Shown: positions 1 through 64,000 of the stretch, piece after piece
How positions within the stretch are numbered: the first letter of the stretch is position 1
How the letters are laid out: every line of letters begins with the position of its first letter
DNA from: Oscillospiraceae bacterium
Lineage (GTDB): Bacteria; Bacillota; Clostridia; Oscillospirales; Oscillospiraceae
Length of the DNA: 64,000 nt
Assembly (NCBI GenBank): GCA_902785905.1
Contig: CADAAM010000001.1
Span: 27,320 to 91,319, forward strand
Reading direction: 5' to 3'
Position numbers and translations under genes: made by a program
Notes under the pieces: model-generated
Database searches by the model: none
What the model was told of the DNA's origin: nothing
What the model saw: only the letters and a program-made list of their open reading frames with translations

Positions 1-339
1 CCCGTCCTCGCCGCGATTCGCGCGGCCGAGGTGCACGGCGTCAGTCATATCACCGGCGGCGGCTTCTATGAGAACATCCCCCGCTCGATCCCGGAGGGGC
101 TCTGCGCCGTCGTCGAAAAGGCCGCCGTGCGCACGCCGCCGATCTTTGATCTGATCCGTCGTCTCGGCAATATCCCCGAGCGCGACATGTTCAACACCTT
201 CAACATGGGCGTCGGCATGAGTCTGATTGTCTCCCGCGGGAGCGCCGACGCCGCCCTTGAGGCCCTGCGCGCCGAGGGTGCGGATGCCTATGTGATCGGT
301 GAAATCCGTGAAGGGAGGGACAAGCTATGTCTGGCGTAA
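1..339 (+). CDS. purM: Phosphoribosylformylglycinamidine cyclo-ligase (AIR synthetase), C-terminal part; 5' end lies outside the window
   Basis: Frame 1 is open from base 1. The translation ...AAEVHGVSHITGGGFYENIPR...YVIGEIREG carries the PurM C-terminal HITGGG motif. It sits at the head of a string of pur genes. Confidence 0.85.
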   Translation, partial: PVLAAIRAAEVHGVSHITGGGFYENIPRSIPEGLCAVVEKAAVRTPPIFDLIRRLGNIPERDMFNTFNMGVGMSLIVSRGSADAALEALRAEGADAYVIGEIREGRDKLCLA

Positions 340-944
340 AGGCGCCTCTGCTCGACGGCGTGCTGGCCGGGCTGATGGTCTCTATAGGAGGTACAGTGCT
401 GCTCTCCTGTGAAGACCGTGTTGCCGGAGCCGTGCTGTTCTGTGTGGCGCTTCTCGCGATCTGCTGTTTCGGCTTCAATCTCTACACGGGCAAGGTCGGC
501 TTCCTGCTCCGCGCTCACTCGAAAAAAGAGCTGTCCGCGGCTTATCTCGGCCTGCTCGGCAATTTTCTCGGCACGCTCGCCGCGGGGCTGATGCTCGCCG
601 CGGCGCTCCCCGCGCTGCGCGAGACGGCTTTGCTTGCCTGCGAGAAGCGGCTGACGCAGCTGCCCCTCCAGACCCTGGCGCGCGGCTTCTTCTGCGGCGT
701 GCTGATGTATGTCGCGGTCTGGATCTACCGTGAGAAGAAGAGCATTGCCGGTATTGTGTTCTGCGTCCCGGCGTTTATCTTCGCGGGCTTTGAGCACTCC
801 ATCGCCGATATGTATTATTTTGCTGCCGCGGGGCTGTTTTCATGGCGTAGCTTTGTATTTCTCCTGCTCGTCATTCTCGGCAACAGTCTCGGCGGTCTGT
901 TCATTCCGGCTGTCCAGGCCCTGAAAGGAGAGGACGGCGCATGA
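327..944 (+). CDS. Formate/nitrite transporter (FNT) family membrane protein, short form (205 aa)
   Basis: Hydrophobic multi-TM protein with the FNT-type motif FAGFEHSIADMYYF (central His). It overlaps the purM stop and runs into the purN start, so it is embedded in the operon. Confidence 0.65.
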   Translation: MSGVKAPLLDGVLAGLMVSIGGTVLLSCEDRVAGAVLFCVALLAICCFGFNLYTGKVGFLLRAHSKKELSAAYLGLLGNFLGTLAAGLMLAAALPALRETALLACEKRLTQLPLQTLARGFFCGVLMYVAVWIYREKKSIAGIVFCVPAFIFAGFEHSIADMYYFAAAGLFSWRSFVFLLLVILGNSLGGLFIPAVQALKGEDGA

Positions 945-1561
945 ACAAGGCAAAAATCGCCGTGCTGGTCTCCGGCGGCGGCACCAATCTCCAGGCGCTG
1001 ATCGACGCGCAGGCCGCAGGCACACTGCACAGCGGCGAGCTGCGGCTCGTCGTGTCGAACAAGGCCGATGCCTTCGCGCTTGAGCGCGCCAGGCGCGCCG
1101 GGATCGAGGCGCTGACGCTCACCCGGGCCGCCTGCGGCGGGCAGGCGGGCTTCGAGGCAGCGCTGACGGAGGCGCTCGACGCGCGCGGGATCGACCTCAT
1201 CATCCTCGCGGGCTTCATGAGCATACTCTCCGCGGACTTCACCTCCCGCTATGACGGGCGCATCATCAACATTCACCCCTCGCTGATCCCCTCCTTCTGC
1301 GGCAAAGGCTATTATGGTCTAAAAGTACATGAGGCCGCGCTGCAGTACGGTGTCAAGGTCACCGGCGCGACCGTCCACTATGTCAATGAAATCCCCGACG
1401 GAGGAAAAATCATTCTGCAGGAGCCCGTCCGGGTCCTGCCAGGCGACACGCCCGAGACACTGCAGCGGCGTGTCATGGAGCAGGCGGAATGGCGCATCCT
1501 CCCCGAGGCTGCCGAACTGGTATCCGCGCAATTACAAAAGAACAAGGAGACAGTAAAATGA
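941..1561 (+). CDS. purN: Phosphoribosylglycinamide formyltransferase
   Basis: N-terminal KIAVLVSGGGTNLQALID and the NIHPSLIPSFCG motif. Typical size (206 aa). ATGA overlap with the next gene. Confidence 0.9.
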   Translation: MNKAKIAVLVSGGGTNLQALIDAQAAGTLHSGELRLVVSNKADAFALERARRAGIEALTLTRAACGGQAGFEAALTEALDARGIDLIILAGFMSILSADFTSRYDGRIINIHPSLIPSFCGKGYYGLKVHEAALQYGVKVTGATVHYVNEIPDGGKIILQEPVRVLPGDTPETLQRRVMEQAEWRILPEAAELVSAQLQKNKETVK

Positions 1562-2190
1562 CCGATTTTCTGGACTTTCTGCGTAGCACTTCCTATCCCG
1601 GACGGGGCATCGCCGTCGGCAATAACCGGGTCTACTACTTCATCATGGGCCGCAGCGAGAACAGCCGCAACCGCATTTTCTCCCTGACGGAGGACGGCAT
1701 CCGCACCGAGGCCTATGACGCGGCGAAGCTGACAGACCCGAGTCTCATCATCTATCACCCGGTGCGTCAGATGGGCGGCAGTCTCGTCGTCACCAACGGC
1801 AACCAGACCGACACTATCTGTGAGACGGGCGACTTCCGCAAGGCGCTCGCGACGCGCGAGTATGAGCCCGACGAGCCGAACTGGACGCCGCGCATCTCTG
1901 CCATCCTCAACGCCGACGGCAGCTTCTCCCTCTCCATTCTCAAGCGTGTGGACGGACGCTGCCTGCGCTGCACCTATGATTACGAGGGCTGCGACGAGGG
2001 CCGGGGCTACTTCATCAGCACCTATCAGGGCGACGGTGCCCCGCTGCCGAGCTTCACCGGCGAGCCGATGGCCATCACCATGCCCGAGCCCGAGCAGGTC
2101 TGGCAGGCGCTCAACGCCGACAACAAGGTCTCGCTCTACACGAACGTAAACGGCGAGGTCAGACTTTTCAACAAACATCTGGGGGACTGA
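1558..2190 (+). CDS. purO: IMP cyclohydrolase, archaeal PurO-like type
   Basis: The ATG at 1558 overlaps the purN stop (ATGA). The motifs YPGRGIAVG, GRSENSRNR, VVTNGNQTDTI, WTPRISA and FISTY parallel remembered PurO sequences. It lies directly upstream of an AICARFT-only purH. Confidence 0.7.
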   Translation: MTDFLDFLRSTSYPGRGIAVGNNRVYYFIMGRSENSRNRIFSLTEDGIRTEAYDAAKLTDPSLIIYHPVRQMGGSLVVTNGNQTDTICETGDFRKALATREYEPDEPNWTPRISAILNADGSFSLSILKRVDGRCLRCTYDYEGCDEGRGYFISTYQGDGAPLPSFTGEPMAITMPEPEQVWQALNADNKVSLYTNVNGEVRLFNKHLGD

Positions 2191-2193
2191 ACC

Positions 2194-3372
2194 ATGAAGG
2201 AATTTGAACTCAAATACGGCTGCAATCCGAATCAGAAGCCCGCGCGCATCTATATGAAGGACGGCTCCGAGCTGCCCGTGACCGTGCTCAACGGCCGCCC
2301 CGGCTACATCAACTTTCTCGACGCGCTCAACTCCTGGCAGCTTGTCAAGGAGCTCAAGGAGGCCACCGGTCTGCCCTCCGCCGCCTCCTTCAAGCATGTC
2401 TCCCCTGCCGGCGCCGCCGTCGGTCTGCCGCTGAGCGAGACGGACAGGCACATCTATTTTGTGGCTGAGGGAGCGGAGCTCTCCCCCATCGCCTGCGCCT
2501 ATATCCGTGCCCGCGGAGCCGACCGCCTCTGCTCCTACGGCGACTGGGCCGCGCTGAGCGAGACCTGTGACGCCGCGACTGCCGCCTATCTCAAGGATGA
2601 GGTATCCGACGGCGTGATCGCCCCGGGCTACACCGAGGAAGCGCTCGCCATCCTCAAGACCAAGAAAAAGGGCAATTACAACGTCGTACAGATCGACCCC
2701 GACTACGTCCCCGCCGCCCAGGAGTGCAAGGACGTCTTCGGCGTCACCTTTGAGCAGGGACACAATAACTTCAGAATCGACGAGAGCCTGCTGCAGAATC
2801 TCGTCACCGAGAACAAGGAACTGCCCGAGCAGGCGAAGATCGACATGATCGTGGCGCTCATCACCCTCAAATACACCCAGTCCAATTCCGTCTGCTATGT
2901 CAAGGACGGACAGGCCATCGGCGTCGGCGCGGGCCAGCAGAGCCGCATCCACTGCACCCGTCTTGCCGGGCAGAAGGCCGACAACTGGTATCTGCGCCAG
3001 CATCCGAAGGTGCTGGGCCTGCAGTTTGTGGACGGCATTCGCAGACCCGACCGCGACAACGCCATCGACATCTATACCTCCGACGAGTATGAGGACGTGC
3101 TGCGCGAGGGCGAGTGGCAGCGCGTGTTCAAGGTCAGGCCCGATGTGCTGACCGCCGAGGAGAAAAAAGCCTGGATCGCCACGCAGAGCGGCGTCACCTG
3201 CGGCTCCGACGCGTTCTTCCCCTTCGGCGACAATGTGGAGCGCGCCCGCAAATCCGGCGTGCAGTATATTGCCGAACCGGGCGGCTCTATCCGGGACGAC
3301 CATGTGATCGACACCGCGAACAAGTACAATATGGTCATGGCCTTTACGGGCATGCGGCTTTTCCACCATTAA
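2194..3372 (+). CDS. purH: AICAR formyltransferase (PurH-like, formyltransferase domain only, 392 aa)
   Basis: FKHVSPAGAAVG and C-terminal ...EPGGSIRDDHVIDTANKYNMVMAFTGMRLFHH match the AICARFT domain. It lacks the N-terminal MGS-like cyclohydrolase domain. Confidence 0.85.
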   Translation: MKEFELKYGCNPNQKPARIYMKDGSELPVTVLNGRPGYINFLDALNSWQLVKELKEATGLPSAASFKHVSPAGAAVGLPLSETDRHIYFVAEGAELSPIACAYIRARGADRLCSYGDWAALSETCDAATAAYLKDEVSDGVIAPGYTEEALAILKTKKKGNYNVVQIDPDYVPAAQECKDVFGVTFEQGHNNFRIDESLLQNLVTENKELPEQAKIDMIVALITLKYTQSNSVCYVKDGQAIGVGAGQQSRIHCTRLAGQKADNWYLRQHPKVLGLQFVDGIRRPDRDNAIDIYTSDEYEDVLREGEWQRVFKVRPDVLTAEEKKAWIATQSGVTCGSDAFFPFGDNVERARKSGVQYIAEPGGSIRDDHVIDTANKYNMVMAFTGMRLFHH

Positions 3373-3387
3373 AAGCGGAGGTCAGAC

Positions 3388-4656
3388 ATGAAGATTCTGG
3401 TTGTAGGAGGCGGCGGGCGTGAGCATACCGTCATCCGAAAGCTCAGGGAAAATCCGTCGGTGACAGAGATCTTTGCCCTGCCCGGCAACGGCGGCATCGC
3501 GGCGGACGCCGTGTGCGTCCCGATCGGCGCAAAGGACATCCCGGCGATCCGGGACTTTGCGGTGGAAAATGCTGTCGACTACGCCGTGGTCACGCCGGAC
3601 GATCCGCTGGTCCTCGGCTGCGTGGACGCGCTGGAGGAGGCGGGCATCCCCTGCTTCGGCCCGCGCGCCGACGCCGCGATCATCGAGGGCAGTAAGGTAT
3701 TCTCCAAGGCGCTGATGTCCCGGTACGGCATCCCCACCGCCCGATTTGAGAGCTTTGACGCGCTCGGGGACGCGCTTGCGTATCTCGAAACCGCGCCTCT
3801 GCCGACGGTCATCAAGGCCGACGGACTTGCCCTCGGCAAGGGCGTGATCATCGCGCAGACGCGGGAAGAGGCCGTGGAGGCCGTCACGGAGATGATGCGG
3901 GACGGCAAGTTCGGCCGAAGCGGCGAGCGCGTGGTCATCGAGGAGTATCTCGAAGGCCCCGAGGTCTCGGTGCTGGCCTTCACCGACGGAAAGTCTCTCG
4001 TCCCCATGGTGTCCTCCATGGACCACAAGCGCGCTCTCGACGGGGATCAGGGGCTCAATACCGGCGGCATGGGCACGATCGCGCCGAATCCGTACTATAC
4101 GGCAGACATGGAAGCGCGCTGCATGGAGGAGATTTTCCTGCCGACCGTGCGCGCAATGAATGCCGAAGGCCGTCCCTTCAAGGGCTGTCTGTATTTCGGC
4201 CTCATGCTGACCAAAGACGGGCCGAAAGTCATTGAATACAACTGCCGCTTCGGCGACCCGGAGACCCAGGTCGTACTCCCGCTGCTGGAGAGCGACCTGC
4301 TGACCGTCATGCGCGCCGTCACTGAAGAGCGCCTGGCCGAGGTTGAGGTCAGATTCAGCGGCAGACATGCCTGCTGCGTGATCCTAGCCTCCGAAGGCTA
4401 TCCGGAACACTATGAAAAGGGCTTTGCCCTGGACATCCCCGAGGCCGTACGCGCGCAGGTCTATGTGGCCGGCGCCTCGCTGCGGGACGGGCAGCTCGTC
4501 ACAAGCGGCGGGCGCGTCGTCGGCTGTACGGCCGTGGCGGATACGCTTGCAGACGCTGTTCGGGACGCCTATGCCGTCGCCGATCAGGTTCATTTTGCCA
4601 ATCGCTTCTGCCGCCGGGATATCGGCGCACGGGCACTGGCTGTAAAAGAGGGCTGA
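3388..4656 (+). CDS. purD: Phosphoribosylamine--glycine ligase
   Basis: MKILVVGGGGREH start, ATP-grasp core, 422 aa, GGAGG RBS upstream. Confidence 0.95.
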   Translation: MKILVVGGGGREHTVIRKLRENPSVTEIFALPGNGGIAADAVCVPIGAKDIPAIRDFAVENAVDYAVVTPDDPLVLGCVDALEEAGIPCFGPRADAAIIEGSKVFSKALMSRYGIPTARFESFDALGDALAYLETAPLPTVIKADGLALGKGVIIAQTREEAVEAVTEMMRDGKFGRSGERVVIEEYLEGPEVSVLAFTDGKSLVPMVSSMDHKRALDGDQGLNTGGMGTIAPNPYYTADMEARCMEEIFLPTVRAMNAEGRPFKGCLYFGLMLTKDGPKVIEYNCRFGDPETQVVLPLLESDLLTVMRAVTEERLAEVEVRFSGRHACCVILASEGYPEHYEKGFALDIPEAVRAQVYVAGASLRDGQLVTSGGRVVGCTAVADTLADAVRDAYAVADQVHFANRFCRRDIGARALAVKEG

Positions 4657-4657
4657 C

Positions 4658-7600
4658 ATGGTCTATAGAATCTACGTGGAAAAAAAAGCTGGGCTCGACC
4701 AGGAGGCGCGCTCACTGCTCGGTGACGCGCGCACGCTGCTCGGCATCCGCTCTCTGGAAAAGGTGCGGCTGCTCAACCGCTACGACGCCGAGGGTCTGAG
4801 CGAAGAGCTCTTTCGCTACGCGGTGCGCGCGGTCTTTTCCGAGCCGCAGCTCGACAGAGTCTGGGAGGAGCCCGAGCTTGACGGCGCGGCGGTCTTTGCC
4901 GTGGAGTATCTGCCCGGGCAGTTTGACCAGCGCGCCGACTCCGCCGCCCAGTGCATCCAGATCCTGTCCCAAGGCGAGAGGCCCGCTGTGCGCTCGGCCA
5001 AGGTCTACGCTCTCTACGGCGCTTTCTCCGCCGAGGAGCTGTCGGCTATCAAAAACTATGTCATCAACCCCGTGGAGGCTCGCGAGGCTGCGCTTGAAAA
5101 GCCGGAGACCCTCGCCCTGTGCTATGAAATGCCCACCGGCGTGGAGACGCTGACGGGCTTCAACGCACTCAGCCGTGCGGAGCTTGAGGACTTTGTGCGG
5201 CGCTATGGTCTCGCCATGGACGCGGACGACATTGCCTTCTGCCAGGAATACTTCCGCGCGGAAGGCCGCGAGCCGACCATCACAGAAGTGAGGGTGCTGG
5301 ACACCTATTGGTCGGACCACTGCCGCCATACCACCTTCAACACCGTCATCGACAGCGTCCGCTTTGACGATCAACTGCTGCAGCGAAGCTATGAGGACTA
5401 TCTCGCCACGCGCGAGGCGCTCGGACGCACGAAGCCTATCTGCCTCATGGACGTGGCGACGCTTGCGGTCAAATATCTGCGCGCCGAAGGCAGGCTTGAC
5501 AAGCTCGACGAGAGCGAGGAGATCAACGCCTGCACCGTGAAGATCACGGTCGAGGCGGACGGCAGGCGCGAGCCCTGGCTGCTCCTGTTCAAAAACGAGA
5601 CGCACAATCACCCCACTGAGATCGAGCCTTTCGGCGGCGCGGCCACCTGCATCGGCGGAGCCATCCGCGACCCGCTCTCCGGGCGCGCCTATGTCTACGG
5701 CGCGATGCGTGTCACCGGCGCGGCCGATCCGACCGTTCCGGTAAGCGAGACCATCCCCGGCAAGCTCCCGCAGCGCAAGCTCGTCACTACCGCGGCGGCG
5801 GGCTATTCCTCCTACGGCAATCAGATTGGCCTTGCGACCGGGATTGTGGACGAGCTGTACCACCCCGGATACGCCGCCAAGCGCATGGAGATCGGCGCGG
5901 TCATCGCCGCCGCGCCCGCAGAGAACGTCCGTCGTGAGCGCCCGGAGCCGGGCGACGCGGTGATCCTGCTCGGCGGCAGCACCGGCCGCGACGGCATCGG
6001 CGGTGCGACCGGCTCCTCCAAGGCGCACGACGCCCATTCGGTCGAGACCTGCGGCGCGGAGGTCCAGAAAGGCAACGCCCCGGAGGAGCGCAAGCTCCAG
6101 CGCCTGTTCCGCAATGGGGAAGCCTGCCGCATGATCAAGCGCTGCAACGACTTCGGCGCCGGCGGCGTATCTGTCGCCATCGGCGAGCTCGCAGACGGAC
6201 TGGATATCGACCTCAACGCCGTCCCCCGAAAGTATGAGGGACTGGACGGCACGGAGCTTGCGATCAGCGAGTCGCAGGAGCGCATGGCCGTGGTCGTGGA
6301 GGCCAAAGACGTGCCGCGCTTTCTCGCCCTCGCGCAGAGCGAGAACCTGCAGGCCTGCCAGGTGGCTGTCGTCACGGCGGAGCCGCGGCTGCGCATGCGC
6401 TGGAACGGCGCGACCATCGTCGATCTCAGCCGTGCCTTTCTCGATACCAACGGGGCGAGCAAGCACATCAGCGTCTCGGTCGCCGCGCCGCAGGACTACT
6501 TAAGGCGCGTCTCCGGCGGCTTCACCGAAAACATGCGCGCCCTCGTGCGCGATCTCAACTGCTGCTCCCACCGCGGGCTCTCCGAGCGCTTTGACTCCAC
6601 CATCGGCGCGGGGACGGTTCTCATGCCCTTCGGCGGGAAGTATCAGCTCACGCCGATCCAGGCCATGGTGCAGAAAATCTCCATGGAGCAGAAGCATACC
6701 GACGACTGTTCGCTGATGGCCTGGGGCTACAACCCCTTTATCACCGAAAAAAGCCCCTATCACGGGGCCTATCTCGCGGTGGTCGAATCGCTGTGCAGGC
6801 TGGTGGCAACCGGCGCCGCTTTTGAGGACGTGTACCTGAGCTTTCAGGAATACTTTGAGCGTCTCGGGAAGGACGAGTGCCGCTGGGGCAAGCCCCTCGC
6901 CGCGCTGCTCGGCGCGTTTCGGGCGCAGAAGGAGCTCGGCGTCGCCGCCATCGGCGGCAAGGATTCGATGAGCGGCAGCTTTGAACAGCTCAACGTGCCT
7001 CCCACGCTTGTCTCCTTCGCCGTCACGGCCGACAAAAGCGCGCACATTCTCTCCCCCGAGTGCAAGCGGGCGGGACACCGGCTCTTCCGTCTTGCCCCGC
7101 ATTACGGCGCTGACGGGCTGCCCGAGGCCGCCTCTCTGCTCGCGCTCTTTCATACCGTCACGGCCCTGCAGCGCTCCGGCCGCGTCTATGCCTGCTATAC
7201 CCCGGGCCTGGGCGGCGTCGCCGAGGCCGTGTTCAAGATGTGCATCGGCAACGGCTTCGGCTTCCGCTTTGCGGAGGATTTGTCCCCTGAGGCGCTGTTC
7301 GGCTATGATTACGGCGCATTTCTGCTTGAGGCGGACGGGGATCTCCCCGGCGCTGTCTGCCTCGGCACGATCACGGACGACGGCTTCTTCCGTCACGGCG
7401 CCGAAGCGGCCGCGCTGGAAGAACTGCTCGCGCTCTATGAAAACCGTCTCGAATCGGTCTATCCCTGCAACATTCCCGACGCTGTGACGCCGGTGGAGGC
7501 CTTCTCATTCCGCGCCGAAACACGCGCCGCCCCTGCTGTGAAGCATGCAAGGCCCAGGGTGCTGATCCCGGCCTTCCCCGGGACGAACTGCGAATACGAC

Positions 7601-8347
7601 AGCGCGAGGGCCGTGCGCGACGCGGGCGGCGAGGCGGAGATCCTGGTCGTGAACAACCTGAGCGCGGACGGGATCGCCCGCAGCGTCGAGCGCTTTGCCG
7701 ACGCCCTGCGCATGGCGCAGATGGTGTTTATCCCCGGCGGCTTCTCCGGCGGCGACGAGCCCGACGGCTCCGGCAAGTTCATCACCGCCTTCTTCCGCGC
7801 GGCCGCGGTCAGGGAGGGCGTCACCGAGCTGCTGGAGCGGCGCGACGGACTGATGTGCGGCATCTGCAACGGCTTCCAGGCGCTGATCAAGCTTGGCCTC
7901 GTGCCCTACGGGAAAATCCTCGAGCCGGATGAAAACAGCCCTACCCTGACCTTCAACCGCATCGGACGACACCAGTCACGCATCGTGCGCACGCGCGTGG
8001 CCTCCAACAAGTCCCCGTGGCTCGCGCTCACCGAGGTCGGGGACATCGTGAGTGTGCCGATCTCCCACGGCGAGGGGCGCTTCCTCGCAAGCGAGGAACT
8101 GGTGCGCAGCCTCGCGGAAAACGGTCAGATTGCCACGCAGTATGTCGATCTGGAGGGAAGGGTCAGCGCGGATGTGCATTTCAACCCCAACGGCTCGATC
8201 TTCGGCGTCGAGGGCATCACCTCGCCCGACGGCCGCGTCTTCGGCAAGATGGGCCACTCCGAGCGCATCGGCAGCGGCCTTTACCGCAATGTCCCCGGCA
8301 GCTACGATCTGAGAATGTTCGAAGCGGCAGTAAAATACTTTAAGTGA
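4658..8347 (+). CDS. purL: Phosphoribosylformylglycinamidine synthase, single-chain large form
   Basis: 1229 aa with AIR-synthase-like repeats and a C-terminal glutamine amidotransferase domain (GICNGFQAL ... HGEGRF). Confidence 0.95.
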
Positions 8348-8357
8348 GGGAAATCAT

Positions 8358-10034
8358 ATGGCTTACAAATCGGATATTGAAATCGCCCAGGAGTGCAGTC
8401 TGAGCCCCATTCAGGAGATCGCCGCGCGCGCGCATATTGACGAGCGGTATCTGGAGCAGTACGGGCGCTGGAAAGCGAAGGTTGACCCCGCTCTCCTGCG
8501 CGAGACCGACAGGGAAAACGGCAAGCTGGTCCTCGTGACGGCCATCACCCCCACCCCGGCGGGCGAGGGCAAGACCACCACGACCATCGGGCTCGCCGAC
8601 GGGCTCAGGCGCATCGGCAAGGACGTGACCGTCGCCCTGCGCGAGCCGTCCCTCGGACCCGTCTTCGGCATAAAAGGAGGCGCTGCCGGCGGCGGCTATG
8701 CCCAGGTCGTGCCGATGGAGGACATCAACCTCCACTTTACCGGCGACTTTCACGCCATCGGCGCGGCCAACAACCTGCTGGCCGCCATGCTGGACAACCA
8801 CATTCAGCAGGGCAACAGCCTGCACATCGACCCGCGGCGCATCACCTGGAAGCGCTGCGTGGACATGAACGACAGGCAGCTGCGCTTTGTGGTGGACGGT
8901 CTCGGCGGCAAGGCCAACGGCACCCCGCGTGAGGACGGCTTTGACATCACGGTGGCAAGCGAGATCATGGCGGTGTTCTGCCTCGCCTCCTCCATCACCG
9001 ATCTCAAGGAGCATCTCGGCCGCATCATCGTGGGCTACAGCTATGAGGGCAAGCCCGTCACCGCCGCCGATCTCAAGGCTGTCGGGGCGATGGCCGCTCT
9101 CCTGAAGGACGCGCTCAAACCCAATCTCGTCCAGACGCTCGAGGGCACGCCCGCCTTTGTCCACGGCGGCCCCTTCGCCAACATCGCCCACGGCTGCAAC
9201 TCCGTGATGGCGACGCGCATGGCGCTCAAGCTCGGCGACTACACGGTCACGGAGGCCGGCTTCGGCGCGGACCTCGGCGCGGAGAAATTCCTCGACATCA
9301 AGTGCCGCATGGCGGGGCTCACGCCGGACGCGGTGGTTATCGTCGCCACCGTGCGCGCGCTCAAAATGCACGGCGGTCTGCCCAAGAACGCCCTCGGCAC
9401 GGAGGATCTCGCCGCGCTCGAGAAGGGCGTACCGAACCTGCTGCGCCATGTGTCCAACATCCGCAATGTCTACGGCCTGCCCTGCGTGGTGGCTGTCAAC
9501 CGCTTCCCCACCGACACGGACGCGGAGATCGACTTCATCATCAAAAAATGCCGCGAGCTCGGCGTCAACACCGTGCTCTCCACGGTCTGGGCCGAGGGCG
9601 GCAAGGGCGGCGAGGCGCTTGCACGCGAGGTCGTGCGCCTGTGCGAGGAGGAGAAGGGCGATTTCCGCTTCTCGTATGAGCTCGACGGCAGCATCACGGA
9701 GAAGATCGGGGCCGTGGTCACGCGCGTCTACGGCGGCAAGGGCATCAGCGTCCTGCCCGCCGCGCAGAAGCAGATCGACGAGCTGACGGCCCTGGGCTAT
9801 GACAAGCTCCCCGTCTGCATCGCCAAGACGCAGTACAGCTTCACCGACGATCCGACGAAGCTCGGCGCCCCCGAGGACTTCACCGTCACGGTGAAGAACG
9901 TCAAGGTCTCCGCCGGTGCGGGCTTCATCGTGGTCCTGACCGGCGACATCATGACCATGCCCGGTCTGCCCAGGATCCCCGCCGCCGAGAAGATCGACGT
10001 GGACGAAAACGGCGTCATCAGCGGACTGTTTTAA
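8358..10034 (+). CDS. fhs: Formate--tetrahydrofolate ligase
   Basis: 558 aa with the diagnostic [16 protein letters not shown]-loop and a conserved C terminus. Confidence 0.95.
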
Positions 10035-10074
10035 GACGTACTTTATTACAGTGCAATAGAAAGGATGACTTTGC

Positions 10075-10320
10075 ATGAATGATTCTATCTGGAAAAACAT
10101 TTTAATTCATGCCGGTGAAACATTTTATACAAAGACTGGAATTCCTTTCGCCTATCACATTCGCAACGATTATATTGTCTTGAATAATACGAATCGAACG
10201 ATTCCCCGTTGGCAAGTTGAAGAAGCATCACGAATACAAAGCAATAAAACGACTGATTACAACAGTTTTCAAGGTTACGCTTATCTGTTTGGCCTTCTTC
10301 ATGATTCTCGAATTGTATAA
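10075..10320 (+). CDS. Hypothetical small protein (81 aa) in an AT-richer islet
   Basis: Open frame with an ATG start, followed by a strong terminator. The composition is clearly more AT-rich than the flanks. No family was recognised. Confidence 0.4.
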   Translation: MNDSIWKNILIHAGETFYTKTGIPFAYHIRNDYIVLNNTNRTIPRWQVEEASRIQSNKTTDYNSFQGYAYLFGLLHDSRIV

Positions 10321-10329
10321 TGCAAAGAG

Positions 10330-10370
10330 CACGAGCGCATCAGCATCTCAACTGGTGCGCTCGTGTTTTA
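10330..10370 (+). terminator. Rho-independent terminator
   Basis: 10-bp stem cacgagcgca / tgcgctcgtg followed by a TTTT run. Confidence 0.6.
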
Positions 10371-10373
10371 TTA

Positions 10374-10849
10374 CTATAAATCTCTCAGCAGCCTCTCGGC
10401 CAGGCCGCCGGGTTTGACAGCGGCTTTCGCCTCGGTAATCGTGTACCAGCGCCAGCTGTCGACCTCGGAATTAGGGTGCGCCTCCGTCTCGGCGACGGTG
10501 ACCTCGAAGTTGAGCATCAGGGTCTCGCTGGGCTCATAGTAGTGGCTGCCGAGGTAGCGGACGCTCCGCGCCTCGAGGCCCAGCTCCTCCATCAGCTCGC
10601 GCCGGACGGCATGCTCGGCGGTCTCGCCCTTGTCCACGTAGCCCGCGGGCAGAATGTTGTGCGGCTCTCCGTACTGGCGGATCAGGAGGATATGCGTTCG
10701 CTCCGGGTTCAGTACCACGGCGCTGACTGCCGTGCTGTATACCGGGAAGCGGTAATCGCCGCAGGCCTCGCAGTACGGAACCGGGCCGTCCGTGGGGTGC
10801 TCCCGCACAGTCAGCTCCGCCCCGCAGCGCATGCAGAAATGCATCTCCA

Positions 10850-10850
<1 letters not shown>
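10374..10850 (-). CDS. NUDIX hydrolase with N-terminal zinc ribbon (NADH-pyrophosphatase-like layout)
   Basis: CMRCG...CEACG zinc ribbon followed by a Nudix box, GYVDKGETAEHAVRRELMEELGLE. Confidence 0.8.
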
Positions 10851-13503
<2,653 letters not shown>

Positions 13504-13524
13504 CCCCCATACGCCAGTATATGC

Positions 13525-14781
13525 TCACTGCCCGTCCAACATGGCGCTGACCGCCATCATGATGCCGAGCTTGCCGGACTCATAGGTCAATCCGCCCTGC
13601 ATGTAGACCGTGTAGGGCTCGCGGATGGGCCCGTCGGCGGACAGCTCGATGGACGAGCCCTGGATAAACGCACCCGCCGCCATGATGACCTCACAGTCAT
13701 AGCCGGGCATGGCCCAGGGCTCCGGCGTGACATAGGAATCCACCGGCGCGCCCGCCTGGATGCCGAGGCAGAAGCGCTTCATTTTCTCGGGGCTTCCGAG
13801 CCTGACCATCTGGATGATGTCGGAGCGCTCGTCCAGCGCCCCGGGCGAGCTCTCGATCCCGAGCTCATCCATCATGGCCGCGCAGAAGCAGGCGGTTTTC
13901 AAGGCCTGGGCGACGATGTGCGGGGCCATGAAGAGGCCCTGGAACAGCAGGCGGTTATTGCCGAGGGTGGAGCCGCACTCCCCGCCGATGCCCGGCGTGG
14001 TCAGGCGTGCGGCGGCCCGCTCCACAAGCTCCGCCCTGCCCGCGATATAGGCCCCTGTCGGGGCGATACCGCCGCCGGGGTTTTTGATGAGGGAGCCGAC
14101 CACGAGGTCCGCGCCGACATTGCCGGGCTCGACCGTGTCGATAAACTCCCCGTAGCAGTTGTCCACCATGACACGGATGGCGGGGTTGACCGCCTTGACC
14201 GTCTCGACGATTCTGCCGATCTCCCCGACGCCCAGGGCCTTACGGTCCTCATAACCGCGGGAGCGCTGGATCATCACGCCCGCGACGCTCTCGTCCTTCA
14301 CCGCCTCGGCGATGGCGGCATAATCCGGGCCGCCGTCGGGGGCGAGGTCGACCTGGCCGTACCCGATGCCGTAGAACCTGAGGGAGCCGAAGGCGTCGCC
14401 GGAAATGCCGATAGCCGTGCGCAGGGTGTCGTATGGCGTACCGGTGAGGGCGAGGATCTTCTGCCCGGGCCCTGCCAGGGCAAACATCGCCGCCGTCAGC
14501 GCGTGGGTGCCGTTGACAAACTGGATGCGGACCAGCGCCGCCTCCGTGCCGAAGACCTCGGCATAGATTTTGTCCAGCGTCCCGCGGCCCAAATCATCGT
14601 AGCCGTAGCCGGTGGTCCCGGCAAAGCAGGCGTCGGAGACACGGTGGTTCTGAAAGGCTTCCATGACCTTGCGGGTGTTGGCCTCGGCCACCGCGTCGAT
14701 CTCGCGAAAGCGCCCGCTCAGCTTCGCCTCGGCCCGTCTGGCCATGTCATATACTTCGGGCTTTATGTCTGAAATCTTCAT
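13525..14781 (-). CDS. Methionine gamma-lyase family PLP enzyme (YnbB / aluminium-resistance protein family)
   Basis: The N terminus ...FREIDAVAEANTRKVMEAFQNHRVSDACFAGTTGYGYDDLGR is typical of this family. 418 aa. Confidence 0.8.
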   Translation of the reverse strand: MKISDIKPEVYDMARRAEAKLSGRFREIDAVAEANTRKVMEAFQNHRVSDACFAGTTGYGYDDLGRGTLDKIYAEVFGTEAALVRIQFVNGTHALTAAMFALAGPGQKILALTGTPYDTLRTAIGISGDAFGSLRFYGIGYGQVDLAPDGGPDYAAIAEAVKDESVAGVMIQRSRGYEDRKALGVGEIGRIVETVKAVNPAIRVMVDNCYGEFIDTVEPGNVGADLVVGSLIKNPGGGIAPTGAYIAGRAELVERAAARLTTPGIGGECGSTLGNNRLLFQGLFMAPHIVAQALKTACFCAAMMDELGIESSPGALDERSDIIQMVRLGSPEKMKRFCLGIQAGAPVDSYVTPEPWAMPGYDCEVIMAAGAFIQGSSIELSADGPIREPYTVYMQGGLTYESGKLGIMMAVSAMLDGQ

Positions 14782-14783
14782 GC

Positions 14784-16175
14784 TTACTCCGTTTCTTTCA
14801 GTTCCATGACGATGGACTTAAAGTATCTGCCGCGCTCGGCAAAGTTTTTGAAGTGGTCAAAGGACGCGCAGGCCGGGGAAAACAAAACCACATCCCCTGC
14901 CTCCGCAGCGCCTGCCGCCGCAAGGACGGCGGCGCGGAAATCCTCCGCCATCGAAACAGGCAGGCCGCTTTCCGCGTAAAACGCCGACGCGGTGACCGCC
15001 GCGCGGATCTTCTCCGCCGTGTCGCCGGTGAGGAAGAGGGCCTTTGCGTATTGGCACAGGGCGTCGCCCAGCTCGTCAAAGGGAATGTGCTTGTCATAGC
15101 CGCCCGCGATCACAATGGGCTTTACCCGCATGGCGCGCAGGCCCGCGATGGTGCGCGTCGGGCTTGAGCCGATGGAGTCGTTGATATAAGTCACGCCCCG
15201 GACCGTGCGCACGGTCTCCAGCCGGTGCTCCACCCCGGCAAAGCTCCGGGCTACCTCGGCGCAGATCGTATCCGGGACCAGGCCCTCGGTCGCGGCAAAG
15301 GCCGTCAGATAGTTGAGCACGTTGTGCTCGCCGGGAATTCTGATCTCCGTGGCGGGCAGGATCGGCCGCTCCGCGCCGCCGTAAACGCGCGTAAGCACGC
15401 CGCCGCGCAGATAAGTCCCCTCATCCGGGCGCTGACGGTCGGAGAAGTGCGTGACATGCGCGTGGGCAAAGCGCTCAAGGTAGGGCGTATGTTCGTCGTC
15501 GAGGTTCAGGATCAGGCGGTCGTCCGCCGTCTGCCGTAATAGAATTTCGCGCTTGGCGTCGATGTAGTCCTGATAGTCCCTGTGCTTATCCAGATGGTTC
15601 GGCGTGATGTTGGTCACCACCGCGATATCCGGATGGCAGACCATGCTGTGCAGTTGGAAGGAGCTCAGCTCCAGCACCGCGATATCGTCCTTCCCAATGT
15701 CCGGGATCTCGCAAAGCAAGGGATTTCCGATGTTGCCGCCCAGGTGGACACGCCAGCCCGCCGCCTTCAGGAGCTCCGAGATGATGGTGGAGGTCGTCGT
15801 CTTCCCGTCGCTGCCGGTAATTGCGATGACCTTGCAGGGGCAGAGAGAGAGAAAGGCCTCCATCTCCGAGGTGATCTTCGCCCCGCTCGCCCTGGCAGCC
15901 TCAAGGTGCGGATCAAAGGGCATGAGGCCCGGCGTGCGGAAGATAACGTCATGGTCCAGGTGCTCCAGATAGTCCGCTCCCAGCCTGAGCTTTGCACCCA
16001 GAGTCTCGAGCCTGTCGGCCTCCGCGCCCATCTGTTCGCGCGTGCGCATATCGCAGGCGGTCACGTCGCAGCCGTGTCTGAGCAGCAGCTCAATGAGCGG
16101 CAGATTGCTCACGCCGATGCCGACGACCGCGATTTTTTGATTTTTCAGGCTTTCCGCATATTCGGAAAGCGTCAT
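14784..16175 (-). CDS. murD: UDP-N-acetylmuramoylalanine--D-glutamate ligase
   Basis: KIAVVGIGVSN Rossmann start and the Mur ligase P-loop ITGSDGKTTT. The ATG at 16175 is preceded by GGGAG. The ORF track starts at the GTG at 16184. Confidence 0.9.
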   Translation of the reverse strand: MTLSEYAESLKNQKIAVVGIGVSNLPLIELLLRHGCDVTACDMRTREQMGAEADRLETLGAKLRLGADYLEHLDHDVIFRTPGLMPFDPHLEAARASGAKITSEMEAFLSLCPCKVIAITGSDGKTTTSTIISELLKAAGWRVHLGGNIGNPLLCEIPDIGKDDIAVLELSSFQLHSMVCHPDIAVVTNITPNHLDKHRDYQDYIDAKREILLRQTADDRLILNLDDEHTPYLERFAHAHVTHFSDRQRPDEGTYLRGGVLTRVYGGAERPILPATEIRIPGEHNVLNYLTAFAATEGLVPDTICAEVARSFAGVEHRLETVRTVRGVTYINDSIGSSPTRTIAGLRAMRVKPIVIAGGYDKHIPFDELGDALCQYAKALFLTGDTAEKIRAAVTASAFYAESGLPVSMAEDFRAAVLAAAGAAEAGDVVLFSPACASFDHFKNFAERGRYFKSIVMELKETE

Positions 16176-16289
16176 GTCGACCACTCCCTATTGTATTCTA
16201 ACTATATTAGTATAGCGCTGTTTGCGCATTATGACAAGAAAAATTGTTGACTTGTCCGGCCAAGCTGAGTAAAATAGAGGGCATGAGTC

Positions 16290-16600
16290 GGCCGAACGAC
16301 CGCGGGCACAGGGCGAAAGCCCGTGCGTGAGGAAAGTCCGGGCTCCGCAGGGCAAGGATAACGGGTAACGCCCGCCAGGGGTGACCCTCGGACAAGTGCA
16401 ACAGAAATAGTCAGCCGGGAACTCTCCCGGTCAAGGTGGAAAGGTGGGGTAAGAGCCCACCCGTCGCATGGAGACATGTGGACGCTGTAAACTCTATCCG
16501 GAGCAACACCGTGGTACGGGGACACAGAGGCCGGCCCGGCCGTCCCCAGGAGGTGGCTTGATCCCGTCGGCAACGGCGGGACTAGATAGATGGTCGTTTC
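16290..16600 (+). ncRNA. rnpB: RNase P RNA (bacterial); ends are approximate
   Basis: The universally conserved GAGGAAAGUCCGGGCUCC is at 16329-16346, and GUGCAACAGAAA and GGGUAAGAGCCCACC blocks are present. The 5' gaacgacc can pair with the 3' ggtcgttt as P1. A terminator follows immediately. Confidence 0.85.
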
Positions 16601-16604
16601 AGCA

Positions 16605-16641
16605 GCGCAGATCCCAAAGCCAGGATCTGCGCTGTTTTTTT
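16605..16641 (+). terminator. Rho-independent terminator after rnpB
   Basis: Stem gcgcagatcc / ggatctgcgc followed by T7. Confidence 0.7.
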
Positions 16642-16651
16642 GTTTGATCGC

Positions 16652-18346
16652 TTATTCGTGATGGCCGTGCAGGGGGTAGTGGATGTGCAGCAGCTCATGG
16701 GCACGGCCCTTGAGCAGACTGTCGTAAACGTATTCCAGGGCCGGGTTCTGCTGCGGGATCTTGAGCTCGCAGGCATCGTCCGCCTTGAAGATGGCCTCGA
16801 AGCGCTCGCGCTTGCGGGCGTTGGAGGCGGGGGGCTGTCCGCCGCCGCCGATGCAGCCGTTCGGGCAGGCCATGACCTCGACAAAGTCAAAATACTCCTC
16901 CCCGCTCTCGATCTTCTCGATCAGCTTGTCCGCGTTGCCGAGGCCGTTGGCCACGGCGATCTTGATGGTCAGATCGCCCGCGGTGACAGCAAAGGCCTTA
17001 ATACCCTCGAGGCCGCGCACGCCGCACTCGGCGATGGTCTTGAGGGTGTCGGGCGACGCATCGTCCAGGACGCGGCGGATGACGGCTTCGGTCACGCCGC
17101 CGGTGACGCCGAAGATGACGCCCGCGCCGGTGTAGTCGCCGAGGGGGCTGTCCGGCTCGGAGTCGGGCAGGTTTTTAAAGTCGATACCGGCGGCCTTGAT
17201 GAGGCGGGCCAGCTCGTCCGTGGTGAGGACGAGGTCGATGAGGCGCTTGCCGTCCTTTACCAGCTCGGGGCGCTGGGCCTCGAACTTCTTGGCGGTGCAG
17301 GGCATGATCGCGACGGAGTAGACGTCCTCATCCTTGAACTGCTGGCGGATGAGCGCGCCGAACATCTCCATGGGGCTGCCGCAGGTGGAGACCTGGGGCA
17401 TCAGCTCGGGATGCGCCTTCTCGACATGCTGGATCCAGCCGGGGCAGCAGGAGGTAAACATGGGGAGCTTCGCGCCGGACTTGACCTTCTCGAGGAACTC
17501 CGCGCTCTCCTCCATGATGGTGAGGTCGGCGGTGAGGTTGGTGTCGTACACCACGTCGACGCCGAGGCGTCTGAGGGCGGTGACCAGCTTGCCGGTGACA
17601 GGAACGTTTGCGGGCATGCCGAACTCCTCGGCAAGGCCGACGCGGACGCTGGGCGCGTACTGAACGACCACGCGCTTGCCGGGGTCGTTGAGCATCTTCC
17701 ACATCTCGGGGATCTGGCGGTTGATGACGATGGCGCCGGTGGGACATACCGCCGCGCACTGGCCGCAGCCGACGCAGCCGGTCTCGCTGAGCATCTTGCC
17801 GAAGCCGGGGGCCACGACGGCCTTCTTGCCGCGCTTGGTGAAATCGATGGCGCCGATATTCTGCACCTCGGAGCACATGCGCACGCACAGGCCGCAGAGA
17901 ATGCACTTGGAGGGATCGCGCGTGATGCAGGGAGAGGAGACGTCCAGTCTCTCGTGGGAGTAGGTGTTCTCGCTGAAGCGCGGCTCCACCACGTTGTAGC
18001 GGTGGGCGTACTCCTGAAGCTTGCAGCGGCCGCTCTGCTCACAGGTCAGGCATTCGGCCCGGTGGCTGTTCATCAGGAGCTGGAGGGTGGTGTGGCGGCT
18101 CTCCAGGACCTTTTTGGAGTGGGTGTAGACCACGAGGCCGTTTCTCGGCTGCATGGAGCAGGCCGCGTCCAGTGCGCCGCGCTCGTTTTCCACCAGGCAA
18201 AGACGGCAGCCGCCATAGATGGAGAGGTTCTCGCAGTAGCACAGCGAGGGGATATCAATGCCGTTGTTGCGCGCGACCTCAAGGACGTTGCGCTCGTTGG
18301 TAAACGAACATTCGATGCCGTCGATGATCATTTTCTTGTCAGCCAT
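16652..18346 (-). CDS. hydA: [FeFe]-hydrogenase catalytic subunit (HydA/HndD type)
   Basis: N-terminal 2Fe-2S and 4Fe-4S cysteine clusters. H-cluster motifs FTSCCPGW, MPCTAKKFE and EVMACPNGCIGGGGQP. Confidence 0.9.
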   Translation of the reverse strand: MADKKMIIDGIECSFTNERNVLEVARNNGIDIPSLCYCENLSIYGGCRLCLVENERGALDAACSMQPRNGLVVYTHSKKVLESRHTTLQLLMNSHRAECLTCEQSGRCKLQEYAHRYNVVEPRFSENTYSHERLDVSSPCITRDPSKCILCGLCVRMCSEVQNIGAIDFTKRGKKAVVAPGFGKMLSETGCVGCGQCAAVCPTGAIVINRQIPEMWKMLNDPGKRVVVQYAPSVRVGLAEEFGMPANVPVTGKLVTALRRLGVDVVYDTNLTADLTIMEESAEFLEKVKSGAKLPMFTSCCPGWIQHVEKAHPELMPQVSTCGSPMEMFGALIRQQFKDEDVYSVAIMPCTAKKFEAQRPELVKDGKRLIDLVLTTDELARLIKAAGIDFKNLPDSEPDSPLGDYTGAGVIFGVTGGVTEAVIRRVLDDASPDTLKTIAECGVRGLEGIKAFAVTAGDLTIKIAVANGLGNADKLIEKIESGEEYFDFVEVMACPNGCIGGGGQPPASNARKRERFEAIFKADDACELKIPQQNPALEYVYDSLLKGRAHELLHIHYPLHGHHE

Positions 18347-18349
18347 GCT

Positions 18350-20233
18350 TTAACCCTCCTTGATGGCGCCGACCGGGCAGTTGGCCTTGCAGGTGCCGCA
18401 CTTGATGCACTTGGTGGCGTCGATTTCATGCTTGTGGCGCGGCATGCCGGTGATCGCGTCCACCGGGCAGTTGCGCGCGCAGCGGGTGCAGCCGATGCAC
18501 TTGTCCGTGATGACGTACTGGGCCAGGGCTTTGCACGCGCCGCAGCGGCAGCGCTTGTCGCGGATATGCTCGATATACTCCTCCTCGAAGTTCTGCAGGG
18601 TGGACAGGACGGGATTCGGGGCCGTCTTGCCGAGGCCGCAGAGAGAGGAGACCTGGATCATCTTGGCGAGGCTTCTGAGCTCGTCGATATCGCTCATCCT
18701 GCCCTTGCCGACGGTGATGCGCTTGAGGATCTCGTTCATGCGGGTGGTGCCCTCACGGCAGGGTGTGCACTTGCCGCAGGATTCCTCGCAGATGAAGTTC
18801 ATAAAGAACTGGGCGATGTTGACCATGCAGCTGTCCTCGTCCATGACGACGAGACCGCCGGAGCCGATGATCGCGCCGACCTTCTTGAGGGAGTCAAAGT
18901 CCATGGGGAGATCGAGGTGCTCCTCGGTGAGACATCCGCCGGAGGGGCCGCCGATCTGGACGGCCTTGAACTTCTTGCCGTTCTTGATGCCGCCGCCGAT
19001 GTCATAGACGACCTCACGCAGGGTGGTGCCCATGGGGACCTCGATGAGGCCGGTGTTGACCACATTGCCGGTCAGCGCGAAGGCCTTGGTACCGGGGCTG
19101 CCGTCGGTGCCGACGGAGCGGAACCAGGCCGCGCCCTTGTTGATGATGTCGGGGACGTTGGCAAAGGTCTCGACGTTGTTGAGACATGTCGGCTTGCCGA
19201 ACAGGCCCTTGTCGACGCTGCGCGGGGGCTTGGTGCGCGGCATGCCGCGGTTGCCCTCGATGGAGGCGGTCATGGCAGAGCCCTCGCCGCAGACGAAGGC
19301 GCCGGCGCCCTTGTTGATGTGCATGTGGAAGCTCTTGCCGCTGCCGAGGATGTTGTCGCCGATGATGCCGTATTCCTCAGCCTGCTTGATGGCGATGGAC
19401 AGGCGGGAGACGGCCAGCGGGTACTCCGCGCGGACATAGATGTAGCCCTCGGTGGAGCCGGTGGCAACGCCCGCAATGATCATGCCCTCAAGGATCTTGT
19501 GGGGGTCGCCCTCCATGCAGGAGCGGTCCATGAACGCGCCGGGGTCGCCCTCGTCGCCGTTGCAGACGATGAACTTGACAGGCTCCTCGGTGTGCGCCGC
19601 GACCTGGGCCCACTTCTTGCCGGTCGGGAAGCCCGCGCCGCCGCGGCCGCGAAGGCCGGAGTCGCTGACCTCCTGGATGACCTCTTCCCCGCTCATCTCG
19701 AACAGGGCCTTGGCCAGGGCCGAATAGCCGCCGATGGAGAAGTACTCCTCGATGCTCTCGGCGTCGATGTGGCCGCAGTGCTCGAGCACACGGCGGGTCT
19801 GCTTCTTGTAGAAGGGGATGTCCTCCTGCCGTTTGTAGAGCTGGCCGTTCTGGTGGTAGCCCAGGCGCTCGATAAACTCGCCGCCGATGACGGTCTTCTC
19901 CACGATCTCGGCCACGTCCTCGGCGTGGACTTTGGTGTACAGCCAGCCTTCCGGCTCGATACGGACCAGGGGGCCCATCTCGCAGAAGCCGTGGCAGCCG
20001 GACTTTTTGATGCCGGTGGCGTCGCTGCCGCAGCTGTCATTCAGGCTGAGCTCGAAGGCCGCGCCGTGCTCGGCCATCTGCTTTTTCAGCTCCTCATACA
20101 CGGCGAGGTTGCCGCCCGCCGCGCAGCCCGTGCCGCAGCAGACCAGCACCTTGCGCTTCTCATGGCCGCGCGCCTCAATGAATTTGCCCTGCAGGGCGCG
20201 GAAGCTTTCCAGATTTTCGATTCTCTCACGCAT
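18350..20233 (-). CDS. hydB: NuoF-like flavoprotein subunit of bifurcating-type hydrogenase (HydB/HndC)
   Basis: GGAGFPTGKKW FMN/NAD(H) motif and two C-terminal CxxCxxCxxxCP ferredoxin motifs. 627 aa. Confidence 0.9.
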   Translation of the reverse strand: MRERIENLESFRALQGKFIEARGHEKRKVLVCCGTGCAAGGNLAVYEELKKQMAEHGAAFELSLNDSCGSDATGIKKSGCHGFCEMGPLVRIEPEGWLYTKVHAEDVAEIVEKTVIGGEFIERLGYHQNGQLYKRQEDIPFYKKQTRRVLEHCGHIDAESIEEYFSIGGYSALAKALFEMSGEEVIQEVSDSGLRGRGGAGFPTGKKWAQVAAHTEEPVKFIVCNGDEGDPGAFMDRSCMEGDPHKILEGMIIAGVATGSTEGYIYVRAEYPLAVSRLSIAIKQAEEYGIIGDNILGSGKSFHMHINKGAGAFVCGEGSAMTASIEGNRGMPRTKPPRSVDKGLFGKPTCLNNVETFANVPDIINKGAAWFRSVGTDGSPGTKAFALTGNVVNTGLIEVPMGTTLREVVYDIGGGIKNGKKFKAVQIGGPSGGCLTEEHLDLPMDFDSLKKVGAIIGSGGLVVMDEDSCMVNIAQFFMNFICEESCGKCTPCREGTTRMNEILKRITVGKGRMSDIDELRSLAKMIQVSSLCGLGKTAPNPVLSTLQNFEEEYIEHIRDKRCRCGACKALAQYVITDKCIGCTRCARNCPVDAITGMPRHKHEIDATKCIKCGTCKANCPVGAIKEG

Positions 20234-20237
20234 CGGT

Positions 20238-20711
20238 TCAGGCCTCCCCTCTGAGCTGTTCGACCAGCGCCCGTGCCTTCTCCGGCGTCATGGCGGCATG
20301 GACGGTGTCGTTGACCATGACGACGGGACTCAAACCGCATGCGCCGAGGCAGGAGACGATCTCCAGCGTGAACAGTCCGTCGTCCGAATTGGGCTTGTGT
20401 TCGTTGGTGCCGGTGGCGTCATACAGGGCCTGCAGCACGTTGCTGCTCTTGCGGACATGGCAGGCCGTGCCGCGGCAGACCTTCACGACATACTTGCCCT
20501 TGGCGTCCAGTGAGAAGTTGCCGTAGAACGTCGCCACGCCGTAGAGCTTTGACTCACTCATGCCGACCTTCCTGGCGATGTACTCCAGCGCGTCCTGCGG
20601 CAGGTAGCGGTATCTCTCCTGCACATCCTGCATGATGGCAATGATCTTGGTCTTGTCACTGCCGTATTTCTCCAGGATGGAGTCTATGAACTTCAGATCC
20701 AGGGTTTCCAA
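20238..20711 (-). CDS. hydC: NuoE-like [2Fe-2S] subunit of hydrogenase (HydC/HndA)
   Basis: CRGTACHVR ... CLGACGLSPVVMV thioredoxin-like 2Fe-2S motif. The start is provisionally set at the TTG at 20711 (AGAAGGGA upstream), giving about 157 aa. The 237-aa ORF in the track has no credible N-terminal extension. Confidence 0.8.
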   Translation of the reverse strand: METLDLKFIDSILEKYGSDKTKIIAIMQDVQERYRYLPQDALEYIARKVGMSESKLYGVATFYGNFSLDAKGKYVVKVCRGTACHVRKSSNVLQALYDATGTNEHKPNSDDGLFTLEIVSCLGACGLSPVVMVNDTVHAAMTPEKARALVEQLRGEA

Positions 20712-21070
20712 AGTGATCTCGTCCCTTCTATCGTGTTTTCTTGTCTGTTTCTTTACAAACAAGTCCACTTTGATTATACCTTTTTCGGCGAAAATATCAA
20801 GCGCAAATTGACAATATTCTGACGATTTGTCGCTTTCTCCAGTTTTCCGCGAAAGCGTGCCGAAAGCCCGCAAGGCAATTGACAGATTCGACAAGCCGGG
20901 GTATACTGCCGCTGTCCGAACCGTGAGGAGCGCTTGCGGTGAGGCAAGCAATATTTACTGACGCCGAAACAAAGCTTGAGGCGGAAGGCAAGCAAAACGG
21001 GCGGCATTTCGCTGTTCGCTGTCGGCCACGCCTTCCGGCGTGGTTTTTGTTTTGACGGGAAAGGAAATCT

Positions 21071-21325
21071 ATGGATTCACGCATTGCCGCCGTCTCCATC
21101 CTTGTGGAGGAGCCGGGCTCCGTGGAGGCGCTCAACAGTCTTCTCCACGAGTATTCGGCCTATATTCTGGGCCGTATGGGCATACCCTATCGGGAGAAGG
21201 GCGTCAGCATCATCTGTCTGAGCCTGGACGCCCCCGTGGATGTCATCAACGCCCTGACCGGAAAGATCGGCCGGCTCAAGGGCGTCAGCGCAAAGGCCGT
21301 GTATTCCCGCGGCCAGAACAATTGA
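21071..21325 (+). CDS. TM1266-family putative iron-only hydrogenase system regulator (ACT-like, 84 aa)
   Basis: The sequence SRIAAVSILVEEPGSVEALNSLLHEYSAYILGRMGIPYREKGVSIICLSLDAPVDVINALTGKIGRLKGVSAKAV closely parallels the remembered Thermotoga TM1266 sequence. It is divergent from hydCBA. Confidence 0.7.
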   Translation: MDSRIAAVSILVEEPGSVEALNSLLHEYSAYILGRMGIPYREKGVSIICLSLDAPVDVINALTGKIGRLKGVSAKAVYSRGQNN

Positions 21326-21339
21326 AAGGAGAATACCCC

Positions 21340-22280
21340 ATGAGAACCATGAAGAAAACCGTATCATCCCTTTTGACCCTCTGCCTTGTCCTGCTCGTCT
21401 GCCTGTCGGCGACCGCCTGCGCGGACGCGGCCATCGACAAGGATTTGCCCGTGCGCGTCTGGACGCTCAACGGCACCACCGGCTTCGGCATGGCCGGTCT
21501 GATCGCCGACGCCAACGACGGCAAGGCCGCGCTCAATTACAGCTTTTCCGTTGAGAGCGATCCCTCCGTCGTCACCGCCGCCCTGGTGAGCGGGGACTGC
21601 GATATCGCCGCCCTGCCGACCAACGCCGCCGCGGCCCTCTACAACAAGACCAAGGGTCAGGTGCAGGTGCTGGCCCTCAACACCCGGGGCGTCCTGTATC
21701 TCGTGACGGACGGCAGGGAGAAGATCGAAAGCATCTCCGATCTCAACGGCAAGACGGTTTACGCCCCGGCGCAGAACCCCAGCTTCATTTTTGCCGCGCT
21801 CTGCAGCAAGTACGGCATACCGCCGTCGCCGCCGGGAAGGTCAGCCTTGCTATTCTGCCCGAACCGATGGTGACGGTGGCGAAGAGCCAGAATCAGGATC
21901 TCGTTGTCGCCCTCGACCTCACCGCGGAGTGGGACAAGGTCATGGAGCCCGGCAGCCTCGTGCAGGGCTGCGTTGTCGTGCGTCGGGAATTTGCGGAAAA
22001 GCACCCTGCGGAGCTCAAGCAGTTCCTCGCCGACTATGAGGTGTCCGTCAAGCTGCTGAGCGACGACGCGCAGGCTGCCGCCGCGAAGATCGAGGCCTCC
22101 GGCATCTTTGCCAATGCCGCCGTTGCCGCCAAGGCCATCCCCAACTGCAACGTCTGCTTCGTCACCGGCGAGGATATGCAGCGTGATCTCGGCGCGTTCC
22201 TGGAAATCATGTTCGAGAAGACTCCCCAGTCCGTCGGCGGTGCCGTCCCCGGGGATGATTTCTACTGCGTGCTGAAATGA
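21340..22280 (+). pseudogene. ABC transporter substrate-binding lipoprotein (NMT1/NitT-TauT-like), interrupted by a frameshift near 21815-21835
   Basis: Signal peptide and lipobox (LSATAC). The N-terminal half reads in the frame of ORF 21040..21873 and the C-terminal half (..AVAAGKVSLAILPEPMVTVAK...) in the frame of ORF 21867..22280. The joint appears to lack part of the expected linker. Confidence 0.65.
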
Positions 22281-23041
22281 GTCCCGCAGCCAAAAAGGCC
22301 CTCGCCAAAACCGGCGCGGGCCTCTTCTGGATACTGCTGTGGGCACTGCTGGCGCATCTCGTCGGGCAGAAGCTGCTGCTCCCCTCTCCTCTGCTGGTCG
22401 TCAAAACTCTGCTGAGCCTGGCGTCCGGTGCGGACTTCTGGCTCACACTGCTGAACAGTCTGGCGCGTATTTTAAGCGGGATGCTCGCGGGGACGCTGCT
22501 CGGCGTGGTACTGGCCGTTTTGACGCACGGCAGCGCCGTTTGCCGGACTATCATCGCGCCCTTTATGAGTCTTGTCAAGAGCACGCCCGTGGCCTCCTTC
22601 ATCATCCTCGCCCTGATCTGGCTCGGGCGCGGCGTGGTGCCTCTGTTTATCACGGCCCTGATGGTCATGCCCGTGGTCTGGGCCAATGTGTCGGAGGGAC
22701 TTCGCGCGCAGGACGAAAAGCTCCTCGAGGTCGCGCGCGTCTTTCATCTGCCGCGACGCCGCGTGTTTTTCTCGCTCACGCTGCCGACGGTGCTGCCCTA
22801 TTTCCGCTCGGCCCTGTGCTCTGCCCTCGGCCTCGGCTGGAAGGCTGGGGTGGCAGCCGAGGTGCTGACCGTGCCGCAGCGCTCCGTCGGGCGCATGATC
22901 TATGAGTCCAAGCTCTATCTCGAGACGCCGGAGCTCTTTGCCTGGACCGTGACCGTCATCGCTGTGAGCTTTCTGATCGAGCGGCTGCTGCTGCGCCTGG
23001 TATCGGGCCTCTGGCGAAAGGGGGACGACGAACATGCTTGA
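22277..23041 (+). CDS. ABC transporter permease (NitT/TauT family-like)
   Basis: 254 aa with six hydrophobic segments and an EAA-like loop. Start and stop overlap the neighbouring genes. Confidence 0.85.
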   Translation: MSPAAKKALAKTGAGLFWILLWALLAHLVGQKLLLPSPLLVVKTLLSLASGADFWLTLLNSLARILSGMLAGTLLGVVLAVLTHGSAVCRTIIAPFMSLVKSTPVASFIILALIWLGRGVVPLFITALMVMPVVWANVSEGLRAQDEKLLEVARVFHLPRRRVFFSLTLPTVLPYFRSALCSALGLGWKAGVAAEVLTVPQRSVGRMIYESKLYLETPELFAWTVTVIAVSFLIERLLLRLVSGLWRKGDDEHA

Positions 23042-23630
23042 CCTTCAAAACGTGGGCGTCTGCTTCGGGGTCAAAAGCGTGCTGAACGGCTGCACGCTCT
23101 CCCTCGCTCCCCATGAGCGCATCGCCCTGATGGGGCCCTCCGGCTGCGGGAAGACCACGCTGCTGCGCACAGCTCTCGGGCTGCAGGACCCGGACAGCGG
23201 CGCCGTAACGAATACGTTTTCCCGCCCAGCCGCCGTTTTTCAGGAGGATCGCCTCTTTCCCTGGCTCACGGCAGTGGAAAATATCAACCTCGTGCTGTCG
23301 GGAAAGGCCGAGACTATATCCGAAGCCAGGCACTGGCTGGAACGTCTGGAGCTCGGCGACGCCGGAGAGCTGTACCCCTGCGAGCTCTCCGGCGGCATGC
23401 GGCAGCGCATTGCCATTGCCCGCGCCCTCTGCGTCAGACCCGATCTGCTGGTTCTGGACGAGCCGTTAAAGCAGCTCGACGCCGCGCTTCAAGCACGGGT
23501 CTCCGCTCTGATTTCAGAAGCCTGCCGGGAATGTGCGCTCCTCCTCGCCACGCACAGCGAAGAGGAGGCGAAAGCTCTCGGCTGCCGCATTTATCTTTGC
23601 CGAGACGGCACGTTTTATCCCGAAACCTGA
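23034..23630 (+). CDS. ABC transporter ATP-binding protein (short, 198 aa)
   Basis: Walker A GPSGCGKTT, signature LSGGMRQR and Walker B LLVLDEP. Confidence 0.85.
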   Translation: MLDLQNVGVCFGVKSVLNGCTLSLAPHERIALMGPSGCGKTTLLRTALGLQDPDSGAVTNTFSRPAAVFQEDRLFPWLTAVENINLVLSGKAETISEARHWLERLELGDAGELYPCELSGGMRQRIAIARALCVRPDLLVLDEPLKQLDAALQARVSALISEACRECALLLATHSEEEAKALGCRIYLCRDGTFYPET

Positions 23631-23644
23631 TACTCCAGTCAAGG

Positions 23645-23683
23645 AACCGGAGCGGCAAAGCCTGATCGCCGTTCCGGTTTTTT
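23645..23683 (+). terminator. Rho-independent terminator
   Basis: 12-bp stem aaccggagcggc / gcgccgttccggtt running into T6. Confidence 0.6.
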
Positions 23684-23715
23684 CACGAGTTTTCATATAA
23701 TATGTACGGAAAGTC

Positions 23716-23744
23716 TTTACAGTTTGCGTTTCTGCGGATATAAT
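23716..23744 (+). promoter_or_regulatory. Sigma-A-like promoter
   Basis: TTTACA, a 17-nt spacer, then TATAAT, about 60 nt upstream of the channel gene. Confidence 0.5.
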
Positions 23745-23804
23745 AAATAAAACATTCTGCGTATGTCGCTTTTTCCATCATTTCGGAGGGAGGAGGCAGA
23801 CGAC

Positions 23805-25358
23805 ATGAACAAACGAAACCGCCGGGTCCTTCTCTGGATTCTGGCTGCGGCGGCACTCTATCTGCTTCTGCTCTTCCTGTTGGTGGCGGCGGAGCGCAAT
23901 TACCCGGACGCGACGATCCGTACCATGGGCGATGCGTTCTGGTACTCGCTGATCACGCTGACCACGATCGGCTACGGCGACAAGGCCCCGGTCAGTATGT
24001 ACGGCAAGCTGATCGCCTCGATTTTCGTTCTGAGCAGCGTCGGCGTTCTGGCCGCGCTGATCGGTCTTGTCCTGCGGCTGGTCGGTGATATGCTGATCCC
24101 GCGCCTGCGCCTGAGACTCGGCAAAGGCCGCGTCTGGTACGCCTTCAGCGAGGAAAACGCAGATTCCGTGACGCTGGCCGCCGCGCTGAGCAGAAACGAC
24201 CCGGACTGTGTGCTGATCTTTCCGGACGGCGCAAAGGCGCGCAGCGATCTAAATGCCGTTCGATTGCGCTATACCGTCTCCGGTCTTCTTGATCTGCGCG
24301 GTGCAGCCGCCGGACTCTCCTGCTTCTGCATGGGTGCGGAGCCCTGGGCCAATTACGTCGCCGCCCTCGTTTCCGCCGGGCTCGGCGTGGAGACCTACTG
24401 CATGGCGGATGTGCGCGAGGAGAAGCTCCCGGCCTGTCTGCATCTGTTCAACCCCGCCGAGATCATGAGCCGCCGTTACTGGACGGAGCATCCCCTGAAA
24501 AAAGAGGAACGGCGCATTATCCTCGTGGGTTCCGGCGAAGCGGGCATGGCCCTTCTGGAACGGGCGCTGCTGACCAATGTATTTGAGACCGAGCGCGGTA
24601 TAGAGTACCATGTCTTCGGCGATGCGGGCGCTTTCTCTTCCCTTCACCCCGAGATCGTCGCCGCGCTCGACGGCTCACGGCCGTCCGGCGACAGGCTGAT
24701 TTTCCACAGTGAAAACTGGCCGGAGGCGCGCGGGCTTCTTCAAAGCGCTGACCGCGTGATTCTCTGCTGCGACGAGGATCAGGAGAATTTGCGAATCTGC
24801 ACGGAGCTCAAGAGCTGGTTTGTCAGTTCCGCCGCGCTGCATGTCAAGCTGCGCGACCCCGTCCCCGGTCTCATCAGCTTCGGCGGGCGCGTCGAATTTG
24901 AGACACCAGAATACGTCATGAAGGACGAGCTCAACCGCCGGGCAATTTTGATGAACGACATCTACAATGAGAGCGCGGCGCATCCCGTTCCCTGGCGCGA
25001 GCTGAGTCCCTTCCTGCAGCAGTCGAATATCGCGGCGGCAGATCACCTGATCGTCAAAGCCCGCTGTCTGCTGGACGACGATAGTTTGCGCGACCTGAGT
25101 CCGGAAATCTGTTCAAGGGCCTACGCGCGATACCGGGAAATCTATCCTGCCCGGGCCGATCTCCTGCAGGAGATGGAGCACAGGCGATGGATGCGCTTTT
25201 ATCAGATGTACAACTGGCAATACGCCCCGCAGCGCGACAACGCCCTGCGCCGTCATCCCCTCCTGCTGCCGTACGATAAGCTCAGCCAGGAGGACAGATT
25301 AAAGGACGCCTACGCCTGGGAGATGCTGGGCAGACTCGGTGAAAAAACGCCGTCCTGA
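23805..25358 (+). CDS. Potassium channel protein with cytoplasmic Rossmann-like region and C-terminal RyR domain
   Basis: Two TM helices flank the selectivity filter TLTTIGYGD. LVGSGEAG is a Rossmann-like motif. The C-terminal HRRWMRFYQMYNWQYAPQRDNALRRHPLLLPYDKLSQEDRLKDAYAW fits the RyR-domain pattern. The ATG at 23805 follows GGAGGGAGGAGG. Confidence 0.75.
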   Translation: MNKRNRRVLLWILAAAALYLLLLFLLVAAERNYPDATIRTMGDAFWYSLITLTTIGYGDKAPVSMYGKLIASIFVLSSVGVLAALIGLVLRLVGDMLIPRLRLRLGKGRVWYAFSEENADSVTLAAALSRNDPDCVLIFPDGAKARSDLNAVRLRYTVSGLLDLRGAAAGLSCFCMGAEPWANYVAALVSAGLGVETYCMADVREEKLPACLHLFNPAEIMSRRYWTEHPLKKEERRIILVGSGEAGMALLERALLTNVFETERGIEYHVFGDAGAFSSLHPEIVAALDGSRPSGDRLIFHSENWPEARGLLQSADRVILCCDEDQENLRICTELKSWFVSSAALHVKLRDPVPGLISFGGRVEFETPEYVMKDELNRRAILMNDIYNESAAHPVPWRELSPFLQQSNIAAADHLIVKARCLLDDDSLRDLSPEICSRAYARYREIYPARADLLQEMEHRRWMRFYQMYNWQYAPQRDNALRRHPLLLPYDKLSQEDRLKDAYAWEMLGRLGEKTPS

Positions 25359-25418
25359 GACAGTCCGGCCTCGAACTCACAGATGTCTGAATTTCAAGAT
25401 AAAGAGAGCGTACATGTT

Positions 25419-26390
25419 ATGAAAAAGATTCAAATTCTTTCCCTGCTTCTGATCGCCGTTCTTTTGGTCTGCGGCTGCAGCGCCGAACAGGCTCCTCAGC
25501 CCACGACCGCTCCGACGGTCGAACCCGCGCCCGCCGCCTCGGCGGAGCCCAAAACCGTCGCCGAGCCCACGCCCGTCGCGACGCCCACGCCCAAGCCTGT
25601 TTCGGCCGACGTACAGGTGCTGCTTGACCAAAACCAGGAGGTCTGGCGGGAGATCCATCGCCGCGACGGCATGGAAGGCCGTCTGCTGATCCCCTCGGCC
25701 AACATCAATGTCGCCCTCTTCACCTGGATCGACACGCCGGTATCGGCCGACGGCGGGGCGGATGATATCCTCCTGCAGGTGCGTCAGGCCATTGTGGACA
25801 ATGAGGACAGCGCCTCCCTGTATAACGACGGCTACGGCAACATCATCGCCGACCATTCCAACCAGGAGTTTTCCAAGCTCTCCGGCGTCTCACTGGGCGA
25901 TACGGCCTATCTTCTCGCAGGCGACCATATCATCAGCCTGGAGTGTGATCTGGTTACCGACGGCACCAACACGCTCAACGGCATCACCACCGCCGACGGC
26001 AAGCCCGCCAACGAGGGCGAGGATTATACCTGCTATACCTGTCTCGAAGACTGGACCCACGTTCTGATCGTTGGCTTCAAGATCACGGACCAGGATTCCG
26101 TCGACGTCGACCGCTTCGATCAGGGCGAGCAGCCTCAGCCCACGCCTGTGCCGACTCCGGCCGCAACCTCCATCCCCGTGCCCTCCACGACGCAGCCTCC
26201 CGTCCCCACGCCTATCTATACGCCGACCCGCTCCCCCGAGCCGACTGAGGAACCCGACAATGCGCCCGCGAGGCCCCAGCAGCCGGTTGACCCCGAAGCC
26301 TACTACGACGCGATCATCGGCGGCTATGACATGTATGCCGACGCGGCTTACAACTACACGGGCGGCGGCATCGACGACGGATATCTCTGA
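25419..26390 (+). CDS. Secreted lipoprotein with Pro/Thr-rich N- and C-terminal linkers, function unknown
   Basis: MKKIQILSLLLIAVLLVCGCSAEQ signal peptide and lipobox. Low-complexity PTP-rich stretches flank a globular core of about 150 aa. Confidence 0.6.
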   Translation: MKKIQILSLLLIAVLLVCGCSAEQAPQPTTAPTVEPAPAASAEPKTVAEPTPVATPTPKPVSADVQVLLDQNQEVWREIHRRDGMEGRLLIPSANINVALFTWIDTPVSADGGADDILLQVRQAIVDNEDSASLYNDGYGNIIADHSNQEFSKLSGVSLGDTAYLLAGDHIISLECDLVTDGTNTLNGITTADGKPANEGEDYTCYTCLEDWTHVLIVGFKITDQDSVDVDRFDQGEQPQPTPVPTPAATSIPVPSTTQPPVPTPIYTPTRSPEPTEEPDNAPARPQQPVDPEAYYDAIIGGYDMYADAAYNYTGGGIDDGYL

Positions 26391-26396
26391 TACTAT

Positions 26397-26430
26397 TTTT
26401 CAATAAAAAGTCGACACTTTTTATTGAAAA
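26397..26430. terminator. AT-rich perfect palindrome (15-nt arms), likely a bidirectional terminator
   Basis: ttttcaataaaaagt cgac actttttattgaaaa. It lies directly after the lipoprotein stop codon. Confidence 0.5.
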
Positions 26431-26488
26431 GATGCCACCTGCGGCGGCATACAGTTGCTGACGCAACTGACGTCTCATACGATTTTCA
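26407..26488. repeat. Left copy of a perfect 82-bp inverted repeat (partner at 35963-36044)
   Basis: Checked base by base: the reverse complement of 35963-36044 equals 26407-26488 (82/82). It contains the internal hairpin cagttgc-tgac-gcaactg. Confidence 0.9.
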
Positions 26489-26592
26489 GTTGTCTACTTT
26501 TTAATGAAAATCAGTATGATACTGTTTCCTGATTGTACTTTTCAGTGCGAAACGCTGAAAAGCACCGATAAAACTTTCATTCTGAACGCAGA

Positions 26593-26640
26593 GAAGGATC
26601 TTTCCCCAGAGCTTCAAAACCTGCCTGGGAAAGATCCTTC
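26593..26640 (-). terminator. Hairpin downstream of the aminotransferase gene
   Basis: 14-bp stem gaaggatctttccc / gggaaagatccttc with a 20-nt loop. There is no clean U-tract. Confidence 0.45.
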
Positions 26641-26670
26641 GCTTTGTTCAGGATGATTTATTATTCTGCT

Positions 26671-27951
26671 TTATTCAGCCAGGAGCTTTTCCAGCGCCGC
26701 GATGCGCTGGCAGAGGCAGAAGACCTCCATGCTGCCGTAGAGCTCGCTGATGGACGGGAAGGACGGGGCGATGCGGATGTTTTTGTCCTCCGGGTCCCTG
26801 CCGTAGGGGAAGGGCGCGCCCGCGTTGGTGAGCTTGACGCCCGCCTCGGCGCAGAGGGCGACACAGCGCCTGGCCGTGCCGGGCAGACCGTCATAGCTGA
26901 TAAAGTAGCCGCCGTTGGGATTGGTCCAGGTGCCGATGCCGTATTCGCTCAGACCGCTTTCCAGCGCAGAGAGGACAAAATCGAACTTGGGCCGCAGATA
27001 GTCGGCCTGCTTCTTCATGTGGGCCTTGATGCCGTCGACGCTCTTGAGATAGTGGACATGACGGACCTGATTGATCTTGTCGTAGCCGATGGTCTGCACG
27101 CCGATCTGCTTGAGCAGGAACTTCACGTTGTTCACGCTTGCGGCGAGAACAGCCACGCCCGCGCCGGAGAAGGTGATCTTGCTGGTGGACATGAACTCGT
27201 AGACCATATCCTCGCTGCCGTACTCTTTGCAGGCGTCGAAGATGTTCAGCAGCTCGTCGTCCTTATCACGGAAACCGTGGACGATGTAGGCGTTGTCCCA
27301 GAAGATGCGGAAGTCATCAGCCGCAGGCTTGAGCGCGGCGAAGGCGCGCACGGTCTCGGCCGAGTAGGTGTAACCCTGTGGGTTGGAGTACTTGGGCACG
27401 CACCAGATGCCCTTGACGGAGGGATCTGTTTCGACATACTGACGCACAAGCTCCATATCCGGGCCGTCGGGCGTCATGGGGATGTTGATCATCTCGATGC
27501 CGAACTCCTCGCAGATGCGGAAGTGCCTGTCATAGCCCGGCACAGGGCAGAGGAAACGGAGCTGGCCCTGCTGTCCCCAGGGCTTGCTGCCGCCGTATAC
27601 CCCGAGAAGCAGCGCCTTGATCACACAGTCATACATCAGCGCGAGGCTGGACTGACCACCCATGATGACGTTTTCCATCGGCACGCCCAGCAGATCGCCG
27701 AAGAGCTCCTTGGCCTCGTCCACGCCCGCAAGCTCGCCATAATTGCGCACGTCGGTGCCCTTGCGGCTGTAGATCAGCTCATAGGGGTTCTGGCTGAGCA
27801 TATCCATACTGAGATTGAGCTGTGTGGGATCGGGCTTGCCACGGGACATGTCGAGCTTCAGCCCGCGCGCCTTGACCGACTCAAACTTTGTCAGTAGGGC
27901 GTCAAGCTCGGCATGCATCTCGTCTTTGTTCATGGTCAGATACTTGTTCAT
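26671..27951 (-). CDS. PLP-dependent aminotransferase (aspartate-aminotransferase-like, class I/II fold)
   Basis: 426 aa with the N-terminal LDMSRGKPDPTQL motif typical of this aminotransferase family. Confidence 0.75.
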   Translation of the reverse strand: MNKYLTMNKDEMHAELDALLTKFESVKARGLKLDMSRGKPDPTQLNLSMDMLSQNPYELIYSRKGTDVRNYGELAGVDEAKELFGDLLGVPMENVIMGGQSSLALMYDCVIKALLLGVYGGSKPWGQQGQLRFLCPVPGYDRHFRICEEFGIEMINIPMTPDGPDMELVRQYVETDPSVKGIWCVPKYSNPQGYTYSAETVRAFAALKPAADDFRIFWDNAYIVHGFRDKDDELLNIFDACKEYGSEDMVYEFMSTSKITFSGAGVAVLAASVNNVKFLLKQIGVQTIGYDKINQVRHVHYLKSVDGIKAHMKKQADYLRPKFDFVLSALESGLSEYGIGTWTNPNGGYFISYDGLPGTARRCVALCAEAGVKLTNAGAPFPYGRDPEDKNIRIAPSFPSISELYGSMEVFCLCQRIAALEKLLAE

Positions 27952-27986
27952 ATGTTATCCCTCGTTTTGAAAAAATGGATTTTGCA

Positions 27987-28796
27987 TTATTCTATGATCG
28001 GCGCCGGCTGAAAATCCCTGCCGTCAAACTGCCAGATCTCCGTAAAGCCGCAGGACAGCGCCAGCTTTTCACACTGGTCAAAGGCATAGTCGATGTGAGC
28101 TGCACAGTGGGCGTCCGAGCTGATGCAGATTCGCCCGCCGACGCTCTTCAGATGACGCAGCAGCTCCTCCGACGGATAGGGTGACGTACGCCACCCGCGG
28201 CACATGGCGCCGGCGTTGATCTCAAAGATCTTGCCCGCCGCGTTCAGCTTGTCCATCGCAGCGAAGGCGGCGTCCCGATAGGCTTTGGACGCGGTATCGT
28301 AGAGCGGCATGCGTTCGTTGAACTTGGTCGGCAGATCAAAGTGTCCGACGATGGCCACCTCGGGATACTCCGCCAGGGTGCTCAGCTTCTCATAATACAT
28401 CCGGGCCGTATAAGCCGCGCCCCCATGGTAGGCGATCAGGTGCGCCGCCGTGTCCGGATCATAGTCAAAGGGGATCTCGCTGAGCATGTGGCAGGAGCCG
28501 ATGATGTAGTCATAGGGCGGCACGGAGCGGCGGGCCGCGTCCAGATCGTATTCCAGACCGCACCAGACCTCAAGCCTCCCGGCGTAGAGCTCCCGGAGGC
28601 GATGCATTTCCTCGATAAACGTCCCCTCGTCCGAGGGGGCACAGCACCAGGCTTCCTCCCCGGGAATAGGGCAGTGCAGGCTGATGCCGACAGACGCAAG
28701 GCCTGCCTTTTCAGCCGCGCGGACCATCGTTTCAGGGCTGTCGGCCCCGTCGTCAAAGTTCGTATGACAGTGCAGATTCTGACGCTTCATCTCCAC
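27987..28796 (-). CDS. PHP-domain phosphoesterase (histidinol-phosphatase HisJ family-like)
   Basis: N-terminal LHCHTNFDDG metal-binding motif and further His/Asp motifs (GHFD, SSDAH). 269 aa. Confidence 0.7.
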   Translation of the reverse strand: MEMKRQNLHCHTNFDDGADSPETMVRAAEKAGLASVGISLHCPIPGEEAWCCAPSDEGTFIEEMHRLRELYAGRLEVWCGLEYDLDAARRSVPPYDYIIGSCHMLSEIPFDYDPDTAAHLIAYHGGAAYTARMYYEKLSTLAEYPEVAIVGHFDLPTKFNERMPLYDTASKAYRDAAFAAMDKLNAAGKIFEINAGAMCRGWRTSPYPSEELLRHLKSVGGRICISSDAHCAAHIDYAFDQCEKLALSCGFTEIWQFDGRDFQPAPIIE

Positions 28797-28886
28797 CGTC
28801 CTCCTTTATCAAAAAATTCAAAATATATTTTAACGATTCAACGGGCCCCTGTCAAGGTTTTCTCGGACGCCAGCCCCGGTCTTCTT

Positions 28887-30320
28887 TTATTTCTGCGTGA
28901 CGGGCGCATTGTCCGCCGCGCGGCACAGCTCGGCAAGGCAGACCAGAAGCGCCAGAATGCTGACGCAGAGGGCCCTGCATGTAAAATAATAATGGACGTA
29001 ACTGTGGTTGACCGTCAGGCAGAACCAGACAAAAGGCAGCAGGCCCACAAGGAGATAGGGCAGAACGATGCGCAGGCCCTCCTTCTCCCCCGTTCTTCTG
29101 CGCCTGACGAGGCGGAATATCATGACAGCCGCATAAAGAGCGGCCGGTACGGCCAGAGGTGAGCGGAAGAAGCCGACCGTGACCATGCGCAGGCAGGAGG
29201 CCGTCGAAATGGCGGGCGCGTTGCCCGGCATCGCGTGAGAGGTTCTGAAGCGAATGTTGTTCCACGCGTCCAGGATCACGTTCTCGTCGGTCAGGAGACT
29301 CGCGATCCCCCATTTGAGCGCCCACATCCCGGCATAGCCGAAGCACCAGCCGAGCCCTGCGCGCACGAGGAAGGCCAGCTTCCATTCCGCCGTCTCCCTT
29401 CTCATCAGTGACAGCGCCAGAATGGCGGGCACGCCGAAGGTTGCAGCGGGATAGGTGAGAAAATCGAAATAGGCCGTCGCGATCCCGGCATACAGAAAGA
29501 GACCTGTGAGCCTGTCCCTGTCCTGATCGGCGGACAGGCAGGCGTGAGATGATAAAAGCAGGATATAGAAGCAGGAGGAAAACTGAAAGCTCTTCGCCAG
29601 TGACAGCGGCATCAGCAGCAGATACATCAGAAGCCAGGGCAGGATCAGCTCCCGCCTGTTTTTCTTCGCCATGCGCCAAAACAGGAGCAGGACCAGAAGC
29701 ACCTGGATCACGCCGTTGAGGATGCGCATATTTCCGTAATGCGTCAGGGCGAGCAGGGGCTTGACATAGAGCAGGTAGCCGTGCCAGTAGCGCGGATAGC
29801 TTGTGACACCGGAAAAGGACAGCCCCAGCACATAGCGGCCGACCGGGTCGAGTATGCTGTCATCCTTGCCGTTCGGGTCCTCCGACGCGGAGGCAAATAT
29901 CCCGCGCGGCACCAGCAGCGCCCTCTGCAGCGTCGGCAAGGCGCTCTTGTCCGAGGCCTCCATGAACATGACGGAATCCGTCGTGTTGTCGAGATAGCTC
30001 GTGGCCCACCGGCGCGAGATAAGCGGATAGGTCCCCTCCCGCGCGAAGATCTCCGCCGTAGCGGGCATATGCGCCTCCATGGGCTCAGCCGGCAGCAGAT
30101 AGACGCCGCACAGCAGCAGGACGCCCGCAAAAGCGCAGAGCAAAAGCGTCAGGAGGGAGAAGTGGATGCCTCGCGCCGTGAACATGCCGCGCAGCGCCGA
30201 CCAAAACATCCGCAGGTCAAAGCCCGTATCCGGTGTTCTCACTGCGGCGTATCCGTCTGTCCCTCTTCTGTCCTTTTTGCTTTCGCTCTGTTTCATTTTA
30301 TACTTGTCCGACCGCTTCAA
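28887..30320 (-). CDS. Polytopic membrane protein of unknown function (477 aa)
   Basis: At least 9 hydrophobic segments and one large loop. Its start overlaps the glutaredoxin-like gene stop. No family was recognised. Confidence 0.55.
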   Translation of the reverse strand: MKRSDKYKMKQSESKKDRRGTDGYAAVRTPDTGFDLRMFWSALRGMFTARGIHFSLLTLLLCAFAGVLLLCGVYLLPAEPMEAHMPATAEIFAREGTYPLISRRWATSYLDNTTDSVMFMEASDKSALPTLQRALLVPRGIFASASEDPNGKDDSILDPVGRYVLGLSFSGVTSYPRYWHGYLLYVKPLLALTHYGNMRILNGVIQVLLVLLLFWRMAKKNRRELILPWLLMYLLLMPLSLAKSFQFSSCFYILLLSSHACLSADQDRDRLTGLFLYAGIATAYFDFLTYPAATFGVPAILALSLMRRETAEWKLAFLVRAGLGWCFGYAGMWALKWGIASLLTDENVILDAWNNIRFRTSHAMPGNAPAISTASCLRMVTVGFFRSPLAVPAALYAAVMIFRLVRRRRTGEKEGLRIVLPYLLVGLLPFVWFCLTVNHSYVHYYFTCRALCVSILALLVCLAELCRAADNAPVTQK

Positions 30321-30598
30321 CGCGCGAGCGCCCGGTCGAAGGCCTCCCTGAAATGTTCCCTGATCACGGCGTAGCTGTGGGTAAAATGCGCCTCATAGAG
30401 TTTTTCCCCATCCAGATAGATCGTCGGCACGCTGTAATAGTCGCGCGTCCCGGCAAGCTCCGGCTCCTCGCTCTCCTCGATCCAGCGAAGGGAGACATCC
30501 TCATAGGCAGGGTTTTCTTCCCTCAGCTCCGCGACGGCCCTCTGCGCATTTCGGCAATAGGGACAGTCCGCCAGATAAAAGACCTCAAGTTCTCTCAT
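30317..30598 (-). CDS. Glutaredoxin-like protein
   Basis: 93 aa with the CPYC active-site motif near the N terminus and a thioredoxin-fold pattern (VPTIYLDG). Confidence 0.7.
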   Translation of the reverse strand: MRELEVFYLADCPYCRNAQRAVAELREENPAYEDVSLRWIEESEEPELAGTRDYYSVPTIYLDGEKLYEAHFTHSYAVIREHFREAFDRALAR

Positions 30599-30604
30599 AC
30601 GCTC

Positions 30605-31147
30605 TTAGTAGTTTTCGGCGTTGATCTCAAAGTAGGCCTGCGGATGGGCGCAGACAGGGCAGATCTCGGGGGCACTGGTCCCGACGACGATGTGGCCGCA
30701 GTTGCGGCATTCCCAGACCTTGACCTCGCTTTTGGCGAAGACTTCCTGCGCCTCGACGTTCTTCAGCAGGGCGCGGTAGCGCTCCTCATGGTGCTTCTCG
30801 ATGGCGGCGACGCCGCGGAACTTCTCGGCAAGCTCCGGGAAGCCCTCCTCCTCGGCTGTTCTGGCGAAGCCCTCATACATGTCGGTCCACTCATAGTTCT
30901 CCCCGTCGGCCGCGGCGGCGAGGTTTTCGGCCGTGCTGCCGATGCCGTTTAATTCCTTGAACCAGAGCTTGGCGTGCTCTTTCTCGTTCTCGGCAGTCTT
31001 GAGGAAGAGGGCCGCGATCTGCTCAAAGCCCTCCTTCTTTGCCTTGGAGGCAAAGTAGGTATACTTGTTTCTGGCCTGCGACTCGCCCGCGAAGGCGGCC
31101 TCCAGGTTCTTTTCTGTCTGTGTTCCGGCGTAAGGATTTTTGGACAT
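30605..31147 (-). CDS. rbr: Rubrerythrin
   Basis: Ferritin-like di-iron helices ([16 protein letters not shown]) plus a C-terminal rubredoxin CRNCG...CPVC. Confidence 0.9.
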
Positions 31148-31170
31148 GTTGAATACCTCCTGTCAGAATA

Positions 31171-32544
31171 TTAGAAAAGCAGCGCGTTTGCGATGGTGAA
31201 ATACACCAGCAGGGAAAGGGCGTCGACGATGGTGGTGATGAAGGGACTCGCCATGACGGCGGGGTCGAAGCCGATCTTCTTCGCGGCCATGGGCAGGGTG
31301 CAGCCCACGATCTTCGCGATCAGCACCGTGACGGCCATCGTGGCGCAGACGACAAACGCGGTCATCACGGAGATGGAAGTATTGCCGAGGATGAGGCGGT
31401 CGAAGACCATGATCTTGCCGAAGCACAGCGTCGCGAGGGCCACGCCGCAGAGGACCGCGGTCTGGATCTCCTTCCAGACGACTTTGGGCAGATCGTTCAG
31501 CTCCAGCTCGCCGAGGGACAGGGCGCGGATGACGGTGACGGAGGCCTGGGAGCCCGAGTTGCCGCCCGTATCCATGAGCATGGGGATGAAGGCCGTGAGC
31601 ACCACCTGGGCGGAAAGGGCGCTTTCAAAGCCGGTGATGATCATGCCGGTAAAGGTGGCCGAGACCATCAGCAGCATGAGCCAGGGGATACGGTGCTTGA
31701 AGAGGTCCCAGGCGTCGGAGCGCAGATAGGTCTTCTCCGACGGAAGCATACCGGCCATCTTCTCGATATCCTCTGTGGTCTCTTCGACAAGGACGTCCAT
31801 GGCGTCGTCGAAGGTGACAATACCGACCATGCGGTTGTCCGCATCCACCACAGGCAGGGCGAGGAAGTTGTACTTGGACAGCATCTGCGCCACTTCCTCC
31901 TGGTCGGTCAGGGTGTTGACGCAGATGACATGCTCGTCCATGATTTCCGAGACGGGGGTGTTCTGATCCTGGGCAAGGAGCAGATCCTTGGCCGAGACGG
32001 TGCCCAGGATGCGCCGTTCCTCGGTGACGTAGCAGGTATAAATAGTCTCCTTGTCGATGCCGGTGCGGCGGATGCGCTGCAGGGCCTCGGCAATGGTCAT
32101 GTTCGGGCGCAGGGAGACATATTCCGTGGTCATGATGGACCCGGCGGAGTTGTCGGGATAGCGCAGGATCTCGTTGATCTCCTTGCGCATCTGGGGATCG
32201 GCCTGAGCCAGGATGCGCTTGACGACGCTCGCCGGCATCTCCTCTACGAGGTCGGCCGCGTCGTCGACGTAGAGCTCGCTGACGAGCTCGTGCAGCTCCT
32301 TATCCGAGAAGCCGGTGATCAGGTGCTCCTGCAGCTCGGGGCTCAATTCGGCGAAGGCCTCCGCCGCCAGCTCCTTCGGCAGCAGGCGGAACAGGAGCGG
32401 GGTGCGCTCCTCGTCCATATCCTCGAACACGGCGGCCACGTCCGCCCCGTTCATAGTGGTCAAAACATCTTTCAGCGTCTGGTACTTTTTCTCTTCCAGA
32501 AGCTTTTTCAGGGATTTCTCAAGTGCGGCAACATGCTCTGCCAT
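31171..32544 (-). CDS. mgtE: Magnesium transporter MgtE
   Basis: N-domain, acidic YVDDAADLVEEM motif, tandem CBS domains and five C-terminal TM helices. 457 aa. Confidence 0.95.
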   Translation of the reverse strand: MAEHVAALEKSLKKLLEEKKYQTLKDVLTTMNGADVAAVFEDMDEERTPLLFRLLPKELAAEAFAELSPELQEHLITGFSDKELHELVSELYVDDAADLVEEMPASVVKRILAQADPQMRKEINEILRYPDNSAGSIMTTEYVSLRPNMTIAEALQRIRRTGIDKETIYTCYVTEERRILGTVSAKDLLLAQDQNTPVSEIMDEHVICVNTLTDQEEVAQMLSKYNFLALPVVDADNRMVGIVTFDDAMDVLVEETTEDIEKMAGMLPSEKTYLRSDAWDLFKHRIPWLMLLMVSATFTGMIITGFESALSAQVVLTAFIPMLMDTGGNSGSQASVTVIRALSLGELELNDLPKVVWKEIQTAVLCGVALATLCFGKIMVFDRLILGNTSISVMTAFVVCATMAVTVLIAKIVGCTLPMAAKKIGFDPAVMASPFITTIVDALSLLVYFTIANALLF

Positions 32545-32746
32545 CGGGTATTCCTCCTCTTCAACATTTCCCCTTTGACGGGGTGGGAAACCGACGGGCA
32601 GACAGAAGTCCTCCTGTTATAAAACTGCGGAAACGCCCTGTGCGTTCCGCAATCGACTTCGGCCTGCCGTTGAGCCGGTACTGCTTCCTGCCTCCATGGC
32701 GTTTCCTCCTTTTTTCCTGATTGTGGGGCAAAACCCCATTACAAGG
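32545..32746 (-). promoter_or_regulatory. Long mgtE 5' leader, possibly a divergent M-box (Mg2+) riboswitch
   Basis: About 200-nt leader. On the minus strand GGAGGC ... GGCAGGCCGAAGUCG ... GGAACGCACAGGG ... AUAACAGGAGG occur in the same order as the M-box blocks GGUGAGGC, CUGCCC-AAA-GUCG, GACGCCAAUGGG and AACAGG. The match is only partial and the 3' GUGCUAAAGCUC block was not found. Confidence 0.35.
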
Positions 32747-32776
32747 ATTTTACCCTTTTTCATACGCTTTTGTCAA
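32747..32776 (-). promoter_or_regulatory. Sigma-A-like promoter for mgtE
   Basis: On the minus strand: TTGACA, an 18-nt spacer, then TAAAAT. Confidence 0.45.
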
Positions 32777-32817
32777 CCTATAACCGCCAATTCTTATCCG
32801 TGTCGAATATGTGCCGC

Positions 32818-33879
32818 TCACGGCAGAAAGCTCCGCGCGATTGCCTGCACCTCGTTCCGGCGTCTCTCGGTGTCCGCCACGAGCTTGAACTGCGTGCGGG
32901 CGCGGTCGAGGTTGTGGTCGGGCCGGGCGACGGAGAAGTAGCGGTCGCCGTCGAGGTAGTCGGTGAGAAAGCGCAGCCCGCATTCGAGCGTCATGAGCTT
33001 TGCGCCGAGCGGCAGGGTCTCGATCTCTTCCCCGGTTAGACCTCCGCAGGCCGGGATGAAGCCCTCGGCAAAGCGGCGGTACAGCGCGAGATCGAGCCAG
33101 ACCTTATCCAGGTCCCGCTCGTCCTCTCTCGCGGTCGAGGCCCCGAAGCGGATCGAATCGCCGAAGTCATAGGCCACGAGCCCCGGCATGACCGTATCGA
33201 GGTCGATCACGCACAGCGCCCGTCTTGTCTTTTTGTCGAGCATGATGTTATTGAGCTTGGTGTCGTTGTGCGTTACGCGCAGCGGCAGCTCCCCGCTCTC
33301 GCGCATGGCCTGGAGAGTACCCGCCTCCTCTTCCCTGGAAAGGACAAAGTCGATCTCCCGCTGTACGGAGGCGGCGCGGCCCAGTCTGTCGGCCTGTAAA
33401 ACCTCATGAAAGATGCGGTAGCGGTCGGGCGTATGGTGAAACTTCGGGATGGTCTCGGACAGGGTTTCGGCCGGAAAATCTTTCAGCATCCTCTGGAAGC
33501 CGCCGAAGGCTACGGCACTTTGATAGAAATCCTCCGCGGTCTCGGGCGTCTGCAGACAGATGCTGTCCTCGATAAAATCGTAGGCGCGCCAATACTCCCC
33601 TTCTCTGTCCAGATACCAGAACCCGCCCTCCGCCGTGGAGATCAGATGCAGGCTCGCGCGGGGATCGCCGCTGCGCTCGGCGAGATAGGCCGTCACGGCC
33701 GCGACGTTTCGCATCAGGGCCGGGATATCGTGAAACGCGGCGCGGCTGAGGCGCTGTACGATATAGCGCCGCCCCGTATCGGTCACGGCGAGATAGGTGC
33801 GGTTGATATGCCCCTCGCCGTAGCGCTCGCAGGAGACGGGCCGCCCCTCAAACTGAAACTGCCGAAGAATCTCTTCCAT
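32818..33879 (-). CDS. nahK: N-acetylhexosamine 1-kinase-like kinase (NahK/LnpB-like, APH fold)
   Basis: LRVTHNDTKLNNIMLD ... CVIDLDTVMPGLVAYDFGDSIRFGASTAREDERDLDKV closely parallels the remembered Bifidobacterium NahK sequence. The start is set at MEEILRQF (ATG at 33879, GAGGGAGAG RBS). The longer ORF-track start at 34122 overlaps the next gene and was rejected. Confidence 0.85.
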   Translation of the reverse strand: MEEILRQFQFEGRPVSCERYGEGHINRTYLAVTDTGRRYIVQRLSRAAFHDIPALMRNVAAVTAYLAERSGDPRASLHLISTAEGGFWYLDREGEYWRAYDFIEDSICLQTPETAEDFYQSAVAFGGFQRMLKDFPAETLSETIPKFHHTPDRYRIFHEVLQADRLGRAASVQREIDFVLSREEEAGTLQAMRESGELPLRVTHNDTKLNNIMLDKKTRRALCVIDLDTVMPGLVAYDFGDSIRFGASTAREDERDLDKVWLDLALYRRFAEGFIPACGGLTGEEIETLPLGAKLMTLECGLRFLTDYLDGDRYFSVARPDHNLDRARTQFKLVADTERRRNEVQAIARSFLP

Positions 33880-33943
33880 GCTTAACTCTCCCTCTCTGCT
33901 CCGCGGCAAAGCGGCGGAACCTGCTCCAAGCGGAGCTTCTCCC

Positions 33944-34276
33944 CTATTTCCAGTCCTTCCAGATATCGGGACAGTAGCCGACGGTGGCCTGCTTCCCGTT
34001 TCGGACGATCGGTGTTTTGAGCAGATACGGCACCTCATAGAGCTTGTCGAGCCTGGCCTCGTCGCTGGCGAGGTAACGGAAAAGCTCATAGTCCTGATCG
34101 GCCGGGTCGGCCATATTCTCAAGCCCCACCGCGTTTTTGACGGAGCTCAGCTCTCCCCTGCTCATGCCGTATTTGAGCACGTCGATATACTGGTATTTGA
34201 TCCGGCGCTCCTTGAACCAGCGCTCAGCCTTCTTCGAGTCAAAGCACTTGGCCTTGCCGAATATTTGAATATTCAT
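33944..34276 (-). CDS. ArsC/Spx-family thioredoxin-fold protein
   Basis: MNIQIFGKAKCFDSKKAERWFKERRI N terminus (CxxS motif). About 110 aa from the ATG at 34276. Confidence 0.7.
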   Translation of the reverse strand: MNIQIFGKAKCFDSKKAERWFKERRIKYQYIDVLKYGMSRGELSSVKNAVGLENMADPADQDYELFRYLASDEARLDKLYEVPYLLKTPIVRNGKQATVGYCPDIWKDWK

Positions 34277-34582
34277 CTCATATAACTCCGTAAGTGTCGG
34301 TATTCTCCGGTTTATCGCATACTCTCTTGCTCTTCTCAAAAGAGAGCCCGATTACAACAAGTATATGCAATCAGGCTCCCGCTGTCAAATTTTTCTTTTT
34401 GCGGTCCCGGCAGCTTCTCGCCGGGATAATGGGCGCATCTATGAAAAGCCTGACAAGGCTTTTTTGTGCTCACAGGATGATTCTTGAATACAGGACATCG
34501 ATGATTTATAATAAGATGCAGAATTAGAGTGCTTGTTCAGGCGGATACATCGGGATTTCAATAACAGAAAGGTCATCCGGAG

Positions 34583-35307
34583 ATGAAAGTCAAAAAGGGA
34601 AAAATGATTCTGAGCGTTATCTTCTCGCTCATTCTTCTGATCGTCGCTGCAATGGTCTGGTTTTTTGAGTTCAATTCGACCGGATACCGCAAAAGATATC
34701 GGACAATGTTTTCATTAACAGGGATTACGCCGGGAACAGAGATGAGATTACCGGCCTGATCAACGAAGCGAAATCACGTGCTGCGGATTTTTATGGCTCA
34801 TTGATGTGCCCGGATCATACGGTCATCATCATATGCGACGATGATAAACTGCTTGCAAAGCTTGGCGGAGATCACGATACACACCACATTACGCTTTTTC
34901 CCGTAAAGAGGAGTTATGTTTCCGTTTCGACTGAATATCTGACGGTCGACGTTCTTGCCCATGAGCTTACACACGCGGAGCTGTACGAACGACTCTCAGG
35001 CAAAGCTTTTCGTCGGGTTCCGACCTGGTTCAATGAGGGGATAGCCCTGCAGAATGACTACCGTGAACAATATGGGCCAGAAGCGTGGGCAGAACAGACC
35101 GATAACGGTAAAAAAATTGTCGCACATGAAGATATGGACACAGCGGCGGAGTTTTATTCGGGTACAAAAGAAGATCGGCGTTTTCGTTATCTGAATGCAA
35201 AACATGATGTTGTCGAATGGCTGGAAAAGCATGGCTTGCAGGGTTTCATGGCTCTGATTGACAGACTGAACGGCGGAGAGGCTTTCAGCGCTGCATATGG
35301 CAGCTAG
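34583..35307 (+). pseudogene. Membrane-anchored zinc metallopeptidase (peptidase MA-like, HExxH), frameshifted
   Basis: The N-terminal TM ORF (MKVKKGKMILSVIFSLILLIVAAMVWFF...) ends at 34757. The rest (..DEITGLINEAKSRAADFYGS...AHELTHAE...WFNEGIALQNDY) reads in another frame that is open from 34669. Adding one base in the A4 run at 34691-34694 would join the two frames. Confidence 0.6.
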
Positions 35308-35366
35308 ATTCCAGTTTGTCGGGAAATCGCTAAATCGAAATTTGGAAACTATGAAAGGATAGTAAT

Positions 35367-35674
35367 ATGCGGCACGAATGTAAAATCACAGTTATAGACA
35401 AAAAATGCTTTGCCAATTTTCAAAAGCAATACCTGGCCGACCCCAAATCTGGTCCCTGTCCATTCTTCAATATGTGTATACCGCGCTGCAAGGCGGCTCA
35501 ATTATGAAAGGCTGGACCAATGATGACCGTATCATGATCGCTTGTTGCAATAATGGCACAAGGCCGGTCATTTTCAAGATTGAACGAATTGACATTCCGG
35601 ATAATGATGAGGAGCGAGAGTGGCTTGCAAAGCAAGATTTTAAAAACACAGCCGAAGATGCTTATACCGGCTAA
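35367..35674 (+). pseudogene. TIGR04076-family small protein, internally deleted and frameshifted
   Basis: The N-terminal MRHECKITVIDKKCFANFQKQYLADPKSGPCPFF and the C-terminal ...IACCNNGTRPVIFKIERI fit the family pattern. They lie in different frames, and the central PEGFC..AW block is missing. Confidence 0.55.
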
Positions 35675-35701
35675 GCTGCAAACTCCAGTTAACAGTAAAG
35701 T

Positions 35702-35746
35702 AAAAAAAGGGGGGCTGTTGCAAAACTCTTATTTTGCAACAGCCCC
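35702..35746 (-). terminator. Strong hairpin with a flanking A7/T7 run
   Basis: 15-bp stem ggggctgttgcaaaa / ttttgcaacagcccc. On the minus strand it is followed by T7. No intact minus-strand gene ends just upstream of it. Confidence 0.5.
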
Positions 35747-35749
35747 GAT

Positions 35750-35778
35750 TTACTGTGAAAGCTCCGCTTCTACAGTAA
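35750..35778 (-). repeat. Copy 1 of an 11-bp-stem GGA-triloop hairpin repeat (partner at 42225-42252)
   Basis: The minus strand reads tactgtagaagc GGA gctttcacagta. A 21-nt core (gaagcggagctttcacagtaa) is identical to 42232-42252. Confidence 0.7.
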
Positions 35779-35962
35779 ATAATGTATGTATACCAATCAG
35801 CGATTCGGATTTGCAGGTCTCTTTCACTTATACGCCTGTATAACCTTCTCTGTACTCGGCGTATCATGGTGTAAATCTCTATACTGTGCCGGCACTGCTC
35901 ATACTGACTTTCATTAAGAAGAAGAAGACAACATCTTCTTTTAACAGCGCCTTGTGGCGCGT

Positions 35963-36044
35963 TGAAAATCGTATGAGACGTCAGTTGCGTCAGCAACTGT
36001 ATGCCGCCGCAGGTGGCATCTTTTCAATAAAAAGTGTCGACTTT
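35963..36044. repeat. Right copy of the perfect 82-bp inverted repeat (partner at 26407-26488)
   Basis: 82/82 reverse-complement identity, verified by eye in 10-mer blocks. Confidence 0.9.
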
Positions 36045-36152
36045 CTTTTTTACGGTATATAAATGCCTCCCAGGAGTGGGAATTCCTGAGAGGCTGGGGC
36101 ATTCATCATGCGTTCATTCTGTTTACACGATTGGAAAGATTCTGTCTGGGGC

Positions 36153-37337
36153 TTACCTTTTTTCCGCAGCTTCTGCACGCTCACGGCATATTTCTTCCCA
36201 GCTCTTATGACTTGACATGAGTTTATCCAGACGGCTCATCTGCTCAGGCACGTCGATTTTCTGCGGACATGCATTGCTGCACTGTCCGCAGCCGATGCAT
36301 GCCCCTGCCTGTTTTCCGGCACCGAGCGCTGAATATCGTGAAACTGTATTAAAGCTGTCAGAAACAGCCATATCGTTCGCCATACTCAAAAGCAGAGGGA
36401 TATCCAGCTCCATCGGACAGCCTGCGCAGCAATAACGGCAAGCTGTGCACGGAATCTGACGGGATATTCTCGCGGAAATCTCATCGAGGATTTGCAGCTC
36501 TTCTTCACTCAGCTTTTCATCACTTGAAAACGTGCGGAGGTTATCTTCCATTTGAGCAAGATTTGACATCCCGCTCAGAATCATTGTCGGCTGCGGCACA
36601 GTCCGGAGCCATCGAAAGGCCCACGCCGGAATGCTGTCTTGCGGACGCATACTGCGCAGCTTGTCTTCTGTTTCAGCGCCAAAAGACGCAAGCTTGCCGC
36701 CGCGTACCGGCTCCATCACCCAGACCGGGATCCCCGCTTCCCGCAGGATCTCTACCTTTCGTTTTGCATCCTGCAGCGTCCAGTCGATATAATTGAGCTG
36801 GATCTGGCAAAACTCCATGTGTTCGCCATAGAGTGCAAGGAACTGCTCAAGCCCCGAAGGTGCGGCATGGCAGGAGAAGCCCAGATGGCGGATTCTACCC
36901 TTCTCCTTTTGTTCCAGGAAATACTCAAGAAAACGATTCTCCGGATTGCCATAGTAGCAAGCGAGGGAGTTCTCGTTGACGTTGTGGAGAAGATAAAAGT
37001 CAAAATAATCCACACCGCAGCGCTTCATCTGTTCCTCGAAGATCTCTTCCGGTGTCACGGGGCGCACACCTTTTACGTTCTGATGGCCGGGGAATTTATC
37101 CGCCAGATTCCATTTCTCACGCGGATACCGCCGAAGGGAAAGACCGAGCGCTCCTTCGGATTTACCGCCATGATACGGATGCGCCGTATCGAAATAATTC
37201 ACGCCGGCGGCAATTGCTGCGTCAACCATTCTGTCAAGCTCTGCCTGATCAATAGCTCCATCATCCAGGAGCGGCAGCCGCATTGCGCCGAATCCAAGCG
37301 CCGACAGCTTTTCATTCTGAAAGTCGTTGTATAACAT
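36153..37337 (-). CDS. Aldo/keto reductase with C-terminal 4Fe-4S ferredoxin-type domain
   Basis: LSALGFGAMRLP...YFDTAHPYHGGKSE AKR N terminus, then CTACRYCCAGCP and CIGCGQCSNACP motifs. The start is set at the ATG at 37337 (MLYNDF). Confidence 0.8.
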   Translation of the reverse strand: MLYNDFQNEKLSALGFGAMRLPLLDDGAIDQAELDRMVDAAIAAGVNYFDTAHPYHGGKSEGALGLSLRRYPREKWNLADKFPGHQNVKGVRPVTPEEIFEEQMKRCGVDYFDFYLLHNVNENSLACYYGNPENRFLEYFLEQKEKGRIRHLGFSCHAAPSGLEQFLALYGEHMEFCQIQLNYIDWTLQDAKRKVEILREAGIPVWVMEPVRGGKLASFGAETEDKLRSMRPQDSIPAWAFRWLRTVPQPTMILSGMSNLAQMEDNLRTFSSDEKLSEEELQILDEISARISRQIPCTACRYCCAGCPMELDIPLLLSMANDMAVSDSFNTVSRYSALGAGKQAGACIGCGQCSNACPQKIDVPEQMSRLDKLMSSHKSWEEICRERAEAAEKR

Positions 37338-37495
37338 AGGATCACACCTTTTCATCAGATTACTGTCATTATAATCAAGCAAGCCGGTTGCAACAAGACA
37401 GAATTGCTGCAGATATGTCAAAAAAGCCTTTGATCCCATGGATCTCCCCGGGAAGCTGCGCCGGTTCAAAGCTGAATCCCAGCATACCCGATGAC

Positions 37496-38266
37496 TTACC
37501 GCATCGCGTCCTTCATGGCTTTCACGTACTCCCCGACATACGGCGGCGCGTCCCGGCCGTATTTTTCCAGCAGTTTAATGATGGCCGAGCCCACGATTGC
37601 TCCGTCTGAGAGCTCTGCCATTTTCTTTGCCTGCTCAGGCGCGGAGATTCCGAAACCGATGGCGCACGGAATTTCGGTATTTTCACGCACCAGTCTGACC
37701 ATGGCTCCCAGGTCTGTGGTGATCTCCGTGCGGGTGCCGGTCACGCCGAGGCTCGACACGAGATACAGAAAGCCCTCCGCCTCCCGCGCGATCATGGCGA
37801 TCCGGTTTTCCGACGTCGGCGCAATAAGAGAGATCAGATTCACCCCGCAGGAGCGGCAGATGGGCAGAAACTCATCCTTTTCCTCAAAGGGCAGATCCGG
37901 CAGGATCAGCCCGTCGATGCCGACGTCCCGGCACAGGGACAGAAAGCGCTCTGCTCCGTATGAAAAAACGACGTTTGCATACGTCATGAACACCATGGGA
38001 ACGGCAATATCTTCGCGCAGTTTTCGCACAAAATCAAAAATTCTGTCGGTGGTGATCCCACTGCGAAGTGCGCGCAGATTGGCTCCCTGAATCACCGGGC
38101 CTTCCGCAGTGGGATCGGAAAACGGGATTCCAAGCTCGATCAGGTCAGCCCCGTTTTCGACCGCCGCCCTCACAACGGCGCCCGTCGTCTCCAGATCGGG
38201 GTCACCGCAGGTTATAAAGGCGATAAATGCCTTTCCGTTTCCAAATGCGTCCGGTATCCTACTCAT
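37496..38266 (-). CDS. trpA: Tryptophan synthase alpha chain
   Basis: [17 protein letters not shown] motif. The ATG at 38266 overlaps the trpB stop. Confidence 0.9.
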
Positions 38267-39449
38267 AGATATTCTCTCCCCTGTATCGTGCGATCGCGGC
38301 ACAGTCCTTGTCGCCGCGGCCCGAAATCGTAATGACCAGGATTTGCTCCTTTCCCATCGTGGGCGCCAGCTTTTGCGCGTGCGCCACAGCGTGGGCCGAT
38401 TCGATGGCCGGGATGATCCCCTCCGTTTTCGAGAGATACTCGAAGGCGCACACCGCCTCCTCATCCGTGACCGGGACATATTCCGCTCTGCCGATGTCAT
38501 GCAGCCAGGCGTGCTCCGGTCCGACGCCGGGATAATCCAGACCCGCGGAGATCGAATACACCGGCGCGATCTGCCCGTATTCGTCCTGGCAGAAATAGGA
38601 TTTCATGCCGTGAAAGATGCCGACGCGCCCCGTGTTGATCGTGGCCGCGGTCTCAAAGCCGTCGATCCCCTTCCCCGCCGCCTCGCAGCCGATCAGCCGC
38701 ACGGACTTGTCTTCAATAAAGTGATAAAAGCTGCCGATCGCATTCGAGCCGCCGCCTACGCAGGCCAGCACCGCGTCCGGCAGGCGCCCCTCCTTTTCCA
38801 GAAGCTGCTGCCTGATTTCCCGGGAGATAACAGCCTGGAAATCCCGGACGATCGTCGGGAACGGATGCGGCCCCATCACCGAGCCGAGACAATAGTGTGT
38901 ATCGTCGATGCGGCTTGTCCATTCCCGCATGGCTTCCGAGACCGCATCCTTGAGCGTCGCGGTGCCGGTTTTCACGGGGATGACCTCCGCCCCCAACAGG
39001 CGCATGCGATAAACGTTCAAGGCCTGGCGGATGGTATCCTCCTCCCCCATGAAGACGACGCACTCCATATCCAGCAGCGCCGCCGCGGTCGCCGTGGCGA
39101 CGCCGTGCTGCCCGGCTCCCGTCTCCGCGATAAGGCGGGTCTTGCCCATCTTTTTGGCAAGCAGCGCCTGCCCCAGCACGTTGTTGATCTTGTGCGCGCC
39201 TGTGTGATTCAGGTCCTCCCGTTTGAGGTAGATTTTCGCGCCGCCCAGGTCCCGTGTCATCTTCTCCGCGTAATACAGGCGCGAGGGTCTGCCCGCATAG
39301 TCATTCAGCAGCGCGGTCAGCTCCCGGTTAAAGTCGGGGTCGGCCTTGAAATGATTGTATGCCTGTTCCAGTTCAATGACGGCATTCATCAGGGTTTCCG
39401 GGATGTACTGTCCGCCATGAATGCCAAAGCGTCCGTTTGGGTTTGTCAT
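38259..39449 (-). CDS. trpB: Tryptophan synthase beta chain
   Basis: [14 protein letters not shown]-lysine motif. 396 aa. Confidence 0.95.
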
Positions 39450-40072
39450 GGTGTTGCCTCCTGACTGTCCGCCTCCCGTACGGCGCGGACAAATTTTTCC
39501 ATCTTTCCGGGGTCTTTTCTCCCCGCGGTTTCGATCCCAGAGCTTACATCCAGGCCGAAGGGGTGCAGCGCGGCGATCGCGGCGGCGGCGTTTTCCGGGT
39601 TCAGACCGCCCGCCAGCACATAGGGCCGCGCGTGAAAATCCCTCAGCAGCGCCCAGTCGAAGGACTCCCCTGTCCCGCCGGGGCCGTTGTCGAGCAAAAC
39701 GAGATCGGCGCTTGACGCGGCAGCCGCCGCGAGGTCCCCGGGCGCGGTGATCTTGAATGCTTTCCAGATCGTCCGATCCGTCAAGCGGCGAAGTGCCCGG
39801 ATATATGCCTCGTCTTCCTGTCCGTGGAGCTGGGCGATCTGGATCGTTCCCTTTTCCAGCAGCTCCGCCACCCGCTCCGGCGGCGCGTCGACAAACACGC
39901 CTGCCGCCGGGATTTCGGGATTCAGGCGCTCCCGCAGCTCGGCCGCGATCTCGGGTGCAACATATCGCCTGCTCTTTTCCGCGAAAACAAAGCCGACGAA
40001 GTCCGGCACGAGAGCGTTTGCCGCTTCGATATCCTCCGGCCTTGTCAGGCCGCAGAGCTTGATTTTTGTCAT
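39446..40072 (-). CDS. trpF: Phosphoribosylanthranilate isomerase
   Basis: [15 protein letters not shown] start. 208 aa, with operon position between trpC and trpB. Confidence 0.9.
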
Positions 40073-40851
40073 GTTTCGCCTCTCAGTTCCCGCAGCTTTG
40101 CAGCCTTGTCCTCTGCGCGCATCAGGGTCTCGCCCACGAGCACCGCATCCGCGCCGATCTCCCGCATGCGCTGCACATCCTCTGCATTTTTCACGCCGCT
40201 CTCCGAAACGAACAGGATCCCGGGCGGGATAAGCCGACGCAGACGGCGGCTGTTGTCCGTGTCTACCGTGAAATCGTGCAGATTCCGGTTGTTCACGCCG
40301 ATGATCTCCGCCCCGGCGCGCAGGGCCGTTTCGATCTCCGGCTCACTGTGGGCTTCCACCAGCGCGGAGAGGCCGAGCTCACGGCAGAGCGCCAGATAAT
40401 CCACAAGCTGCTTTTCCTCCAGAATGGAAACGATCAGCAGCACCGCCGCCGCGCCCAGCGTTTTCGCCTCGTAGATCATGTAGGCGTCCACGGTAAAATC
40501 CTTGCGCAGGCAGGGCAGTTTTACGGTGGAGGCGATTTCGCGCAGCTGTTCTTCCGAGCCGAGAAAACGGGTCGGCTCGGTGAGAACGGAGATCGCGTCG
40601 GCCCCCGCCGACTCATAGGCGCGAGCGATCGTTTCATAAGGATACACCGGGGCGATGACGCCTTTGGAGGGCGACGCCTTTTTGCATTCGCAGATGAACG
40701 CGAGCTCCGGACCGGACAGTGCTTTGTGAAAGGGGGCGTCCCCTTTCGGCATCGCTTCCGCCGTTTGCCGCATGCCTTCAAGCGGTATGTTTCTTTTTGC
40801 TCCATCGACACGCAGGCGCGCAGCGGCGGCAAGCTCATCCAGGATCGTCAT
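40069..40851 (-). CDS. trpC: Indole-3-glycerol phosphate synthase
   Basis: [13 protein letters not shown] motif. 260 aa. Confidence 0.9.
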
Positions 40852-41801
40852 GACTCGGCCTCCGGTCGGTTGCTGACCTCGATCAGCCGCTCCAGCACGC
40901 GCATGGCAGCGCCGCTGTCAATGAGCTCCGCCGCCAGGCTGACACCCTCCTTGCCGGCGAGAATGGCGCGCGTAATTTCAGCGTTCTCAGCAGGCTTTCC
41001 GCCGGTCAGTTCCGCCTTTGCGCAGCGCCGCAGGCCGAAATCCTCCGGCGTGATCACATAGGACTTGAACCAGCCGTCCTGAAACTCGCATACCGTGGTG
41101 GGTGCGCTCAGGGAAATCTCATCCAGCTTATCCTGACCGTAGACCACCATCCCGCGTTTAACGCCGAGGGAGATCAAAACCTGGGCAAGCGGCGCGACCA
41201 GATACTCGTCATAGACCCCCAGCAGCTGATACTTTGGGCTGCCGGGATTGGTCAGCGGGCCGAGGATGTTGAACACGGTACGAAAGCCCAGCTCTTTGCG
41301 GATCGCGCCGACATATTTCATGGAGCTATGGTATTTCTGGGCAAAGAAGAAACACATGCCCACCTCGTCGAGCAGTTCTCTGCATCGGTCAGGGCTCTGG
41401 CAGATATTGACGCCCAGCGCCTCCAGACAATCCGCCGTGCCGCTGTTGGAGGAAGCCGCGCGGTTTCCATGCTTTGCGACTTTGGCCCCACCCGCCGCCG
41501 CGACCAGCGCGGCCGTTGTGGAAATATTGAAGCTGTGCGCGCCGTCGCCGCCTGTGCCGACGATCTCCAGCAAGTCCATCCCGGTTTCCACGCGGGTGGC
41601 GTGATCCCGCATGGCCGCGGCACAGCCTGCGATCTCGTCCGTGGTCTCGGCTCTGGCGCTCTTTGTTGACAGCGCGGAGAGGAATGCCGCATTCTGCGTA
41701 GCGCTCGTCTCGCCGCTCATGATCTCGTTCATGATTGTGTATGCCTCATCATAGCTCAGGTCTTGTTTGTTTACGATTTTTACGATGCCGTCTTTGATCA
41801 T
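40848..41801 (-). CDS. trpD: Anthranilate phosphoribosyltransferase
   Basis: [18 protein letters not shown] motif. The start is placed at the ATG at 41801 (MIKDGIV), preceded by AAAGGGA. The ORF track starts at 41819. Confidence 0.9.
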
Positions 41802-41821
41802 GGATGTCATCCCTTTCATAA

Positions 41822-42090
41822 AAAAACGTCCTTGACAGAATCTGTACTGTCAAGGACGAATAATGTGTATTATCCGCGGTGCCACCTTGCATTCATGGGT
41901 TTCCCCATGCACTTTAACAGGATACCGACATATCCCCGGCAACTGACGTATGCCTGCACGTTGCATTCTACTCGGCGGCGTATCGCCTTTCGATGCACCC
42001 TCAGCGGCCCATTTGACGATCTGTTTCTCACCTGGCTCCCACCTTCCCAGGCTCTCTGTACAGGCATAATCGCCGTTACTCCCGCTTCAA
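41822..42090 (-). promoter_or_regulatory. T-box riboswitch leader, probable Trp (UGG) specifier
   Basis: On the minus strand: AGAGAG bulge, GGUGGGA distal-loop motif, candidate specifier ..CAAA-UGG-G.., AGUAGAA, the T-box core CAAGGUGGCACCGCGG, then a terminator cgtccttgacag...ctgtcaaggacg followed by T7 directly before trpD. Confidence 0.8.
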
Positions 42091-42224
42091 CGGTTTGCTG
42101 ATTAAATCCCCATGCGCTGTAAATCGCACCACGACGCATGAAAGCTCATTCGCATGTGGCTTTTTTACGCATGTGATTCGGTTGCCCCGTAAGGGGCGAG
42201 AAGCACGCGCTTTCATCAAATATT

Positions 42225-42252
42225 CACTGTGGAAGCGGAGCTTTCACAGTAA
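42225..42252 (+). repeat. Copy 2 of the 11-bp-stem GGA-triloop hairpin repeat
   Basis: actgtggaagc GGA gctttcacagt. It differs from copy 1 by a G.U to A-U change that preserves pairing. Confidence 0.7.
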
Positions 42253-42636
42253 TTGGCTGAATTATACTCCCTGTTTGGTCGGTTGTCAAGCCCCTGCATA
42301 TTTTCAATTACTTCACAGTCCCCGCCTGATACTCGATAATTTCCGGGCTTGCCCAAACGGCGGATTTGTGCTATCCTTTTGTTTTGTGGTTTGCGTCATT
42401 GACGTATTTGATGATCACGAGGAGAGTGAAAGTCCTATGAATTCTGCCGGAACCGCAGAAACGCAAGGCCAGCAGCCCTCTGATGATGATTTCATCTATG
42501 AGCTGCTGGCCGAGATGAGACTGCCATAGCCGATTCCTTCGACAGCAGCCTCCGCGCGCACAATACTGACACAACCATGAGCCGATACCGCAATGAACGC
42601 GGTACCGGCTCTCTTTTCTTTATCTGAGGAGGATAT

Positions 42637-43347
42637 ATGGAGATAGTATTTGCTGGACTCACAATCGTTATTCTGGGTTTCCTGTATTGGCACATGATCA
42701 AAAGAGAAACCCCGGAGCGGATCGGAGGGTTTCAGGCCCTGGTTTCGATTGCGCTCGGCGTCGTCTCTATGTTTATCGGAGCGCTTGCCACCGTCCTGCT
42801 TGCCAAAGCTCTCGGGGCATGGCGAATATGCCGGCGGCGAACAGAGGCTTCGGCGGCTCGCTGCTGCGTTCCTTTCTCATGGCCGGCGTTACGGAAGAAA
42901 CGGCAAAGCTGCTTATGATTCTCCTTGCGCTGGCGATCTTGAAATCCAGGGTCAAAAACGTCAATGAATACGTCCTGATCGGCGCGGCCGTCGGCTTTGG
43001 CTTTGCTGTGGCGGAGGAGTTTTATTACGGCGACTTCGGCGCCGAAGCAAGCGCCGCGGATTACATCTCCCTCGTCGCAAGAATGATCTCGGTTCCGGCG
43101 CACATGACGTTCAACATGGTCATGGCCGAGTTTCTGGGCAGGGCCAGATTCGGCAGGCTGACCGCTGTATGACGCCTGCACGGTCTTCAACAGCAAGCTG
43201 ATGGCCGGAGAGATGAGCGGCATCCTGATGGCGCTTGCAGGCTATGTCGGGCTTATGATTTATGAAATTGTGGTGCTGATCCGGTTCAGGAAGAACACGG
43301 TGAAGTTCTGCGGCATGCGTATATCAGCGGCAGAGTCCGCGGTGTAA
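42637..43347 (+). pseudogene. PrsW-family intramembrane protease, two frameshifts
   Basis: Three consecutive frames carry the N-terminal TM helices, then ..VTEETAKLL..GFGFAVAEE..PAHMTFN.., then C-terminal TM helices ending at 43347. Adding one G to the G4 run near 42813 would repair the first shift. Confidence 0.6.
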
Positions 43348-43469
43348 ACACGCCCCGTTTCGGGCAGATAAAAGATAGGCGCGTTACGAAAAGAAAACAT
43401 ACTCTGAGTGAAAAGCTTCCCCTGCTCTCCATGCTGCTCTCGATTGCCGCAGCATCTCTTGGCAGCACC

Positions 43470-43607
43470 GATATTCCCTCGTGCAAGCAGTTCCTCTGCC
43501 ATCTCTGCAAGTTTTTCCGGAGGGAGACAGTTCTTTCTGTCCTCTCTGCTCATGTCCCCGCCATCTGTCATGGAGATCTCCCAATTCTGACAGAACGGGC
43601 AATTCAA
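43470..43607 (-). pseudogene. Remnant of a radical SAM enzyme (AmmeMemoRadiSam/PflA-like CPFCQNWEIS motif)
   Basis: Only NCPFCQNWEIS...LPPEKLAEMAEELLARGNIG is recognisable. The first Cys of CxxxCxxC and everything downstream are lost. Confidence 0.45.
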
Positions 43608-43763
43608 ATACTTTGAAAATATTGTTTATATAAAACCTGTATGCTGCAACTCTATCATTCCGGTCATTAAGTCTGATTCTCATAACAATTATTATTCATT
43701 GCCCGGATTGCGGCGGAGATTGTTCTGCCGCTCTAACCACGCTATTGCTGAAACGCTTTGCAC

Positions 43764-44651
43764 TTACAGAGGGAATGCCACAGCTTCCCGATACAGGCCC
43801 TTCAGAACAGCAATAAACGACGAAACGCCTGGACGCTTATCCGCTTTATGGGTACACAGGACACATGAAAACGTCTCTTCGCAGTCATAGGGTATCCAGG
43901 AAAACTGGCCGCTGTGGTCGTTGAGGAAACCCGGGGCGAGGCATACGCCTCTTCCGGCGGCAACGTTTGTGAGTGTCGTATCGTGATCCGGGCTGTTGAA
44001 ATACCGGATCTTCCCGGAATTGATCAAGCGGTGCTGGACTGCTTTCAGCGCAGGAGGAGAACCGCCGCCGACCATCAGGGTGCGACCGCAGAGATCCTCT
44101 TCCCGGATGATATTCTTCCCGGCAAGCGGATCTGTTCTGTCCGCGATCAGATAGACGCGGCTTTCAAACAATTCATGGACGATGATCCCGGGGATCTGCT
44201 TCGTCTGCTCCTGCAGCGCAAACAGGATATCGACCTCATTTCTCAAGAAGGACTCGACGCCGTTTTCATACCGGAATACGGGCGTGATCTGAATGTCGCC
44301 GTTTGTCTCCGCAAAAAGCCGTATGGCCTCCGGGAGAAAATATACGGCCTGCCGGACCATGAGGCCGATGGAGATGCTGTCCCGGTAGGTTGTGCTAAAA
44401 TTCTGCCCCTGTTCGACGGCGCGCTTCAGATCCTCCCGCATGCCGGCCAGGAAAGAGACAAATTGTGCTCCCGCAGGCGTCAGCGCCGCGCCCTTCCCGC
44501 TGCGTTCAAAGATCGGGAAGCCGACCTCTTCTTCGAGCAGTTTGATCTGATAGGTCAGGGTCGGCTGGCTGACAAACATATTCTCCGCCGCCCGGCTGAA
44601 GTTCAGGGTATGGGCAAGCTCTATACAGCAGTCGATCTGTTTCGTGGTCAT
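43764..44651 (-). CDS. LysR-family transcriptional regulator
   Basis: N-terminal HTH (IELAHTLNFSRAAENMFVSQPTLTYQIKLLEEEVG) and a substrate-binding domain. 295 aa. It is divergent from the flavodoxin-like operon. Confidence 0.9.
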   Translation of the reverse strand: MTTKQIDCCIELAHTLNFSRAAENMFVSQPTLTYQIKLLEEEVGFPIFERSGKGAALTPAGAQFVSFLAGMREDLKRAVEQGQNFSTTYRDSISIGLMVRQAVYFLPEAIRLFAETNGDIQITPVFRYENGVESFLRNEVDILFALQEQTKQIPGIIVHELFESRVYLIADRTDPLAGKNIIREEDLCGRTLMVGGGSPPALKAVQHRLINSGKIRYFNSPDHDTTLTNVAAGRGVCLAPGFLNDHSGQFSWIPYDCEETFSCVLCTHKADKRPGVSSFIAVLKGLYREAVAFPL

Positions 44652-44672
44652 GGCGCGCTCCTGTTATTTAAG

Positions 44673-44729
44673 ATTTCAATTGATTATACAGTATTTCAAT
44701 TAGACATTGCAATAGTTAACACGTATAAT
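44673..44729 (+). promoter_or_regulatory. Divergent control region: two atttcaatt direct repeats plus a TATAAT box
   Basis: atttcaatt occurs at 44673 and 44693 (20-nt spacing, a candidate LysR box) and TATAAT is at 44724-44729. This is inferred from sequence only. Confidence 0.35.
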
Positions 44730-44761
44730 GGAGTCAGAACAAAAGCAGGAGGAAAAAAGCA

Positions 44762-45283
44762 ATGTCCAAAACTTTGATCGCGTACTATTCCAGAGCGGAC
44801 GAGAACTACTTCGGCGGCGCAATGCGCTATGTGAAAGTCGGCAACACGGAAATCGTCTGCAGCATCATGAAAGAGCTGATCCCGGCGGACAGCTTCAAAA
44901 TCGAGATGAAAAATTCCTACTCGCCGGTCTACATGACTTGCATTGAAGAGGCAAAGCGGGATCTGCGGGCAAAGGCCAGGCCGGAGCTGGCTTCCCTGCC
45001 GGACTCCATCGACGGGTATGATACCGTCATTCTTGCCTACCCCAACTACTGGGGCACCATGCCGATGGCCGTTTTCACCTTCCTGGAGCATTACGATTTC
45101 TCCGGCAAAACCATCCTGCCGCTGTGCACCAACGAGGGCAGCGGCATGGGCGGCAGCGAGCGGGACATCAAACGCACATGCCCCGGCGCGGTCGTGAAGA
45201 GCGGACTGCCCATCACGGGCAGCGGCGCGGCCGATTCCAAAGAAGCCGTAAAGCGCTGGCTCTCTGCAAACGGCCTGCTGTGA
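44762..45283 (+). CDS. Flavodoxin-like protein
   Basis: MSKTLIAYYSRADENYF start typical of the long flavodoxin-like family. 173 aa, with an AGGAGG RBS. Confidence 0.7.
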   Translation: MSKTLIAYYSRADENYFGGAMRYVKVGNTEIVCSIMKELIPADSFKIEMKNSYSPVYMTCIEEAKRDLRAKARPELASLPDSIDGYDTVILAYPNYWGTMPMAVFTFLEHYDFSGKTILPLCTNEGSGMGGSERDIKRTCPGAVVKSGLPITGSGAADSKEAVKRWLSANGLL

Positions 45284-45294
45284 GGAGAAAACAG

Positions 45295-45879
45295 ATGGAC
45301 TATAGAAAAGGCTATGTATACGAGCTGATGGATCGGGGCGGGCCGACGGATACCCGGGAGGCCTATTTCAAAGAGGCTGTAGAGGAAATGATGCGCGCCA
45401 GAACGCTCTGTGCCAAGGCAAACGCCACGATGCCCGACGATCCCGCCTATGTGGGCTATCTGGAAGAGCTGTTCGGGCGGAAGCTGGATGACGTGCGGAT
45501 CCTCACCCCGTTCATCTGCGATTTTGGGAATCGGGTCAAGTTCGGAAAGGGCGTTTTCATCAATCACTCCGCCATCCTGTCAGCATCCGGAGGGATCGAG
45601 TTCGAGGACGGCTCCATGGCCGCGCCCGGACTGCGGATCGCCACGATCAACCATGACATGAACCAGCGGCACACCCGTTACACCTACGGGAAAGTGCTGG
45701 TAAAGAAGAATGCGTGGCTCGGCATGAACGTCACGATCTGCCCCGGTGTAACGATCGGGGCCTATGCGGTCGTTGCGGCAGGCGCGGTGGTCTCGAAGGA
45801 CGTGCCGGACTATGCCGTTGTGGGCGGCGTCCCTGCAAAAGTGATCCGTATGCTTGACCCGGCGGAACAGAAGGAATAA
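45295..45879 (+). CDS. Sugar O-acetyltransferase (maltose/galactoside acetyltransferase-like, hexapeptide repeat)
   Basis: Hexapeptide-repeat C terminus (NAWLGMNVTICPGVTIGAYAVVAAGAVVSKDVPDYAVVGGVPAKVIR) and a Mac-type N-terminal helix. Confidence 0.8.
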   Translation: MDYRKGYVYELMDRGGPTDTREAYFKEAVEEMMRARTLCAKANATMPDDPAYVGYLEELFGRKLDDVRILTPFICDFGNRVKFGKGVFINHSAILSASGGIEFEDGSMAAPGLRIATINHDMNQRHTRYTYGKVLVKKNAWLGMNVTICPGVTIGAYAVVAAGAVVSKDVPDYAVVGGVPAKVIRMLDPAEQKE

Positions 45880-45880
45880 A

Positions 45881-46249
45881 ATGGACGATGAAAAGATGCT
45901 TCGTGAACTGTACCGGGAATACTGGCGCTGCATGATCGCAAAGGACGCAGACGGCCTGCGCGGCATGATGACGGATGACTATACCCTGCAGCACATGACC
46001 GGCGTGAAGCAGTCTGCCGAGACGTTTTTGAAAGGCCTGCTGGATGGAACCTTCAATTATTTCGCAGCAGAGCATGACAGCATTGAGGTCACCGTGGCCG
46101 GTGATCGGGCAAGCATGATCGGCAAGAGCCGGGTGCTGGCCGCGGTCTACGGCGGCGGGAAGCACAGCTGGCGTCTGCGGGGAGACTTTACCCTGAGGAA
46201 AGAAGAAGGGCGCTGGAAGATCAGCAGCTCCCGCGCTTCCACGTATTAA
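45881..46249 (+). CDS. NTF2/SnoaL-like (DUF4440-like) small protein
   Basis: About 122 aa with the pattern LRELYREYWRCMIAKDADGLRGMMTDDYTLQHMTG. The start overlaps the preceding stop codon. Confidence 0.5.
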   Translation: MDDEKMLRELYREYWRCMIAKDADGLRGMMTDDYTLQHMTGVKQSAETFLKGLLDGTFNYFAAEHDSIEVTVAGDRASMIGKSRVLAAVYGGGKHSWRLRGDFTLRKEEGRWKISSSRASTY

Positions 46250-46318
46250 GATTTTATTTGATTGCGAAACTCTGGTTTTGCAATCGGCTGGTTAAGATTT
46301 TCATAGGAGGAATATGAC

Positions 46319-47315
46319 ATGAAGAACCTGGGCTTTGGCATGATGCGGCTTCCGGTGCTTTCGGGGCCCACCGATTTCGATTATGAGCAGCTCAACCGCA
46401 TGGTGGACGCGTTTCTGGACGCCGGGTACACCTACTTTGACACTAGCTACGTCTATCACAACGGCAAAAGCGAGGAAGCGACCCGGAAGGCGCTGGTGGA
46501 GCGGCATCCTAGGGAGAGCTTTACGGTCGCAACAAAGTTCCCGACCTTTCTGCTGATCCCGGAAGAGAAGATCGAAGAGACCTTCCAACGTCAGCTGGAC
46601 AATCTCGGCGTGGACTATATCGATTACTATCTGCTCCACAACATTCAGAACGTCTACTACGACGGTTATGACGGCAAGGGCGGCATCGTGAAGACGACGC
46701 ACCTCTTCGACCATGCAAAGAAGTGGAAGGAAGACGGAAAGATCCGACATCTGGGCATCTCCTTCCATTCCTCCGCCAAGCTGCTGGATCGCGTGCTGAC
46801 GGAGCATCCGGAGATCGAGTTTGTCCAGATCGCGCTCAACCCCATCGACTGGGACAGCGAGCTGGTGCAGGCCGGTCCCTGCTATGAGGTGGGAGAAGGA
46901 GGACGTCATCGCCGTTCTCTCCGGTATGAGCACGTTGGAGCACGTTCTCGATAACACAAAAACGGCCAACAGCGCAGAGCCTCTGACTGATGAGGAGAAG
47001 GAGGCGCTCGCGGAGGCGATGAGCCTTTATCGGGAGAGTGCGCCCATCAAGCAGAGTGAGATTGAGCGCTACAAGGGGCTCCTGTATCACGGCGTTCCCG
47101 TCAGCGCGATCCTTCAGGCCTGGAGCATCTGCCAGATCCAGCCGAACCCAGGCTTCTCAGATGACAACAATTATCTGAAAAACGCCATTGCCGAAGAGGA
47201 GCATGTGGATTTCCACAAGGGGCTGGAAAAGCAGACCGTCATCACAGCCGACGGCAAAGACATCACCGATCTGGTCGAAAAGGCAGTGGCGTGGCTGACA
47301 GAGCACAGCTTCTGA
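46319..47315 (+). pseudogene. Aldo/keto reductase, internal deletion plus frame change
   Basis: The N-terminal 180 aa are intact (GFGMMRLP..YFDTSYVYHNGKSE..). After ..ELVQAGPCYEV the expected VMEP.GG block is missing, and the C-terminal part (VIAVLSGMSTLEHVLDN...) continues in the frame of ORF 46821..47315. Confidence 0.65.
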
Positions 47316-47380
47316 CAGGCGGAAAGAAAAATCATGCCGGCCTTTGCTGAATATCGGCGCATAGAACATGCCCGCCAGTC

Positions 47381-47767
47381 TTGCTCTGCTTTGTGCCGCC
47401 GGACCGCCGCCTGCCGGGGGTATTCTGCTGCGAGGGCAAGGAGTATGATTTCAATTTCTCCAAGCTCCATTTGAAGGTCAAGACGGACTTCTCCTTTGAT
47501 GAGCTCGATGACGTGGTTCACTGGACGGTTCGTCAGGAGAACATTCACGCTGTGACGGAGACGGAGGTCTTCTGTCGGAAGTCTGGCATGCTGCCGGTGA
47601 ATTACGAAGCCCCCGACTGCAGCAAGCGCCACAACCGCCTGTGGGACTGCGGCAGCGGTCGGGGCACGATGAAGCTGTATGACAAGAGAGACGGCGCGCT
47701 TACGTTGGTGGACGAAGTGGAAGCTGCCCACATCGGCTGTGAATACGGGGAGTATGATCCGGAGTAA
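47381..47767 (+). CDS. Hypothetical protein, possibly a C-terminal gene fragment
   Basis: 128-aa ORF without a convincing RBS or N-terminal domain. No family was assigned. Confidence 0.3.
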   Translation: MLCFVPPDRRLPGVFCCEGKEYDFNFSKLHLKVKTDFSFDELDDVVHWTVRQENIHAVTETEVFCRKSGMLPVNYEAPDCSKRHNRLWDCGSGRGTMKLYDKRDGALTLVDEVEAAHIGCEYGEYDPE

Positions 47768-47918
47768 GGGAATGCGCAGAATTCAATAAAGCGCTTTATA
47801 TACACTGATCCAGCTTCCAGGTCATTGATCAGGCGATTCCGGAGCGAAAAGCTCCTCAAATAATACAGTCAAACTCGCCAGCTCAGCAGTTGAAATCACG
47901 GAAGGAGTACATCAAACA

Positions 47919-48641
47919 GTGATTTATAAAAAGCAAGGACGTGTTCCGGCCAGCATGTGTGACAGTGGGGCAAAGCTTTCACCGTTGGCACTGCTCCAGC
48001 TTGAGGAAGATGCGGTTACAGAGCTCATGGGAGATCTCCATATCGACGGACTCACCGCCATGCGGGAATACAACGCGATGTGGGTATTTGTCAAGAATGC
48101 TGTGCAGGTATTCCAGCGTCCGGCGTGGAGAGAGGAATATGAGCTTCGCAGCTTTGTATCCGGACATTCAGCAGCAAAACTATTGATCGACACAGAGCTG
48201 TGGTCAATGGCGCATAGCAAGCCGCTGTTTCATGCGCGGCTGGAATTGTGCGCACTGGATCTGGAAACCGCTCGTATCCGCAAAGCTGCAACAGTCGGTG
48301 TTTCGGATGATATGCCCTGCGAGGAGGCACTCCCGGAGCTGTCGTTCACCCGCTTTCCCCGAAGCAGCTTAACCCCGCTTGAAACAGTAAAGGTTCGGGC
48401 AACGAATCTTGACTACTGTTCCCATACAAACAATATTGAGTATATGCGCTTTATTTTGAACACTTACACGGCAAAGAATTTCCTGGAGCGGGAGATTGCC
48501 GGGATTGAGATTCACTATGGGAATCAAACCTTCGAGGGAGATGAAATTGAAATTTTCAAACACTCTGATTTGCAGGCCGACTATTTCTCTCTTGTGTCAA
48601 ATGGCAAAACATCTGTTGACTGTTTCCTTTTATGGAAATGA
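47919..48641 (+). CDS. Acyl-ACP thioesterase family protein
   Basis: 240 aa in a double hotdog layout with a GTG start. The family call rests on overall resemblance only. Confidence 0.55.
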   Translation: MIYKKQGRVPASMCDSGAKLSPLALLQLEEDAVTELMGDLHIDGLTAMREYNAMWVFVKNAVQVFQRPAWREEYELRSFVSGHSAAKLLIDTELWSMAHSKPLFHARLELCALDLETARIRKAATVGVSDDMPCEEALPELSFTRFPRSSLTPLETVKVRATNLDYCSHTNNIEYMRFILNTYTAKNFLEREIAGIEIHYGNQTFEGDEIEIFKHSDLQADYFSLVSNGKTSVDCFLLWK

Positions 48642-48732
48642 GTTACTCCTATCATATGCCATATGCTGGGAGTATTTGTGACAGTCCTGATCATGTCGAT
48701 GCTCCTGTCATCTACAAGGAATAGGAGATTTT

Positions 48733-50286
48733 ATGGAACATAGACGACACTGTTTCCTTCCTCTGATTTTGATTATATGTCTGCTGATGACCACCGGCTG
48801 CCGCACCTTTCAGGCTCCCATTTCAGGCGGTGTGAATGAATCGAGCACCTACCTTGTTCGCGAGGATTGGGCTGATGATGTTAAATCGTCACTTAATGAG
48901 CTGATTGCGACCTATGGAAAAGACGGAACTGCTCCGGCTGACCGTCCGTATGCAGTATTTGATTTTGACAACACCTCTTCTATTTTTGATGTGGAAGAAC
49001 AGCTTGTCGTTTATCAGCTCCAGGTAATGGCATTCGCCCTTCAGCCGGATGATCTGAGAATGGTGCTGCTCAGCGGGCTGACGGATGTTGACAGGGATCT
49101 GACGGATTTCGGCTATGGCAGCGGCTCGCTGAATGACTGGGTTGACGATATTGATTACGCCTATGGCGCACTGTGGGAAAAATACGGTCCGTTTACCGCA
49201 AAGGGAGTTGATGCTGACAAGCTTGCCGAAATTCAGGCAGATCCTTTCTGGAAGGAATTCTCGACAAAAATGCGCGCGCTCTATTCTCTCGTATATGACG
49301 CGCAGTCCGCGATTATCGCATATCCGTGGGTGACATATTGGTTTACCGGGATGACGGAAGAAGAAGTATACGAGCTTTCAAAAGAGGCATTCGCTGCGTA
49401 CATGGACGTTGACACTTCCGTCGTTACGTGGACCAGTCCCGAAAGCATTCAGTCTAAGACAGGTGTCGTGCATTTTGAGTGGACAAGCGGTATTCAGGTG
49501 ACGGAAAACATCAGAGAGCTGTGGCACGCATTGGATATAAACGGTATTGATGTATGGGTATGTTCCGCATCCTGTACAGGCGCGATCCGAGCGGCGATCG
49601 ACACATTCGGTCTGCACGATTACTGTACCGGAATGCTCGGCATGACAAACGAGACAGACGCCGACGGAAAATATATTGCCGAATTTGATGCGGAAGCCGG
49701 TTGTGGTTTTTATGCGAACAAAGACGGCTCCTGGACTCGTATGGAACGTCCGACAAAGGCGCAGACTCTGGGCGTCGGTAAGGTTACGGCGATCGCAAAT
49801 GCCATTGCTCCCGAATACAACAACCATGGCCCGATCGCCGGCTTTATGGATTCAACGGGAGATTTCAACTTCTGCACAGAGTTTGAGACGCTCAGACTCG
49901 TCGTATGCTTTAACCGAGCGAACAGAAAGGTGACCGATGGGGGCGGGCTGATTGCCGAGCTTGCGGTGTATCAAAAGGAAACACTCGGTTATGACCTGAA
50001 AAAGGCGAATGACGCGGGTGATACGCTTTATGTTCTTCAAGGCAGGGATGAAAACGGCAGACGAACGCTGCGCAGCAGCAATAAAACCATCCTTTTCGGA
50101 AGCGAAGAGGAAACGCTGTTCAAAAATGCCGATAATGACGCGCAGCTTCAGAAAATGATCGATGATCGTATGACAACAGAGGATATTCTGGATTACTGGT
50201 CCTTAAAAAGCATTGCAGGAGAAAACAGCTTTGAATTTGATTCCGGATTCCTTACGGAATATGCGGGATACCACAGTCATCCTTAG
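48733..50286 (+). CDS. Secreted HAD-superfamily lipoprotein (phosphatase-like)
   Basis: Lipobox LMTTGC and the HAD motif I AVFDFDNTS. 517 aa. Confidence 0.55.
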   Translation: MEHRRHCFLPLILIICLLMTTGCRTFQAPISGGVNESSTYLVREDWADDVKSSLNELIATYGKDGTAPADRPYAVFDFDNTSSIFDVEEQLVVYQLQVMAFALQPDDLRMVLLSGLTDVDRDLTDFGYGSGSLNDWVDDIDYAYGALWEKYGPFTAKGVDADKLAEIQADPFWKEFSTKMRALYSLVYDAQSAIIAYPWVTYWFTGMTEEEVYELSKEAFAAYMDVDTSVVTWTSPESIQSKTGVVHFEWTSGIQVTENIRELWHALDINGIDVWVCSASCTGAIRAAIDTFGLHDYCTGMLGMTNETDADGKYIAEFDAEAGCGFYANKDGSWTRMERPTKAQTLGVGKVTAIANAIAPEYNNHGPIAGFMDSTGDFNFCTEFETLRLVVCFNRANRKVTDGGGLIAELAVYQKETLGYDLKKANDAGDTLYVLQGRDENGRRTLRSSNKTILFGSEEETLFKNADNDAQLQKMIDDRMTTEDILDYWSLKSIAGENSFEFDSGFLTEYAGYHSHP

Positions 50287-50421
50287 TCTCAAATGCCAGA
50301 TTCAGGAATTGTATATTTCAGTTTTTCTGCTTTCTTCCATCCATTTATCCCTTGTTCCCGCATCAGACACGTTATATAATACAGCTGATCAATCAGATCA
50401 TTTTATGAGGGAGTGAAGACA

Positions 50422-50946
50422 ATGACGTTTATGGAATTGGCACGCAATCGTTATTCGGAAAGGCATTTCGATTCGCGGCCAATAGAAGATGAAAAACTTC
50501 AGATGATACTGGAGGCGGGACGTATCGCACCGACGGCATGCAACTATCAGCCACAGCACATTTATGTCCTGAAAAGCCCGGCTGCATTGGAAAAGGCATG
50601 TATAACAAAGGCCTCACTCTATTCATGCCCGCTCGCTCTTCTGGTCTGCTATGACAGTAAAACTGTTTGGAAAAATCCCGGTGATCGCTGTTATGAGCTT
50701 TATAACGCCGGTGAGCAGGACGCGAGCATCGTCGCGGCGAGCATGATGTTCGAAGCTGAGGAGCAGGGCATACATAGTTTATGGATCCGCGGCTTTGACT
50801 CCAGGACTGTAATGGACACCTTTGATCTGCCTGCCAATCATATTCCCGTTATGATGCTGGCACTGGGATACCCCGGTGAAGACAGCCACCCTGCTCACCT
50901 GCATTCCAAGCGTAAATCGCTGGATGAAACCGTTACTGTCCTTTAA
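50422..50946 (+). CDS. Nitroreductase family protein
   Basis: ELARNRYSERHFDSRPI...ILEAGRIAPTACNYQP motifs. The ATG at 50422 follows GAGGGAG. Confidence 0.85.
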   Translation: MTFMELARNRYSERHFDSRPIEDEKLQMILEAGRIAPTACNYQPQHIYVLKSPAALEKACITKASLYSCPLALLVCYDSKTVWKNPGDRCYELYNAGEQDASIVAASMMFEAEEQGIHSLWIRGFDSRTVMDTFDLPANHIPVMMLALGYPGEDSHPAHLHSKRKSLDETVTVL

Positions 50947-51200
50947 TCGTGCCCCCGTATCTAATATCTACCACCCAAATTTGATCTTGAACCGCCCCTG
51001 CTGTGACGAATCCATCATGACGTGAAACCCAGCAGGGTCCGACAAAACGGTCCGAAGGGATCTGATCAACGATCTTGCCATCCTGGACGAAGTGAAACGG
51101 TGCGTCAACATGGGTTCCGTTATGGACGCACATGGAGAAGGCCGTCAGGCTGCATACTGCTCCAGCTTTAATGGATGAAAGTGTGTTTCGCATTGGCGCG
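50933..51200 (-). pseudogene. Fragment of a cyclase/arylformamidase-family gene
   Basis: The HNGTHVDAPFHF motif (HxGTHxDAPxH) is present. The N terminus is lost in the hairpin array and the C-terminal half of the family is absent. Confidence 0.5.
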
Positions 51201-51206
51201 GGATAA

Positions 51207-51436
51207 GGCACCCGGAGATTTTTCTCAGGGTGCCTCAAGCTGTCGGCAAAGTGTCGACAGCTTGAGAGGCAAAAATGGGAACTTCCGAAATAGTTCCCAT
51301 TTTTGCGCGGATTGTACGTGAAGGGGGACTCCCCGTCCCCCTTCACAGATCCCCCTTACAAGACCAACTTGGTTTGCAAGGGTTTGTCTACGGCCTGAGG
51401 CACCCGGAGTTTTTTCTCCGGGTGCCTTTATTTTTT
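51207..51436. repeat. Array of six back-to-back stable hairpins; the first and last are near-identical direct repeats
   Basis: H1 51207-51234, H2 51234-51266, H3 51271-51304, H4 51318-51346, H5 51353-51382 and H6 51399-51426 followed by a T-run. Stems are 7-13 bp. H1 and H6 share ggcacccggag..ttttctc..gggtgcc. Confidence 0.8.
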
Positions 51437-51453
51437 CAAGGAAGGTGAAAACA

Positions 51454-51814
51454 ATGTCCGCCGCAAAGGCACAAGTCTCCCCGGCTGCCTCTGAAACAAG
51501 TCCTGAAGATCAGTCCGGCTGTCGCGCTCGACCCGTTCTTTGCGGAGCTGACCTGCTCGGAGGGGATCTCGGAAAAGATCTTCGCGCTCCTGAATCTCCA
51601 TCATCCCGCAGACAATACCGCACGCTCGCTGTCTGTCTCGGGTTTCGTCGAATACGAGCATGACGACGGCAGCCGCACAGTGTATTTCAGCGGCACGGTC
51701 AGGTTTATTCGGATATTCTTTGACCCGGACAGAATTCAGCCGTTTGCCAGGGTGTTTGTCGGCTTTCCGCCGGACGCCGCCCCGTCTACCTTTCCCATAC
51801 AGAACAGTCCGTAA
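51454..51814 (+). pseudogene. Candidate small CDS with a start-proximal frameshift
   Basis: The ATG at 51454 has the RBS GGAAGGTG. After about 10 codons the protein-like reading (..LKQVLKISPAVALDPFFAELTCSEGISEKIFALLNLHH..VYFSGTVRFIRIFFDPDR..) continues in the +1 frame to the TAA at 51812-51814. Removing one base from the C4 run would join the frames. No family was recognised. Confidence 0.3.
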
Positions 51815-53504
51815 CGGCATACGGGTTCTTGAGGGCCATCATGGCGCATTGTTTGGCAAGCCTGATGTTTTCCTCCGTCACGCCGACGCATGGGCCGCAT
51901 CCTCCCGGTGGCGCCTTTTCCGCCGCCCATTCATCTGTAGGCATAAACTGCAGACCGTAAAGTGCAGGCAGTTCCCTGCACAGCTCGGCAATACGGCCTG
52001 CCGCCGCATAACCCGCTGCGAGCGGTCCGATCCCCTGCTGCAGGTGTCCGCCGGTGTCTTTGGCGAAATAGCCGCTGTCGCCGGTTTCCGCTGCAAAGGA
52101 GCAGGTGCGAAGATTCTGGACAGCAGTACCACCGGGCAGAACCGCGCTGATGTAGGGCGTATCCATCGCCCTCTCAGCGAAGTCGGCAATCATCTGAAAA
52201 TGCCGGTTGGAGCGCTCCATCTCCGTTTCGCCCTCCATCCAGTCATCCAGCCAGGGATCTCCCGGCTTGCGCGCCTGGGCAATGTTATACACAAGCAGCG
52301 CGGGATAGCGTATATAATCCGTGACAAGCGCGGCGAAATCGCAAAGGCCCGTAAAGTCATGAAGGTTTTCCACACTCTGCTGCAGAATGATCATGTCCCA
52401 TTCATATCGATCAAGTGCCTTCTGCGGGGTATAGGGTTCGGGCTCGCTGACCCACTTCCCCACTGTACTGCGATATTCGCTGTAGCGCTCGTACTCTGCC
52501 GGGATTCCGCGTCCCGCGTTGCCGCCGTTGAATTTTTCCGTGTGCCGCGCCAGAGTGCAGCCGCCGTCATAGCAGATGCCCATGACGATCTCCGTCTCCG
52601 GCATCATCTCTTCCAGGAGCATCGGCAGGTATTCCAGCGTACTGTATGTGAAGGAATTGCCGAAAGCCAGGATGCGCAGTACCGGGCGGATCTGCCGGTC
52701 CAGCGGCAGGGCGTCGCGGCAGGTAAAGCTTTTGATTCTTCCCGTATCCGCCCAAATGATGTTGGCGCCCTGGTTGCTCAACAGCGGAACGCAGTCCACG
52801 TAATATTCCTGCGGCTCCTCCAGCTCGTAGCTGATCATAACCGGGTTTTCGGCAAACCACGCGCCGGCCGCTTCCTTTGAGGTAAACACGGCCTGGTTCT
52901 TGAGGCAGACGTCGATCCCGCCGCTTGTTTTGGAAATAAAAAGATCGTAATTGTCCCAGGTTGCCGTCGTCTCCAAGGTATAGAAGCGATCGCACAGCAG
53001 GGTTTTCAGCTCTTCGTCGGTGTTCAGGGACTGGAGACCGATTCCCGGAAGCCTGACGGTTACGATTCTGCGATCGGCATTGATGCCGGCAATATCCTCC
53101 TGCCCCTGCAGGAGCTTTCCGGCACGGGTAACAATCAGCCGCCCGTTGATCGCGTCGTAGGTGCCCCCCAGAACGATGCCCGCCTCCTCGGGAAATTCCA
53201 CCGTGTAAATCCTCGTCTCGACGCTTTCGTCCCCGGCATGCATGATCTGACAGGCCCTGTAGCCGTTGATGGTGCGGGGATTGTCCGGGGAAGGCGTTCC
53301 GCTGCCCTCCACGCTCTCACTGATTTCCACGACAAATTCTCTGGGCGGCAGGCCGCCTCTCTCGTCATAAAACAGCACCTTTTCCGTGTTCTCAAAATGT
53401 CTGTCCTCCTCTGCGGGCACCTGCCCGGCACAGGCGGGGCAGCAGCCGAGCTGGATCAGAATGCTGAGCAGGATCAGCAGAACAGTCCATTTTCTTTTTG
53501 GCAT
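51786..53504 (-). CDS. Secreted protein with C-terminal DUF4886/SGNH-hydrolase-like domain
   Basis: Signal peptide MPKRKWTVLLILLSILIQLGCC and the ILAFGNSFTYSTLEYLP motif typical of DUF4886. The ATG at 53504 follows GGGGAG. Confidence 0.5.
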   Translation of the reverse strand: MPKRKWTVLLILLSILIQLGCCPACAGQVPAEEDRHFENTEKVLFYDERGGLPPREFVVEISESVEGSGTPSPDNPRTINGYRACQIMHAGDESVETRIYTVEFPEEAGIVLGGTYDAINGRLIVTRAGKLLQGQEDIAGINADRRIVTVRLPGIGLQSLNTDEELKTLLCDRFYTLETTATWDNYDLFISKTSGGIDVCLKNQAVFTSKEAAGAWFAENPVMISYELEEPQEYYVDCVPLLSNQGANIIWADTGRIKSFTCRDALPLDRQIRPVLRILAFGNSFTYSTLEYLPMLLEEMMPETEIVMGICYDGGCTLARHTEKFNGGNAGRGIPAEYERYSEYRSTVGKWVSEPEPYTPQKALDRYEWDMIILQQSVENLHDFTGLCDFAALVTDYIRYPALLVYNIAQARKPGDPWLDDWMEGETEMERSNRHFQMIADFAERAMDTPYISAVLPGGTAVQNLRTCSFAAETGDSGYFAKDTGGHLQQGIGPLAAGYAAAGRIAELCRELPALYGLQFMPTDEWAAEKAPPGGCGPCVGVTEENIRLAKQCAMMALKNPYAVTDCSVWER

Positions 53505-53511
53505 GAGCAAA

Positions 53512-54939
53512 TCACTCCCCGGTTATTTCATTTCTCAGAAGCGGCAAGTCCTCCAGCGTGAGGACGGCGTCACTGTCATAGACTTTGCGCAGCATTTCGG
53601 GTTCGGTATATTCTGGCGAATACGTACCGTTTTTCACCACATACTCTTCATTCCAGGTGCAGAACCAGGACCAGTGGACATTGGCCTGCAGGCACCGATC
53701 AATATCCGGGACAACGCCGTTTTCCGTCAGTGCCGCGATCTTTCCTTTCCCGGGATATTCGGTCAGCTCCGTAAATCTATCCGTCAGAGGACCGTATTGA
53801 CGGGGCAGCGTATAGACGTCCACCCCGACGATATCCACATAGTCGTCTCCCGGATACCAGTCCGGATCCTGACAATTGCAGACCCAGATCAGATTGTTGC
53901 AGTGATAGACGTCGGTAAGCATCTCATACAGCAGGATCCAGAGCTGCTTATAGGCCTCCGGTCCGGCCGCCCCCCACCAGAACCAGCCGCCCGACGCCTC
54001 ATGGAGCGGCCGCCACAGGATTGGGACCCCTGCCGCCTCCAGACGCTTGAGCTGAACGGCAATGGCTCCGATGTCCTGCAGGAGGGCCTGCATGCCGTCG
54101 GGGTCCTCTCCGTTCAGGGCGCGTTCGAGATCAAAGGTGCAGTTCTCCTTCAAATAACCGTGCCACCACGGTATCTCGCTTACGCCCTGGCCGACAGGCA
54201 GTATCGTATCGGGCGGCGCAGTCCAGTGCCAGGAAAAGGTGACGATCCCGCCGTGCTCATGGTACTCGATGGCGCGGTCCACGCTTTCGCCCTGCCTTGT
54301 CATAAAAGCCTGCCTGCTCGGGGTATAATCGGCCATATCCAGCCCGAGCAGCGCCGGATGCTTCCCCGTGAGCGCATGGATTGCGGTGATCTCCTTGCTG
54401 TTGAGCCCGTCCGGCGCGTATTGTCCGGACAGAGTATACTTTCCGTAACAGTCCTGCAGGAAGCGGTACAGCGCTTTTGTCTCCTCCGTGGCATTTGAGT
54501 TGCAGAGCGCTGACGTCACCGCATAGTCGCTGTCAGGGACAGGCTCTGCCCGCGTCACCGCGACGTTGTCCAGGTAAAACCAGCCCCAGCCCTCCTGTAC
54601 GCGCAGCTCATGCTCTCCCGCGGTGAGAGCCGTCCTGTACAGAACGTCGGAGCCGTACACGCCATCCGGGCATCGTATCTCTCCGATTTGAACGTCGTCC
54701 ACAAATACATAATTTATTTTTTCGTTGCCGATCCCCTTCCCGATAAAGGTCAAATCGTAAAATCCGTCCTGCGGCGCCTCAATGTGAAACACGACGCAGT
54801 CACCCTTCGAGGAGAATCGGCCGACCGCCCTTCCCCTGGAGGCGTCACCGTCCTCCACAATCTCATTGCTTCCCGTCAGGGTCGCCTGCTCCGCCTCATA
54901 AACCGCGTCCTCTGCCGCAGCGAAGCAGCTTGAAAGCAT
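53512..54939 (-). CDS. GH26 beta-mannanase with N-terminal carbohydrate-binding module; the signal peptide is in another frame upstream
   Basis: CBM6/35-like AVYEAEQATLTG...YLDNVAV. GH26 motifs FSWHW and WRPLHEASGGWFWWG. See the finding on 54937-55042. Confidence 0.8.
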   Translation of the reverse strand: MLSSCFAAAEDAVYEAEQATLTGSNEIVEDGDASRGRAVGRFSSKGDCVVFHIEAPQDGFYDLTFIGKGIGNEKINYVFVDDVQIGEIRCPDGVYGSDVLYRTALTAGEHELRVQEGWGWFYLDNVAVTRAEPVPDSDYAVTSALCNSNATEETKALYRFLQDCYGKYTLSGQYAPDGLNSKEITAIHALTGKHPALLGLDMADYTPSRQAFMTRQGESVDRAIEYHEHGGIVTFSWHWTAPPDTILPVGQGVSEIPWWHGYLKENCTFDLERALNGEDPDGMQALLQDIGAIAVQLKRLEAAGVPILWRPLHEASGGWFWWGAAGPEAYKQLWILLYEMLTDVYHCNNLIWVCNCQDPDWYPGDDYVDIVGVDVYTLPRQYGPLTDRFTELTEYPGKGKIAALTENGVVPDIDRCLQANVHWSWFCTWNEEYVVKNGTYSPEYTEPEMLRKVYDSDAVLTLEDLPLLRNEITGE

Positions 54940-55207
54940 CAGTGCCAGGACGAAAAGGGCAATGCCGAAACAGGTGCGCAGAAGCCGGCCGCCTTTCCCT
55001 GTGCGCTCCGATTCGTAAAAAACAGCGTTTTGCAGTCCTCATACCCCCTCTCATTTATGCTGTTTAGTTTACCTCTTTTCTCTGTAAAAGTAAAGCCGTC
55101 ATACGTCATAATAACATACAAAATTCCTGAGAAACATCCCGGCCTGTACGTTAGTCGCAAAGGCGCAAGAACATGTTCGTTATGCGGAAAATCAAGGCCT
55201 CATTGTC

Positions 55208-55236
55208 TTGAAAAGCACGCCCCGGCATGTTATAAT
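55208..55236 (+). promoter_or_regulatory. Sigma-A-like promoter
   Basis: TTGAAA, a 17-nt spacer, then TATAAT. It lies about 330 nt upstream of the next start codon. Confidence 0.5.
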
Positions 55237-55568
55237 TAGTTTTGTATGCAGACTTGACGTGCTGTCACCGTACTGTCTGCGCGCGGGATACGCCCATGTA
55301 CAGAATGAAGTCTGCCCGGAGAACGAAAAAGGATATTCCGTTTTTATACCGGGTGATAATGGTATTATCACCTCTGTATGTCAGATTGGTTGGGTGATTC
55401 GGCATATAGCGGGGACTTTTGCCGCGGGATTGCTTTCCCGGAAGAACGAATCGTCTCACACCGAAAGCGTCTGTTTTTCCCCAGGCCATCGGAGGACAGG
55501 GACAAGCACCCTGTCCTCGGGCCGACATGCGGAGATCGCCCTCTATATAAATGGTTTTGAGGTATGAA

Positions 55569-57143
55569 ATGAGAAGATTGATCTATATTCTTGTCGTTTT
55601 TATTCTGATCGGCGGTATTATTCTGACTGCCTATGCGCCGGATGATGTCTCCACCGTGTTCATCGTGATGATGGAGGTCATTGTGTTTGCCGGGGTCATA
55701 CTCGGCATTTTCCCCGTGCTGCAGTATTACCGCGCTCTTGAAATCGGACTTGAGAACATTGAGCGGGCGCTGGAGGTACAGACAAGCTCTACCTGGTCGG
55801 TCATGGCACAGATTGAGGACTTTTTCCATCAGCGCACCATGGACGATATTTTTCATGACTATCAGGAAAAGATTCAGATCCAGCGGGACTCCGGGCAGGT
55901 TCTGACTGATATTGAAGACTACCTCAACGAGGATGTGCTGGCGCTGAGAAGCTGGCAGAACATTATCGCGCAGATTCCGGGCACATTGACCGGTCTCGGC
56001 ATCCTGGGCACGTTCATCGGCCTGATCATCGGTATCCGCGGCATCGGCTTCAGCTCGGTTGAAATTGCGCTGACCAGTGTGCAGACGCTTCTGTCCGGTA
56101 TTCAGGTGGCTTTCTATACCTCCATCGCGGGCATGATCCTGTCCCTGATCTTCAATATCACCTACCGTATCTCCTGGAATATGCTTCGGAGAAATCTGGG
56201 GCTGTTCATCGACGAATTTCATAAGAACGTTATTCCGCCCGTGGGCGACCAGATCCGTTACCGCGACCAGAAGCAGGCCAAGCAGATTACCGAGCTGCTG
56301 GAGCGTCTGCCGAAGAACCAGGGCTTCTCGGCCGCGGGCGGTCAGATCGGCGGCGGCGCAAACGTGCAGAACAGCGGGAATGAGCAGATCCTGATGCCTC
56401 AGATCCTTGACGGCCTGCGAAACGGCGAGTTTATCTTCTTTCTGCAGTCCAAATATGATCTGAACACGCGCAGGGTGATCGGCGGCGAGGCTCTCGTACG
56501 TTGGAATCACGGCAAGCTCGGCATGGTCTCGCCCTCCGTGTTCATCCCCATTCTGGAGAACAACGGCTATATCACGAAGCTCGACCGATATATCTGGGAG
56601 AGTGTGTGCGCCACCATCCGCCGCTGGATAGACAACGGCATACGTCCGGTCCCCCTGGCTATCAACGCCACCAAGACCGATGTCCTGGCCATGGACATTG
56701 CGGGCTTCTTTGAAGAAATGATCAAAAAGTACCGCATTCCGCCGCGCTGTCTTGAGATTGAGATTGCGGAGAACGCATATCTCGAGTCCCCGCAATCCGT
56801 TCTTGAGGCGGAGACCAAACTGCGTCAAACGGGCTTCCGTGTCATCGTGGACGGCTTCAACGGGGATTACATCTCCCTCAGCGCGATTGAGTCGCTGTCG
56901 GCGGATATCCTCAAGCTCGATCTTCGCCGCTTTGACGGGCGGCAGAATCAGGGCGCGCTCAGCGCCGTGTTTGACCAGGCCAGAAGACTGAAAATGTCTG
57001 TCGCGGTGGAAGGTATCGAAAGCATGGAGCAGTTGTCCATGCTCCGCAAGTGCGGCTGCTCGGAGGGGCAGGGTTTCTATCTGTCCAAGCCGCTTCCCCT
57101 GGATGAGTTTGAAAAGCAGATTACCGGAGGAAGCGGCAAATGA
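55569..57143 (+). CDS. MotA/TolQ/ExbB-like ion channel domain fused to a C-terminal EAL (c-di-GMP phosphodiesterase-type) domain
   Basis: Four TM helices. The last two (IAQIPGTLTGLGILGTFIGLIIGI and VAFYTSIAGMILSLIFNITY) fit the MotA/ExbB/TolQ signature. A Gly-rich linker follows, then EAL motifs EALVRW, AINAT, EIEIAEN, VDGFNGDY, KLD, VEGIE and GQGFY. The ATG at 55569 follows GAGG. The ORF track starts at 55551. Confidence 0.75.
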   Translation: MRRLIYILVVFILIGGIILTAYAPDDVSTVFIVMMEVIVFAGVILGIFPVLQYYRALEIGLENIERALEVQTSSTWSVMAQIEDFFHQRTMDDIFHDYQEKIQIQRDSGQVLTDIEDYLNEDVLALRSWQNIIAQIPGTLTGLGILGTFIGLIIGIRGIGFSSVEIALTSVQTLLSGIQVAFYTSIAGMILSLIFNITYRISWNMLRRNLGLFIDEFHKNVIPPVGDQIRYRDQKQAKQITELLERLPKNQGFSAAGGQIGGGANVQNSGNEQILMPQILDGLRNGEFIFFLQSKYDLNTRRVIGGEALVRWNHGKLGMVSPSVFIPILENNGYITKLDRYIWESVCATIRRWIDNGIRPVPLAINATKTDVLAMDIAGFFEEMIKKYRIPPRCLEIEIAENAYLESPQSVLEAETKLRQTGFRVIVDGFNGDYISLSAIESLSADILKLDLRRFDGRQNQGALSAVFDQARRLKMSVAVEGIESMEQLSMLRKCGCSEGQGFYLSKPLPLDEFEKQITGGSGK

Positions 57144-58834
57144 AGCGGAAGAAAAATCATAATGACGAGGGGCTGAACTTCTGGCAGCCGGCATCCGATA
57201 TGTTCAGCGCGCTGATGATGATCCTGATGCTGATCATTCTGCTTCTTTGTCTTTATCTTGTACATATTCCCGACAACAGCCAGATTGATCCCTGGTACGG
57301 TGATGAGGAGGGCGGCAGCTGGGACGAGGACGGACGCCCGACGCCCACCATGATCGTCTGGTCGGACGACGACGGGGGCGGCGGGCACACCTTCACACCC
57401 GAACCGACGCCGACACCCACGCCCACGCCAACTCCCACACCGACGCCTACGCCAACTCCCGATCTCCCCGGCAGCGGCGGCGGAGGCGGCGGCGGTACCG
57501 GCGGCGGAAACGGAGCGGGCGAAGGCCCCGGCGACAAGCCGGATACGGGTCTCAAGTCCGCCGTATACGTCATGCTTGTAGACGCGGAAACAGACCGCAC
57601 CATCAAGGAGCCGAATGTGCAATTCGAGCTTTACGGCGGTGAAAACAACGCCCTCCAGATTCTCAACACCTACTATCCTGAACGGCTCTCCTTCCGTTTC
57701 TATGAGACCACCGAGGCCGGGACCTTCTTCTTCCCGGAAAAGCTGATGCTCGGCTCTTATGAGCTGCACGAGCTCTCCGAGCCGGAGGGCTACGACATAT
57801 CCCAGAACATTCCTTTCCTTCTGGCGGACACCTATGATTGGGAGGATCCCTTCGTTGTGCGCGTTCCGGTGATGCCCTCAAAGAATGTCGTCCGCATACA
57901 CATGGTGGACGCCGCGACAGGGCGCAGCATTTCCGGCGGCAGTTTCGATGTCGTTGCAGCCGCAAACATCATCACCGCAGACGGCACGCTGCGCTGTCGT
58001 GTGGGGCAGGTAGTTGACGAGCTTGTCTGCGATGAAGAGGGATTTGCCGAAAGCACGCCTCTCTATCTCGGACAATACGTTCTCCGGCAGCGTGAGATCC
58101 CCCAGTACTACGCAGGGATTTTGGAGGAGACACCGGTTGCGGTCGAAAAGGCATCCAAGGTTGCGGCCGTGCCGGAGGTTGTCTCCAGTGCGCGCATGCG
58201 GCTTCGCTTTAAGCTGACGGATGAGCTGAATGCCTCCCCCATCTCCGGCGTCCCCTTTGAGATCGTCTCAGGCCGCGGCGAGCATCTGGAAGCCGTAACC
58301 GCTGCGGACGGCAGCTTCACGCTCGACGCCCTCGACAAAGGGACAAACTATCGCATCCGCCAGCTTGATACGGTTGGAAGCTATCGCATCACGACGCCGG
58401 AAACCATTGTCCAGATCGACCCGCTCGGCTATGTCGACGGGGAGGCGGAAAGCGTTGTTGAGGGTACCAACCGCATGATCCGCGTCCAGATCGGCATTAC
58501 GCCCGAATTCGGCAAGGTACAGATCCCCGGCATCAATCTGGCCCTGTACTCGCCCCAGAATGAGCTGATCCGCACCTGGACCACTACCGGGACCGAAGCG
58601 GTCTTCGATTCCCTCGTACCGGGTTCCTACTATGTTGTCAAGGGCTCCGACAAGGAAACCCGCTATGATATCCGCATACTGGATACCGCCGAAGTCCAGC
58701 AGATCATGCTGCACGACAGCTTTACGGTACACTATGTGATCTACGGCGCAGCGCTGCTTCTGTCGATCGGTCTGATCATTCTTCTGGTCACGCGGATCCG
58801 CAGGAAGAGAAAAAAACGGCAAAGCGCCGCATAA
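57140..58834 (+). CDS. MotB/ExbD-like N-terminal TM anchor, PT/Gly linker, four Cna-B/SpaA-like Ig-fold repeats, C-terminal TM helix
   Basis: ATGA overlap with the upstream gene. The N-terminal FWQPASDMFSALMMILMLIILLL resembles the MotB TM helix with its invariant Asp. Then come the (TP)n run, a Gly run and four repeats of about 95 aa with the pattern v.v..vD..t...i.g..f.l....G.....l..G.Y.l.E...P.GY. The C terminus is YGAALLLSIGLIILLVTRIRRKRKKR. There is no OmpA-like domain and no LPXTG motif. Confidence 0.7.
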   Translation: MKRKKNHNDEGLNFWQPASDMFSALMMILMLIILLLCLYLVHIPDNSQIDPWYGDEEGGSWDEDGRPTPTMIVWSDDDGGGGHTFTPEPTPTPTPTPTPTPTPTPTPDLPGSGGGGGGGTGGGNGAGEGPGDKPDTGLKSAVYVMLVDAETDRTIKEPNVQFELYGGENNALQILNTYYPERLSFRFYETTEAGTFFFPEKLMLGSYELHELSEPEGYDISQNIPFLLADTYDWEDPFVVRVPVMPSKNVVRIHMVDAATGRSISGGSFDVVAAANIITADGTLRCRVGQVVDELVCDEEGFAESTPLYLGQYVLRQREIPQYYAGILEETPVAVEKASKVAAVPEVVSSARMRLRFKLTDELNASPISGVPFEIVSGRGEHLEAVTAADGSFTLDALDKGTNYRIRQLDTVGSYRITTPETIVQIDPLGYVDGEAESVVEGTNRMIRVQIGITPEFGKVQIPGINLALYSPQNELIRTWTTTGTEAVFDSLVPGSYYVVKGSDKETRYDIRILDTAEVQQIMLHDSFTVHYVIYGAALLLSIGLIILLVTRIRRKRKKRQSAA

Positions 58835-58887
58835 CAGGACGCTTTCGCGTCCGAAAGCCAAGCTTAACTATCAGGAGGTGACGATCC

Positions 58888-61227
58888 TTGCAGGAAACGG
58901 AAGCACAAAGCAGCGGGATACGGGTTCGTGTAAGCGATCTGCTCTTCGCGCTCCAAAAGCGGTGGATGGTCATTGTTGCGCTTTCTCTTGTAGGGCTTAC
59001 CTTTGGTCTGATTCTGTCTGCGATGACGGTGATACAGTCCTCCTATCAGACCTTCAATGTCTCCGGCTCCTTTGCCGTCACGTCCAAGAACGTCAACGGC
59101 AAATATGTCGGCGGCTATGATGTTCCGAACATCAACGACTTCCATCTGGCCGAGGATATGGTGGATGCGGTTCGCTACGTGATTCGCAGCGATCATGTCC
59201 TGGGCGAGGTCATTAACCGGAACGAGCTGCTCGGCTATACCATCCCGCAGCTGCGCAACGCCATCACCGTGACGCAGTACAACACGACGCAGGTTCTTGA
59301 GATGAAGATTATCTGGCGCAACGCGGAGGAGGGCGTCGCCCTCTGGAATGCCATTGTCGAATGTGCCAGCGACATTCTTCCCGAGACTCTGCAGCTCGGT
59401 TCCCTCGCTGTGATCAACGAGCCGCAGGCCGAACAGATCGGCGTTGTCGGCAGCGGCAACAACAAAGTCGTGCTGCTCACGCTGCTGGGCTTTGCGGCCG
59501 GTGTCGGCTTTGCGATCATTGAACTGCTGATGCACCCTACCCTAAACAACGTCCGCGACGTGGAGACCGTCTTCGGTCTGGAAACCATCGGCATCGTCCC
59601 GCGCGAACCAGAGTTTTACAAACACAAGGGCTCTATCATGACGCAGGAGGATATCGGCAGCTCTGTTGCGGCGCAGAATTTCTCTGCGGCGGCATATATT
59701 CTCCGCAATCGTCTTGGCACGAAAGAGGGACACCATTGCTTCTATGTCACCTCCGCCGTGTTGGGCGAGGGCAGAACAACGGTCGCCGCGAATCTGGCCA
59801 TTCAGCTTTCGGACATGGAGCACCATGTGCTGTTGGTCGACTTCGATACCCGCAATCCCAGACTCGGCGCACTGTTTCTGAACAAGGTCGACTATGCCCA
59901 TTCGCTCAACGCCCTTTACCGCGGCGACGCTACCGAGGATGATGCCATCACGACGCTGTCCGGCTATCTGGATCTGCTGCCCGCGGTGCTGGAGCACAAC
60001 TCTATCAGCGTGGACAGCACGCTCATCGAACTTCTTGACAAGCTGAAGCAGAATTATGAATATGTGATCCTTGACGCGCCCCCCGTGGGCGTGGTCTCCG
60101 GTACGCTCAGCCTGAACCAGATCGCAAACAATGTGCTCTTCGTCATCGGTTATGACATTTCCACCCTGCCGGAGATTCAGAGCTCTCTTGAGAAGCTGGA
60201 CAAATCCGGCACCCGGGTGCTCGGCTGCGTGGTCAACAACGTCGTCACGGGCGGCGCGCTGGGTATGAAGCAGACGGCGGACGATTACAAGAAAAACATC
60301 AGCAAGAAAGCTCGCGCAAAGAAGCAGGAAGAGGAAAAGTTCGGCTTTGACGACGCAAGTCACAACACGCCGGTCTTAAAGCGAAAGCGCACGCGCCCGA
60401 AGCTTCTCGGCAAAAAGAAGGCCCCCGCGGCAGCCATTCCGGACAGCGACGGCCAAATCGCGCAGCGGCGAAACGTCTACGAAGATTCCATGAATCGTCC
60501 GGAATCAAAGCCTGTTCCGATGGACGCGAATGCCGTCACGCAGGAGCTTGTCGAGATCGGACTCAAGGGCAGCTGGGGAACGGAAGCACAGACTGCTCAA
60601 GCGCAGCAGCAAATCCGAATTGAAAAGGAAGTGCCGCTTCCCTCTTCTGCGGCCGCGGAGTCCGAAAGTTCGGCCGCAGAAGAGACGTCCCAGCCTCCGA
60701 CGGAGCCGACGGTCCCCGTATACGCCGATCAAGAGTCGGAAGAGAGAGTCTCGCATCCTTCTCCGCCAGCGAGTGTTCCGGCCGAAGAAGCGAAAGAGCT
60801 GTCTTCCGCAGTCTCCGAGTCGGCGGAAGATCCCTCAGGCACTGATGAGCCGGAACCGGCCGGGACGCCTGCATCTGCCCGGGTGCGCGTCGAAAAACAG
60901 GCAACGTGGAAGCTGCCGTTTTTCATCCTGCTGGCGATTCCCCTGACGCTTGCGGGCGTTCTGCTCCTGCTGGCTGTCGCCGCCGGAATCTTTGCCGCCG
61001 GGGCCGCCCTGGTCTTCTTCTGCGGTTCCTGTTTCCTGTCGGCTCTTACGACCTTTCAGCTTACTGAAGAAAAGCTGGTCGCGCTCGGACTTGCGCTGTT
61101 GTCGCTGGTAATTGCGCTTCCCATTTTCCGGCTGATGGTGCTGGTACCCGCGCGGGGGATCCCTGCGCTCTTCCGGACCGTGACCGCACTCGGAAACAGA
61201 TGGTGCTTTGAGGAGGTCGCGCTATGA
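58888..61227 (+). CDS. Wzz (chain-length determinant) fused to a BY-kinase-like P-loop domain, with a long acidic/Ser-Pro-rich extension and three C-terminal TM helices
   Basis: TTG start after AGGAGG. Two TM helices bracket an extracellular Wzz-like domain. Walker A-like GEGRTT (Arg where Lys is expected), Walker A' LLVDFDTRNP and Walker B YVILDAPP. No C-terminal Tyr cluster was seen. Confidence 0.75.
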   Translation: MQETEAQSSGIRVRVSDLLFALQKRWMVIVALSLVGLTFGLILSAMTVIQSSYQTFNVSGSFAVTSKNVNGKYVGGYDVPNINDFHLAEDMVDAVRYVIRSDHVLGEVINRNELLGYTIPQLRNAITVTQYNTTQVLEMKIIWRNAEEGVALWNAIVECASDILPETLQLGSLAVINEPQAEQIGVVGSGNNKVVLLTLLGFAAGVGFAIIELLMHPTLNNVRDVETVFGLETIGIVPREPEFYKHKGSIMTQEDIGSSVAAQNFSAAAYILRNRLGTKEGHHCFYVTSAVLGEGRTTVAANLAIQLSDMEHHVLLVDFDTRNPRLGALFLNKVDYAHSLNALYRGDATEDDAITTLSGYLDLLPAVLEHNSISVDSTLIELLDKLKQNYEYVILDAPPVGVVSGTLSLNQIANNVLFVIGYDISTLPEIQSSLEKLDKSGTRVLGCVVNNVVTGGALGMKQTADDYKKNISKKARAKKQEEEKFGFDDASHNTPVLKRKRTRPKLLGKKKAPAAAIPDSDGQIAQRRNVYEDSMNRPESKPVPMDANAVTQELVEIGLKGSWGTEAQTAQAQQQIRIEKEVPLPSSAAAESESSAAEETSQPPTEPTVPVYADQESEERVSHPSPPASVPAEEAKELSSAVSESAEDPSGTDEPEPAGTPASARVRVEKQATWKLPFFILLAIPLTLAGVLLLLAVAAGIFAAGAALVFFCGSCFLSALTTFQLTEEKLVALGLALLSLVIALPIFRLMVLVPARGIPALFRTVTALGNRWCFEEVAL

Positions 61228-61439
61228 ACGGAACAAAAAAACTATTCATCATTGTGCTTTCACTTCTCGCTTTTCTCAGCATAGTGAGCATTGCCGCCGG
61301 CATCCTGCTCGGTGCCGGACCTTTTCAGATCGGACGGACTGTGATACAGGAGGCGGGAGAACGCTGGCGTACGGTTTTCCCTGCCGTGTCGGATTATCTG
61401 CATACCGTCTTCGCCCCCCTGCTGCACGGCGGGGCATGA
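61224..61439 (+). CDS. Small membrane protein (71 aa)
   Basis: ATGA overlap with the upstream stop codon and one hydrophobic helix (LFIIVLSLLAFLSIVSIAAGILLGA). Confidence 0.45.
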   Translation: MNGTKKLFIIVLSLLAFLSIVSIAAGILLGAGPFQIGRTVIQEAGERWRTVFPAVSDYLHTVFAPLLHGGA

Positions 61440-61465
61440 CAATTTGACAGAAAGGAGCCGTGAGA

Positions 61466-62161
61466 ATGGCGCGTTTCGGAAATATTGACGCCATGCAGCT
61501 TTTGCTGATTGTGATCCTGCTTCTGTGCGGCTATTTCTTCCTCTTCCAGGCAGTGGCGAAGCGGGCGGCAAGCCGCTCCTCTGTCCCGCTGCTGGCAATC
61601 GTCCTGTTGCTGGTATATCTGCTGGTTTCTCTGCCGCTTGTGCTGATTATCAGTCAGATGGGCGACCTGAGCTTCACCTTCCTGGCTTTGCTGATCCTCG
61701 CCACCTTCATCGGTGTCATCGCGTTTTTTCACTTTGTTTTTAAGCATTACCGGGAAATCAACAAAGGGATGCTGTTGCTTTTTCTTCTCTATCTGCTGAT
61801 GATGAGCTATGTCACCGTTTTTTCGCGCCGCGGGCGTGTGCAGACGGACATCCTGCTGAAATTCGATTCCGTCGAGGAGGCTCTCCGCCGGCATTCGCTG
61901 GAGCCGCTTCAGCATCTGTGGGCCAACATTGCGATGTTTGTGCCGATCGGGATGCTCTTTCCCGCGATCTGTCCACAGCACCTTAACAAGTTATCCTATG
62001 TACTCCCGCTCGGCATGCTTCTGACAACGCTGATTGAGACGACGCAGCTCATGCTGCGTATCGGCCAGTGCGATCTGGAGGATATGATCGCCAACACCAT
62101 GGGGGCCTGTGTGGGGCTGCTGTTATTTCGCCTGTACAGGCGCTTCCAGTCCCGGGCCTGA
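61466..62161 (+). CDS. VanZ-family membrane protein
   Basis: ANIAMFVPIGMLFP ... IETTQL ... DLEDMIANTMGACVG motifs. The ATG at 61466 follows AAGGAG. Confidence 0.75.
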   Translation: MARFGNIDAMQLLLIVILLLCGYFFLFQAVAKRAASRSSVPLLAIVLLLVYLLVSLPLVLIISQMGDLSFTFLALLILATFIGVIAFFHFVFKHYREINKGMLLLFLLYLLMMSYVTVFSRRGRVQTDILLKFDSVEEALRRHSLEPLQHLWANIAMFVPIGMLFPAICPQHLNKLSYVLPLGMLLTTLIETTQLMLRIGQCDLEDMIANTMGACVGLLLFRLYRRFQSRA

Positions 62162-62200
62162 AAAGCCGTGCTGATCTGATTCGGAGGGGGGGAAACCGAT

Positions 62201-63514
62201 ATGCAGAACAGGAGAGCCGTCGAGCGTGATATCTATGTCGAACTGATCGTCGTATTCTGCATCCTCATCTCTCTGGGCTTTCCGGGACAATTTACGAAAA
62301 TCTACGGGGATCGCTTCGATAAGCTCTGTGAATACGGGGCGTTTTTCGCGGAAATCCTGCTGATCCTCACATCCAACGCCAAGCAGTTGGGCGATATTGA
62401 GCTTCTGAATCTCAAGCGGAAGTATGCCGTTCTTTATCTGTATGTCGGCGCTGTGACGGTCGTCTCCATGCTGGTGACCAGCGATCGTTCCGAGGAGATG
62501 ATCACCTGCCTTCGCTGGATCGTGACGCTGCTGTTTGCCATCTGGCTGCAGGAGTTCTATTCTACGGAAAATCTGCTCAGGCTCATTGCCATCGCGCAGG
62601 GTACCTTTGTTGCTTTGACACTGTTTTTCATGCTTCGCTATTCCTATTTAAGCTACGATCCCGAAGTGCCGGGGGCGATCCGCGGTATACTCGGCACGAA
62701 GAACGGCTGTGCCACCGAGCTGGCTTTTGGCATTCTTGTCACGATCCTGGTCATAAGAACCGAACATCACCGCCGTCGGCCCCTCATGCGCTGGGTCACC
62801 CTTGTCATGGTTCAGTTCGTGTTGCTGATGATGGCAGATGCGACCGGCGCGCTGTTTACTCTGGTGATCGCCCTGGTTCCGGCACTGCTGCACCGCAGCT
62901 TCCGTCTGCCCCTCGGTCTGCTGTACATAGCGGTCAACGTGGTGTTCCTCTTTGCGATGCTCACGCTGATGCCCCTGTTTGAGGGTCTTCTTGAGGCCAT
63001 AGGGAAGGATGCGACCCTGACCGGGCGTATTCCGCTCTGGCGGCAGATTATCGATGTCATGTCCACACATAAAACCATGACCGGCTATGGCTACGGCATG
63101 TTCTGGCGCGATCCCATTGCGGTAGAAATGATCCATACGGGCTTTAACCGCCGGCACAACGACTTTATGGCCAGTATTACCTCGGGCGCGCACAATGTGC
63201 TGCTGGAGATGTGGCTGAACGTCGGACTGCTGGGGGTCGCGGAATACTTTTTTGCGCTGCTCGGTTCCTTCCGTCGTGTGGAAGAGATGGAGAACAGCCC
63301 CTATCTCTTCAGCTGCGTCATGATGATCTTCCTCATGATCAACGGCCTGACCGAGCGATGCCTCGCCTCCAACTACGATTACAAGACGCTGGTGCTGTTT
63401 CTGGTGATGGCGATGGGCTGCAACAAGCGCGCCGCTTCCGTCTACGCCCTGCGCGGCAGCGGCAGCGCCGTCATCCATGAGGCGTCTGACAGCTCTCTGT
63501 CAGACGCCGGATGA
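62201..63514 (+). CDS. O-antigen ligase/polymerase family protein (Wzy-like)
   Basis: About 11 TM helices with the Wzy_C-type loop ..HTGFNRRHNDFMASITSGAHNVLLEMWLNVGLLG. Confidence 0.75.
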   Translation: MQNRRAVERDIYVELIVVFCILISLGFPGQFTKIYGDRFDKLCEYGAFFAEILLILTSNAKQLGDIELLNLKRKYAVLYLYVGAVTVVSMLVTSDRSEEMITCLRWIVTLLFAIWLQEFYSTENLLRLIAIAQGTFVALTLFFMLRYSYLSYDPEVPGAIRGILGTKNGCATELAFGILVTILVIRTEHHRRRPLMRWVTLVMVQFVLLMMADATGALFTLVIALVPALLHRSFRLPLGLLYIAVNVVFLFAMLTLMPLFEGLLEAIGKDATLTGRIPLWRQIIDVMSTHKTMTGYGYGMFWRDPIAVEMIHTGFNRRHNDFMASITSGAHNVLLEMWLNVGLLGVAEYFFALLGSFRRVEEMENSPYLFSCVMMIFLMINGLTERCLASNYDYKTLVLFLVMAMGCNKRAASVYALRGSGSAVIHEASDSSLSDAG

Positions 63515-63553
63515 CGTACATCCGCGGAAGCTTCAGCGGGAGGTGAAAAGCAA

Positions 63554-64000
63554 GTGGGTAAAGAAGAATCCGGCGGGAAGCAGCAACTGCTTCATTCTGT
63601 AAAAACCCTGCTGTTATCCGGCATCGCATACATTGTCAACTACGGGATTCTGCTTGTGCTCACGCCATTTATCACCAGGACCATCGGGGCTGAGGCATAC
63701 GGCTTTGTTACACTTGCCAAGGAGTTTTCCCAATACGCGACGATCCTGACGATGGCGCTGAATACCTATGCCGCGCGATTTATCGGGCTCTCCTACCACA
63801 AAGGGGATCTGCATCAGGCGAACGTCTACTTTTCCTCGGTGTTCTGGGGCAACGTGGCACTGGCGATCAGCATTTTAAGCGGGATTCTGGTGTTCATTCA
63901 CTTTCTGGACTCCGTTCTGGTGGTGTCGCCCTCACTGCTGAGCGACGTGAAACTGCTGTTTTTCTTCACCTTCGTGAGCTTCGGCGTGACGACTGTCTTC
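63554..64000 (+). CDS. Polysaccharide flippase (Wzx/MOP family), 5' part; continues past the window end
   Basis: The frame is open from the GTG at 63554 (GGGAGGTG RBS) to the window end. The translation VGKEESGGKQQLLHSVKTLLLSGIAYIVNYGILLVLTPFITRTIGAEAYGFVTLAKEF... is typical of a Wzx N terminus. This ORF is not in the supplied track because it has no stop codon. Confidence 0.7.
   Translation, partial: MGKEESGGKQQLLHSVKTLLLSGIAYIVNYGILLVLTPFITRTIGAEAYGFVTLAKEFSQYATILTMALNTYAARFIGLSYHKGDLHQANVYFSSVFWGNVALAISILSGILVFIHFLDSVLVVSPSLLSDVKLLFFFTFVSFGVTTVF

Follow-up and report, generated by a model that had tools for sequence, protein, structure and literature searches.

We propose, with moderate confidence, that genes 1 and 2, from the genome of an uncultured rumen member of the Clostridia, encode a c-di-GMP-controlled, ZorAB-type 5:2 ion-driven motor recruited to a Wzx/Wzy-type surface polysaccharide machine. 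The proposal builds on observed homology, conserved ion-path residues, gene coupling, synteny and degeneration of EAL motifs, as seen in the window (the whole 64,000-nucleotide stretch) and in related loci. In a full-text literature search we found neither a MotA/ZorA–EAL fusion described nor a polysaccharide locus reported to carry a stator-like pair, in agreement with the sequence-only reading, which had named no described family of this architecture. Judged from sequence, the ZorA–EAL/Ig-rod pair heading polysaccharide loci would add a so far undescribed form, with a predicted function, to an established type of motor.

Gene 1 combines a ZorA-like channel with an EAL domain

The coordinates and reading frames of genes 1 and 2 were checked and are correct. 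The features of gene 1, with the site upstream, are:

55208..55236, + strand: promoter-like site, TTGAAA-17 nt-TATAAT with a TG extension (11/12 matches), ~330 nt upstream of gene 1
55569..57143, + strand: gene 1, ZorA-like (MotA/ExbB superfamily) channel subunit with fused EAL domain, 524 aa
55569..56303, + strand: ZorA-like membrane core, residues 1-245 (Pfam PF01618, ZorA alignments, hydropathy)
55977-55979, 56010-56012 and 56121-56123, + strand: ion-pathway residues P137, T148 and S185 (codons checked)
56304..56375, + strand: Gly/Ala/Asn-rich linker from core to EAL domain, residues 246-269 (pLDDT <50)
56403..57092, + strand: EAL domain, residues 279-508 (Pfam EAL, 183 bits)

We placed the start at 55569 and not at the upstream ATG at 55551 because MRRLIY begins nearly all homologues. 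The leader is conserved among the closest relatives only and gave no Rfam match, and the promoter-like site is only a candidate because such sites are no commoner in the region than in shuffled sequence.

Hydropathy places hydrophobic helices at about residues 4-22, 28-50, 136-157 and 175-198, with an ~85-residue cytoplasmic domain separating helices 2 and 3. Gene 1 had been read as a MotA/TolQ/ExbB-type channel. That class holds, since Pfam MotA_ExbB scores 34.9 bits over residues 91-201 (cut-off 22.9), and it can be narrowed to a specifically ZorA-like protein: for residues of the N-terminal half, the top-scoring hits are to models of ZorA (PADLOC ZorA1, E 8.5e-20) and to solved ZorA chains (8vvn_C, E 1.3e-10; 8qyd_A). 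A precomputed Pfam match, PF28082, carries the name 'ZorA-like_t1', and scores fall under the NCBIfam ZorA cut-offs. The two channel helices singled out in the sequence-only reading are equivalent to ZorA TM2 and TM3. Residues P136, T147 and S184 of E. coli ZorA align to P137, T148 and S185 of gene 1, which are invariant both in the close-family alignment (A2) and in a wider-clade alignment (A4, 35-52% identity). In E. coli Zorya, D26N in ZorB or T147A/S184A in ZorA abolishes function (PMC11946911). The linker that follows the core (AF2 pLDDT <50) is variable in sequence in alignment A2.

Gene 2 resembles a ZorB subunit bearing an Ig rod

Gene 2 comprises:

57140..58834, + strand: gene 2, predicted ZorB/MotB-like B subunit, 564 aa; ATGA shared by its start and the stop of gene 1
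57185..57280, + strand: N-terminal ZorB-type membrane helix, motif FWQPASDMFS
57197-57199, + strand: Asp20, counterpart of ZorB Asp26
57281..57547, + strand: extracellular flexible linker with acidic stretch, (TP)n and poly-Gly, residues 48-136 (pLDDT <50)
57554..58717, + strand: four tandem Ig-like (SpaA/CnaB/SdrD-B type) domains, residues 139-526
58721..58834, + strand: C-terminal membrane helix, residues 528-555, with basic tail KRKKRQSAA

The ATGA overlap from which translational coupling had been read is real: the junction is ggcaaATGAagcgg, with GGAGGA upstream, and the junctions are also tight in relatives. A 52-position family profile of the gene 2 N terminus was compared with 177,635 PDB sequences, and ZorB/MotB-type chains took the top three places (8vvn_B, E 0.015; 8vvi_A, E 0.022; 8qyd_F, E 0.16), so the N terminus does better than a random membrane helix, as the claimed likeness to MotB had implied. 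All three are B subunits of the Zorya complexes also matched by gene 1, and W-x5-D-x2-(S/T) is aligned at their own N termini. PADLOC ZorB1 matched gene 2 at E 2e-4 and, in a set of 1450 ORFs, the gene 2 profile found OmpA-type ZorB N termini beside outgroup ZorA genes (E 1e-7 to 6e-6). Of the 28 clusters, 27 keep the Asp-bearing motif W-Q-x3-D-x2-(S/T); in one orthologue (L010), Ala stands where the key Asp is expected. Assignment of gene 2 as a ZorB-type subunit is thus suggested by concordance and by no single score, the similarity being that of a short helix (E 0.015-0.16).

Beyond the helix, Pfam and AlphaFold2 agree on the arrangement first noticed by eye, namely a TP/Gly linker, four SpaA/CnaB-like repeats and, ahead of a basic tail, a second membrane helix. 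Pfam found three SpaA domains and one SdrD_B domain, and no peptidoglycan-binding (OmpA-like) domain. The AF2 model comprises a helix (15-41), disorder (46-136), four beta-sandwich domains (139-526, pLDDT mostly 85-95) and a further helix (529-563) that starts directly after Ig domain 4. The disordered stretch (91 residues, with 23 G, 17 P and 15 T) is found in all homologues and is variable in sequence. The Foldseek matches are to pilins of Gram-positive bacteria and to the TIE protein of B. anthracis; gene 2 contains no LPXTG-type motif.

The EAL domain is intact in fold and degenerate in motif

The EAL domain had been called complete, which stands for the fold and fails for the motif set. 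Gene 1 retains EALVR, N366, E398/E401, D428, K449, E481/E484 and Q501, but its loop-6 motif (56850-56876) reads DGFNGDYIS where the canonical sequence is DDFGTGYSS. The second, metal-binding Asp of DDFG is never Asp in ~90 family sequences. Loop 6 is non-canonical in all family EAL domains, and its Glu is variable, being K, R, G or Q in abundant human-gut clusters. In distant family members the domain is heavily degenerate. Substrate-contact motifs are mostly retained. Because the second Asp is missing and loop 6 is non-canonical, the family EAL domain is more likely a c-di-GMP receptor than a normal phosphodiesterase; between the sensing and degrading roles initially offered, sensing is therefore favoured. 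Retention of most catalytic residues in gene 1, EGxE base included, counts against a simple receptor reading and makes residual activity possible. By published criteria, the activity of this domain is 'uncertain', not 'absent' (PMC12900916).

Relatives of gene 1 that lack the EAL domain (253-265 aa) belong to the same triad of channel, B-subunit and Wzz/P-loop genes; their pairing with a B subunit is seen in five loci (L014, L015, L099, L100 and L103), so the EAL domain is an accessory to the core triad. In one locus, GGDEF and EAL-PAS-GGDEF genes lie directly upstream.

The pair heads polysaccharide loci

Three genes follow the pair in the window:

58888..61227, + strand: gene 3, Wzz-like co-polymerase with BY-kinase-like P-loop domain, 779 aa
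61460..62161, + strand: gene 4, VanZ-like membrane protein (Pfam)
62201..63514, + strand: gene 5, Wzy_C/O-antigen-ligase-like polymerase (Pfam)

The ZorA-like–EAL fusion recurs in rumen and human-gut metagenomes, in >120 protein clusters and on dozens of independent contigs. It is therefore no assembly artefact, a concern raised when it was first noticed. All sources are metagenome-assembled, with no cultured host identified among them. We examined synteny in 75 loci from 28 clusters. Every locus on a long enough contig has the order ZorA-like gene, Ig-rod B subunit, Wzz/P-loop gene, a far stronger tie to exopolysaccharide genes than had been proposed from the window. Gene 4 is syntenic in 9 of 11 related genome loci (L001-L011), the contigs of L006 and L009 stopping short of it; gene 5 is syntenic in nine of the same loci and also follows gene 3 in L017. 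The loci are of the Wzy type, with genes for a priming transferase, GDP-mannose enzymes, glycosyltransferases, Wzy and a pyruvyl transferase around the pair and no Zorya effectors alongside. They lie in varied chromosomal settings (for example, beside trp genes) and not in defence islands. The sequence-only reading had seen no flagellar, Ton, Tol-Pal or ZorCD genes nearby. No flagellar genes were seen in 36-64 kb of the window, and PADLOC found neither ZorC/D/E/F/G nor any other match in nine neighbouring genes.

Gene 3 has a TTG start with AGGAGG upstream, and its product carries a long extension rich in Pro, Ala and Glu as well as membrane helices at the C terminus. Its Walker A motif is GEGRTT (59764-59781), with Arg in place of Lys, and it has no tyrosine cluster. 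In EAL-less loci (three with a complete kinase gene), the kinase C terminus carries 6-7 Tyr within 15 residues, while all EAL-bearing loci have ≤2 Tyr there and several share the Walker A Lys-to-Arg change. The link between EAL presence and loss of the tyrosine cluster may reflect a single evolutionary event.

A model for the motor and its alternatives

From these data we infer a stoichiometry, an ion flow, a cargo and a direction of signalling for the motor. By extrapolation from homologues, five copies of gene 1 would encircle two gene 2 N-terminal helices, and ions, probably protons, would pass by gene 2 Asp20 and gene 1 Thr148/Ser185. A ~90-residue leash would join the B-subunit helix to the tip of the four-Ig rod (~15 nm, estimated as four domains of ~4 nm), which the second helix would root in the membrane. 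Embedded in the wall or polysaccharide layer, or resting against it, the rod could be a fixed or force-bearing element, and the Wzz/BY-kinase-like gene 3 product is a likely working partner. A point against this picture is that flexible linkers in both subunits leave the EAL domain and the Ig rod without a rigid connection to the rotor. For the tethered EAL domain on each A subunit, c-di-GMP binding in the absence of normal hydrolysis is most likely, and binding would be the regulatory input that switches the unit on or off, replacing the phosphotyrosine cycle lost by the kinase in the EAL-bearing clade. The recruited motor would belong to a clade of Clostridia that are monoderm and live in gut and rumen.

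Signalling might instead run inwards, from the envelope to the EAL domain. The ZorAB-like unit would then be an envelope sensor or mechanosensor, in which strain on rod and leash opens the channel and ion flow or rotation activates a weak EAL phosphodiesterase, lowering c-di-GMP locally and tuning the neighbouring polysaccharide machinery. The domain does retain EALxR, N, ExxE (in the window), D, K, EGxE and QG, and the leash and rod of gene 2 resemble a tether. Moreover, a role in detecting envelope perturbation and signalling to the cell interior has been put forward for Zorya ZorAB (PMC11946911), flagellar stators have been proposed in surface sensing, and genetic links connect these stators with c-di-GMP enzymes that promote polysaccharide synthesis (C. 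crescentus DgcB and holdfast, P. aeruginosa SadC; PMC8846402). However, the metal-binding Asp is absent from every family member, loop 6 is never canonical and has lost its Glu in abundant human-gut clusters, EAL-less members imply a core function independent of the c-di-GMP domain, and loss of the tyrosine cluster in the EAL clade suits an input role better. We regard this sensor as possible, if rather unlikely.

We consider it improbable that the MotA-like part serves an ordinary EAL protein as no more than a membrane anchor or sensor, with gene 2 encoding an independent surface adhesin or pilin-like protein next door by chance. The public labels ('EAL domain-containing protein' for gene 1, 'hypothetical protein' for gene 2), the pilin/adhesin-like ectodomain and the modest B-helix E-values are compatible with such an arrangement, but the ion-path residues are invariant throughout the clade, the Asp motif persists in all but one of the clusters, the genes are translationally coupled, the pair survives without any EAL domain, gene 2 lacks LPXTG and its profile recognises genuine ZorB N termini. 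Still harder to credit is a Zorya-type anti-phage variant with an EAL domain in place of the ZorA tail and effectors. ZorA and ZorB models are the best HMM matches, and the nearest outgroup loci are Zorya-like (a helical-tailed ZorA, a ZorB carrying an OmpA domain and, in one locus, a MutH-like gene). Nevertheless, the pair has neither tail nor peptidoglycan-binding domain, scores under the NCBIfam ZorA cut-offs, has no Zorya or other PADLOC match in the nine neighbouring genes, and keeps strict synteny with polysaccharide genes across settings that are not defence islands.

Comparison with known systems

If genes 1 and 2 form a c-di-GMP-controlled motor, several known systems resemble its parts. 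Gene 3 resembles CapAB, CpsCD and Wzc in its Wzz-like N terminus and in its BY-kinase-like P-loop domain with Walker A' and B motifs, and the kinase of EAL-less relatives has the classic tyrosine cluster; gene 3 differs in its Walker A Arg, the missing cluster, the long low-complexity extension and the extra membrane helices. We know of no such module with a stator-like partner unit. The degenerate EAL domains of LapD and FimX bind c-di-GMP without turnover and signal to a membrane machine. In the family EAL domain, too, the second Asp is missing and loop 6 is non-canonical, but far more catalytic residues are kept here, EGxE base included, and the partner is a motor subunit instead of a HAMP or periplasmic output domain.

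In GldLM, the 5:2 motor of Bacteroidota gliding and type IX secretion, the B-type subunit is one helix with a long Ig-like rod reaching towards an envelope machine. Gene 2 is similar by analogy, with no GldL or GldM family match for the pair in Pfam. In contrast to GldLM, the host is a monoderm, a second helix would fix the rod in the membrane, and torque could not be transmitted along it because the ~90-residue disordered leash parts helix from rod. Myxococcus AglRQS, with Glt/Nfs, is a MotAB/TolQR-like motor that acts on a surface polysaccharide (the spore coat) and not on a flagellum; it belongs to an unrelated TolQR-like clade in a diderm host, with large trans-envelope partners and no c-di-GMP domain.

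Flagellar stators have a functional link to c-di-GMP, which in Caulobacter extends to holdfast polysaccharide synthesis (PMC8846402). For MotAB with YcgR/MotI, DgcB or SadC, that link is made in trans by PilZ proteins or separate cyclases, whereas here the c-di-GMP domain is fused to the A subunit. Gene 2 follows the MotB order of helix, flexible linker and anchoring module, without the OmpA-like domain. ZorAB (E. coli Zorya; PDB 8QYD and related) has a long helical ZorA tail where this family has a linker and EAL domain, nothing or, in some relatives, an unknown domain; it has an OmpA-like peptidoglycan-binding domain in place of the leash, four Ig domains and second membrane helix, and acts with ZorC/D/E partners where this pair has none and sits in polysaccharide loci. 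It is nonetheless the closest sequence relative of both subunits, sharing the inner-helix motifs of A, the W-x5-D-x2-(S/T) helix of B and adjacent, co-directional genes.

A translationally coupled gene pair opens a polysaccharide gene set

Protein annotation of the window covers its 36-64 kb part, in which the EAL-fused channel gene (gene 1) and its B-subunit gene (gene 2) are followed by three further genes of the same orientation.

Features of the module and its flanks in the window
within 51786-54939, - strand: GH26 and CBM35 mannanase-like gene and DUF4886 gene, divergent from the module
within 55208-55568: candidate extended -10 promoter-like site, near-consensus TTGAAA-17-TATAAT, ~330 nt upstream of gene 1
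55569-57143, + strand: gene 1, 524 aa
57140-58834, + strand: gene 2, 564 aa
58888-61227, + strand: gene 3, Wzz-like / BY-kinase-like protein, after a short gap
61460-62161, + strand: gene 4, VanZ-like protein, co-directional, short gap
62201-63514, + strand: gene 5, Wzy_C polymerase-like protein, co-directional, short gap

The stop codon of gene 1 and the start codon of gene 2 share an ATGA, closely preceded by GGAGGA; this overlap, already described in the sequence-only reading, can be read directly in the sequence. We placed the start of gene 1 at 55569 rather than at the ATG at 55551 because nearly all homologues start with MRRLIY. The position of the promoter-like site, ~330 nt before gene 1, implies a long leader. 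A riboswitch or structured leader upstream of gene 1 was considered and rejected, as a permissive Rfam scan of 54940-55600 returned no match and the ~330-nt leader is poorly conserved, its conservation ending with the nearest relatives.

The GH26/CBM35 and DUF4886 genes are kept beside the module only in the two closest genomes (L001 and L002), and housekeeping genes, the trp operon among them, lie farther upstream. At the gathering threshold, the sole Rfam match in the whole window was a bacterial class A RNase P RNA (16284-16643, 217.8 bits). The G+C content is 0.46 at 34001-36000 and 0.49-0.51 at 48001-52000, compared with 0.57-0.66 elsewhere in the window, and a 517-aa ORF at 48733-50286 has neither a Pfam nor a PADLOC match.

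Gene 1 has a ZorA-like channel half

The MotA/ExbB-type channel proposed in the sequence-only reading was recovered by Pfam, with PF01618 (MotA_ExbB) matching residues 91-201 of gene 1 at 34.9 bits, above the cut-off of 22.9. The top NCBIfam and PADLOC matches are ZorA models, with E values down to 8.5e-20, and the precomputed Pfam family PF28082, named 'ZorA-like_t1', matches all gene 1 homologues. As a Foldseek search with the gene 1 model was swamped by EAL domains, the channel half was judged by PDB sequence searches instead, in which the closest solved relatives were the ZorA chains of 8VVN, 8QYD and 8VVI (E 1.3e-10 to 2.6e-5). By these matches, the channel half of gene 1 is specifically ZorA-like.

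Alignment of gene 1 with Escherichia coli ZorA is free of gaps across the two inner helices and places ZorA Pro136, Thr147 and Ser184 onto Pro137, Thr148 and Ser185. All three residues are invariant in 32 close homologues (alignment A2) and remain so in the wider clade (alignment A4; 16 members, 35-52% identity). In Zorya, Thr147 and Ser184 of ZorA touch the essential Asp26 of ZorB and serve as an ion filter; the ZorA T147A/S184A double mutant and ZorB D26N are both dead (PMC11946911).

Hydropathy and the AF2 monomer model (pLDDT 78.5) place four hydrophobic helices in gene 1, with a cytoplasmic domain of ~85 residues between helices two and three. After the fourth helix, the model contains, in order, a conserved helix (225-245), a disordered linker of 24 residues (246-269) and the EAL fold. 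With this layout, the EAL domain would be cytoplasmic and loosely tethered.

Gene 2 joins a ZorB-like N terminus to a membrane-rooted Ig rod

The N-terminal segment of gene 2 is nearly invariant in a 30-sequence alignment (LNFWQPASDMFSALLLILMLVILLLGLYLVHIPE), and its Asp20 is kept in 27 of 28 clusters, the exception being L010. The L010 orthologue (7199-8869, MAG RUG12517) reads WQPASALFS, with Ala at the key Asp; this points either to a non-functional unit or to an error in the sequence. When a 52-position profile of the segment was searched against 177,635 PDB sequences, the best three matches were 8vvn_B (E 0.015), 8vvi_A (E 0.022) and 8qyd_F (E 0.16), all three of them B subunits from Zorya complexes whose ZorA chains also lead the gene 1 search; the MotB-type N-terminal helix with an Asp, postulated earlier, is thereby supported, with ZorB chains as its best matches. 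The three chains align at their own N termini, and the gene 2 Asp falls on ZorB Asp26. PADLOC ZorB models match gene 2 residues 2-40 (E 2e-4) and, in the reverse test, the gene 2 family profile matched the first ~65 residues of the OmpA-type B subunits encoded beside outgroup ZorA genes (E 1e-7 to 6e-6 among 1450 ORFs). Individually these scores are modest or weak, but their strong concordance argues for a ZorB-like N terminus. Both subunits of the pair are homologous to ZorAB, their ion-path residues are conserved and their genes are translationally coupled.

The first helix of gene 2 is followed by a 90-residue disordered linker (acidic, (TP)n and poly-Gly) and then by four beta-sandwich domains, which are confidently modelled by AF2, are assigned by Pfam to SpaA (three) and SdrD_B, and have Gram-positive pilins and the Bacillus anthracis TIE protein as nearest folds in Foldseek. 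A second hydrophobic helix with a basic tail adjoins Ig domain 4 without a spacer, and a conserved INIHTSYxxxY passes directly into this C-terminal helix in the 30 aligned homologues. Pfam gave no OmpA or MotB_plug match in gene 2, the SpaA/SdrD_B domains filling that position. Pfam and AF2 thus agree with the earlier view that a linker, four Cna-B/SpaA-like repeats and a second TM helix with a basic tail replace the OmpA-like domain. The order of the parts suggests a rod whose C-terminal helix roots it in the membrane, with a leash running from the rod tip to the ZorB-like helix.

Gene 2 shares the CnaB/SpaA Ig domains of sortase-anchored pilins and MSCRAMMs but not their LPXTG motif: none of the 30 aligned homologues has an LPXTG-type motif, and NCBIfam gave no CTERM sorting-domain match. 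Isopeptide-bond triads in the Ig domains were also considered and rejected, the first-strand positions reading K/N/R/N across the four domains with no consistent pattern.

The EAL domain retains its fold and has lost a metal ligand

PF00563 (EAL) matches residues 279-508 of gene 1 at 183 bits, and the fold resembles MorA, BifA, RocR and TBD1265 (Foldseek, TM-score to target 0.86-0.88). Retained residues comprise EALVR, Asn366, Glu398/Glu401, Asp428, Lys449, Glu481-x-x-Glu484 and Gln501. The sequence-only reading had called the domain complete, which holds for the fold and for most signature residues but not for loop 6: the canonical DDFGTGYSS is DGFNGDYIS in gene 1, the second Asp is missing, and gene 1 lacks the full class I EAL signature with both Asp of DDFG(T/A)GYSS.

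In the two-metal EAL mechanism, the second Asp of DDFG holds the second metal. This position is an invariant Gly (G429) in the close family and, in a family-model alignment of ~90 sequences, is never Asp: Gly predominates, and Ser, Asn, His and Arg make up the rest. At position 401, the Glu that stabilises loop 6 is replaced by Lys, Arg, Gly or Gln in the abundant human-gut clusters, and most EAL signature residues are gone from the farthest members of the ~90-sequence alignment. Decay of the EAL metal site and of loop 6 is systematic. The Glu of EGxE, the catalytic base, is conserved (E481-G-I-E484). Under a published rule of thumb, an EGxE base together with altered signatures makes activity 'uncertain' (PMC12900916), and with its base conserved the gene 1 EAL domain is rated 'uncertain' by these criteria. 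We read the pattern of retained and lost residues as that of a domain selected for c-di-GMP binding and not for fast turnover, in which residual or regulated hydrolysis may persist.

The conserved core is a triad in polysaccharide loci

The EAL fusion is present in >120 protein clusters with 60-97% identity to gene 1, and all sequences of the family are metagenome-derived. The 11 species-level genomes with the fusion are all MAGs of uncultured rumen Clostridiales, Ruminococcaceae, Christensenellaceae or Oscillospiraceae. Gene order is kept in all 11 as far as the contigs reach, with all five genes present in 9, while identity falls to 65% for gene 1 and 44% for gene 2 and the flanks differ. 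A sister group, ~50% identical to gene 1, also carries the fusion and abounds in human-gut metagenomes (loci L019-L084; proteins P0394, P0408 and P0510), where single 90% clusters hold ~870-2000 member sequences.

An exhaustive search with the channel half against 1.84 billion representatives yielded 56 clusters at E up to 1e-30. They are of three kinds: EAL-fused proteins of ~520 aa, EAL-less ones of ~255 aa and, farther out, ZorA-like proteins of 450-860 aa with coiled-coil-like tails. A metagenome scan provided 80 further loci. In the synteny set of 75 clade loci (28 clusters at 90% identity), all loci with sufficient contig reach show the same order: a ZorA-like gene, EAL-fused or not, then the gene for the Ig-rod B subunit and then the Wzz/P-loop gene. 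The link between the pair and EPS genes, proposed from the window, recurs throughout these loci. Around the triads lie genes for a priming sugar transferase, GDP-mannose enzymes, glycosyltransferases, UDP-glucose dehydrogenase, Wzy_C and pyruvyl transferase; synteny with the co-polymerase/kinase in polysaccharide loci is strict. In L010, GGDEF (324-1679) and EAL-PAS-GGDEF (1911-4820) genes lie directly upstream of the module.

Genuine EAL-less members are still paired with the B subunit in L014, L015, L099, L100 and L103, and L017 has an unrelated 240-residue C-terminal region where EAL would be. Since the pair and the triad persist without EAL, the conserved core is the triad, and EAL is an add-on in one large sub-clade. 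The L017 protein, P0271 (1972-3462, 496 aa), belongs to a triad in a polysaccharide locus and has an acidic low-complexity stretch and a ~170-residue domain in place of EAL. That its C-terminal half, which has no Pfam match, might be a diverged EAL was rejected, as profile comparison aligns residues 16-227 only. The ZorA-like and EAL parts are separate overlapping ORFs in L013 (405-1966), L025, L060 and L064, which may reflect real gene splits or frameshift errors. The 255-aa 'standalone' relative in L013 was rejected as an EAL-less member, since its gene is split or frameshifted and an EAL ORF overlaps it, and the other three resemble it.

The outgroup, at ~30% identity, is Zorya-like: its ZorA is tailed, its ZorB is short and of OmpA type, and one locus adds a MutH-like gene. 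Locus L018 (3778-9274) combines a helical-tailed ZorA-like gene and an OmpA-bearing ZorB with two further genes, one unannotated (393 aa) and one with a MutH domain (490 aa), and could represent a Zorya variant that uses a MutH-type nuclease.

EAL-bearing loci lack the kinase tyrosine cluster

Gene 3 of the window has a Wzz-like part and a P-loop domain, in which the Walker A Lys is replaced by Arg (GEGRTT, 59764-59781). It has at most 1-2 Tyr per 15-residue window and no C-terminal Tyr cluster, and so departs from the PCP-2b/BY-kinase module as defined by a Walker A Lys plus a Tyr cluster. Its Pro/Ala/Glu-rich extension is ~200 residues long, and additional membrane helices lie at the C terminus.

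Among the EAL-less loci, the three with a complete gene 3 (L014, L015 and L017) encode a kinase with GEGK(S/T) and 6-7 Tyr in 15 residues at the C-terminal end; the contigs of the further EAL-less loci stop short of the kinase C terminus. In every EAL-bearing locus, the best 15-residue kinase window has ≤2 Tyr and is followed by a long Pro/Ala/Glu-rich extension, and in several of them, the window included, the Walker A Lys is Arg (GEGRTT). This distribution, which comes from a small EAL-less sample and may go back to a single evolutionary event, suggests that c-di-GMP input via the motor subunit replaced phosphotyrosine cycling. The apparent swap of a kinase tyrosine cluster for a c-di-GMP domain on the motor offers a concrete idea of how the machine is controlled.

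A possible motor for polysaccharide assembly

We tentatively propose, as a possible rather than a probable reading, that Wzy-dependent polysaccharide assembly in monoderm Clostridia of gut and rumen includes, as an integral part, a c-di-GMP-gated 5:2 rotary motor driven by ions, which would couple membrane potential mechanically to polymerisation, chain-length control or polymer passage through the thick wall. In the scheme that we consider most likely, an A5B2 complex would pass protons by way of Asp20, Thr148 and Ser185, and the A ring would turn relative to the B dimer, itself restrained by the leash and by Ig rods that are rooted in the membrane and stand within the wall or polysaccharide layer. 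The cytoplasmic face of the A ring, or the whole unit, would act on the co-polymerase/kinase, and c-di-GMP on the tethered EAL domains would switch the unit on or off. With their flexible linkers, neither the rod nor the EAL domain is likely to pass on torque rigidly. The driven partner could be the co-polymerase/kinase ring, much as the flagellar C ring is driven by a stator.

The main rival reverses the flow of information: strain on the rod would open the channel, and the EAL domains would then hydrolyse c-di-GMP locally. Stator-dependent surface sensing, which feeds c-di-GMP enzymes and holdfast synthesis, provides a good precedent (PMC8846402), but the proposed motor better accommodates the missing metal ligand and the EAL-less relatives. 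A Zorya-type defence role for the pair is unlikely, as no effectors were found among nine neighbouring genes and the peptidoglycan-binding domain, the ZorA tail and a defence-island context are absent. The conserved Asp motif, translational coupling and the persistence of the pair without EAL contradict the view that genes 1 and 2 are neighbours with no relation to each other.

To our knowledge, 5:2 ion-driven motors have few jobs, namely flagellar rotation, Ton/Tol energy transfer, gliding/type IX secretion and Zorya defence; if the proposed motor is real, polysaccharide assembly in single-membrane bacteria would extend this list. As far as we know, how long polysaccharides are pushed or regulated through the thick monoderm wall is not understood. 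In the motor systems known to us, c-di-GMP acts via a separate PilZ protein or a cyclase, and a c-di-GMP module built into the motor subunit itself would be the first such case found in the literature; the proposal would thus add both a new function and a new regulatory logic for 5:2 motors. Given the abundance of the family in human-gut and rumen metagenomes, with some clusters of ~2000 members, it may bear on capsule, biofilm and aggregation of common uncultured gut Clostridia.

Comparison with known systems

In openly accessible full-text literature, we found neither a MotA/ZorA-EAL fusion nor a stator-like pair in polysaccharide loci described; Zorya-type proteins were left out of the trees of a recent survey of MotAB homologues, which makes no mention of EAL. 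Compared with Zorya, in which ZorA has a long C-terminal helical tail, gene 1 has one helix, the 24-residue linker and the EAL fold, and it likewise differs from outgroup ZorA-like proteins of 550-860 aa, which carry coiled-coil-like tails. ZorB ends in an OmpA-like peptidoglycan-binding domain, as in outgroup locus L018, whereas gene 2 has SpaA/SdrD_B domains. Gene 1 also falls under the curated NCBIfam ZorA cut-offs, with a best score of 61.9 bits against 100 (NF033915) and other models farther below. A PADLOC scan of nine neighbouring genes found no ZorC+ZorD, ZorE or ZorF+ZorG partners; the neighbours in the window are polysaccharide, glycoside hydrolase and housekeeping genes.

Flagellar stators (MotAB/PomAB) have a MotB plug and an OmpA-like domain, neither of which is found in gene 2, and the annotated 36-64 kb contain no flagellar genes, in keeping with the first impression that none were nearby. 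MotB and gene 2 have the same order of helix, flexible linker and anchoring module, but the anchoring module differs. Pfam gave no GldL or GldM match at E up to 0.1, and the likeness of GldLM to gene 2 is architectural only, consisting in an Ig rod on the B subunit. Because the defining features of Zorya, flagellar stators and GldLM were not found, the pair should not be filed under any of them.

In their control, YcgR/MotI-controlled stators are likewise tied to c-di-GMP, and LapD uses a non-canonical EAL domain as a receptor, a role that is likely the same for the gene 1 EAL. The pair has the family match, the conserved Pro and Thr/Ser, and the adjacent B gene with an N-terminal Asp helix that characterize the MotA/ExbB/TolQ/ZorA superfamily; on these sequence features, the system is placed within that superfamily, with ZorAB as its closest branch.
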